A DNA stretch of 41,272 nucleotides from a virus. Taxonomy: Duplodnaviria > Heunggongvirae > Uroviricota > Caudoviricetes. The notes beneath the pieces were generated by a model that searched no databases, was not told the origin of the DNA, and was given only the letters and a program-made list of their open reading frames with translations. Shown in pieces: positions 1-41,272 of this stretch. Each line of letters begins with the position of its first letter. Position 1 is the stretch's first letter. The position numbers and the translations under genes are program-made. The stretch is from positions 138,011 to 179,282 of IMG/VR virus record IMGVR_UViG_3300014204_000001; one strand, written 5' to 3'.

Positions 1-837
1 CGGTTTCTTCTCAAGGCCGATTCGGGCAGCCTGCGGCTCGCTGAAGTTGGCGCCTCCTGGGGAGACCTGCGCGTAGCCCTCAGGACGCTGCTTCTGATCC
101 AGCGCACCGATCTCAGTGACCTTGGCAGCCTGCGCGAAGGTGTTGCCCTTGTCGCCGCCCTGGATGAGGCTGCCGGCAATCTTGCGGATCTCCTCACGGA
201 GGGCTGCCTTCTTGCCCGGATCCTGGGTCAACGAGTTGCTGCCCGCGGGGCTCTCACCAGGCTTCTTGTCGTGGTTCTCGAGCGACCCGATGTGTCCTTG
301 CAAGGTGCTCAGCGCAGTATCACCCTGCGGGACCTGGTAGGTACCCTGCGGACGCTGCTTTTGGTCCAGAGCGCCGATCTCAGTGACCTTGGCAGCCTGT
401 TCAGGGGTGTTGCCCTTGTCGCCGCCCTGGACGAGCGAGCCAGCCGACTTCTCCATCAGATCCACAGCGACCTTCGAAGCCACCTCAGCGTAGGTATCAT
501 CGCTGTTGATGGCTGCGGCGGTCTTGTAGAGAGTTTCGGCTCCCATCTTGGCTGCCTCAACAGCGGGCGGCCCACCAGCGCCAGCCTGGGCCATCAGCTG
601 GTGGGCGATCTCGATCAGCTTGTTGGCGACGGCGGCGACCTCCTCAGGGGAGTGACCCTCGGGGCCCGAAACCTCGGGTCCAGCGCCTGGGATGTTCGGA
701 CCGCTCTCTTCCGGCATCACGTCAGCGACCGCGTCGGCGGCCTCGTCGGCAGCCTGCTTGGAAGGGAACGCCACGACGCCCTGGCGAATGAGCTCGTGAT
801 TGATGCCACGGACATGAGCGCGCTTAAACAGACCCAT
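1..837 (-). CDS. Putative virion/scaffold-like protein with K-x-A motifs and an internal 33-aa repeat (partial, runs off left edge)
   Basis: Translated by hand: ATG at 837 with GAGGAG RBS, open to position 1 (MGLFKRAHVRGINHELIRQGVVAFPSKQAADEAADAVADVM...). Ala/Gly/Pro/Glu-rich; KQAA, KTAA, KSAG, KIAG motifs. Function inferred from composition and context only. Confidence 0.75.
   Translation of the reverse strand, partial: MGLFKRAHVRGINHELIRQGVVAFPSKQAADEAADAVADVMPEESGPNIPGAGPEVSGPEGHSPEEVAAVANKLIEIAHQLMAQAGAGGPPAVEAAKMGAETLYKTAAAINSDDTYAEVASKVAVDLMEKSAGSLVQGGDKGNTPEQAAKVTEIGALDQKQRPQGTYQVPQGDTALSTLQGHIGSLENHDKKPGESPAGSNSLTQDPGKKAALREEIRKIAGSLIQGGDKGNTFAQAAKVTEIGALDQKQRPEGYAQVSPGGANFSEPQAARIGLEKKP
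76..441 (-). repeat. Two 99-nt in-frame direct repeats (343-441 and 76-174)
   Basis: GSLVQGGDKGNTPEQAAKVTEIGALDQKQRPQG vs GSLIQGGDKGNTFAQAAKVTEIGALDQKQRPEG; DNA near-identical (gatctcagtgaccttggcagcctg, gtgttgcccttgtcgccgccctgga). Confidence 0.9.
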
Positions 838-950
838 TTCAGTCTCCTCGATTCGACTGGCCGCAGCATAGGCCAGAGCTGTCAGTTTTGCAAAACGGAG
901 TGGCGGGAATAGCCATCACTCCACGAATATAGACCAAACTTGGCAGAACA

Positions 951-1550
951 TCACCACTGTACTGGCCTTCCAGTTATCTGCGCCATCTGTTCGGAGATCG
1001 GTGTACCTTCATCTACTCGGTGTGGCATCGGCGGTGCTTCTGCTACTGGCGGTAACAACGGCCTCAGAGGTGCCTTTGCGTTAAACCCTGAACCTAGAGC
1101 GTGCCCGAACTGCCCGCCCAAGACACCACCACCCATCTGGCCAACCATACCCAAAGGCGTTCCGGCGAACCCGCCAAGTGTGCTACCGATCATGCTTCCT
1201 ACCGCAGATCCCCGAGCTTCTGCGGGAGCCTGCGCCGACTGGTACAGTCCATACAAAGGCATCCCATACAGCATGGCAGCCTGAGCGAGGCCACCTTTCG
1301 TATTCAGCGGGGCTGTCTTGAATACGTTGCGCAGCATACCATCTTCTGCGAAGAGCCCATTGTTCTTCAACTGGGTGTAGAACTTTTTGGGATCGCCAAG
1401 CATGAACTGCTTAGCTCGGCCCGGCCAGGTCTTAAAGTCGGGCTTTAGATAGTTGCGAACGGCGCTCCAGTCGACGGTGGACGCGACTTTGGCACACCCG
1501 TAGTAGGCGAGTGCATCAGAGCAACCGTGCTGGTGTGCGGTTTTGCGCAT
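951..1550 (-). CDS. Hypothetical protein with Gly-rich hydrophobic (glycine-zipper-like) C-terminal half; putative virion protein
   Basis: 199 aa; start overlaps the upstream stop (TGATG coupling); GSMIGSTLGGFAGTPLGMVGQMGGGVLGGQFG segment; N-terminal AHQHGCSDALAYYG motif shared with two neighbours. Confidence 0.7.
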   Translation of the reverse strand: MRKTAHQHGCSDALAYYGCAKVASTVDWSAVRNYLKPDFKTWPGRAKQFMLGDPKKFYTQLKNNGLFAEDGMLRNVFKTAPLNTKGGLAQAAMLYGMPLYGLYQSAQAPAEARGSAVGSMIGSTLGGFAGTPLGMVGQMGGGVLGGQFGHALGSGFNAKAPLRPLLPPVAEAPPMPHRVDEGTPISEQMAQITGRPVQW

Positions 1551-3349
1551 CAGTACTTTCCGTCGGAACCCGAACCAAACTCTGCGCCATAAGCATAGGC
1601 GGGCACAGGATTAGCCCCGTGAAAATCGGTTACGTCACCAAAATGGACGCCCTTGAGCAGGCTATCCTTCAGGTACCGGTGAGCCAAGCGGGCCATCCAA
1701 TCAGGGTTCAGGAGAGGGTTTCGGGTCATGGGCTTCATAATGAACTCTACCCGTGGCGCATCCTCGGCGATATCCACCGTTTTATAGCCGTGACTCCGCA
1801 AAGTGTTCAGCACCGATGCTGTAAGCGGTGTGCCTACAGTAAAGTGCATCGTCTCTTTACCTAGTAAATGACCTTCGGCTTTATCTAGCGGAAGCGTTTT
1901 GGTATGTACCGCTATTGCGTTCTTGTAGGTGGGGTATGGGACAATATCTCCACGCAGCAGCTCGGGATGCTTATCCGAATGGTCTAGCACGCGTACGTGA
2001 TTAAGCTCGGCGCGCGCAAGGAGTTCGAAGTGACGCTTGTCGAGGTCACCAGCCTGACCCTTGTAAACGGCGTGAAGCGCATCCGCGAGATACTGCCGCC
2101 CGGCCCCAAGACCTTTGTGCCGCACCACCTCATCGGGCTTAGGGATACCTTCCGAAAGGACATCGCCCGCCTCCACCTTTTGTCCCACGTGGACAAGGAT
2201 CTGGAGAAGTGGGGAGATGTAATGCTCCACGCCGCCGATGTAGACGTAGTGTCCGCCGTGCGGGGCAGGAATGATCTTTTCGACAGAACCTGGCACCTCG
2301 GACAACGTGGCCTTGTGGAAGAAGCTCTGCGGAACCTCGATAAGTTGCCGCACACCCTGCAGGCCCTCGGGCATCTTCGAGGTACCCTTAAGCAAACGCA
2401 CGCCGTGCTTGGCGTTCAAGGAGAACTGGGTTAAAGGTTCCGACAGCGCCTGCGCAGCGCGTACGCCGACGTTTACGCCGATGTTGTGCGGCTGCCCCTT
2501 CTCGTCTAGGCCTTGGCACTTGCGGCAAACACCCTCGTGAGCCTCACAGGTAAGCGGAGAACGCACGAAGATCTCCGCGTGGTTGTTACGGAGCTTGGAG
2601 ATCAACCCGAGCGTAACTAGCTCATTTCGCTTGTGCCCTTCGATGTCACGCGCGATGTAACGCCCGACGACGTGGCCATCCGAAGTCGACATCGGAATGC
2701 CGTTCTTCGTTCCGCAATCATCCTGGGTTATGACCAGCGAATACATACTATTGATCATGATCTTCGACAGATCGCCAGGTTCCGCGACAGACGTCGAACT
2801 CTTGACCGTGTTGATGCGCGCTTCGTTGCCAGTCACCCAGTACTCGGCTGGAGAGAGCCCCTCGGAATACGAGTGACTGATCAGCCAAGGGGTCAGGACG
2901 CCCTTAGCGTCCACGGCAGCGACGGGGGACGCAACCGTCTTCATGAGCTGTGGGATGTTACCGCGGGCACCAGAGAGCGCCATGCCGGTCATGGTGCCGG
3001 GATGCTCTTTGGTGTGTGCCAACATCTTGTCCTGCACATCGAGGATGATTTTTTCCCGGTCGCTCTGCGACTCAGCCTTCTTGAATGCCTCAAGGGCGGG
3101 ACGCATGATCGCGTCGCGTTTCTCGTAATACGGTGCACAGTCGTCAAGCCCAACCGAAACGCCCTCTAGGGTTGATAGCTTGTCGCCAATCTGTTTCAAT
3201 CGGGAGACAACCTCGACGTACTTGTCGGGCTGTTGCTTGCCGATTGCGATCAGCTTTTTGGTAAGTGCGGACTTCGTCAACGGATCCGTGGACTTGTAGC
3301 CCTCCGGCAGGACCCCGTTGATCAAAAGTTGCCCGAGAGTCTGCGCCAT
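1550..3349 (-). CDS. rpoC: DNA-directed RNA polymerase beta' subunit, C-terminal part (RpoC2-like)
   Basis: SGARGN; SYSEGLSPAEYW...EPGDLSKIMI...DDCGT (bridge helix region); RSPLTC...GVCRKCQG (Zn site); GVNVGVRAAQALSEPLTQFSLNAKH (trigger loop, cf. [25 protein letters not shown]). Confidence 0.92.
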   Translation of the reverse strand: MAQTLGQLLINGVLPEGYKSTDPLTKSALTKKLIAIGKQQPDKYVEVVSRLKQIGDKLSTLEGVSVGLDDCAPYYEKRDAIMRPALEAFKKAESQSDREKIILDVQDKMLAHTKEHPGTMTGMALSGARGNIPQLMKTVASPVAAVDAKGVLTPWLISHSYSEGLSPAEYWVTGNEARINTVKSSTSVAEPGDLSKIMINSMYSLVITQDDCGTKNGIPMSTSDGHVVGRYIARDIEGHKRNELVTLGLISKLRNNHAEIFVRSPLTCEAHEGVCRKCQGLDEKGQPHNIGVNVGVRAAQALSEPLTQFSLNAKHGVRLLKGTSKMPEGLQGVRQLIEVPQSFFHKATLSEVPGSVEKIIPAPHGGHYVYIGGVEHYISPLLQILVHVGQKVEAGDVLSEGIPKPDEVVRHKGLGAGRQYLADALHAVYKGQAGDLDKRHFELLARAELNHVRVLDHSDKHPELLRGDIVPYPTYKNAIAVHTKTLPLDKAEGHLLGKETMHFTVGTPLTASVLNTLRSHGYKTVDIAEDAPRVEFIMKPMTRNPLLNPDWMARLAHRYLKDSLLKGVHFGDVTDFHGANPVPAYAYGAEFGSGSDGKY

Positions 3350-3350
3350 C

Positions 3351-3656
3351 TCAAACTCCGCTGAACATGCCTACACCGCTAGGAGCAGCGCCCCGGCCAA
3401 GAGAATTTGCAGCCTCGATGCTCGTAGGGTTCCCCCAACGAGTGGGGCGGTCAAGATTGCGCGGTTGGCGCCGGTCCCCTACAGATGTGTAGGACTCGGA
3501 CTCGGCTTGGAGGAGCTTGCTGAGGCGTTCCGCACCAAGGTGCTTTGGGCCATCAGGCATGCGCTGATGCGTACTAACCTCGGCCGCAAGGCGCACCCCG
3601 AAGGAACTCAAGGCGTCCATGACGCCTTCATTGTACACAGACGCCTTGAGTTGCAT
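3351..3656 (-). CDS. Hypothetical protein (putative virion protein)
   Basis: 101 aa, tightly packed between neighbours; N-terminal VYNEGVMDALSSFG motif shared with 951-1550 and 4215-4364. Confidence 0.7.
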   Translation of the reverse strand: MQLKASVYNEGVMDALSSFGVRLAAEVSTHQRMPDGPKHLGAERLSKLLQAESESYTSVGDRRQPRNLDRPTRWGNPTSIEAANSLGRGAAPSGVGMFSGV

Positions 3657-3659
3657 GGG

Positions 3660-4157
3660 TTACTTCTCCTCAGGAACAGAGGCAGGGGACTCTGTGGCTG
3701 GCGCAGGGTCTTCCTTGAGCTCTTCTGCAGTGACCGGCGGAACGACAGGCGATACGACAACATTCTTGTCATCACGCTGAAGCTGCGGGGTCACAACTTC
3801 GCTTGGAATGCGTGTCAAGCCGAGCTTGGCAAGGATGAGCGCTTCGAGTTTCTCTCGGGCCATCACGTCCAGGCCGCGCCGTGCGGCCTCACCCTCAGCC
3901 CACTTCAGCGCCTCCTCGAGCTTCATGGCAGCTGGCGGTTTCTCGCCTGTAGCGACAAGCTTCTTGCGCGCCCACTCCTCGGCGTAGCCAATGGCGTGCA
4001 TCAGTACCTCGTGGAGCTTGTTCTCTTTGGCCCCATCGAGTTGAACTTGGGTCTTGTTGGTGAGGAACCGGATGACGATTGTAACCAGCACCGGCGCGAG
4101 AATAGTGACCACGATCTCGAGCAGATGGTCCAGCAGGATTGTGAGGTATGGGTTCAT
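3660..4157 (-). CDS. Holin-like membrane protein (LL-H-family-like)
   Basis: AAGGAG RBS; single N-terminal hydrophobic helix (LLEIVVTILAPVLVTIVIRFL) followed by AIGYAEE...GEK...A...LEALILAKLG, a pattern I associate with LL-H holins. Not confirmed by search. Confidence 0.55.
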   Translation of the reverse strand: MNPYLTILLDHLLEIVVTILAPVLVTIVIRFLTNKTQVQLDGAKENKLHEVLMHAIGYAEEWARKKLVATGEKPPAAMKLEEALKWAEGEAARRGLDVMAREKLEALILAKLGLTRIPSEVVTPQLQRDDKNVVVSPVVPPVTAEELKEDPAPATESPASVPEEK

Positions 4158-4214
4158 GGATTCTCCTTCCCCGACGAAGTATTCGACTGCGGGGAACAGC
4201 CTAGCCTAAAAGAG

Positions 4215-4364
4215 CTACTTGGACAACTTGGCTGGAGGCGTCTTGCGCTCGCTCCAGCCTACTTCGGGCAACTTGAGCAGTGGTAATTGGGGTTTGGTAC
4301 ACGGCGTCTCGACGCGGTACTTTTCCTGTGCGGCGGCGACACCCCTTTCGTAGGCAGTGTTCAT
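4215..4364 (-). CDS. Small hypothetical protein, 49 aa (not in ORF track)
   Basis: ATG overlaps the RNAP stop (TGATG); MNTAYERGVAAAQEKYRVETPCTKPQLPLLKLPEVGWSERKTPPAKLSK; shares the N-terminal motif of two neighbours. Confidence 0.6.
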   Translation of the reverse strand: MNTAYERGVAAAQEKYRVETPCTKPQLPLLKLPEVGWSERKTPPAKLSK

Positions 4365-7300
4365 CACCCGATCTCCACAAGGTCGTTGAGTTTAAGCTCT
4401 CCGCGCTTGTATGCCGCAAGGGCTTCGGCTTGGGTCTTGTACTTGTGCGCTTTGCCGTCACTCTTCTTGCTCGTGGCGAGGTGGATGCCAAGCACGGCTT
4501 CGTGTCCTGGCGCCACCATAAGCTCGTCTCGCGACTTATCGCCGAAGATAAGGTTAGAGAGAGTCATGCGCTTAACCTCTTCCACCGCCTGCGGGAGCAC
4601 GGGTGTGTGCACCTGAAAGGTATCGCCGTCGTAGTCCGCGTTCATGCCTTTTTCGATAAAGGGGTTGACGCAGATAGTCTTGCCTGGCACAGGCACAGCA
4701 TACGCGCCGACGATGTTGTAGCGGTGCAAGGTCGGCGCTCGATTCACCATCACGGGCCGCTCCCTCGCTTCCGCCATCAGAGCGTCCCTGGCCGCTGGGT
4801 GTCGATTCTCGTACATCTCCTTGGCCTGCACGGCGCCAAAGCCCCGGCGAACTAGGCGCGCAATGATGAATTTTCCAAACATGTTCCAGAGCATCTCTTC
4901 CGGAATGCCGATCTGGTCCATACCCAGCGAACCATCAGGCGCAATGGTTCCGCGACCCGACATGTCCTGTTGGCGCTTCATAACCTTCTTTTGAAAAAAC
5001 GAGCTTTTGGGCGTAGTTTTTCCAGTCAAGTGCTCGAGGATGCCCTTGACGTTGCGCTTCTGGAGTTTGGGATTGTCCGTCTCGTGGGTACCAATCACTG
5101 CCCCAACTGCGGTGAAAAGATTCTTCCGCAGTTGGGCATGCTCGTCGGGCGGCAGAATCGGGTTCGCGTTCTGCCGCTCTAGCGTCTTGTTGTGCAAGAA
5201 TGCGCCCTGGTAGAGATAATTCGAGTCACCGACAACGAGCTCCTGCCCGCCATGTCCTGGCATCACTGGGCGCATGACAGGCGGAAGCACTGGCAACTTC
5301 GAGAGCACGTAGGCGTCGCCTGGACGCAGGTTCAGGCGCTTCAGGGCCTCGAGGTACTTTACCTGCTTCACGAGGTCATCTAGCTTGCTACTCTTGGCTG
5401 TCTTGATCTCGTCACGCAGCTCCTTGAGCTGATGCTCTACGTCGATGCCGTTGAGCTTCTTCTTCAGGGCTGCACCACCCTGTTCGAAGTGAACCTGCTC
5501 CAACTCCTTGTTGGTCATGCCCAGCAAGCGCCGAGCCGGCTCAGTGAACACAGGGTTAAGGATAGGCTCAGCCAACTCGATGTGCGTCCAGCGCGTGCCT
5601 GTGGCACCACCGGTAAGAACAGGATCAAAGAGCCCGCCACGCTCGGGCGCCAAGTCTTTGGCGCGTACTAGCTTCTCGTTCTCGAGCGCCCCAGAAGACA
5701 TCTTCTTGATGTCTGCAGCCGTTAACGGCATCAGAGTCGCCTTGCTACCCATCTTGTCGACCTTGATACCCGCAGCGTACATCATCGCTACAAACTTATC
5801 ATAGGCAAAGGGCGCCTTGACGTACGGCAACGGAAGGCCGAGCTGAACGGCGCGCCAGAATTCGTCGTTTCGCTGACTCTTGATCGTGGCGGCTTCCCGG
5901 AGCACCGTGCGCGCGTTATGCGCCACCAGCGCGTTGAACTCCATTGCACCGAGGCCTTTTGCCCCCTCGGTGCCACCCTTGGTCGGCTGCTGGTTTACGT
6001 CGTAACTTCCCGTGCCACGGGCGGCGAAGTTGGAGTCAGTTGTCTTGAAGAGCCGCAGCGTATACTGCTGGCCGACCAAGACGCCTGGGATGGTTTTTCC
6101 AGAGACGGGGTCGTAGACCGTCTCCTTGTCCTTGAGGCCATGCTCCTTGAGCAGATCTTTTGCCCCCTGCACGTTGTTACGTCCCGAGAAACTGGGAATG
6201 ACGATGGGCTTGCCCGTCTTCTCAGCAACCTTTCCGAGGGCTGTCTCGATGACTTGCGCGGGATTGATGCGGGAGATAACACCTGCGGAGGTGTAGAGGA
6301 TGTCGATGGGACACTTCTTTTCATCCTGGATCATTTGGTGATCCGGGATGATCCTGGAGATAACACCCTTGTTTCCGTAGCGGCCTGCTAACTTGTCCCC
6401 GACACGCATAGGCTCACGAGTACGAACAGTCACGACAACGCGCTTGTTCGACTGATAAACATCGATCACCTCGCCCTCGAAGTCGTGTTCCCAAATGCGT
6501 ACGATTTCCCGGTAGGGAAGCGCCAGCGACTTCTTCAGGTTACCCAGGAGAACATCAGTCGCAGAAGGCTTGGACTTCTGCACTCCGATAATCAGTGGAT
6601 CGTGAGGCAACACCTTCTGCCCCTTCTTGACGACGCCGCCATCGCCGAGCTTGGTGTACTGCTCCGCGGTATATTTAGAACCGTAGTATTGCCGATGGAG
6701 ATCGCGGGACATGAACGTGTCCATATCGACGTCTAAGATCTCCTTGTACATGTGCTCTGAGGTGAGCTTCTTCGCAGCGCTATCCGAGACCACCACAGCA
6801 TCATTAGAATTCAGTCCGTAGTAGGCCATGTACGCCACGTGCATGTTTCGTCCAAGCGCGAGCGTCCCATTGCGGGTGAAGTTCGAGTCGCCGAGAGTCT
6901 GATCCTCGTTAACGTGGTCGCCAGGTTTGACGGTGATGTTGTGGTTGAGGCTCGTCTTGGACGCGAAGGGGAAATTCGTCTCGTATGGAACCTTAACCAG
7001 GCTCTTATCAGACGCTTCCTTCTTACGCTCCTCGAGGTACTCCTCCTTGAAATCGTCCCAGGAGAACTCGTCCATGTTGCCGAAGCCCCATTCAGGGCCG
7101 TGCTTTTCGTAAGCTGCTTTTGCGTCCTCTTTGGACGCAAAACCAACCATGCACTTGTCTTCGTCGTAGTTTTTCTCCTTGTCCATCTGATGAACGACGA
7201 AGACTTTCTCGAAGACACCATCTTCCTTCAGGTAGACGTCCACACACTCATCGTCATCACCTACGGTCTTCGGAATGAAGCCGTAGCAGCACGACATGGT

Positions 7301-10159
7301 TTTGGACCATGTCTTGCCTGTCTCCGGGTTCTTGCCCGTGCGTTCATCGCCAGGGTCGAGCTCGATCTTGAAAGTGATGCCGTTGAGGGTCTTCTGGCGC
7401 TTGACCTGACCTGCCAGCTTGATCTCTTCGGCGTGTTTCTTTCCGGACGGGTCGATGTAGATGTACTGCGAATCGACCTTGACAATCTTGCCGGAGACCG
7501 GCGCAGTAGGGACGATGAGCTTGCCGAACTCCTGCTCGAAGGAGGAACCTGTACCGGTACCGACCTGTACGTAGGGCGCTTCGCGGTCTACAAGCGGGAG
7601 TGCCTGCGTCTGCATCTTACTGCCCATCGTGGCGCGGTTTCCCTGGATGCTCTCGATCATCGGAATAAGGTTCGAGGTCGGGGACAGCAACTGCGAGGGG
7701 CTAGTGATCTGATACTGCACGCGCGAGGCAGGGATGTGCACCACCTGCCCCTTGTGCATGGCATCGACGCCGCCCGAGAGTTTCTGATTAGGGAAGGCGA
7801 CGGTGGCCTCGAAGATCTGCTTTGCAGAGAGGTACTCGTGCTTCCCCGTCTTCACATTCTTGGCAGGCGTGTAGAGATTTCCTTTTTCGTCCCTGTGGGC
7901 AAAAAGAGCCGCGCGGATGTCCACGCCAGCCTTGAACGAGTTGCCCGTCCAGATGGGCATAGACCCGTTTCGGCGAACGTAGAGCATATTGCCTGGGACC
8001 TGGGCACAGTAAACCATACCTGCGTAAGGAACAGCGTAGTAGTGACCCTTAGAGCCGAACGCTTTCTTTTCTGCTGCTTGGATCACACGAATCTCGTAGA
8101 CAGGTAGATAACGCTCAGCGCGCCTGTCCACATACGTCGTGGTGCGAGTGGGTTTCCCGAGTCCTATGGAGAGACGCTCGAAGTCAGCAGCCAGTTGCTT
8201 ACTGGTCGTGCAGAGTACTTCTGCGTACTGCGGTCCGAAGCGGCCGTCGCCTAGCAGAAGAGCACGCCAAAGGGCTCGACGCGCCTCCACAGGAGCCTCG
8301 AAGAGGTACGCGGGGATGTGCTTCTGTGCGCAGTCACCGAACTGAGTTACGTACTCCGTAAGTTGGCGACTGTTGATGATGTACGTACGCTGGTCAGCTG
8401 TGCGTGTGTAAACAAGCCCCATCCGAGCGAACAGCGCCTCAAGTGCGTCACAGCAGTCGGGGTTCGCCGATTCACTCTGCGAGATCTGAACCTGATATTG
8501 CGGTAGATCTAGGTTCAACGTGAAACTGCCCTCGCTGAGATACCACCCCAGGAACTCGGCCCAGTCCCGTATATCGAAGCGCTTGGCCGGCTCGTGCCTG
8601 CCGCTACTACGTTCTGCCTTCGGCAGACGGAACTCGGTCAGTCGCGAATCTCCGACGTACGGCTCATGCCGCCCAGTAAACCACCGCCCGCGCCCGTGCA
8701 TCGTTTCGGCGAGGTCCATCCTATACGTGGCGCCAGGAGCTTCAGGCCGGGACCAAACTCGGTGGTTCGGGGTGACAAGATACTCAATAGGCGCCTTGGT
8801 ACCCGTCTTTACACCGTAAAGAAGCCCTTCGTAGCGTGATGCGAACAAATGCTCTGGCCGGTGAAACTCCAACCGTCCAACGACATTACATGCCAGTTCA
8901 TCAGTGGTTGTGATATGTGCAAACAGCTTCCAACCAGTTGCCGTAAACACCTCAGTATCCTCAGACAGACACTCGGGTGTCCTCACCGGATCCAAAATTC
9001 CGAAGTGTGTGGGGTGTAACTGCCGTGCTTCCATGGGAATAGCGCGTTCCGAGGAGATGCCACCTTCACCAAGACTGGTTACCTTGACTGCGTGGTCGAT
9101 CATCTCCATCGGGTTGATCTGCGTCGGGATGGACGACAACTGGGAACCTGTGAGGAAGGAACGTACTCCGCCAGTGAACGGCGCTGCAGGCATAATCTCG
9201 CGCAGCGTTGTCTTGTTCATGGCGCGCCCCTTCACCTTCATAGCGATGGTGCGGGCATCGAGTTGAATACGCTCCTTAATGAAGTCCTCAACTGAATGGA
9301 AAGTCTTGAACATCAGGGAGTCACGGTCATCAACATCCTTGCCCGTCTTGTAGATGTCGAGCAGCTTCTTCGACGCATCGAGGAGGGCCTTCTGCGTCAC
9401 CTTCCCGTGTGCGGCGCCGAGGGTATGCGTGTTGACCTCGGGGTCCATCACAGTCACGTCGTATGCCTTGTGCACGGCATCGAGCTTCGTCTCACTGTTG
9501 GTGGCGGTCTGCTTGGACGGGTGAACCAGTTTCCCGTAGAGCTTGTCGAGCGCCTTAGCTTCGTGGCCCTTGAACGCCGTTGCGTTGGTGTTGGCGACCT
9601 CAGCGCCCCAGTGGTTGGCGATGTCCTGGTGCGGCACCCCCATCGCGCGAAGCACCGGGTACAGCGGGATCATGGTGGTCCCGTACTCCATGTAGGGATG
9701 ACCCTTCTGAGGGTCAATCGAAAGTCTGAAGTTCGACCCCTTGGAGAGGTTGAACGCTGCCTCAAGCTCGTCGTTGGCTCGCCGGCGAGTGTACACGCCC
9801 GGCTTCATTCGGATCTGGTTGGCGACCTGATACTCGTTGCCATCCACGACGAACGTGTGACGCTCTGTGAAGTATGGCAGGTGCATCAGGGTGTAGTTCT
9901 TGACCTGCTCCACAACCTTACCGTCGGGCCCCTTCAGCAGCAAGGTAGCCTTCACGGGCTCGTTCAGCGAACTACCCTCCAAAAGAGCCTGCTTCTGCTC
10001 GTTTGGGCCAAAGTCGCGTTCCAAGACGTGGACGTCCTGGAGCTCGATGGTGTGGTCGCGCAGGGTGAGCGGAAACGCGTTCTCGAGTCCAGCGACTGCC
10101 TTCTTACGAATCAGGTCGCGTCGAGTCGCAGCATCGATGAGTACGGGGGTCAGTGCCAT
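4364..10159 (-). CDS. rpoBC: DNA-directed RNA polymerase, fused beta + beta' N-terminal part, with intein and PPase-like insertion (1931 aa precursor)
   Basis: Beta motifs: PVRTPE, YGLNSNDAVVVS, GDKLAGRYGNKGVISRI, SRINPAQVIE, QQPTKGG...GLGAMEFNAL. Beta' motifs: WTHIELAEP, LPVLPPVMRP, SGRGTIAPD, NRAPTLHR, catalytic NADYDGD (4622-4642). Start moved to MALTPV at 10159; the upstream extension in the track overlaps a divergent gene. Confidence 0.95.
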   Translation of the reverse strand: MALTPVLIDAATRRDLIRKKAVAGLENAFPLTLRDHTIELQDVHVLERDFGPNEQKQALLEGSSLNEPVKATLLLKGPDGKVVEQVKNYTLMHLPYFTERHTFVVDGNEYQVANQIRMKPGVYTRRRANDELEAAFNLSKGSNFRLSIDPQKGHPYMEYGTTMIPLYPVLRAMGVPHQDIANHWGAEVANTNATAFKGHEAKALDKLYGKLVHPSKQTATNSETKLDAVHKAYDVTVMDPEVNTHTLGAAHGKVTQKALLDASKKLLDIYKTGKDVDDRDSLMFKTFHSVEDFIKERIQLDARTIAMKVKGRAMNKTTLREIMPAAPFTGGVRSFLTGSQLSSIPTQINPMEMIDHAVKVTSLGEGGISSERAIPMEARQLHPTHFGILDPVRTPECLSEDTEVFTATGWKLFAHITTTDELACNVVGRLEFHRPEHLFASRYEGLLYGVKTGTKAPIEYLVTPNHRVWSRPEAPGATYRMDLAETMHGRGRWFTGRHEPYVGDSRLTEFRLPKAERSSGRHEPAKRFDIRDWAEFLGWYLSEGSFTLNLDLPQYQVQISQSESANPDCCDALEALFARMGLVYTRTADQRTYIINSRQLTEYVTQFGDCAQKHIPAYLFEAPVEARRALWRALLLGDGRFGPQYAEVLCTTSKQLAADFERLSIGLGKPTRTTTYVDRRAERYLPVYEIRVIQAAEKKAFGSKGHYYAVPYAGMVYCAQVPGNMLYVRRNGSMPIWTGNSFKAGVDIRAALFAHRDEKGNLYTPAKNVKTGKHEYLSAKQIFEATVAFPNQKLSGGVDAMHKGQVVHIPASRVQYQITSPSQLLSPTSNLIPMIESIQGNRATMGSKMQTQALPLVDREAPYVQVGTGTGSSFEQEFGKLIVPTAPVSGKIVKVDSQYIYIDPSGKKHAEEIKLAGQVKRQKTLNGITFKIELDPGDERTGKNPETGKTWSKTMSCCYGFIPKTVGDDDECVDVYLKEDGVFEKVFVVHQMDKEKNYDEDKCMVGFASKEDAKAAYEKHGPEWGFGNMDEFSWDDFKEEYLEERKKEASDKSLVKVPYETNFPFASKTSLNHNITVKPGDHVNEDQTLGDSNFTRNGTLALGRNMHVAYMAYYGLNSNDAVVVSDSAAKKLTSEHMYKEILDVDMDTFMSRDLHRQYYGSKYTAEQYTKLGDGGVVKKGQKVLPHDPLIIGVQKSKPSATDVLLGNLKKSLALPYREIVRIWEHDFEGEVIDVYQSNKRVVVTVRTREPMRVGDKLAGRYGNKGVISRIIPDHQMIQDEKKCPIDILYTSAGVISRINPAQVIETALGKVAEKTGKPIVIPSFSGRNNVQGAKDLLKEHGLKDKETVYDPVSGKTIPGVLVGQQYTLRLFKTTDSNFAARGTGSYDVNQQPTKGGTEGAKGLGAMEFNALVAHNARTVLREAATIKSQRNDEFWRAVQLGLPLPYVKAPFAYDKFVAMMYAAGIKVDKMGSKATLMPLTAADIKKMSSGALENEKLVRAKDLAPERGGLFDPVLTGGATGTRWTHIELAEPILNPVFTEPARRLLGMTNKELEQVHFEQGGAALKKKLNGIDVEHQLKELRDEIKTAKSSKLDDLVKQVKYLEALKRLNLRPGDAYVLSKLPVLPPVMRPVMPGHGGQELVVGDSNYLYQGAFLHNKTLERQNANPILPPDEHAQLRKNLFTAVGAVIGTHETDNPKLQKRNVKGILEHLTGKTTPKSSFFQKKVMKRQQDMSGRGTIAPDGSLGMDQIGIPEEMLWNMFGKFIIARLVRRGFGAVQAKEMYENRHPAARDALMAEARERPVMVNRAPTLHRYNIVGAYAVPVPGKTICVNPFIEKGMNADYDGDTFQVHTPVLPQAVEEVKRMTLSNLIFGDKSRDELMVAPGHEAVLGIHLATSKKSDGKAHKYKTQAEALAAYKRGELKLNDLVEIG
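7010..7438 (-). other. Inorganic pyrophosphatase-like (InPase-type) domain inserted in RNAP beta
   Basis: YGFIPKTVGDDDECVDVYL...VFVVHQ...YDEDKCMVGF...AKAAY matches my recollection of the InPase pattern (YG.I..T.G.DGD.VDV...DEHK.MLGF); core beta sequence resumes on both sides. Confidence 0.7.
7940..8971 (-). mobile_element. Intein with LAGLIDADG homing endonuclease in RNAP beta (344 aa)
   Basis: PVRTPE|CLSEDTEVFT...VTPNHRVW (block B)...FLGWYLSEG / LLLGDG (LAGLIDADG)...VYCAQVP...WTGN|S; +1 residue Ser. Confidence 0.93.
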
Positions 10160-10166
10160 GCTCAGA

Positions 10167-10172
10167 AGTATA
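10167..10172 (-). promoter_or_regulatory. TATACT -10-like hexamer 7 nt upstream of the RNAP ATG (putative leaderless promoter)
   Basis: Minus strand reads ggcTATACTtctgagcATG with no SD; a second TATACT at 10191-10196. Confidence 0.55.
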
Positions 10173-10248
10173 GCCTGGCCGTTTGGTATTAGTATATGTA
10201 CCCGGCAGATTTGGACCGGGAGGGTTGTCCAACTTGATTGGAGTTCCA

Positions 10249-10914
10249 ATGACCAAGAAGGTCCAAGGTGCAAGTGTGGTGCCCCTCGCCACGCTGCACC
10301 CCATGCCAGACCTGAAGTTGGCCATCGTGGGGGTCGTAGATGGCCGCGAGGCGGAGATGGCAACCCGCCTCGGCGTGAGCGGCGACAAGATGTCGCGGAT
10401 GGCCGCTCTCGTCAGGGAGGCAGAGCTGAAGCATGGGAAGTGTCTCTTCTGTGGGGAGCCGCTTCCCGCGTCCTTCAAGCAAGCAGCAAAGTTGGGGTGG
10501 GCGCATCTCGCCCCAGTGCTGTGCCCATGTCTGGGTTCAGTGCGCACGGGTTACCGTGAGTACATCCCAAACTGGCAGCAGCAGGTCGCTATGATCGCGG
10601 CCAGGGTGGAGGCGCGGGAGCTGGACGCTACGGCTCCGGTGTACTCCAACACCTGCCGCGACCATGGCACCAACCCCCAGTGCCAGGGGGTGTTCACTGT
10701 CTACGCGGGCGATGTGGCCCGCAATGTCCGCAAGTGGGGCCAGCACGAGCGCTGGACCCGGTGCGCCGCCTGTCGTGCGGTGCACTCGAACAACGCCCAG
10801 TCCAAGAACATCCAGCGGCCGAAGAAGCAGCAGCGCCACGACGCACCGCTGAAGGCGTCTGTTGGTGAACTGGTCGAGGCGCAGGCTCAGACTAGGAAGG
10901 TTGGCGAGGCCTAA
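10249..10914 (+). CDS. Cys/His-rich zinc-binding protein
   Basis: GGAG RBS before ATG 10249 (MTKKVQG); CLFC...HLAPVLCPC and C-terminal CRDH...CQGVFTVYAG...RCAACR, reminiscent of zf-trcl zinc ribbons. Confidence 0.65.
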   Translation: MTKKVQGASVVPLATLHPMPDLKLAIVGVVDGREAEMATRLGVSGDKMSRMAALVREAELKHGKCLFCGEPLPASFKQAAKLGWAHLAPVLCPCLGSVRTGYREYIPNWQQQVAMIAARVEARELDATAPVYSNTCRDHGTNPQCQGVFTVYAGDVARNVRKWGQHERWTRCAACRAVHSNNAQSKNIQRPKKQQRHDAPLKASVGELVEAQAQTRKVGEA

Positions 10915-10964
10915 TGGCCATTCGCTACCTCGCCCTGTTGGCTAAAGCATTGTTCGGCATCTAG
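10914..10964 (+). CDS. Possible 16-aa hydrophobic micro-peptide MAIRYLALLAKALFGI
   Basis: TAATG stop/start overlap with upstream gene, GAGG just upstream, followed by terminator. Confidence 0.35.
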   Translation: MAIRYLALLAKALFGI

Positions 10965-10990
10965 ATCTAGCGAGCCTAGCGTCCAGTAGC

Positions 10991-11038
10991 AACACGGGTC
11001 AGGGGATTGTAGCTACTCCTCCGACCCGTGTTTTTTTT
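10991..11038 (+). terminator. Rho-independent terminator
   Basis: AACACGGGTC...GACCCGTGTT inverted repeat followed by a T run, between convergent genes. Confidence 0.8.
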
Positions 11039-11040
11039 GC

Positions 11041-11562
11041 CTAGACTGGCGGCTCTTCTCGTCCGTCGGCGCCCGCGGAGCGACTCGCCTTCATCGCCTG
11101 ACGGCGCTTCTTGTGGTTCTCCTTGTAAGTGTACCACTGGAGCGTCACCACCACGGTGCCGTCTTTAAGAACGATCTGCTCTGGGGGATCGCACATTGCC
11201 TTGCCCTCAAGCACGAGCTGCCGGGCGGCCAGGTAGTCTTTCACCTGTGTGTGCGGGCAGTCGATGTCGCCGTCATCTTGTGGGAGGATCATGGCTCCGG
11301 TAGCAATAGCCTGCTTGCACCGCTCACACGCGGACCAGGGGCGGTAGACCACGAAGCCCTTGTAGTGCGGGACGTAGTCGTACTCGTAAACTCCGGGGAT
11401 CTTGTTCGTATCCTCGGTGGTATCTACTAGTCGGTAGCTCCCTTTAGGGCCAAGAGGGAAACCGTCGGGCAGGTCCTTGCCTTCGCCGCCGCCCGGATCT
11501 GGCGGCGTGAGAGCTTTGTTCATCGTGGTTGCGAAGTCGAGTGGTTCGTCCTTGAGCGCCAT
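11041..11562 (-). CDS. Hypothetical protein (CxxC / CxH motifs)
   Basis: 173 aa, AGGAG RBS, directly downstream of portal; CERC and CPH motifs. Confidence 0.75.
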   Translation of the reverse strand: MALKDEPLDFATTMNKALTPPDPGGGEGKDLPDGFPLGPKGSYRLVDTTEDTNKIPGVYEYDYVPHYKGFVVYRPWSACERCKQAIATGAMILPQDDGDIDCPHTQVKDYLAARQLVLEGKAMCDPPEQIVLKDGTVVVTLQWYTYKENHKKRRQAMKASRSAGADGREEPPV

Positions 11563-11565
11563 CTA

Positions 11566-13341
11566 TCAGACTCCTTGTGCCGGAGGTGCGCCGGCCGCGG
11601 TTTGCTGCTTCACCGCTTCCTGGAGCTGCAAACGCTGAGCGTTCTGGAGCTCCTCCATGCGCTGAATAACTACGGAATACATCACGTAGTCCTCGACTTG
11701 CAAGCTGTGGAGCATCGACTTGCGCGTGGCCTCATCGTAAGCCATGAAATCCTGCGCCACTTGATCAGCCTGTCCGATCACGGCCTGCTGATCGTAGTTC
11801 AGGCCAGCCTGACCCTGGAGCTGTGCCTGAACCTGTTGTGTCAGGGTGTTTTGCAGCTTGGTGGTCTCGCGCTGAATGTCTATCGCCAGCTTCGCCTCGT
11901 CGATAGCGTACTGGAGGCGCTTCTTGCGCTCCTTCTCAGGGTCAAGGCCTAGACGCTCCATAACCGTGGTCGGAGCTACTTGGACTTGGCCAAGTTGACC
12001 TGTAGCTGCCTGAACGAGGAGGGCCTTGTTCTCCGTATCGTCGACCAGCGTCAAGGGTGTCAGCTTGACGTCAATACGCTCCCATCCAAGAAACTTGGAA
12101 ACCTGGTCTTCGTACCACTGCAGCAGGTCATTCATGTCATCAGCGTGGCTTTGCAGCTGATTCTCAATGAGCCTCAGCGTACCTTCCATACCTGTCTTGG
12201 TAAGGCCCCCGTAGAGGAACTCCTCGGGGATGCCGTGCGCGGCCATAATCCCCTTTTCAGCCTCCTGCACCTCCGCCAGAGTAAGCATCGCTCGGCCGTC
12301 GCCACCCAGATTCACGACACCCACAGGAATCGGCGCCATCATGACGTGGAGCGGGTCGCGCCGGAACCGGCGGAGATTCCACTTCATTTCCTCCTGCCAG
12401 CGATCTAGCGAGATCTGCTGTGCAAAATCCTGTGCACCATGCTGCGCCGGGTGCAGGATGCGCATTGGCACGATGTGGTCGAGTGCGATGGCCTCATTCG
12501 CCTTTCGCAGGACCATTGTGTAGAGGTACAACTTCATCGTGGTCGCCAGCGGCGGATAACCCCACTGCGGGTCGATACCTGCGGGGCCTGGGACCTTGAT
12601 GTGGAAAATAGCATCCTTCTCGAAGCGGAAGACCTTGTTATCGCGAATGCACTCAAGGAATTCGTACGGCATCGAGTTGACTAGATGCTTCGCGCCTCGC
12701 TTGACGTCGTCTTTCACCTGCTGCGGAAGGGTGTAGTAGTAAATCGATTGGCCCGTGATCGGGTTGTGATCCACATCCATCTGCTTTGGGTCCCAGCGAA
12801 TGATGTGTATCTTGTTCGCGGCCAGGACTTTGCGGTCAACGACTTTGCCATCGACATCCGTGTGGCACCGACGACAGCGATAACGGAAGCTAAGACGCTT
12901 TAGGTCGAACTTGTAGTCGACCATCTGGATGTTGGTGAGGTTCTCGCACTTCGGGCATTTCAGGTAACGGATGAACGGCTTGTAAATCGTGGTGAAGTGA
13001 TTTCCATAAACGTGCTTATCAAGTGAAGCCATCAGTAAGGCCGACTTGATTTTGATCGTTTTGTTGTAGAGCCGCCGCTTATTCCGCTTGAGTGCTTCAT
13101 TGGAGGTCTGGTACTCGATATCCGTCACAACGAGCTCCCCGAACTTCCGGAGGGCCGCATACGTGTGCGCACTGTTGTAGAACAGGTACTCACACCACTT
13201 GAAGAGATCCTTGAGTTTTCGGGGGACAAAGCCCGTCAAGAAGTCGAACGCGGGGTTTGGGTGCGACGCCGCCCGGTCGAATGCAGACAAGGAGTCCACA
13301 GTTGAGATGTCACTAAAAGTTTGATCGCTAGGAAGAGCCAT
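11566..13341 (-). CDS. Phage portal protein with zinc-ribbon insertion
   Basis: LDKHVYGNHF, IFHIK...WGYPPL, LRKANEAIALDHIVPMRIL, EGTLRLIENQL and Gln-rich coiled C-terminus fit a portal layout; CPKC...CRRC insert; GAGGA RBS before ATG 13341. Confidence 0.7.
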   Translation of the reverse strand: MALPSDQTFSDISTVDSLSAFDRAASHPNPAFDFLTGFVPRKLKDLFKWCEYLFYNSAHTYAALRKFGELVVTDIEYQTSNEALKRNKRRLYNKTIKIKSALLMASLDKHVYGNHFTTIYKPFIRYLKCPKCENLTNIQMVDYKFDLKRLSFRYRCRRCHTDVDGKVVDRKVLAANKIHIIRWDPKQMDVDHNPITGQSIYYYTLPQQVKDDVKRGAKHLVNSMPYEFLECIRDNKVFRFEKDAIFHIKVPGPAGIDPQWGYPPLATTMKLYLYTMVLRKANEAIALDHIVPMRILHPAQHGAQDFAQQISLDRWQEEMKWNLRRFRRDPLHVMMAPIPVGVVNLGGDGRAMLTLAEVQEAEKGIMAAHGIPEEFLYGGLTKTGMEGTLRLIENQLQSHADDMNDLLQWYEDQVSKFLGWERIDVKLTPLTLVDDTENKALLVQAATGQLGQVQVAPTTVMERLGLDPEKERKKRLQYAIDEAKLAIDIQRETTKLQNTLTQQVQAQLQGQAGLNYDQQAVIGQADQVAQDFMAYDEATRKSMLHSLQVEDYVMYSVVIQRMEELQNAQRLQLQEAVKQQTAAGAPPAQGV

Positions 13342-13395
13342 CGTAGAAATCCTCGGGAGATCGCGGGGGTAGCGTAACACTTCGCCACCTCGGCC

Positions 13396-13401
13396 AGTAT
13401 A
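13396..13401 (-). promoter_or_regulatory. TATACT -10-like hexamer upstream of portal
   Basis: Same hexamer as upstream of RNAP, sigma and 35948-36949; lies in the divergent intergenic gap. Confidence 0.5.
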
Positions 13402-13539
13402 GCACCCTCGCAGCTACTTCTAACGCAGTATGCTTTACGGAGTAAAGGTCGCGCAGAGACTTGTGTTTCTCTGCGTAGCTAGGTAGTCTTCCGCCGTCCG
13501 GTCAGAATACGACCGGCGCCCATCCAAGTCAGGTAGCTA

Positions 13540-15606
13540 ATGGCCCAGCTAGACCTTGAGTTGATCAACGGAAGTCCTGTTTTTCTGTCGCCCAACGACC
13601 ACCCTGTTTTCGCACGAGTCTATGGCGCAGTAGACCGCCCAGATCTCAAGCGCTGGCAATTTCCAGCGTATCCGCCCTTTGGTCAGATCGTCATTCAGGA
13701 TCTCCGTCGCGTAGCCCCCGAGTTAGTTTACTCTCAAGAGGCTAAGGCACACGCGGAGTACCTAGCTGATCTACCCAGGCGCCTAGCAGCAAAAGAGCTC
13801 CCCGAAGGATTCACCTTTGCAACAAAACCTTTCGACCACCAGATAGAAGGACTGTCGTGGGCGTACCACTACCCACGTCTAGCGATTCTGTGGGACATGG
13901 GCACGGCCAAGACCAAGGTGATGATTGACCTCAAACGTGCGCTTTCCGGGAAGCGCATGTTGGTCTTCGGTCCGCCGGTCACGGTTCAGAACTGGATCGA
14001 GGAGATAAAGATCCACGGGCCAGAACTCCACGCAGTGGCTCTTACAGGTACTCCTGCACGTAAGCGAAAGCTTCTCAGGAAGTTCACCGATTACGACGTT
14101 GTGGTTGCTAGTTACGGAACTGCTAGATCACTAGGACTCCCAAGACTCCACCGAGCCACGCTCACTCGCCTTCAAAAAGCGCGACGCGGGGATACCTCCA
14201 TTTCGGAGAATGGGCTTAAGACGCTGGTTAGAGCTGTTCGCCGACTCTCAGACCCCGACCGCCAAATTAACTACGTCGAGGCGTGGGAAGCGGGGATGAC
14301 GCTCGTAGAGGTTGAGTGTCAGATCCTTGAGGAGGCACAAAAGACACCACAGTGGCTCATCGACCTCCCCTACGACATCATCGTCGCAGACGAGAGTCAC
14401 AACATCAAGGACACTAGCTCCCAGCAGACCAAAGTCATGCTCGCGCTATCCACAAAGGCGCCTCGTCGCTACCTACTTACGGGAACGCCTAGCCTCGGCA
14501 ACCCGGTGGACATGTATGCGCAAATGAAGTTCTTGTCGCCGGCGATCTTTCCGGAGGATTGGCTCAAGTTCTCCGACATGTTCGTCGTTAGAGCCCCGTA
14601 CAACATGCGAATCATCACGGGTTACAAGAACCTGAACATTATGAACGAGCGGGTGCAGCGTGTTGCCATCCGCAAGACAAAAGCCGAGTGTCTCGATCTT
14701 CCTCCTCGGATGGTGATCGACAAAACCTTCGACCTATCCGCGGAGCAGGTGCGCCTCTACAACACGCTCACGTCGGCAATGTCCGTCGATATCGCGTCCT
14801 TCTTCGAGGGCGGGAGTACCGGGGCATTGGAGATACAAAATGCCGCAGTGCTGCTGAACAAGCTGGCGCAAGTCGTCTCAGGCTTCATGATGGAAACGCC
14901 TACGGCGCCAATCTGCGACGGATGCCCGCACCTAGGGCAATGTGTCGAACAGCGAGTGCACCCCTACACGAACAAGTGCGTCGTGGCGCCGAAGCCGCCG
15001 GAGACGCAAGTACACTACTTAAAGGAGAACCCAAAGCTTGATGCACTCGAGGAGTTGATGAACGGCATCCTCGTGGAGCCCAAGAACAAGGTGATCATTT
15101 GGGCTGTCTACAAGGCCGAGCTTGACACCATCGAAGAGCGACTCAAGGCACGCAAGATCGGCTATGTCCGCGTCGATGGCTCGAACAGTGGTAACGTCCA
15201 AGGGCGGGTCAAGCAATTCAACACGTCACCTGACTGCCGCGTCTATCTCGGGCAAATCGCCACAGGCATCGGTATCACCTTGAACGCCGCTACCTATATG
15301 GTGTATTACACACTCGACTGGTCTCTCGGTACATACCTCCAGTCGCTTGACCGTAACTACCGTGCAGGGCAGTTCGAGAAGTGCACCGTCTACCGACTGC
15401 TGGGCGCACGGACAGTTGATCAGTACAAGGCAGCGGCGCTAGAGCAGAAGAAGGACATAAGTGCCGTCCTGACTAACAAGCTGGCGTGCGTCAACTGTGA
15501 TAAACGTTTCAAGTGCCTTGCCGAAAAAGTCGAGCTCTTCGACCCGGGGTGTGTCTACCAGCGCAGCGCTCGACGGACTATAGCCAAAGCGGAGATCATC
15601 ACATGA
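13540..15606 (+). CDS. SNF2/SWI2-family SF2 helicase/ATPase
   Basis: PFDHQ (Q motif), WDMGTAKTK (Walker A), IIVADESH (Walker B), LLTGTP, C-terminal QSLDRNYRAGQ. Confidence 0.9.
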   Translation: MAQLDLELINGSPVFLSPNDHPVFARVYGAVDRPDLKRWQFPAYPPFGQIVIQDLRRVAPELVYSQEAKAHAEYLADLPRRLAAKELPEGFTFATKPFDHQIEGLSWAYHYPRLAILWDMGTAKTKVMIDLKRALSGKRMLVFGPPVTVQNWIEEIKIHGPELHAVALTGTPARKRKLLRKFTDYDVVVASYGTARSLGLPRLHRATLTRLQKARRGDTSISENGLKTLVRAVRRLSDPDRQINYVEAWEAGMTLVEVECQILEEAQKTPQWLIDLPYDIIVADESHNIKDTSSQQTKVMLALSTKAPRRYLLTGTPSLGNPVDMYAQMKFLSPAIFPEDWLKFSDMFVVRAPYNMRIITGYKNLNIMNERVQRVAIRKTKAECLDLPPRMVIDKTFDLSAEQVRLYNTLTSAMSVDIASFFEGGSTGALEIQNAAVLLNKLAQVVSGFMMETPTAPICDGCPHLGQCVEQRVHPYTNKCVVAPKPPETQVHYLKENPKLDALEELMNGILVEPKNKVIIWAVYKAELDTIEERLKARKIGYVRVDGSNSGNVQGRVKQFNTSPDCRVYLGQIATGIGITLNAATYMVYYTLDWSLGTYLQSLDRNYRAGQFEKCTVYRLLGARTVDQYKAAALEQKKDISAVLTNKLACVNCDKRFKCLAEKVELFDPGCVYQRSARRTIAKAEIIT

Positions 15607-16064
15607 GAATCGTCCTAGAGAGGAATGACTTGATCAAGATCATCGGACAGTATCTCGAGGCGACCTTGGATCCAAGCCGCGTCGTCGTACGAACGGACCC
15701 TTTTGAGGTAGAAGTAACGGATGTACCCCTCACGGAGTCCAGTCCAGAAACCCGCCTGACGGCCCCGTCAAGTGTCTTCGTCGTGACATCTCCGGATCCT
15801 GTGAAGGAACCTGACATTAGTATTGTGCAGGCGCGGTCGGAAATAAACGCGTCCATTGAAATGCCGCCTTTTGACGAGGTCGAAGGGGGCACGTCCACAG
15901 AGAACGCGAACCCAGCAGGCATCCTCGCGATATCACAAACGCTGCAAACAAACCTGGACCGCGAGAATCCTCAACTGGTATCGCAGCGGAAGCGCCTCCT
16001 CAATGCTCACGGGCAACCGCTAGGCAGTGAGGACATGCCACCTTTCAACGAGAGTGAGGTCTAA
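15603..16064 (+). CDS. Hypothetical protein
   Basis: ATG 15603 overlaps SNF2 stop (ATGA); MRIVLERNDLIKII...; stop overlaps next start (TAATG). Confidence 0.7.
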   Translation: MRIVLERNDLIKIIGQYLEATLDPSRVVVRTDPFEVEVTDVPLTESSPETRLTAPSSVFVVTSPDPVKEPDISIVQARSEINASIEMPPFDEVEGGTSTENANPAGILAISQTLQTNLDRENPQLVSQRKRLLNAHGQPLGSEDMPPFNESEV

Positions 16065-16969
16065 TGGAAGCTATCACCCAAGAACTGGTCAAAGAGTCTC
16101 GCACGCAGAAGTTGTTGCGGCAGCTCGCCATTCCGGCTGACTTCGGCGATCCGAAGTTGCCCAAAGGCTTCTTTTCCCACAGCCAATACGTCTCATGGAA
16201 GATCTGCGGCAGGGCATACGAATTTAAGTACGTCCTCCAGGAGAAGACGCCCAACTACGCGCCGACGACACGTGGCACGGCGGTTCACGCGGGCATCGAG
16301 TACGTCCTCAAGGCAAAAATGCTCCATGCTCAATTTTCCCTTGAGGAGGCCAAGACCGTAGTTGAGCGGGCGTTCGACCGGGAGGCCGCGCGGGTTCAGG
16401 ACTGGGGCAAGGACGATAAAGATCAACCCATCGACCCCCTCAGGGTGAAGGACGGGGCGATGAAGTTGTTCGACGCCTTCGCCATACACGCACTTCCGCA
16501 CATCAACCCGATTGCCGTCGAATACGGGTTCGCCAAGAAATTCGGTGACGTCCCAATGGTGGGTTGGATCGACATCATCGACGAGCAGGCGGCGATGCCC
16601 ATCGCGGGCATGTCGCAAGAAGAAGCAATGCTCGCGCCCAAGAAGAAGGTTGTCGCGGACGCAAAGACTGGTCGTGCGAAATGGAGTGAAAAGGAACTCC
16701 GCACTGACACCCAGCTCACTGTCTACTCTGCAGTCGTCGGTACGCCCCACGTGCGCATCGATTCGTTGCTCGAGCAGAAGAAGGGTTGTTTCTACGTCCC
16801 AGGCCCAAGTGAGCGCACGCCGCAAGACGTCGAGATCGTGACCGAGGACATCAACGAAGTCGCCGGCTTCGTCAAGAAGGGCATCTTTCCGATGACCTCA
16901 ATTGACAATTGGTCCTGCAACCCTCAGCACTGCTCCTTTTGGCACCTGTGCCGTGGGCGCAAGAGGTAG
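16064..16969 (+). CDS. PD-(D/E)XK nuclease, RecB/AddB/Cas4-like with 4-Cys cluster
   Basis: SHSQYVSWKICGRAY, GTAVH, GWIDII...ADAKTG, QLTVY, C-terminal CNPQHCSFWHLC. Confidence 0.85.
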   Translation: MEAITQELVKESRTQKLLRQLAIPADFGDPKLPKGFFSHSQYVSWKICGRAYEFKYVLQEKTPNYAPTTRGTAVHAGIEYVLKAKMLHAQFSLEEAKTVVERAFDREAARVQDWGKDDKDQPIDPLRVKDGAMKLFDAFAIHALPHINPIAVEYGFAKKFGDVPMVGWIDIIDEQAAMPIAGMSQEEAMLAPKKKVVADAKTGRAKWSEKELRTDTQLTVYSAVVGTPHVRIDSLLEQKKGCFYVPGPSERTPQDVEIVTEDINEVAGFVKKGIFPMTSIDNWSCNPQHCSFWHLCRGRKR

Positions 16970-16972
16970 TAC

Positions 16973-17113
16973 ATGGCCTTCCTGGCAATGCTCATTCTGG
17001 CCTATGGGCCCCTGAACTGGACCTTTCCGTGGTGGGTCTGGGTTTTAGGAATCCTGTCGACCAGTCGAACCGTAGTAACCGTGAAGAACAGCATCCAATC
17101 CACCTACCGCTGA
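16973..17113 (+). CDS. Small Trp-rich membrane protein, 46 aa (not in ORF track)
   Basis: MAFLAMLILAYGPLNWTFPWWVWVLGILSTSRTVVTVKNSIQSTYR; fills the gap between two co-oriented genes, GAGG upstream. Confidence 0.6.
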   Translation: MAFLAMLILAYGPLNWTFPWWVWVLGILSTSRTVVTVKNSIQSTYR

Positions 17114-17123
17114 CGAGGAACAC

Positions 17124-17519
17124 ATGGCAATCACTGTTGAGCAGAAATGCGACCGCTGCCGCCGTATGACCAAGCACGCCGTGGAAAATATCCAGGATGC
17201 AGCTGACCTCGAGAATCTGCGCCAGAAGCGAGAAGAAAACGCGGCGAAGCTCGAAGCCTTCATCAAACAGATGGTACCCGAGGAACTGCCCGCGCTGCTT
17301 GTCCTGCGACGCGTGGACGGAGCCACGCCGGGCGTCCAACTGCTGACCGCGGCCACGCTTTGCAACTTTAAGGAGGAGGGAAAGCGCTCCTGCAGTGCGC
17401 GCGTCGCAGAACTGGCTGAGGCTATGGGCCAACTGGAGGAGCGCAAGAAGTCTGTTCGCAAGGCCAAGGCTTCCGAGCCTACGCCGATTCCCCTGATTGA
17501 ACAGGTCGAGACCAAGTAA
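17124..17519 (+). CDS. Hypothetical zinc-binding protein
   Basis: GAGGA RBS; CDRC at N-terminus plus two later Cys; charged helical composition. Confidence 0.7.
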   Translation: MAITVEQKCDRCRRMTKHAVENIQDAADLENLRQKREENAAKLEAFIKQMVPEELPALLVLRRVDGATPGVQLLTAATLCNFKEEGKRSCSARVAELAEAMGQLEERKKSVRKAKASEPTPIPLIEQVETK

Positions 17520-17546
17520 TTCGGTGATACGAGAGGAGGACGCCTC

Positions 17547-17708
17547 GTGGAAAAGTACGGCGTTGAAGAGTCTGAGGACATCAAGACCGCTCAGGAGGGT
17601 AGCGATGTGTGCCCCGTGTGCGGTCGAAAGCTCGAACCCGTGAATACCACCGGCGTCCGCCTCTGCCGTAATTGTGGCACCAAGCCTTTCGAACAGCCGA
17701 GCAAGTAA
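17547..17708 (+). CDS. Small zinc-ribbon protein, 53 aa (not in ORF track)
   Basis: GGAGGA RBS + GTG; MEKYGVEESEDIKTAQEGSDVCPVCGRKLEPVNTTGVRLCRNCGTKPFEQPSK; stop abuts next ATG. Confidence 0.75.
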   Translation: MEKYGVEESEDIKTAQEGSDVCPVCGRKLEPVNTTGVRLCRNCGTKPFEQPSK

Positions 17709-17975
17709 ATGGCCACTCGCACACAGACCCTGCCGGATGACCTCGCTCGAGTGCAGCGCCGGCAGTCGGCCGAAGCGCACCTGCTCTACAAGCTAAAGGC
17801 CATCCGCGCGCTGCACACCGTGGCATACGGAAACGTCAACCTGCCCGTCGACAAAGTGCAGACCGAATTCTTCTACGCGGTCGGCGACATTTTCGAGGGG
17901 CTTCGTGTTGAGGATCTAAAGCTCAACTTGATCAGCAAGGAGGAGACAGTGAGAGAAATGGAAGATGGTGGATAG
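17709..17975 (+). CDS. Hypothetical protein
   Basis: 88 aa, operon-like packing. Confidence 0.7.
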   Translation: MATRTQTLPDDLARVQRRQSAEAHLLYKLKAIRALHTVAYGNVNLPVDKVQTEFFYAVGDIFEGLRVEDLKLNLISKEETVREMEDGG

Positions 17976-18312
17976 CCCGTCAAAAGGCAAACCCAGCCGC
18001 AAGCCGATTTTCACAGCCCAGAATGTTCAGCGCGTATTGCCACTTGTGAGCGCGGGTGTCGAGTTGCTAGGCACCTATGCTCCCGCCCAGCCGTATGCAC
18101 GCATTGTGCGTACAGTCGCCACAGCTGCTGCCTGTACGGGTGGAGGTAATGTCTCCCGCCAGGATATCAGTCTGCTCATCGAAAAATTGATCGACATTCG
18201 ACGTCAGGTTGTCCTTGCGGAGAAGGCCAAAGACGTTGAGGCATTGTCGACGTTACGCATTCACCAGGACATCTACACAGACTTCCTCCTGGACAAGCTC
18301 CAGGGAAGCTAG
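17965..18312 (+). CDS. Hypothetical protein
   Basis: 115 aa, overlaps upstream gene by 11 nt, ends just before ParB RBS. Confidence 0.65.
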   Translation: MVDSPSKGKPSRKPIFTAQNVQRVLPLVSAGVELLGTYAPAQPYARIVRTVATAAACTGGGNVSRQDISLLIEKLIDIRRQVVLAEKAKDVEALSTLRIHQDIYTDFLLDKLQGS

Positions 18313-18320
18313 AGGAATCC

Positions 18321-19322
18321 ATGACCGACACGACTCCAGAAGTTGTCCCTGCGGCAACCACCTCGGACGCGAAGGTGGAAGCCCCCAAGACGGAGAAGCG
18401 CGCAGAGGGACGTACTTTCAAGGCGCCCACGCTTCTGCTGACCCAGATCCACGCGGACCCTGCTCGGAACGACCGCACCGATCTTGGCAACATCAGCGAC
18501 CTCGCGGCGTCGATCAAGAAGGAGGGGATCATTCAGCCGCTCGTCATCAGCGACGAGCCTCGAGAGGACGGGAAGTACGAGCTGGTGGCAGGCTACCGCC
18601 GATACAACGCCGCCAAGATGGCGGGCCTGAAGGAGGTTCCCGTCGTCAGCCAGTCGGTCGACTCGCTGCGCCGCCGACGTGTCCAGCTGATCGAGAACCT
18701 GCACCGGGAGGATATGAATCCACTCGACAAGGCCAACTCGATCCACAAGATGATGGAAGAGGAGAAGATGGAGAGCCAGAAGGAAGCGGCCGAGGCGCTC
18801 GGTCTCTCCGCTGGCGCCATCTCCCAGTACATGTCCCTCCTGAATCTGCCCAGCAAGGTCCAGGCGGCAGTGAAGTCCGGCAAGGTCGACTTCACCGTGG
18901 CCCGTGAGCTCACGCGGCTCAAAGACGAAGAGAAGATCGTCGAACTGCTCCCTGAGGCGCAGAAGATGAGCGTCTCCGATGTGAAGAACAAGGTCGACTT
19001 CCTCCTCCAGAAGCAGAAGGAGAAGGAGGAGAAAGAGGCCGACAAGGCCAAGGCTCGGGAGAAGGCCAAGAAGACGCCTACCGTAGGTGTGCAGGCCGAG
19101 GCTAGCGAGGAAGAGGAAGAGAAAGACCTCGCCACGTCGGTCAAGGAGCTCGGGTTCGAGCCTCTGAAGAAGACCGATCTGCTGATGCAGATCGTGGCCT
19201 ATGCCAACAAGTTCTCAAGGGCCAAGACCGAGGAGAGCAAGGCGGAAAACCGCCACATCCTCCATGGCCTTGCCATCGCCGCGGGAGTTGACTTCAAGAA
19301 GTTGCTCAACGAGATCAGCTAG
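18321..19322 (+). CDS. parB: ParB/Spo0J-family protein
   Basis: LAASIKKEGIIQPLVI, YELVAGYRRYNAA (GxRR), LIENLHREDMNPLDKA, HTH SQKEAAEALGLSAGAISQYMSLLNLP. Confidence 0.9.
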   Translation: MTDTTPEVVPAATTSDAKVEAPKTEKRAEGRTFKAPTLLLTQIHADPARNDRTDLGNISDLAASIKKEGIIQPLVISDEPREDGKYELVAGYRRYNAAKMAGLKEVPVVSQSVDSLRRRRVQLIENLHREDMNPLDKANSIHKMMEEEKMESQKEAAEALGLSAGAISQYMSLLNLPSKVQAAVKSGKVDFTVARELTRLKDEEKIVELLPEAQKMSVSDVKNKVDFLLQKQKEKEEKEADKAKAREKAKKTPTVGVQAEASEEEEEKDLATSVKELGFEPLKKTDLLMQIVAYANKFSRAKTEESKAENRHILHGLAIAAGVDFKKLLNEIS

Positions 19323-19332
19323 TAAGCCGTAC

Positions 19333-19362
19333 GACGCGGGGCCTTAGGGCTCCGCGTCTTTT
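19333..19362 (+). terminator. Rho-independent terminator between convergent parB and sigma genes
   Basis: GACGCGGGGCC-TTAG-GGCTCCGCGTC followed by TTTT. Confidence 0.75.
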
Positions 19363-20224
19363 ACGCCGTAAAGACATCGTTCGCCGTGTCAATGCGGAGT
19401 TTCTCCAGATGATCACGCAGCCGCTCGAGAGCGTCCTTCTTGAGTTGGCGTACGCGTTCCGAGGAGAGTCCCAGCCGGTTAGAGAGCTGGCGGAGATTCT
19501 TCGGATCTTCGCGCACACCGAAATACGCGACAATAATGTAGCGGTCTCGCGCGCGAAACTGGAGCATCCGCATAGCCTGATGCAGCAGATCTGAACCGTA
19601 GGTGTTCACCAAATTCCGCTCGAGTTGATCATCGTGTCGCTTAGTATCTACGTTGGCTAGGTCTTCTACGACAATAAAGGCCGGATCCAGTTCTGTCGTA
19701 TCTGACTGCTTTCGCTTCGCACGCAGTGCCTTTTGCCTATATACAGGCACACGTACGACGCCCATGTTGTCGAGCTCCTTTAGGATCTCTTCGCGGATCC
19801 ACCAGGCTGCGTATGTCAAAAAACGTGTTCCGTGATGAGGGTCAAATCGGTCCAGTGCGATCAGGAGACCGACGTTTCCCGCAGAGGTCAGCATCTTCAG
19901 CAGTTCGCTGTCATAACTCGTGCCCTTGACCATCCGCGTGTAGTCTTTCGCCACCTTTAGGACGAAACGCAACGCACCTTCGGCCAGGCGATCTCTCGCG
20001 CGAAAGTTACGAGGGGCACCGCAATGCGCACAAGTTTTTTGGATGGCCCCCAGTTCAAATTCCCGGTCACAGCGGGTACAAGTACGGTACGCCTTGAAGA
20101 GGGCTCGCTCAGTCTCTTGAGAAAGCAGCGTACACGTACGTACGTTGGCGTAGTATGCGTCCAGGACGCGATCTGGGGCATCTTTTCTAGAGCAGGGGTG
20201 TTCATTTCGTTCAGGAGCTGTCAT
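19361..20224 (-). CDS. Sigma-70 family sigma factor with zinc-ribbon insertion
   Basis: Region 1.2 LLSQETERAL; 2.1 RDRLAEGALRFVLKVAKDY; 2.2-2.4 AGNVGLLIALDRFDPHHGTRFLTYAAWWIREEI; VVRVP; region 4 HTH NLRQLSNRLGLSSERVRQLKKDALERLR. Start set at MTAPER (20224). Confidence 0.92.
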   Translation of the reverse strand: MTAPERNEHPCSRKDAPDRVLDAYYANVRTCTLLSQETERALFKAYRTCTRCDREFELGAIQKTCAHCGAPRNFRARDRLAEGALRFVLKVAKDYTRMVKGTSYDSELLKMLTSAGNVGLLIALDRFDPHHGTRFLTYAAWWIREEILKELDNMGVVRVPVYRQKALRAKRKQSDTTELDPAFIVVEDLANVDTKRHDDQLERNLVNTYGSDLLHQAMRMLQFRARDRYIIVAYFGVREDPKNLRQLSNRLGLSSERVRQLKKDALERLRDHLEKLRIDTANDVFTA

Positions 20225-20231
20225 AGGTTGC

Positions 20232-20241
20232 AGTATATACT
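20232..20241. promoter_or_regulatory. Palindromic AGTATATACT: overlapping TATACT hexamers on both strands (putative bidirectional promoter core)
   Basis: Minus-strand TATACT is 7 nt before sigma ATG; plus-strand TATACT faces the 20314 gene. Confidence 0.6.
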
Positions 20242-20313
20242 TGCCAAGCGTTCCCGCAAAAGGGTAGTCTACTGTCCGCTCTAGTGAGCTAAATAAAAAG
20301 GAGTAGCAACCAC

Positions 20314-21384
20314 ATGAGTAACAAGAAGCAGGACAAGCAGGTCGAGACCACGACAACTGTCGAGGAAAAGGCCCCTGAGGTCGTGGCAGAGAAGGCCACG
20401 GAGGGGGTTGCTGTGGCTCCTACACAGAGCACCGCGCTGGCTCAGATGACCCCGGTGGAGGCCCTCGCGGAGCGGCTCCCGGCGCGTTATCGCGATGACG
20501 TTATCCTGATGGTGCGGCCTACTCCGACACAGCTGGCCGGCATCGTGCGCGCGCTTCCCGAGAACGAGCAGCAGAAGATGCTCGATCTCATCCGCAAACT
20601 CAACCCCAAGAAGCAGGGCGCACATACTGAGCGCACGGGCTTCTCGCCCACCGTCGTCAAGATCAATCAGGGTACGGGCACGGACCCACTACGTCCGGCT
20701 GATCTGCCTGCGGGTCACTACTACACCTCGGACAGTCGGTCCCTCGGCAAGAAGTTCGAGGGTGCCGTCCTCGGCTTCTACGAGGGCCGGATCCTCTGGC
20801 CGCCCCAAGGCGAGAAGGGTAGCGACAGCAGCAACAGCAAGGTGCCCCTTTGTGTCTCGATGGACCGCATGAAGGGCTCCCGGTACGGCGAGTGCACTTC
20901 GTGCCCGAAGGCGGGCATGCAGTACAATCAGGGTGGCTGTGCCCGCGACGTCGTCGTGTTCCTCGTGGACAAGGCGATGACGGGGATCTACGAGTTGCAC
21001 TACTCGAAGACCTCCGAGAGCAGTGGCAATGCCCTGGTGAAGATCATCTCCAAGAGCGAGTCCCTCTGGGATCGGTGGATCTCGTTCACCGCTGAGGAAC
21101 GCAAGGAGGACAGCCGTCGCTGGTTCGTCCAGAAGGCGGCTCCGATGACCGAGGGCGAGATGGCTACGCCCAAGACGCTCCATCCGCTGTTCGAGGAGTT
21201 GTCGAAGATCGTCGACTTCGACGTGTTCTACTCAGGCCTCGCCAACATCTACGACCGCGCGAAGAACAGTCATGAGGCTGGCCTCGGTGGTGCTGGCGAA
21301 CAGGCTAACACCGCCAACGAGTCCTCGCTCGGACTTACCGATGCTCCGGCGGACTACTCGGGTAGTGGCAGCGGGAACGTCTAA
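20314..21384 (+). CDS. Hypothetical replication-region protein (possible ssDNA-binding/annealing protein)
   Basis: AAGGAG RBS; CVSMD...GECTSCP motif, low-complexity acidic/Gly/Ser tail, located before nuclease-primase-polymerase genes. ORF is secure; function is a guess. Confidence 0.6.
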   Translation: MSNKKQDKQVETTTTVEEKAPEVVAEKATEGVAVAPTQSTALAQMTPVEALAERLPARYRDDVILMVRPTPTQLAGIVRALPENEQQKMLDLIRKLNPKKQGAHTERTGFSPTVVKINQGTGTDPLRPADLPAGHYYTSDSRSLGKKFEGAVLGFYEGRILWPPQGEKGSDSSNSKVPLCVSMDRMKGSRYGECTSCPKAGMQYNQGGCARDVVVFLVDKAMTGIYELHYSKTSESSGNALVKIISKSESLWDRWISFTAEERKEDSRRWFVQKAAPMTEGEMATPKTLHPLFEELSKIVDFDVFYSGLANIYDRAKNSHEAGLGGAGEQANTANESSLGLTDAPADYSGSGSGNV

Positions 21385-21408
21385 GCTCCTGCTGATGCAG
21401 TAAGGCTT

Positions 21409-21442
21409 GGGGCTCCGTCCGTCCTATGATGGGCGGAGCCCC
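21409..21442 (+). terminator. Strong 15-bp hairpin (terminator or RNA processing site)
   Basis: GGGGCTCCGTCCGTC-CTAT-GATGGGCGGAGCCCC, followed by tccttt; flanked by CTGATG/CATCAG complementary arms. Confidence 0.55.
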
Positions 21443-21463
21443 TCCTTTCATCAGGGGTTTACC

Positions 21464-22336
21464 ATGCTCGAGATTCCTGAACACGTACGCCTGAATGGGC
21501 CCTGGAGTATCTCCAAAGCCCAAATGGCGGAAAAGTGCTCACAGCAATTCGACTTCAGGCATCACCAGAAACTCAAAGAGATTTCGGTCTACCAGGCCAG
21601 CCGCGTCGGTACTGCGGTGCATAGGGCACTGGAGCTCGCGCTCCAGAACGCCGCGTTGAAACAGGCGTTCTCCATCGCTGCCGATGAGGGGGAGCTTACC
21701 GAAAACGAGCGTGTGGAGCTCTACACGTTTTGGGACTCCGTCGCGCGCTACATCAAGTTCATCGCAGAGCTTAAGCGCAAAGTTGGGTGCCGGGACGAAC
21801 TATTCGAGCGGCGCTGGGGCGTCCGTGTCGATGGCTCGAAGTGCGGCTTTTTCGACAAGGATGTTTTTTTCCGCGGTGTGGTAGATCACGGGATCCTTAC
21901 GAATGCCAACGACCTGATCATCTTCGACCACAAATCTGGTAAGGAGAAGGAGCTCTCCTACTACGACCCACAGTTCCGTGGTTACGGCTTGATGGCTGTC
22001 GCACAGATCCCGAATTTGCGCGGCGTGCAGACGGCCATCCATTTCGTGGTTCCGGGCACAGAGCGCTGGAACAAGCCCACTGCGTCTAAGACCATCCGCG
22101 AGGGCTTGACGCCCAAGAGGGATGGCGACAAAGTCGTCTGGGAACATACCGAAGATCCGTACCTAGACTGGTTGATCAAGTTTCTCACCAAGAGCTGCAT
22201 CAAGCTGCTCGGCCCTCCAGCAGTGATCACCAACAAGCGTGAGAAGTGGAAGTGCGACTGGTGTGGTTTCAGGACGGTCTGCAAAGGACCTTTTGCTGCC
22301 GAGGCAGGGCGTGCCGAGTCCGAAGGCAACAACTAA
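21464..22336 (+). CDS. PD-(D/E)XK nuclease, RecB/AddB/Cas4-like (second copy)
   Basis: WSISK...KCSQQF, GTAVH, RGVVDHG...IFDHKSG, QFRGY, C-terminal CDWCGFRTVC. Confidence 0.85.
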   Translation: MLEIPEHVRLNGPWSISKAQMAEKCSQQFDFRHHQKLKEISVYQASRVGTAVHRALELALQNAALKQAFSIAADEGELTENERVELYTFWDSVARYIKFIAELKRKVGCRDELFERRWGVRVDGSKCGFFDKDVFFRGVVDHGILTNANDLIIFDHKSGKEKELSYYDPQFRGYGLMAVAQIPNLRGVQTAIHFVVPGTERWNKPTASKTIREGLTPKRDGDKVVWEHTEDPYLDWLIKFLTKSCIKLLGPPAVITNKREKWKCDWCGFRTVCKGPFAAEAGRAESEGNN

Positions 22337-25300
22337 AGGTCCGGCCAAGCTCTCCGAGAAACAGTTTCGGAAGATCTGGTCGGACATCAAGATACCGGTA
22401 CTGGTAGAACGCCTTCGGGCGCTCCAGCCACAAAGTCACTGGTCTGCCTCGGGCAACCAGATCGTGGGCTGCTGCCCGTATCACGATGAGTCCACGCCCT
22501 CTTTCCGCATCTACGTTGATCGTGGTTACGCAAAGTGTTTCGGCTGTGACAAGTACGTCACGAACCCGCTTCAAATCTGGGCCAAGGTTCGTGGCTGCTC
22601 GTTGACTGAAGCTTTGGCCGAGTTTCGCCAGTTCTTCGGTCTAAAATTCCTTCCGGCGTCGGCCAACAGCCAGATCGCAAACTGGGATCGCAATCAGTTG
22701 CTCAAACGGCGGATTATGGGGATCTGCCACAACGAGCTCCTGGCTGCTTTGGCTGATCCCTCTGACGCAACGTACGCCACGGCACATAACGCAGCAAAGT
22801 ACTTGGTGCAGACGCGTAAGATTCCAGTGGAGACGCTCCCGGCATTGCCGATGATTGGCGTGATGCCGCCGATAGCGCGTATCACTGAAATTCTGCGTGT
22901 TGAAGCTGAGCGTGAAAACGCACGCCGCAAGTCCGAAGCGGATCTGCGTGGTGAGAAGTACGAGGTATTCGAGTCTCTCGAGGAATCCGCTCGCGCCTAC
23001 CTTCAACCGGCGGCTGGTTGGATAGGCGCAGTCGTCTTTCGCCTCGACGTAGCACCGGACACTATCGGGCGACTCAAGCTGCGACGTCCCTTTGCGAGCT
23101 CGAGCACCGTGACGCAGTTACCCGATGAGTTCGAGGACGCGAGTGGCTTCTACGGCCTTGGATGGCCCATGTACTCGACCATCCTAGGTGCTCAGCAGAA
23201 ATACTCGTGGCCGTATGTGGTTGAAGGTGAATTCGACGCCTTGTCGATCATGGCGCGACAGGTACAGGCAGGTGGGCCAGGCTTCATGGTTATCGCCGCC
23301 GGCGGATCGTATGGCAGCGAACACATTGACGATCTAGCATCCCTCGGCTTTAGCGACGTCTACCTATTCAGTGATGCACCCGGGCCAAAGAAAGGCGAAG
23401 CGCTCATACGTCAATGGCTTCCAACTATCAAGCGCATGCGCGCGAAGATCTTCACAGGCTGGGGGCAATTCCCGGGCGCGGGAGATCCTGATGAAGCTGT
23501 GGTAGCCTGCGGGCTAGACAAGGTCCAGCAAGTCCTGCTCGACGTCAAAAACAAGGACTACTTCCAGAATCCTCCGGACTGGGTATTCGAGCAGGCGCAG
23601 CCTGAACTGGAAGCCATCGATACTGACGATGCAAGGCATCGCATTGAAACAGCTAGCAGTTGGGGGCAGTTACTCAAGAACAGCGTCGATCTCGACCTGT
23701 TTGTGAAGAGCTGCGCGGATGTCTACGGCGTCCCTGGCGCACTCCTAAAGCGAGAGATCACAGCCAAGGAAGAGGATGAACCCGCGTTCATCATGCGCGT
23801 CGCCGATGTGCTAAGCACTGTCTTCTACGTGCTCGGGCAGCGCTCGTTCGATAGCGACCGCAAGCTTTACCTGTGGTACCGCGAGCAACAAAAAATCGTG
23901 CAGATCTCGCTCGCTGACGACACCAGTATCGAACGCGAGCTTGGTACGAGTCTCGGGCCCACGTATCAGTTGTTTCAAGAGAGAATCGGCATTCCGCCGT
24001 TTCTTGAGAGTGGCGCAAGCCTCAAAAAGAAGTCTCAAGAGTACTCCTGGTACCTACGACAAGCACTCCTCCTCATGGCACAGAACGCTCCGGACTACAA
24101 CGCGGCCCAGCACAAGGGTCAGGGCATCCACGTCATCCGCGGCAAGGATGGTGCACCTCCGACCGTTTACCTAGTAAACGGCAAGGACGTGTACTGGGGC
24201 GCGTTCGACGAGCATGACCAGCTCACCTGGAAGAAGCTCGAGGGTCCTGCGCACAACGGTATCATCTTCGACATCACTACAGGGCACTCGTTCGAAAAGC
24301 CGTGGCTGCCCTGGATCGCGTCTGTGGAAGATCTGGACAAGGCTTCAAACGTTAACCTACAGGATTGTTGGGACAAGTTGCACCGGGCACTGGATATCGG
24401 TTGGCGTTACAAGAACCACCAAGTATCCACCGAGTTCCTCACGGGGCACCTTCTAGCAACTACTGTGGCTAGTGCATTCCGGCGCCAGATCTTTTGTGCG
24501 TTCCACGCAGACACGTCATCAGGTAAGTCCCGCATGGTCATGGGCCTTATCGGTGGGAACGACTTCCCCCGCATGCACCTCATTGCGGCGACCACCTCGA
24601 TTCCGCAGTGCACCCCTGCGGCTATCCGCCAGGGTATGAACAACAAGACCCGCGCACTCTGCCTCGACGAGTTCGAGGACGACGGCTCAGGAGATAGAAA
24701 GTCCAGAAATGTCTCCGAGATGCTGGAGATGTTCCGCAACCTGACAGGTGAGAACAACAGCTACCAGATGGGCTCGCGGTTCAACGAACCAGTCGTGTAC
24801 AATCTCAACTTTTTCATCTTCACAGCCTCAATCAATAAGGCGCGCAAGGTCCAGGATGCTAACCGTATGGTTACGGTATTTCTCGAGCGCCAGACGGGGC
24901 GCCTCGACCCGCAACTCGTGTTGTTGAACGAGTTCGGCATTGACGGGATCGAGAGGCTAAAACAGGACCTGTCAATCGGCCTACTGCCGAAGATCTCCCA
25001 GCTTCAGCATCTGTTCGACGAGGTAGAAGAAGAGTACTCGAAGCCTGGATCGCGCCCAACGTACATCGACACGCGCACGTTCGAGACCCTCTTCCCGACC
25101 GTGACTATCATGAAGTTGCTGAAAAAGGACTACCACCAGTTCATTGACGACTTCTGCCTTGCGAACCAGGAGACGTTCGCCATCAGTGCATCGCATACAG
25201 ACTCAATGGAATTGTTCAACTGGCTATCGCAGAGCCCTATGCTCATCCACCGCGATGACAATAACAACAAGGACAGAGCGAGTCTGCTCCAGCTGCTGGC

Positions 25301-25709
25301 TACCACGGATACCCGCGCAGAAATCAACCGATGCGGCTCAGGACTGTATTGGGACGAGGAGAGCAAGATCCTCGTGGTCAGCTGGACCACCGCGATCCAA
25401 ACTGTCTTGTCAGGTCACACGCGTTATGGCAAAGAGACGAATGTGCCCAATATGCGCGAGCTTGCGAACCGCGCTCCACACGCGCTGAGGTCTGACGAAC
25501 TCGAAAGTAGTACAGCCCTTGCACGCCTCAAGATGCAGGGACTTGGTGGCGTACCTGTGACATCCCTGACGGGATACCGGATGCAGCACATCCTTGCAGG
25601 TATGACCGGCTCCTCGACACTGCCAGAAGACGAACCCAGGAAGCTTGCAGGCGCCCACCCGGCGCTCGAAAAGAAGAAGGAAGTCAATGGTGGAGACCTC
25701 ACAACCTAG
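22311..25709 (+). CDS. Primase-helicase fusion (CHC2 zinc finger + TOPRIM + P-loop domain)
   Basis: CCPYHDESTPSF...KCFGC (CHC2), YVVEGEFDALS (TOPRIM), HADTSSGKS (Walker A-like), LCLDEFE (Walker B). Start GTG 22311 after GAGG is tentative. Confidence 0.85.
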   Translation: MPSPKATTKGPAKLSEKQFRKIWSDIKIPVLVERLRALQPQSHWSASGNQIVGCCPYHDESTPSFRIYVDRGYAKCFGCDKYVTNPLQIWAKVRGCSLTEALAEFRQFFGLKFLPASANSQIANWDRNQLLKRRIMGICHNELLAALADPSDATYATAHNAAKYLVQTRKIPVETLPALPMIGVMPPIARITEILRVEAERENARRKSEADLRGEKYEVFESLEESARAYLQPAAGWIGAVVFRLDVAPDTIGRLKLRRPFASSSTVTQLPDEFEDASGFYGLGWPMYSTILGAQQKYSWPYVVEGEFDALSIMARQVQAGGPGFMVIAAGGSYGSEHIDDLASLGFSDVYLFSDAPGPKKGEALIRQWLPTIKRMRAKIFTGWGQFPGAGDPDEAVVACGLDKVQQVLLDVKNKDYFQNPPDWVFEQAQPELEAIDTDDARHRIETASSWGQLLKNSVDLDLFVKSCADVYGVPGALLKREITAKEEDEPAFIMRVADVLSTVFYVLGQRSFDSDRKLYLWYREQQKIVQISLADDTSIERELGTSLGPTYQLFQERIGIPPFLESGASLKKKSQEYSWYLRQALLLMAQNAPDYNAAQHKGQGIHVIRGKDGAPPTVYLVNGKDVYWGAFDEHDQLTWKKLEGPAHNGIIFDITTGHSFEKPWLPWIASVEDLDKASNVNLQDCWDKLHRALDIGWRYKNHQVSTEFLTGHLLATTVASAFRRQIFCAFHADTSSGKSRMVMGLIGGNDFPRMHLIAATTSIPQCTPAAIRQGMNNKTRALCLDEFEDDGSGDRKSRNVSEMLEMFRNLTGENNSYQMGSRFNEPVVYNLNFFIFTASINKARKVQDANRMVTVFLERQTGRLDPQLVLLNEFGIDGIERLKQDLSIGLLPKISQLQHLFDEVEEEYSKPGSRPTYIDTRTFETLFPTVTIMKLLKKDYHQFIDDFCLANQETFAISASHTDSMELFNWLSQSPMLIHRDDNNNKDRASLLQLLATTDTRAEINRCGSGLYWDEESKILVVSWTTAIQTVLSGHTRYGKETNVPNMRELANRAPHALRSDELESSTALARLKMQGLGGVPVTSLTGYRMQHILAGMTGSSTLPEDEPRKLAGAHPALEKKKEVNGGDLTT

Positions 25710-28700
25710 TTGGTCTTGTTCCCTCTGCCCAAAGCCCAAACCCGCTGCCTGGTGTGTTGGGTGTCCCCGTGAAAACCCGATATCCCGTATTGATCACGAG
25801 GGCAAGTACAAAGTTACCGAGCCCAACCACTTCATTGATGCTCGCATAAAGGCACCAGCGAACGTGGTGATCCTGTCTGAAGCGCAAATCGTCCCCCGCA
25901 TGGTGGACGTGAACGCGCTGCACCGCCCGTTCGAAGACGATGCAGGTAAGCTGATTACCCGCGCCGTTGCAGCCCTTAAAGCAGAGAAAAACACCAACTT
26001 CGCCACGCTAGACGTGGGCCGCACGTACACCGTCCTCTGCACGGGAGAAGACCCCAGCAAGCAGACGCTTGATCGCTGTAACGGCTTCTTGGCGTCCAGT
26101 CTCGAGAAGGCGTGCAGTGGTGATAAGACACCGATCATCCTGGCCATGGGGATGTCCGCAGTAAAGGCACTCGGGATCAAGGCCAAGAAGCTTAAAGACG
26201 TCCAGAGCCGAGTACTACCAGGAGTCGTGTATAACGGCCGGTCTTACAACGTGGTAGTTACCATCTCGTCCAAACAACTGGTCGCGATGGCCGGCTTCTA
26301 CAACACATTCTTCACGGACCTGCGCCGAGCCTTCGAAATCGCAGATACAGGCGTTCTACCTACCAGTATCTCACTCGAGGAGTTGACCAAGGATTACCTT
26401 CTCCCGATGACTGTGGAGGACGCACGAAAAGCATGCGAGATCATTCTTGCTTATACGGAAAATGGTGTTCCCCCGGACGAGTGGTCGATTTCTACTGACA
26501 CTGAGACGAACACCAAGTTCCCCCACCGAAATACGCTGAAGGTCCTGTGCGTATCTTTCGCCTGGGCAGATGGCAAAGCGTGTGCCATCCCGCTCTGGCA
26601 TCCGGAAACACCTTACGATCCCCAGCTGGTTGTGCCGTACATCCGACAAGTAGTCGAGAGCGCGAAGCCCAAGATTCTCCACCACCTCAAGTTCGACAAC
26701 AAGGTATTCATGAAACTGGGGTGGTCGCTTAACCACATCAAGTGGGACTCGATGTTGGGCGAGCACCTGAACGAGGAGGATAAGAAAGGCCTCTATGGCC
26801 TGAAGGAGATCACGCGCACGGAGTTTCCTGCGTTTGCGTCCTATGCCGACATCCTTCACGAGATGCTCACGAAAGAGGAGGGTGACTCACAGCTAGACAA
26901 CATTCGCAAGAAGCGAAAGAAAGAAGCAGAGGCAGATGGGCAGGCGCTAGGAACAGCTACAGAACCAAAGAAAAAGAAACTGACCAAGGCGCAGCAGAAG
27001 AATCAGGACGGTGGTTTCGAGAAGATCCCGCTACCACTGCTAATGCTCTACGCGGCGGTCGACACAGACATGACAAGGCGCATCGCCGTGAGGCAGGTGC
27101 GCCGCGCCATCGCAGAAGACAAGAAGATCTACGAAAAGCGTCTATTGTTGTCTCGCGACAGAACTCGCCGGTTCCCGGTGCCAGCGTTATGTAAGACACC
27201 GAACCCCGTACGCCACCTGATGGAGACTGCCTCCATCCCGTTGGCTAAAGAACTGTCGAAGATGGAGTACCAAGGCATCCGTGTAGACCGCACGTACCTG
27301 TCCAAACTCAAAGAAGACCTTGGAACAGTCATCGCGAATGCACAGAACGAACTCTTCACGATGGCTGGGAAGACGCCGGAAACGCTGAACCTCAACGCCC
27401 CTGCAGCGGTGGCCAACACGCTCTTCTCCGAGGGGTTTATCCACCCTGAGACAGGTGTACGTACGTACTATCCGCCCGTCAGCTTCACGAACAAAGGGCA
27501 GATGCAGACGACCGAGAAGGTGCTGAAATTCCTCGTGGCCAAATACGAGTGCCCGTTCTCGGCCAAAAAACTGATCTACAGTAAAGCGTTCAAGGCAAAA
27601 AATACCTTCTGCCAAAACGTGTGGGATCTGTCCGAACTGGATGGCTTCCTACACACGAACTATAACCAGCATGGAACTGCGACGTATCGGCTCTCATCTA
27701 ACGATGAGAACATGCAGAACATCCCTAAGGAACTGGCTGGGTATTTGATCAAGAAGGTGTTCATCCCGGATGATGACACCTTCGCGTTCGTGAACGCAGA
27801 TGCGAAAGGTGCCGAGGTACGCATCTTTACTGCGTACAGCCGGGATGCTGCACTTATCGAGTCGCTCAACAGTGGGCAAGATACACACTGCTTCATCGCA
27901 TCGAAGATCGTAGGTCTGGTGCGCATGGAGCCAGGTGCGAAACAGCATCTGGAGTCTATGGGCCTCAACGACGAGTACCCGCTCACGTACGAAGACTTCG
28001 CGGCCGCTAACGAAGGCCGTATCGAAGACAAGACGTACGCAAAGATGCTGAAGAAGTTCCGCACAGCGGTCAAACGTGTCGTCTTCGGCATCCTCTACGG
28101 CGCAGGCGCTGGTAAAATCGCAGAGACTATTGGTATCAGCCTCGAGCAAGCCAGGACTCTCATCAACCTGCTGTTCAGCATCTTCCCGTCCATCCCGCGG
28201 TACATGGACCAGACCAAATGGGAACTCGACCAGATGGGCTTCGTCGAAACCTATTTTGGTCGCCGGCGGCGTTTCAACGTAAAAGGCGCCACGGGGTATC
28301 TCAAGAGCCGCGCTCAACGGCAGGGGATCAACTTCAAGGTTCAGTGCACCAGCTCAGATATTGTACTCAGCCGTCTAGTTGAATGTATCTCGACGCTCGA
28401 ACGCGATCTGCATGGTCGTATGCTACTCACGGTCCACGACAGCTTGGGGTTCCAGCTGCCTAAGAAATATCTGTCCCAGCTACCTGATTTCGTTAAGTAC
28501 TACCTGGAGAAGCGCACGGCCGAAACCTGCCCTTGGCTTCCGGTCGTGTTCAGGTGGGACTATGAAGTGGGCGATAACTACGGCGAGCTCATGCCGTATG
28601 ACGCCTACATGAAGGGCCTCAAAGAAAAGGAGAGCATCAGTGAAACTGAGCAAGCCTACTCCGAAGAAGAAATCCGTACAGAACTCGCGGCCATCGACGA

Positions 28701-28713
28701 TCACACTACCTGA
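25687..28713 (+). CDS. polA: Family A DNA polymerase with N-terminal uracil-DNA-glycosylase-like domain and 3'-5' exonuclease
   Basis: Exo I STDTET, Exo II HHLKFD, Exo III YAAVD; RLSSNDENMQNIP; motif A ADAKGAEVR; motif B RTAVKRVVFGILYG; motif C TVHDS. N-terminal Cys cluster, VVILSEA, PF...AGKL, IILAMG pattern resembles family-4 UDG fold. Confidence 0.93.
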   Translation: MVETSQPSWSCSLCPKPKPAAWCVGCPRENPISRIDHEGKYKVTEPNHFIDARIKAPANVVILSEAQIVPRMVDVNALHRPFEDDAGKLITRAVAALKAEKNTNFATLDVGRTYTVLCTGEDPSKQTLDRCNGFLASSLEKACSGDKTPIILAMGMSAVKALGIKAKKLKDVQSRVLPGVVYNGRSYNVVVTISSKQLVAMAGFYNTFFTDLRRAFEIADTGVLPTSISLEELTKDYLLPMTVEDARKACEIILAYTENGVPPDEWSISTDTETNTKFPHRNTLKVLCVSFAWADGKACAIPLWHPETPYDPQLVVPYIRQVVESAKPKILHHLKFDNKVFMKLGWSLNHIKWDSMLGEHLNEEDKKGLYGLKEITRTEFPAFASYADILHEMLTKEEGDSQLDNIRKKRKKEAEADGQALGTATEPKKKKLTKAQQKNQDGGFEKIPLPLLMLYAAVDTDMTRRIAVRQVRRAIAEDKKIYEKRLLLSRDRTRRFPVPALCKTPNPVRHLMETASIPLAKELSKMEYQGIRVDRTYLSKLKEDLGTVIANAQNELFTMAGKTPETLNLNAPAAVANTLFSEGFIHPETGVRTYYPPVSFTNKGQMQTTEKVLKFLVAKYECPFSAKKLIYSKAFKAKNTFCQNVWDLSELDGFLHTNYNQHGTATYRLSSNDENMQNIPKELAGYLIKKVFIPDDDTFAFVNADAKGAEVRIFTAYSRDAALIESLNSGQDTHCFIASKIVGLVRMEPGAKQHLESMGLNDEYPLTYEDFAAANEGRIEDKTYAKMLKKFRTAVKRVVFGILYGAGAGKIAETIGISLEQARTLINLLFSIFPSIPRYMDQTKWELDQMGFVETYFGRRRRFNVKGATGYLKSRAQRQGINFKVQCTSSDIVLSRLVECISTLERDLHGRMLLTVHDSLGFQLPKKYLSQLPDFVKYYLEKRTAETCPWLPVVFRWDYEVGDNYGELMPYDAYMKGLKEKESISETEQAYSEEEIRTELAAIDDHTT

Positions 28714-29128
28714 GAACGGCCTCGCCATGTTCGACCTTAATGGTATGCGGGTTGTGGGCCGTGTCGTCAAAGACGACGGCCGCAAACTGTTCCTCGAGTG
28801 GCCAGGTTGTTTGGCCTTCCGTCCTGAACAGCAAGTCTCTGGTACTACCGCCATTAAGGCTAGCATCCAGCCGATCATGCCTCAGCCGCGCATCTACATC
28901 CTGCGCGATGCCGCCATCCGTGGGGAGTTCTACCTAGCCGAGCCTTGGGCCAAGGAACTCTATGCGGAGTTTCGTGCCAACTGCGAGAAGGGGCTGTACG
29001 GTCTCAATCCCTTCATCGAGCCCGTCTCCCGGCTCGTGGAGCTGCCGAAGGACTCCGTGAGCCCTGAGCGTGACACGGGCGCCGTGTTGGAGGTCGCTAC
29101 CCCTGCGACTGAACCCAGCGATGGCTAA
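28640..29128 (+). CDS. Hypothetical protein
   Basis: AGGAG RBS + GTG (alternative ATG at 28727); beta-strand-rich central region. Confidence 0.65.
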   Translation: MKLSKPTPKKKSVQNSRPSTITLPENGLAMFDLNGMRVVGRVVKDDGRKLFLEWPGCLAFRPEQQVSGTTAIKASIQPIMPQPRIYILRDAAIRGEFYLAEPWAKELYAEFRANCEKGLYGLNPFIEPVSRLVELPKDSVSPERDTGAVLEVATPATEPSDG

Positions 29129-29378
29129 GCGTCTCAAGAAAAACCTGGCTGATGAGCAGTTGGCATCGCTTGTTGGCCAAGTCGTGACGCTATACCTCCA
29201 GAGTGGCCGTGCCATCATTGGACAGCTGCTTTCGTTTGACGAGTCCAGTCTGAGCATCGAAGGGGAGGCTCACGGCGAGGACCCTATCATCTCGCGGACA
29301 CATATCAGTTCGTTTCGGCGAGCAAACCGCGAAGAAGCACAACGACACGAGAGGAAGCGCCATGGCAGCCCGACGTAA
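29121..29378 (+). CDS. Hfq/Sm-like RNA-binding protein (85 aa)
   Basis: VTLYLQSGRAIIGQLLSFDESSLSI aligns with Hfq Sm1 ([25 protein letters not shown]); IISRTHISSF aligns with Sm2 (MVYKHAISTV). Confidence 0.7.
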   Translation: MAKRLKKNLADEQLASLVGQVVTLYLQSGRAIIGQLLSFDESSLSIEGEAHGEDPIISRTHISSFRRANREEAQRHERKRHGSPT

Positions 29379-29910
29379 TCTACTGTTCACCGACTCCGAA
29401 ACCTTGGGCTTGAACCCCAACAACTATGAGCTCATCGAGCTCGGAGCCATCTTGACCACGCCAGACGGGCTCAAGGTACTGGACCAGTTCGAAGCGAAGG
29501 TGCAGCCTCGGTTCCCTCAGCTGTTCGAGACCAAGGCCGCAGAGGTCAACGGCTACAACCCTGTTTCGTGGCAACCGACCATGGCCCCGAGGGACGCCGC
29601 CCTGAAGTTCTGCGGCATTGCAGAGGATGTCACTCTCGTGGGCCAGAACATCGGATTCGACGAGGGGCACATCCTGGCGTTCCTGAGCAAGCTGGACCTC
29701 AAGCCTACGTGGCACTACCACAAGGTCGACTGCGCTGCGCTGGCCTGGCCTCTGTTCGTGAAGGGGCGCATCAAGTTCGTCAGTCTGAACACCGTACGCG
29801 AGTACTTCGGCTTGCCGAAGGAGGTTACGCCTCACCGTGCCCTCCAAGGCGCAATGGCCGCTCGAGAGGTGTACCTAAAGCTCATGGAACTGTACGTGAA
29901 CATCGCATAG
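29362..29910 (+). CDS. DEDDh 3'-5' exonuclease (DnaQ/RNase T-like)
   Basis: FTDSETLG (Exo I), IELGAI, GQNIGFD (Exo II), HRALQG (Exo III; usual last Asp is Gly). Confidence 0.85.
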   Translation: MAARRNLLFTDSETLGLNPNNYELIELGAILTTPDGLKVLDQFEAKVQPRFPQLFETKAAEVNGYNPVSWQPTMAPRDAALKFCGIAEDVTLVGQNIGFDEGHILAFLSKLDLKPTWHYHKVDCAALAWPLFVKGRIKFVSLNTVREYFGLPKEVTPHRALQGAMAAREVYLKLMELYVNIA

Positions 29911-29937
29911 GAAGGCTTCTAGACCTGTAGATCAGGA

Positions 29938-31129
29938 GCCTGCGCAACGCAGGCGGTGGTTTTCGCCCGAAGACTGGCACGCACAGCACGCGCTTCGGCG
30001 ATGGTAAGCGCCTGGGCGAAGAGTGCTGATGCGCGCCAGAACTTCGGGCCGGACGGTGATGCCCCAAAGTAGAAGCTTCCAGCTCGATAAATCGAGGCCT
30101 GCGTAACGCAGGCGCAAGAGTCATCGACGATGACTTGAGCATCCTCCGAGTCAATTTCGCAAAAAGCGCGAAATCGCCCCCTCGGACAGCCAAGTCATCG
30201 TTGTAAACAATACAACAAAGTGGAAGTTCAATCGAAAATCCCGTAGTATGTAGGTATAAGGCGATGACGTAAGGCCTTTGCATCGGCACCCGCTGATGGT
30301 TGGCTTAAAGGTCTTTATAGAACGAGTCTTGCTCAGCTCAACTGAGGCCTGCGTAACGCGGGCATGTAGCTTTCGGGCGGGTAAGCCGCCCGACAGGGTC
30401 ACAGCACCCACTCGATCAGGAGATGTGCGGAACAAAGAAGACTCGTTGTCCGTCTGATCATATGACGAGACGGCCAAACAAAGAAGACTCTACAAGCCCT
30501 GCTCAAACAACTGAGTCTTGCTCCTAACCGAGGCCTGCGTAACGCAGGCGTAAGGTACTCGGGCCTTAGGCCCGATCAGATCTCGCTCCAGGTGCTCGAG
30601 ATGTACGAGCTCCGGCGGAGAGAGAACGAAGAAGACGCTACAAGCCTTGCTCAAAAAACCGAGGTCTGCGCAACGCAGACGCACTACAGGCAGTGATGAG
30701 CACCCAAGCGCTCAACAAAGAAGGCTTGTTTTGAACCTAGCGCGTAGTTACCGCGGTCTGCGCAACGCAGATACACCAGCTTCGATCTCAGTTCTTCTCA
30801 ACATGGAGAAACCTAGTAGGTTCATGAGTTCAGTCCAAAGCACGGAACCTGCGTAACGCAGGTACAGGATCCGCGCCCATAGGGCGCAAGGTGTGCAGGG
30901 AGTTCCTCGAGGCCGCCAGCGCGGCGCACACCACGAAGTGAACTCACACGATTCAGTCCACAACATGGAGCTGACGCAACGTCAGCGGAGTCGACCCAGC
31001 CTTCGGCTGATCAGATCAGGGTATCCGAGAGCCGCAAGTTCCGGAGCTCATCAGCTTAAGAGCTACCAAAGTGAATCGTGTCGAAACAAAAGGACTCGGT
31101 GCAAAAGTAGCAGCTCGCGTAACGCGGGC
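29938..31129 (+). repeat. Array of nine 17-nt hairpins, consensus GCCTGCG-YAA-CGCAGGC, with unique spacers
   Basis: Copies start at 29938, 30097, 30347, 30533, 30664, 30756, 30847, 30970, 31113; stems show compensatory changes. Confidence 0.9.
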
Positions 31130-31229
31130 AAGGCAGCGTAATCGGTCCGCGTCTCTGTGGTGAGACGCGTCACCATTTTCTTTCCATCTAAAGAAACTGG
31201 CGACCAAAGCGAGTCCAGAAACGGCGCAA

Positions 31230-31261
31230 GCCGCCGATACGCCGCGAGGTGTATCGGCGGC
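31230..31261. terminator. 14-bp hairpin with GCGA tetraloop (terminator or RNA 3' end)
   Basis: GCCGCCGATACGCC-GCGA-GGTGTATCGGCGGC, 20 nt from terminase stop; no clean U-tract immediately adjacent. Confidence 0.5.
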
Positions 31262-31280
31262 GAACGCGCCATTTCTTTTG

Positions 31281-33977
31281 CTACGCGTAGAAACGCAGAT
31301 CTGTCGTGTGCAGCTTGAATGCGAACCAGCCGAACAGCTGCGCGTGCAAGCTGTCATCAGGCAGGGTTGGCGAATGGCGCCAGACCTTCTTGCCCATGGT
31401 AGTGACTTCCTCGTAGATGTTGAGGATGTCTTTGATCGGATCTACCATCTCTTCATAAGGAGGGTACTCGACACCCTGCTTCTTGAGCACCATCAAGAAG
31501 TTGTCGATCAGCGTCGTGCGGTCGGCATTGTAGCGGTCTAGGCCGTTCCACTTGCATGGAACCTGCTGTGAACCATACTGCACCATCGTGCAACGGTGAG
31601 GACCTAGCCCATCACGAAGCATAGAGTTGGGCAATGCTCCTTCGCCTGCGTCGCCTACGACCACAGCGACATTGTACATCTGGAGAATCTCTAGGATGTC
31701 CCGCACATCATTAACTGGGTTGTTACCCGGGTAGATCCTGTAGTAAAGCGTGCGCAACTTCTGCGTCTTGGGCATCCAGCCCCAGACCCAAAGAACGGTC
31801 CGCGACACTCCAGAAGTACCCCCGCCGGACCAGTCGACGCCTGCCACTGTCACTGAGACGTCTTTCAGGTTTCCCCGTTGATCAGGCTTACGCTGGATAC
31901 TCGGCCCAACGCACAGCGCCTTGAGCTCCTCAAGCGAAATAAGTCGACGACCGATGGCGTCAGAAACACCCAACACCTCGTTGCGGAACTTTGAGGGACC
32001 GAAGTTCTCCATATCCGTGAGGATGTCGTTCCAGCGCTCCTGAGCCGCCCGCTGTGACTCGGGGTCATTGTGACATCCGGGGATATTGAGGGGCATGATG
32101 GGCGATGGGATATGGAAGCCCTTGATGTAGCGGAACTCTACGCCCGACGTTGGATCCCAGTTAGGAGGCGGCTCGGGCTTGCGCATATCTACCCATATGC
32201 CGCCACGTGGGTTGAGCGTTTTTCCGCAGTGAAGGCAGATCGGCCCACGCTTCCCAATGGCCTTCTCGCTGATCACGTAGTTATACTTGGAACACCCATC
32301 ACACTTCATTACCCATTCGCTCTGAGTCGACTTCTCCCAGTACACCTGGATGGGGTTCTCCATCGTTTTGGGTGTACCTGTGTACGTCTCGTAGCGGTAC
32401 TGTGAGTTCTTCATGGACGCAGTGACGACTGGGACTACTGCATCCGACAACATATCCTGGAATTCGTCGAAACTGTTGCCACAAATGATAGGCTTGCTCT
32501 CAAGGCCTCCTTTCACAACCAGCCGATGGTGCGGTACCGTAAAACAATAGACATCTTCCGCAACAACCGCGTGCGCCGTTACGCGATTTTTGGTGGTAAA
32601 ATCTGCGCGCCAAAAGATCATCTCAGTATATTTGCAGGGGCGAATCTCGTACAGAGGTTTTCCAGTCATCTCACGTACGTACACAGTGCACGCACGTCCA
32701 AGGCGAAACCAGGCCTCTTGAACATCCTCTGCGAGCTGTTTACTTCGCGTGCGCAGTGTTCCAGTATCCCAAGGTTCCCCTGCGTGGTAACACGCGTCAC
32801 CGAGATAGATACCTTTTAGAACCTCAGTCAACAATGATGCGTGTTCAAAAAACTCCCGCGGGATAAACTTGTCGAAGGATTTTCCCAGGGGCTCGAAATA
32901 GCGCCCTAACGCAACCGAGTTAAGGTGCACATCGGCTGCCGTACGTGTTCGATACGGTCCGTTCGTAAAATGCGGAATACCTGCGGCGTCAGCCAACTCT
33001 TCAATCTGCTTCAGATAGCGCCCAGGGGTTTGTGTGATGACGGGATTGGGGTGCGTGCGGTTACCTTGCCACGTACGCCACGCAAGAGACCCTTCGGAAA
33101 TGTACCAGCCGACCAACTGAGCGAAGGGTTGGTACTTTACCGTAATGTGCGTCCCCGGTACGCCGTCGAACGTTCTCGTTTCAGGTGGTACCGAGTAGCG
33201 CGGTGTCGTCTGGGATGTCAGCTTAAAACCCATGCGCTCCGTACTAATCAACTCCTCGGCGGACATAAACGAGTAATCATCCGGCACCTGAAGTTGAGGT
33301 TTCACCTTGAGGTTGGCCCACATACGGTGATTGCCTGTTACACGCAGGAAAAAACCTCGGTGCTTAAACTCAATCATTGTACCGGTGTATTCTTCGTGGA
33401 TGAGTGCGCTCGGACGATGCCACTCGATCTCCCCTGCACTGTCCACATCGGCAAGAATATCGTCAGCACGCACAGCCTCTACTGCGGCCCATCCGCGTGC
33501 TGTAAGTACCTGTGTGCCTTTGGCGTAACAGCAGCGGTCAGCTGAGAAGCCACGCGCGCGGTCGGCGTCCTCCTGCGCATAAGTAAAAGCATTCTCACTT
33601 CCGTTGGTATAAGCACGGTGGAGGACTCGGTCAGCATGTTCAGGGGACTGAAAATGTTTCCTGACGAGCGGTGAGTAGGCTAGTGTTTTTCCAACACGCG
33701 TATTGGAGAAGATTAGCGTCTGCTCCTTGGTCGGGGATACGTAGTATTCCCGAAAGAACGGAATTGCGACGCTCTCCGCGATAATGAAATTAGCCAGCGA
33801 GGTGCTTTTTCCGATCTGACGTCCACACATCATGAGCGTTGATTTGAAGCGTCCATCGTAAATCGCCCGCTGCATCGGGTAGTCAGCGAACGAAAACGGG
33901 CGTCCGTCAAGCCACAGTAGTGACTCGGCAATTTGAGAAAGTCTCTTGGCCGGAAGTTGCAGCATTTCCACCACCAT
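31281..33977 (-). CDS. terL: Terminase large subunit with intein
   Basis: YPMQ, CGRQIGKS (Walker A), YVSPT, RARGFSADRC|SFDEFQD (Walker B after splicing), TGTP, nuclease GVDWSGGG, VGDAG, DDSLH. Start at 33977 or 33965. Confidence 0.92.
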   Translation of the reverse strand: MVVEMLQLPAKRLSQIAESLLWLDGRPFSFADYPMQRAIYDGRFKSTLMMCGRQIGKSTSLANFIIAESVAIPFFREYYVSPTKEQTLIFSNTRVGKTLAYSPLVRKHFQSPEHADRVLHRAYTNGSENAFTYAQEDADRARGFSADRCCYAKGTQVLTARGWAAVEAVRADDILADVDSAGEIEWHRPSALIHEEYTGTMIEFKHRGFFLRVTGNHRMWANLKVKPQLQVPDDYSFMSAEELISTERMGFKLTSQTTPRYSVPPETRTFDGVPGTHITVKYQPFAQLVGWYISEGSLAWRTWQGNRTHPNPVITQTPGRYLKQIEELADAAGIPHFTNGPYRTRTAADVHLNSVALGRYFEPLGKSFDKFIPREFFEHASLLTEVLKGIYLGDACYHAGEPWDTGTLRTRSKQLAEDVQEAWFRLGRACTVYVREMTGKPLYEIRPCKYTEMIFWRADFTTKNRVTAHAVVAEDVYCFTVPHHRLVVKGGLESKPIICGNSFDEFQDMLSDAVVPVVTASMKNSQYRYETYTGTPKTMENPIQVYWEKSTQSEWVMKCDGCSKYNYVISEKAIGKRGPICLHCGKTLNPRGGIWVDMRKPEPPPNWDPTSGVEFRYIKGFHIPSPIMPLNIPGCHNDPESQRAAQERWNDILTDMENFGPSKFRNEVLGVSDAIGRRLISLEELKALCVGPSIQRKPDQRGNLKDVSVTVAGVDWSGGGTSGVSRTVLWVWGWMPKTQKLRTLYYRIYPGNNPVNDVRDILEILQMYNVAVVVGDAGEGALPNSMLRDGLGPHRCTMVQYGSQQVPCKWNGLDRYNADRTTLIDNFLMVLKKQGVEYPPYEEMVDPIKDILNIYEEVTTMGKKVWRHSPTLPDDSLHAQLFGWFAFKLHTTDLRFYA
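32475..33530 (-). mobile_element. Intein with LAGLIDADG homing endonuclease in TerL (352 aa)
   Basis: ADRC|CYAKGTQVLT...VTGNHRMW...LVGWYISEG / IYLGDA...VYCFTVP...ICGN|S. Confidence 0.92.
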
Positions 33978-34006
33978 TTGTTGAGTACTTAGGGAGCATA
34001 CCACAC

Positions 34007-35287
34007 ATGGCTCAAGCACCAGAGAAGATCGCTCAGCAGGCATACTATGACAAGTACGGGATTCCTCGCGTCACCTTGGCAGAATTCGTTTGGAATCTCG
34101 AGCTGTCTATCCAACAGAACCAAACGCGAGGCGTCCTCTGCGCCATCTCTGAGGCAGGTGTAGGCAAGTCACAGGTGGTCAAGCAACTCGCCCGGAAGTA
34201 CGACCGGCGCGTCGTCGACATCAGGACGAGTCAGTTCTCGCTCATCGGCGCTGGTGTTCCCCAGCGCGCCGATGATCAAGGCTACTTCCAGATCGCCGTA
34301 CCCGCGGACTACCCCAAGAAGGATGAGAAGTGCATCCTCCTCTTCGACGAAATAAATCAAGGGCAATCCCATGCGATTGCCATGTTCTTTAAGCTGCTCG
34401 AGGACCGCGGCATCTACAACTACGAGCTGCCCGATGACTGTATCATCGTGGCACTCATGAACCCCTCGACGGCGCAGTACAATGTGACGAAGATTGAGAC
34501 GAATCCGGCGATCAACCGGCGTCTCATGAAGGTGTACGTGTACGCCACGTTCACGGATTGGGTAGCGCACGCCAAGACTAAGGAGTTCCACTACACCGAC
34601 TTCCCCGCCGAGGGCGGGCGCCCCTGTCATCCCTGGGTGCTCAAGTTCCTCCAGACGGAGAACAAGCTGTTGTACCGTGACGTCGACCGAGATGGGAACC
34701 AGCAGTTCGCCTGCCCGGCGACCTGGCAAACGGTTTCCCTCAGTCTCTACAACCTGGAGGCGGCCGGTGAGCCCATCGTCTCAGAGCGTGCGGAGAACCG
34801 CATCGCGATGAGCGTGAACCCGGTCATCGCGAGGTCGTTGCTCGAGTACATCCGCAACAATGAAGTGCGGATCTCGCCCGATGAGATCCTCTTCAAGTAC
34901 AAGGCCCGAAGCAAGCTCCGCGAGCGCATTCTCGCGCTGAAGGACGAGCCGGGTGGTGAGTACCCCAAGCTCATCGAGAACGTGGCCAGCTACTTGTTTA
35001 CCGAGAAGCCTAAACCGGGCGACATCGGAACACAGCTGGTGCTCTTCTGGTCAGACATGCCGCTCGAGCTCGCTCAGGCATTCTTCCAGATGATTGCCAC
35101 AGTTGCGGAGGCCGGAGATCCGCAGAAGATCTCGGCCAATCGTCAGTACATGAAGGCTCTGACGAACGAGATGCAGACCGACAAGTTGTGGATCGAGACG
35201 AACCAAAAGATGATGCGGACCCAGAATGACTTCGAGCGCGCCCTTAAGGGTGATAAGGCGTCTCTGGATCCGATGAATCAGAAGTAG
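34007..35287 (+). CDS. MoxR-like AAA+ ATPase
   Basis: GGGAG RBS before ATG 34007 (MAQAPEK); SEAGVGKS (Walker A), ILLFDEIN (Walker B), IVALMNP, PAINRR, CPATW. Confidence 0.88.
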   Translation: MAQAPEKIAQQAYYDKYGIPRVTLAEFVWNLELSIQQNQTRGVLCAISEAGVGKSQVVKQLARKYDRRVVDIRTSQFSLIGAGVPQRADDQGYFQIAVPADYPKKDEKCILLFDEINQGQSHAIAMFFKLLEDRGIYNYELPDDCIIVALMNPSTAQYNVTKIETNPAINRRLMKVYVYATFTDWVAHAKTKEFHYTDFPAEGGRPCHPWVLKFLQTENKLLYRDVDRDGNQQFACPATWQTVSLSLYNLEAAGEPIVSERAENRIAMSVNPVIARSLLEYIRNNEVRISPDEILFKYKARSKLRERILALKDEPGGEYPKLIENVASYLFTEKPKPGDIGTQLVLFWSDMPLELAQAFFQMIATVAEAGDPQKISANRQYMKALTNEMQTDKLWIETNQKMMRTQNDFERALKGDKASLDPMNQK

Positions 35288-35976
35288 GACGCGAGAGTCT
35301 CCGTGCGCTTTACCTGGTAAAGCTGCGCACGAGACAAGTGAGCCAGCTGCACGCCGACGGCGTTGTCTTCCACGTCGGCGTGCGGCTGCCACAGCTTCTT
35401 CACCTGTGCTGCGAGCTCCTTGCCTTCTGGGGTAAGGAGCTTGTCCAAGTGCGGTTGAGCATCCACCAGATTTTCACACAGGCATACGACGCCCTGATCG
35501 TGGGCGCATACAGCGATGTATGCCAGAACACCGTCATCGAACTCAGGCTTAATAGGCCCCTCCTCGCTCAACGCGAGAATAAGCTCAGCCTCAAACACGC
35601 CCCAAGCCATCTGCTCGAACGCCGGCTTGGGCAGTTGCTCAGGAAACACTGCCAGATCGTTGAGGGCCAAGCATGTTTGGCCAAACACACGCCAGTCCCA
35701 CCAGAAGGCGGGGTACGTAGCCAACGTGACGCCCGCCATCAGCTTGTCGCGATTCATCTCCGGTGGATCGAGCTCGAGCCAGAGTGTCTCTGGTTCCCAG
35801 GCAAGCCATCCAGGGCCCAACAGCTTGCGCGCGGCCACCATTAGCGCCAAGGTAGGCGTTAGGGGGTCTGCGATGGCCTTCTTCGGGTCCTTGAATGATT
35901 CCGGTGACTGCCAGGCCCGGTATGCTCGAGCGATGAGATCCGTCACATCAGACTCCAAGCTGAGCCGAGAGGACAC
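35278..35976 (-). CDS. Hypothetical protein
   Basis: 232 aa, coupled to upstream minus-strand gene; WLAWEPETLWLEL, FWWDWRVF; no family recognised. Confidence 0.75.
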   Translation of the reverse strand: MSSRLSLESDVTDLIARAYRAWQSPESFKDPKKAIADPLTPTLALMVAARKLLGPGWLAWEPETLWLELDPPEMNRDKLMAGVTLATYPAFWWDWRVFGQTCLALNDLAVFPEQLPKPAFEQMAWGVFEAELILALSEEGPIKPEFDDGVLAYIAVCAHDQGVVCLCENLVDAQPHLDKLLTPEGKELAAQVKKLWQPHADVEDNAVGVQLAHLSRAQLYQVKRTETLASYF

Positions 35977-36949
35977 GCTTTAGATCGAGCGGTAGGGTAT
36001 CTACCACGGTAGACAACTTAGACAGGTCCACCTGTCCGCCCGGGGCAATCTCATTGGAGAGCTCCGACCCTCCAAGATCTTCCCAGAAGGAAGCAGGCAG
36101 ACTAGCCAGCTTCGAGATAGGCACCATGCGGCCACCCAGGTCGACCATGCTCGACGCCAGCTTGTCGGTGTTGAACACGCTACGGATGGCGTCAGGCAGT
36201 TTGCGGTCGTAGTGCCGGTCGAGCCCCGCCTTCTCGTCGAGCGTCGCGATAGTGTTCGCCACCTTGAGCAGCGTCTCGCGGTCCTTGGAAAACTCGGGCA
36301 TCGTCTTGAGCTCGTCAGCCAGCTGCTGGTATGCGACCTTCACAGCAGTGCGCGCCTCCGGGGTCGCTGCGGCGCGCGCCTCGAGCCAGTCCCGGGTAAC
36401 CTGCGTGCTAGAGATCACGAAGCCGGCCAGCTTCTGCACCTCGGGGTGCAGCGTGACGTTGAGCTCTTGCGCCTTCTTCACCAAGTTGGCGCAGGCAGTA
36501 GCGCGGTGCTCCAGATCGAGCTTGTACATCTCGCCGACCAGCTGACTCTGCGCGCGCCGAACCTCAGACGCAGACTTCACCCGAAGGCGACGCAAATCAG
36601 GCAGCAGGAAATCGTCATCCTTGTCGCCCGCAAGTTTCTCCTCGGTCGAGGCGAAGGTTTCTGCTGGGACTCCCCAAACCTCGAGGGCCTCCTTGATCCT
36701 CTTCTCAACCTCAGGTGGAACGTACTCTGACGCGTTCTTCAGGTAGGCGTAGGAAAGGGCAGCGTGCTCAGCCGTGTGGATGGGGTACTTCCGCTCATCC
36801 GACCAGGCGAACGCAGTCACAGGAAGCGACGCAGCCTCGCCCGTCTCGATAGAGGCTTCCTTCACGAACGACTCCAACTGCGGCATCCGATTCGTCAGAT
36901 TGTAGAGGACGCCGAAAGCGGGGTCCGAGAACTGATCCATAACACTCAT
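35948..36949 (-). CDS. K-x-A-motif-rich protein, putative virion head/internal protein
   Basis: AGGAGA RBS; KEAS, KNAS, KLAG, KSAS, KLAG, KLAS, KLAS among about ten KxA sites in 333 aa. Confidence 0.75.
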   Translation of the reverse strand: MSVMDQFSDPAFGVLYNLTNRMPQLESFVKEASIETGEAASLPVTAFAWSDERKYPIHTAEHAALSYAYLKNASEYVPPEVEKRIKEALEVWGVPAETFASTEEKLAGDKDDDFLLPDLRRLRVKSASEVRRAQSQLVGEMYKLDLEHRATACANLVKKAQELNVTLHPEVQKLAGFVISSTQVTRDWLEARAAATPEARTAVKVAYQQLADELKTMPEFSKDRETLLKVANTIATLDEKAGLDRHYDRKLPDAIRSVFNTDKLASSMVDLGGRMVPISKLASLPASFWEDLGGSELSNEIAPGGQVDLSKLSTVVDTLPLDLKRVLSAQLGV

Positions 36950-36986
36950 GTGTTTCTCCTGAGACGCATTGGCGGTCTTGGCAAGA

Positions 36987-36992
36987 AGTATA
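36987..36992 (-). promoter_or_regulatory. TATACT -10-like hexamer upstream of 35948-36949
   Basis: Same hexamer in a divergent intergenic gap; plus strand has an overlapping TAGGTT before the vWA gene. Confidence 0.5.
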
Positions 36993-37013
36993 GGTTAACC
37001 CATGGAGGATCTT

Positions 37014-38651
37014 ATGGCCAAAGTAGCCGATACAACCGCGATCTCACGATCTCTAGTATATCTCGTTTCACCTAGGGGTGGCGATAATTATTGGTGCCGC
37101 GTTTTGAACGGCTGCGACAAGCAGTACCGACCAGGCTTCGGCACGGCTGCCGTCAGCGTCGCGCCCAACGGCCGCTACGTGCTCATGGTCGATGATGCGT
37201 ACTTCGCCACACGGCCTGAGCCCATGCAGAAGCTCATTCTCATCCATGAAGCTGGTCACCTCGTCCTCCGGCACATAGAGCGCCTCTTCCGCATCCAGTG
37301 CAATCTCGCCAACCCCACGCTGCGCAAGGCTGTGATGGTGGTGTACAACATCGCCGCTGACCTGGCCTGCAACGACAAGATCGTCCGCAACGAGCCTGAA
37401 TTCAAACAGATGCTCGACGCAGGCGAGTTCGACGGGTTGCTCCCCGAACGTATGAAGTACCCCTGTGGCCTGAGTATGGAGGGCTACCTGACCCTACTCG
37501 TGAAAGATCTGCCTCAGGCGCTTGAGAACATGAAGAAAATGCTCGAGGCGGCGGAGAAGGGTGAAGGCAAAGACGAGGGGGGTGGCACGAGCATTAGCGT
37601 GCCTCTCGACGGCGGCGGCAGCGTAGGCGGCTCGATGGGCGGCCAAAAGAAGGACAAGGGGAAGGGTGGGTCAGAGAGCGACGATCAGACCACCGACGAC
37701 CCACAGGTACCTCCCGGATTGAGCGCAGCAGCCCAGAATAATCCTGGCCTCATCGACGAGCTCGAAAAGCTGTTCGATGAGATCTCGAACGCGGCCCACA
37801 AGCTCTGGAACAAGAAAGCCGACCAGATGACGGCAGAAGAAGCCGGCAGCCTGGCGGACAAGATGAAGCAGCACGCCAAGCGTCTGGTGAAAAGCGCTCA
37901 CGAGCAAACTCTCCGCTCCCGTGGCAACATCCCTGCAGGTATTGATCAGCTAGTCCAGGGACTGCTCCAACCTGAACAGATCCCCTGGCACTGGTTGCTC
38001 GACGACGCACTCCAGGGGGCTATCAACTCGAAGATCCTCGAGGAGATGGCCATGCCTAACATGTCCTTGCTCCCGAGTGACTCGTACGATCCGTGGCCGG
38101 GCTTCACACTCGACCGCAAGTTCCGGATCTACTGGTTCACGGACACGTCTGGGTCCGTCTCGAATCTAGAGTATGCCCGCGCATGCGCCTGCATCAACTC
38201 GCTGCTGAGTGTGAACAAGAGCATCGAGCTGATTCATCTACAGGGCGATGCAGCATGCCAGAGTGAAGAAATCACTAACAACCTCGAGCCCCCAGACCCG
38301 TCGGCTCTTCACCGCATGGGCTATGGCGGCACTGTTTACACGTCCCAGTTCAAGCGCATCCTCGGAGTCGACACGCCGGAGGATTGGCAAGATCCCTCCG
38401 CGCGTCCTTCCGAGCATCCCGGTAAGCCCGACCTCGTCGTGGTCTTCACGGATGGCGGCGTAGTACTTGAGAAACCGAGCTACTACGCAAATGAGGGAGA
38501 AACCACGTTCCCGACGTACAAGCCCGACGTGCCGATCATCTGGCTTGTGGCGCCGGGGTGCCAGCCGGCTCCAGGCATGAACAACCTGGCCCCAGACCGC
38601 GTGATCGAAATGTTCAAAATTCGCTCTGAGTTCGATGACAAGGAAGGTTAG
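37014..38651 (+). CDS. DUF2201-like HExxH metallopeptidase + vWA domain protein (MoxR partner)
   Basis: GTAAV, LIHEAGHLVLRH, NIAADLACN; low-complexity linker; FTDTSGSV (MIDAS), GYGGT, VVFTDG. GGAGG RBS favours ATG 37014. Confidence 0.85.
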   Translation: MAKVADTTAISRSLVYLVSPRGGDNYWCRVLNGCDKQYRPGFGTAAVSVAPNGRYVLMVDDAYFATRPEPMQKLILIHEAGHLVLRHIERLFRIQCNLANPTLRKAVMVVYNIAADLACNDKIVRNEPEFKQMLDAGEFDGLLPERMKYPCGLSMEGYLTLLVKDLPQALENMKKMLEAAEKGEGKDEGGGTSISVPLDGGGSVGGSMGGQKKDKGKGGSESDDQTTDDPQVPPGLSAAAQNNPGLIDELEKLFDEISNAAHKLWNKKADQMTAEEAGSLADKMKQHAKRLVKSAHEQTLRSRGNIPAGIDQLVQGLLQPEQIPWHWLLDDALQGAINSKILEEMAMPNMSLLPSDSYDPWPGFTLDRKFRIYWFTDTSGSVSNLEYARACACINSLLSVNKSIELIHLQGDAACQSEEITNNLEPPDPSALHRMGYGGTVYTSQFKRILGVDTPEDWQDPSARPSEHPGKPDLVVVFTDGGVVLEKPSYYANEGETTFPTYKPDVPIIWLVAPGCQPAPGMNNLAPDRVIEMFKIRSEFDDKEG

Positions 38652-38656
38652 GTCTA

Positions 38657-38818
38657 ATGACTACTAAAATCAAGAAAACGCCAGAACAACTCGCACGAGA
38701 CTTCCTCAACTACGCCTTTCGGGACATCGAATTCGTTTACGAGAATTTGACGGACACCGAGAAGGCGCTCTGTACGCGCAAAGAATTCGATGAGCTCGTC
38801 AAGTGGATCCGTAGTTGA
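38657..38818 (+). CDS. Small hypothetical protein, 53 aa (not in ORF track)
   Basis: MTTKIKKTPEQLARDFLNYAFRDIEFVYENLTDTEKALCTRKEFDELVKWIRS; AAGGAAGG upstream, terminator immediately downstream. Confidence 0.65.
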   Translation: MTTKIKKTPEQLARDFLNYAFRDIEFVYENLTDTEKALCTRKEFDELVKWIRS

Positions 38819-38824
38819 TTTCAA

Positions 38825-38860
38825 GGGGCCCATTCTCACACGAGGATGGGCCCCGTCTTT
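38825..38860 (+). terminator. Rho-independent terminator
   Basis: GGGGCCCATTCTC-ACAC-GAGGATGGGCCCC followed by gtcttt. Confidence 0.65.
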
Positions 38861-38938
38861 GTCTGCTCGAATAAAGAAAGGAAAATGGGTCCCTGAGTCA
38901 TGCTGTATTCCTAGCGCACTTTGGCGCATTTAAGGGGA

Positions 38939-39448
38939 ATGACTATGCTAGCCAGCAGGCTTCTTAAAGAAACTCCCCACTTTGCAGCAGCAGAACTTGG
39001 TAGTGCGATGGTCGTGTGCTGGAAACAATCAGCGACTATTGCGGCGCTACGTGAACTTGAAGCGCCAACTAAGATGATGGCTACCAGGCACCCTGACGGG
39101 TTTGCCTGGGTAGTAATCACCGGAGATGTCGGCAATCCAGAGGAGACCGACTTCACCAAAGAATCGTCAGCGCAGCTTCAGCGATTCAAGGGCTGCGTTA
39201 AGGCCGTAGGCTGCGTGCAACCCGGGAAAACGATAGCGGGTACATTGATCACCGTCGCATTTCGCGTAGCACATGCGTTTAGCCTGGGGGTCACCCCAGT
39301 GGGAATCTACAAGACCACGGGTGAAACGTGCCTGTGGCTTCACGGGTTAATGGTTAAACAAGGGATCGCAGGTCAAATGACCTTTGACGATCTCTACAGA
39401 GGAACGCAGGAGCTCGTCACGAAGTACGTTCCCGCTGGGAGTAAGTAA
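38939..39448 (+). CDS. STAS/SEC14 (SpoIIAA-like) domain protein
   Basis: MVVCW...RHPDGFAWVVI...VKAVGCV...TPVGIYKTTGETCLWL resembles the SpoIIAA-like pattern ending P...F.T..EA..WL; AAGGGG RBS. Confidence 0.45.
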   Translation: MTMLASRLLKETPHFAAAELGSAMVVCWKQSATIAALRELEAPTKMMATRHPDGFAWVVITGDVGNPEETDFTKESSAQLQRFKGCVKAVGCVQPGKTIAGTLITVAFRVAHAFSLGVTPVGIYKTTGETCLWLHGLMVKQGIAGQMTFDDLYRGTQELVTKYVPAGSK

Positions 39449-39476
39449 GGGTCCTGACAACAACTGGAGGCATGTA

Positions 39477-39644
39477 ATGGAAACTAAGCCTGAAGTTCTC
39501 GTTGAGGATTGTGCAGCAGAGCCTCGCCCCAGCGGCATCCCCGGGTTCTACCTTCCTGTTGTACAAGTCGAGCAAAACGATGACACGGAGTATCTCCCCA
39601 GCGGCATTCCCGGATTCTACATTCCCGTACAAGTCAAGAAGTGA
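39477..39644 (+). CDS. 55-aa peptide with duplicated PSGIPGFYxPV motif
   Basis: GGAGG RBS; METKPEVLVEDCAAEPRPSGIPGFYLPVVQVEQNDDTEYLPSGIPGFYIPVQVKK. Confidence 0.65.
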   Translation: METKPEVLVEDCAAEPRPSGIPGFYLPVVQVEQNDDTEYLPSGIPGFYIPVQVKK

Positions 39645-39652
39645 TGTGCGTT

Positions 39653-39696
39653 GCCCACCTCGCGAGAGGTGGGCTTCGCAGAGCACTTCTGCTCTG
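39653..39696 (+). other. Two adjacent stem-loops in intergenic region
   Basis: GCCCACCTC-GCGA-GAGGTGGGC and CAGAGCA-CTTC-TGCTCTG; no U-tract. Confidence 0.6.
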
Positions 39697-39712
39697 AGAG
39701 GGAGACGTAACG

Positions 39713-40375
39713 GTGACTGCGATCTACAACCTGAGAGTCCGACGCAACGTCGTGGGGAGTGGATTCCCCTTTGACCGCGTGTATCTCTGTCGACACGGCG
39801 AGCACGAATGTTTCAAACAGCTGTTTCGGTACGCACTCATCCTGCCGGTCGACGATACGCTCAAGACAATGTTGATCCGAAACGCAGTTCCAGAGGAGTA
39901 CACCAATCTACCGTTCGCACGCGATGACAACCAGGGTACACGAGAGCTCACCTCCGCCGAATGGGCCGAACTCCTGAACAATGGCAACTGGGTAATGGCT
40001 GTGCCCATCCTCACACGGTTCATACGCAAGGCCATTCCACGATACCTCACGGCAGCAGAGTGGTACCGCGACCGCTACAAACGCACTGGCCGGCGCAAAC
40101 GTAAGAAGCTACCAAGCAAACCGTCGCCGTTCCCCGGAATGACTTACCTACAAACGCCAGAGAAGGATATCCGGCCAATCTGCGTCATGTGCTCTCGCTT
40201 CATTTTGCATCAGAACGGCGAATGCAGTCCGGGGCAAAAGGTCTGCTTCGAGGATGGGAATCTCACTGTGGGGGTGACTGACTACTTCCAGGAAGGACTC
40301 GACGCACAGCAACCTTCGTCGAACATCAATGAGCCTGAAGTCGAGGAGATGATCGAGCATGGCGACGTACCGTAA
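39713..40375 (+). CDS. Hypothetical protein directly upstream of the RT
   Basis: GGGAG RBS + GTG; basic patch KRTGRRKRKK and ICVMC...EC...VC Cys cluster; overlaps RT start by 17 nt. Confidence 0.7.
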   Translation: MTAIYNLRVRRNVVGSGFPFDRVYLCRHGEHECFKQLFRYALILPVDDTLKTMLIRNAVPEEYTNLPFARDDNQGTRELTSAEWAELLNNGNWVMAVPILTRFIRKAIPRYLTAAEWYRDRYKRTGRRKRKKLPSKPSPFPGMTYLQTPEKDIRPICVMCSRFILHQNGECSPGQKVCFEDGNLTVGVTDYFQEGLDAQQPSSNINEPEVEEMIEHGDVP

Positions 40376-41272
40376 AACTAGTCTGGAACGCATCGAGTTC
40401 AAACCACCCAAGTTGCAGGGCGGCGTGCCGCTCGTAATCGACGACTGGACCTTGGCCTTCCGATTGGGATTCACTGGCCGGGTGCTTTGGTACTTGATGG
40501 GACACCGTGATGCACAGTACACGGAATTCAAGATCAAGAAGGCTAGCGGCGGCCTGCGCACAGTGCACAACCCGTCAAAGCTCATGCGCTTATTCACCAA
40601 ACAGATCCGTACGCGAATCCTTTTGCCTCTAACGAAGCAGCTAGGGGATCACGTTGGTGCGTACCAGATTGGCAAGAGCACCAAGGACACTGCGATACAG
40701 CACCTGTTCTCGTGCCCTGTTTGCGATAAGTTGGATCAGTCACACACCTGCACTACGCAACTAGAGACCACCGAAAAAGGCTACAAACTGGTACGGTCCG
40801 GTACAGATGAGTGTGCTGCGTGCCAGCCTATTCCTAAGCACGAATGTCCTCGACGAGGTGTCAAGATCCACATGGACCTGAAGGACTTCTTCTCGTCCAC
40901 TCGGCGTTCATACATCCGCAAGTACTTCTGCGAGGTGGTTGGCTACAACCACTACGTGAGCGGAATCCTGGCGCACCTGCTCACCGTGACACTCGAGAAC
41001 CCTGTAACCAAGAAGAAGTACCACGGGGTGCCCCAGGGGTCACTAGCCAGTGGTGACATCTGCAATCTGGTCGCCGACTGGCTCATCGACCAGGAGGCCC
41101 TAGCGATGCTACCTGACTGGAAGTACTCCAGGTACGCCGACGACCTCTACTTTTCGCATAGGGAGAATCTTCCGCGTGCAGAGGTAGACGCCGTGATCGA
41201 AAAGATCACGCGCATAGTGGAAGCGGGTGGTTACCGCGTAAACCGAAAGAAGCTCCACGTTCAACGACCCAC
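40359..41272 (+). CDS. Retron-type reverse transcriptase with double zinc-finger insertion (partial, runs off right edge; not in ORF track)
   Basis: Translated by hand, no stop: YTEFKIKKASGGLRTVHNP, AYQIGKS...AIQH, MDLKDFFSS, GVPQGSLASGDICNL, YSRYADDLYFS (YADD 41133-41144), GYRVNRKK. Confidence 0.93.
   Translation, partial: MATYRKTSLERIEFKPPKLQGGVPLVIDDWTLAFRLGFTGRVLWYLMGHRDAQYTEFKIKKASGGLRTVHNPSKLMRLFTKQIRTRILLPLTKQLGDHVGAYQIGKSTKDTAIQHLFSCPVCDKLDQSHTCTTQLETTEKGYKLVRSGTDECAACQPIPKHECPRRGVKIHMDLKDFFSSTRRSYIRKYFCEVVGYNHYVSGILAHLLTVTLENPVTKKKYHGVPQGSLASGDICNLVADWLIDQEALAMLPDWKYSRYADDLYFSHRENLPRAEVDAVIEKITRIVEAGGYRVNRKKLHVQRP

Follow-up and report, generated by a model that had tools for sequence, protein, structure and literature searches.

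Why does a 1.37-kb ORF-free gap between two convergent phage genes hold a row of nine small hairpins? The gap lies in a 41,272-nt stretch (positions 138,011 to 179,282 of IMG/VR virus record IMGVR_UViG_3300014204_000001, hereafter the window) of a phage genome of 57.5% G+C, in which a 123-bp repeat at both record ends indicates a circular assembly. On the left of the gap, all on the + strand, are genes for a primase (22239-25709), a family-A DNA polymerase (25645-28713), an 85-aa Hfq/Sm-like protein (29121-29378) and a DEDDh 3′-5′ exonuclease of the PolC/DnaQ proofreading type (29362-29910), whose stop codon lies 28 nt before the first hairpin. On the right, the hairpins, which span about 1.2 kb, are bounded by the convergent terL gene for the large terminase subunit, which carries an intein-like insert (31281-34043, − strand; the ORF ends at 31281). 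The phage also encodes split multisubunit RNA polymerase subunits, a sigma factor and ParB (18321-19322 in the window), and elsewhere its genome carries RtcB and, at 45.4-46.9 kb, a tmRNA and its only two tRNAs. A sequence-only reading of the locus had proposed an array of RNA hairpins separated by unique spacers, reminiscent of a CRISPR precursor and perhaps cut into small RNAs.

The hairpins themselves are real. Re-reading the window recovered all nine 17-nt units, here called HP1, on the + strand with the starts, sequences and start-to-start spacings (159, 250, 186, 131, 92, 91, 123 and 143 nt) first listed for them. Each consists of exactly 7 pairs and a 3-nt loop, which is CAA in copies 1 (29938-29954), 5 (30664-30680), 6 (30756-30772) and 8 (30970-30986), and UAA in copies 2 (30097-30113), 3 (30347-30363), 4 (30533-30549), 7 (30847-30863) and 9 (31113-31129). 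The nine units vary at five of the seven stem pairs. Three pairs are not Watson-Crick and, as had been noted, all are T-G or G-T on the + strand (read as RNA, one U-G pair each in copies 3 and 9 and one G-U pair in copy 6). The window shows only a mild excess of the heptamer CGYAACG (20 occurrences vs 12.5 expected), but the 11 copies outside the array have stems of at most 5 pairs in every case; because long stems are confined to the array copies, chance does not explain the cluster. Across the whole genome of 179,282 bp, the sole other 7-pair CG-YAA-CG hairpin is a lone one at genome position 62217, and the array is the only cluster of such hairpins.

Each of the nine hairpins belongs to a larger non-coding module with three hairpins, which is repeated along the array and of which HP1 is the most regular arm. 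Its elements follow in the order P2, HP1, a linker of 9-10 nt, P4, variable hairpins and a purine-rich MMCRAAGWRRA stretch, which places HP1 between P2 and P4 and not at a unit edge. P2 is a 3-7-bp stem with a 4-8-nt loop whose 3′ end falls 0-2 nt before HP1 (copies 1 to 9: 29924-29936, 30083-30096, 30332-30346, 30517-30532, 30650-30663, 30741-30755, 30834-30846, 30957-30969 and 31100-31112, with 3 bp in copies 5 and 9). Its stem sequences are many and different, and 51 of 65 units have a P2 of 4 bp or more directly against HP1, compared to 12.5% of shuffled flanks. P4, a GC-rich hairpin with a tri- or tetraloop, begins 9-10 nt after HP1 (30119-30135, 30373-30393, 30559-30575, 30873-30887 and 30997-31009 after copies 2, 3, 4, 7 and 8); the first base of the intervening linker is usually A. 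The whole array thus described runs on the + strand from the exonuclease stop codon to a terminator (29911-31143) and holds nine intact modules and one decayed one. This decayed tenth unit lies inside the widest interval and accounts for its 250 nt: its HP1 remnant (30299-30315) retains two Watson-Crick and two G-U pairs, its P2 (30282-30297) is intact, and it is orthologous to intact units at position 12678 of the related contig L125 and 12198 of L126 (blastn of 30276-30310 against L125:12655-12689 and L126:12173-12207). The spacers are therefore not unique, as had been supposed, since the segments between hairpins are paralogous structured bodies that share P2, P4 and the purine-rich motif.

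Nine copies of the purine-rich motif lie on the + strand between 30063 and 31096 (starts at 30063, 30214, 30431, 30477, 30625, 30714, 30932, 31065 and 31085), mostly 29-47 nt upstream of the next HP1. The predicted probability that its bases are unpaired is 0.55, vs 0.38 over the arrays as a whole. Two patterns describing the motif gave ten matches on the + strand of the whole genome, seven of them within the array, and a role as a genome-wide promoter was dropped in favor of an array-specific motif. Many units contain two ARN triplets in this stretch, but those of L125 and L126 do not. Other candidate features of the module were rejected. A helix closing the unit, formed by the post-HP1 linker and the region preceding the next P2, averaged 4.30 pairs, vs 4.31 in shuffled controls; a four-way junction closed by UCUUG/CAGGA was proposed by RNAalifold from one alignment only and did not recur on the trimmed alignment; and a UUCG tetraloop was discarded as evidence for RNA, as most P4 loops are UUC triloops.

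Related loci were fetched from viral and metagenome collections by DNA polymerase similarity. A syntenic + strand array, placed after the genes for the DNA polymerase, the Hfq/Sm-like protein and the DEDDh exonuclease and before the convergent terL, is present on every contig that has 49-75% polymerase identity and reaches beyond the exonuclease. Modules number 3-11 on 12 related contigs and 1-3 in more distant relatives. There are 11 units in L125, at least 5 in L126 and 8 each in L136 and L139, with HP1 loops of UAA, CAA, AAA, CAG, CUA or UUA. A second clade (L127, L128, L129, L131, L132 and L135, with the fragments L134 and L142) has 3-5 units of 190-200 nt, an HP1 loop of UAG (UAU in L142) and a nearly invariant P4 apex, AGC-CUA-GCU; its units are orthologous between phages and their order is kept. 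Among distant relatives (31-41% polymerase identity), in which the convergent junction of polymerase and terL is preserved, L130, L141, L153, L155, L167, L170 and L173 have 1-3 modules with YUA loops and others have none, the polymerase/terL gap of module-free phages containing only a terminator-like palindrome. The HP1 loop type is uniform within a clade and different between clades (YAA/AAA, UAG or YUA). Blastn of the array region found nothing among 50,697 phage records, and no cultured phage exceeded 26% identity to the DNA polymerase in tblastn. An exact 15-mer scan of IMG/VR gave single chance matches only, and the window units are recognized weakly (E 0.04-3) by a covariance model made from the 190-200-nt clade.

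To analyze covariation in HP1, we assembled 67 copies (49 distinct) from 13 contigs with a scan that requires pairing, so that their 100% pairing follows from the selection whereas the diversity of their pair types does not. All seven pairs change on both sides; double-change cells number 84, vs 19 in shuffles; and the covariation score, 0.816 compared to 0.265 for shuffled copies, collapses once the pairing register is slid. Within the 190-200-nt clade, three helices are 98% paired, with compensatory changes at eight pairs. Blastn barely aligns the arrays of phages with 75% identical DNA polymerases outside the hairpins, and this near loss of alignable sequence despite close polymerases argues for selection on the fold. 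What is preserved would be the fold, together with a few bases in loops and closing pairs, and not the sequence. An unbiased rescan, in which any mismatch was allowed and only five of the seven pairs had to be Watson-Crick, found that every HP1 deviation is a G-U pair on the + strand (27 cells), with zero A-C pairs. In support of the earlier proposal, the G-U-only deviations and compensatory changes indicate that a + strand structure is selected, most likely as RNA; likewise, the prediction that the hairpins would be kept in related phages is borne out by compensatory changes and by syntenic arrays on 12 related contigs.

The layout of the locus suits a non-coding transcript. ORFs in the array show no conserved translation in relatives, and there are no sigma70-like promoters inside it. 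The one + strand terminator comes after the last unit: a terminator-like hairpin (31144-31190) directly follows the last module, with an 8-bp stem (31148-31155 paired with 31162-31169) and then a T-rich run. A long GC-rich hairpin with A-/T-rich flanks just past the terL stop codon (31219-31283) probably terminates transcription in both directions and so closes the convergent junction. The array has the orientation of the upstream operon, no U-tracts follow the module hairpins, and single units have no terminator-like 3′ end. The view of the array as a non-coding and polycistronic RNA is upheld by these features, which suggest that it is probably one + strand transcript. Downstream context varies among relatives: the second clade has + strand ORFs with ribosome-binding sites directly after the array, and in one clade the last module forms part of the 5′ leader of + strand ORFs.

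In covariance-model searches, the module matched no catalogued RNA family. Rfam 15 gave no match at gathering score across the whole window, and at E≤10 the arrays of the window and of L125 gave only chance-level microRNA/sRNA matches. No tRNA was found in the window by ARAGORN or the Rfam tRNA model. The array resembles a CRISPR pre-crRNA with hairpin repeats (e.g., Cas6f/Csy4 substrates) in that a hairpin recurs in one orientation along one transcript with differing sequence in between. However, the CRISPR-like reading does not hold, as the repeats are not identical, their spacing ranges from 91 to 250 nt, and the “spacers” are structured, mutually homologous and, in the 190-200-nt clade, orthologous and ordered; the window proteins that were scanned revealed no cas gene. 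A link to Ro60 and Y RNAs was dropped when no TROVE gene was found. REP/BIME palindromes are also GC-rich, imperfect, intergenic at operon ends and sometimes clustered, but they are dispersed, mobile, alternating in orientation and similar in sequence, whereas the modules occupy one locus, all face the same way, are found at syntenic positions in different phages and conserve nothing but structure. Dispersal of the REP/BIME or MITE kind is not seen, the 179-kb genome having one locus apart from the look-alike at 62217. Tandem small-RNA arrays, such as NsiR1 of Anabaena and LhrC1-4 of Listeria, have a promoter and terminator for each copy and close sequences. The phage array shares with them a head-to-tail run of paralogous, structured non-coding units, but it has no internal promoter- or terminator-like sites, and its units have a common shape and little common sequence.

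Among the neighboring genes, the one for the Hfq/Sm-like protein keeps its place directly upstream, between polymerase and exonuclease, in 12 related loci. The window copy scores 20.5 bits against Pfam LSM, the L125 protein passes the LSM cut-off with 24 bits, and the L126 ortholog reaches 38.6 bits against Hfq (PF17209), above the Pfam cut-off; a profile of the 12 positional orthologs matches almost exclusively solved Hfq structures (best 3ahu, E 9e-6). By these matches, the 85-aa protein is a genuine Sm/Hfq relative. The exonuclease matches Pfam RNase_T (E 2e-12), the PolC exonuclease structure 2p1j in the PDB (E 4.5e-12) and the NCBIfam PolC and DEDD exonuclease families, and probably belongs to replication rather than to RNA trimming. 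Since it resembles DNA proofreading domains, its adjacency to the array carries no weight.

Could the hairpins nevertheless act as DNA? The units would be very improbable as duplex protein sites, whether parS for the window's ParB, operators or iterons. Each is a near-perfect 17-bp palindrome and a ParB-like gene is at hand, but a duplex site should drift symmetrically, and the 27 wobble cells are all G-U on one strand with no A-C. Moreover, the stem varies freely within the limits of pairing, contrary to what is expected of a sequence-specific duplex site, and all copies share one orientation and have asymmetric flanks. Action on + strand single-stranded DNA, as priming signals for a primase-helicase (G4-type or like plasmid ssi sites), as a replication origin closing off the replication module or as promoters of the phage N4 kind, we regard as decidedly unlikely, although it has several points in its favor. 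Triloops are commoner in DNA hairpins than in RNA hairpins and typical of stable ones, and two of the three module hairpins bear them; G-T pairs are tolerated in DNA hairpins, so that the strand bias alone is compatible with this reading; and the element always accompanies the DNA polymerase gene, distant relatives included. N4 early promoters have a 5-7-bp stem and a 3-nt 5′-GRA-3′ loop with a sheared G:A pair and fixed -11R, -10G and -8G (PMC4496689), and so resemble the 7-bp, 3-nt-loop HP1 in dimensions, in a stem of free sequence provided that it pairs, and in function on one strand. The HP1 loops are instead HAA, UAG or YUA, neither these nor their complements being GRA, and N4 has three sites upstream of its early genes, compared to 3-11 in a 3′ gap here. 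N4 uses a virion RNA polymerase, whereas the polymerase of the array phage is multisubunit with a sigma factor; a search of the genome for a T7-like RNA polymerase (Pfam RNA_pol, PF00940) came up empty, with control genomes equally without signal. Use of the + strand as template would, in addition, send transcripts antisense into the replication genes. GC skew has no feature at the array position and is uninformative as an origin marker. The array fits RNA better than + strand single-stranded DNA, given a G-U closing pair kept in 15 of 19 clade-B copies, the strand-specific purine-rich motif, the operon orientation and the + strand terminator, and one clade has its last module within the 5′ leader of + strand ORFs. 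Overall, the array likely acts as RNA, and we are quite confident in the narrower statement that it is a structured RNA array.

If RNA, it might be a precursor. The long transcript would then be processed at each module or close to it, yielding about eight trans-acting small RNAs, working by base pairing or as guides with specificity from the variable bodies, a scheme that we consider rather unlikely. A polycistronic layout without internal promoters or terminators suits it, as do bodies that differ between units yet are orthologous and ordered between phages, the adjacent Hfq-like chaperone gene, and single-stranded purine-rich stretches that could serve as entry sites for an endonuclease. 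The internal position of HP1 in the unit speaks against it, however, and so do the lack of a terminator-like 3′ end on any unit, the proofreading (not RNase) type of the adjoining exonuclease and the fact that no cas gene or other guide-using effector was identified. Complementarity of the array to the rest of the phage genome is at most 14 nt, the same as for shuffled arrays, and antisense targets within the phage were dropped as chance matches. Another reading is a passive role. Like REP elements, stable hairpins could keep 3′ exonucleases off the replication mRNA; they could also, or instead, stop or insulate the phage RNA polymerase before it collides with terL transcription. In favor of such a buffer, the array is always found in the convergent gap between polymerase and terL, where module-free relatives have only a terminator-like palindrome, and the hairpins are GC-rich and very stable. 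We think it improbable all the same, because simple stabilizers or terminators need no three-hairpin geometry, fixed 7-bp stem, clade-specific loops or single-stranded motif, the hairpins lack U-tracts after them, and one clade has translated ORFs downstream on the same strand.

The reading that we tentatively prefer, with a chance somewhat short of even, is a long + strand non-coding RNA of paralogous modules that serves as a multivalent protein-binding RNA, a scaffold or sponge. We infer that the array is transcribed as one RNA, that it binds protein and that the Hfq-like protein is its partner. The gap would encode one long + strand RNA, most likely an untranslated 3′ extension of the replication-gene transcript that ends at the terminator at 31144-31190. 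This RNA would form a chain of paralogous modules, each with P2 stacked directly on HP1 and a single-stranded linker. HP1 may be a specific recognition hairpin for a candidate protein reader, and its constant geometry, together with a loop that is uniform within clades and different between them, suggests that such a reader co-evolves with it. The purine-rich stretch could be where the Hfq/Sm-like ring lands. The gene for this ring lies just upstream, and its position means that an Hfq-type protein would be available. The partnership is suggestive. Next to the 1-3-copy modules found in such distant relatives as L130, L153 and L155 there is no Hfq-like gene, which is therefore not an obligatory neighbor. 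In some clades the purine-rich motif departs from a clean (ARN)n or (AG)n Hfq site, and the phage proteins do not conserve the arginine through which B. subtilis Hfq contacts G in its complex with (AG)3A (PMC3287200).

Multi-site RNAs that sponge proteins include CsrB and RsmZ (for CsrA) and CrcZ (for Hfq/Crc). The array resembles them as one RNA of many stem-loops, with a short single-stranded motif per unit and a copy number that varies among relatives, and the motif AACAAAGAAGA in several units recalls the A-rich Hfq sites of CrcZ. It differs in having no GGA loops and, in L125 and L126, a motif (CCCRAAGUGRA) that is not A-rich; the sponge RNAs, for their part, lack a fixed three-hairpin module. 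The array RNA is phage-encoded and in a 3′ UTR position, with a terminator at the last unit only. Sm sites of snRNAs are flanked by stem-loops, much as the purine-rich sites lie between module hairpins. It is conceivable, although unlikely, that the phage builds its own Sm-type ribonucleoprotein, in which rings of its Hfq/Sm-like protein would sit on the purine-rich sites, HP1 would provide a second, clade-specific protein handle, and the large particle so formed would reprogram host RNA metabolism or sequester host Hfq during infection.

Large uncultured phages evidently keep a dedicated non-coding RNA locus across long evolutionary distances. Its modules have increased in number from 1 to 11, and a phage Hfq/Sm-like gene belongs to the gene order in which it sits. 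Whatever its function, the module family is a new, clean, covariation-supported structured RNA that can be modeled and searched for. If the array RNA and the Hfq-like protein work together, they would constitute a virus-encoded RNA-chaperone system; to our knowledge, none of this sort has been described for phages.

In phages of the UAG clade, whose arrays are built of 190-200-nt units with the HP1 loop UAG, the final module is unlike the remaining modules of the array (related phage contigs L127:12230-12420, L128:9720-9900, L129:12540-12740, L132:12290-12480 and L135:3870-4060). Here, an upstream GGUGAUUC can form an 8-bp pairing with GAGUCACC; the latter shares bases with the ribosome-binding site of the small ORF that comes next on the + strand, and examples of such ORFs include one for a DnaJ-type CxxCxGxG zinc-finger peptide (L129:12729-12913). 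The pairing could act as a translational switch, with the module closing it.

In unit 3 of the window, the purine motif AACAAAGAAGAC occurs twice (30431 and 30477, region 30431-30490), a sign that ~46 nt were recently duplicated within the unit. HP1 loop identity is less uniform in L139 (array at L139:2313-3612) than in the other phages, because UAA, CAA, CUA and UUA loops all occur in this single phage; its P4 loops are UCC in most cases. Beyond the window, the 179,282-bp genome record (G000) holds one isolated hairpin between genes, TACCCCG-TAA-CGGGGTA (G000:62210-62226), with a geometry identical to HP1, and no P2, P4 or purine motif is recognisable there.

The window encodes an Hfq/Sm-like protein (29121-29378, + strand) with positional orthologs in L125-L142, and the order DNA polymerase, Hfq/Sm-like gene, DEDDh exonuclease is found inside the replication module of 12 related loci. 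These phage proteins carry basic N-terminal tails (PKPTRRKKS...), and we know of no characterised phage Hfq.

The 920-aa terL product (31281-34043, - strand) has an insert that splits the terminase matches and itself matches LAGLIDADG and intein-associated families. The terL of relatives aligns in two blocks (residues 7-180 and 523-919), as would fit an intein in the window copy. A 1999-aa protein (4364-10363, - strand) joins RNA-polymerase beta-like segments to a domain known from virion or minor-head proteins, and a second beta-like piece is separately encoded (1550-3349, - strand); this may represent a virion-associated multisubunit polymerase. Another part of the genome, likewise beyond the window, has a cluster (G000:45451-48342) of genes for tRNA-Gln, tRNA-Thr, a tmRNA (tag ANDNINVFARQLAVA) and an RtcB RNA ligase, suggesting a tRNA-repair and counter-defence module.
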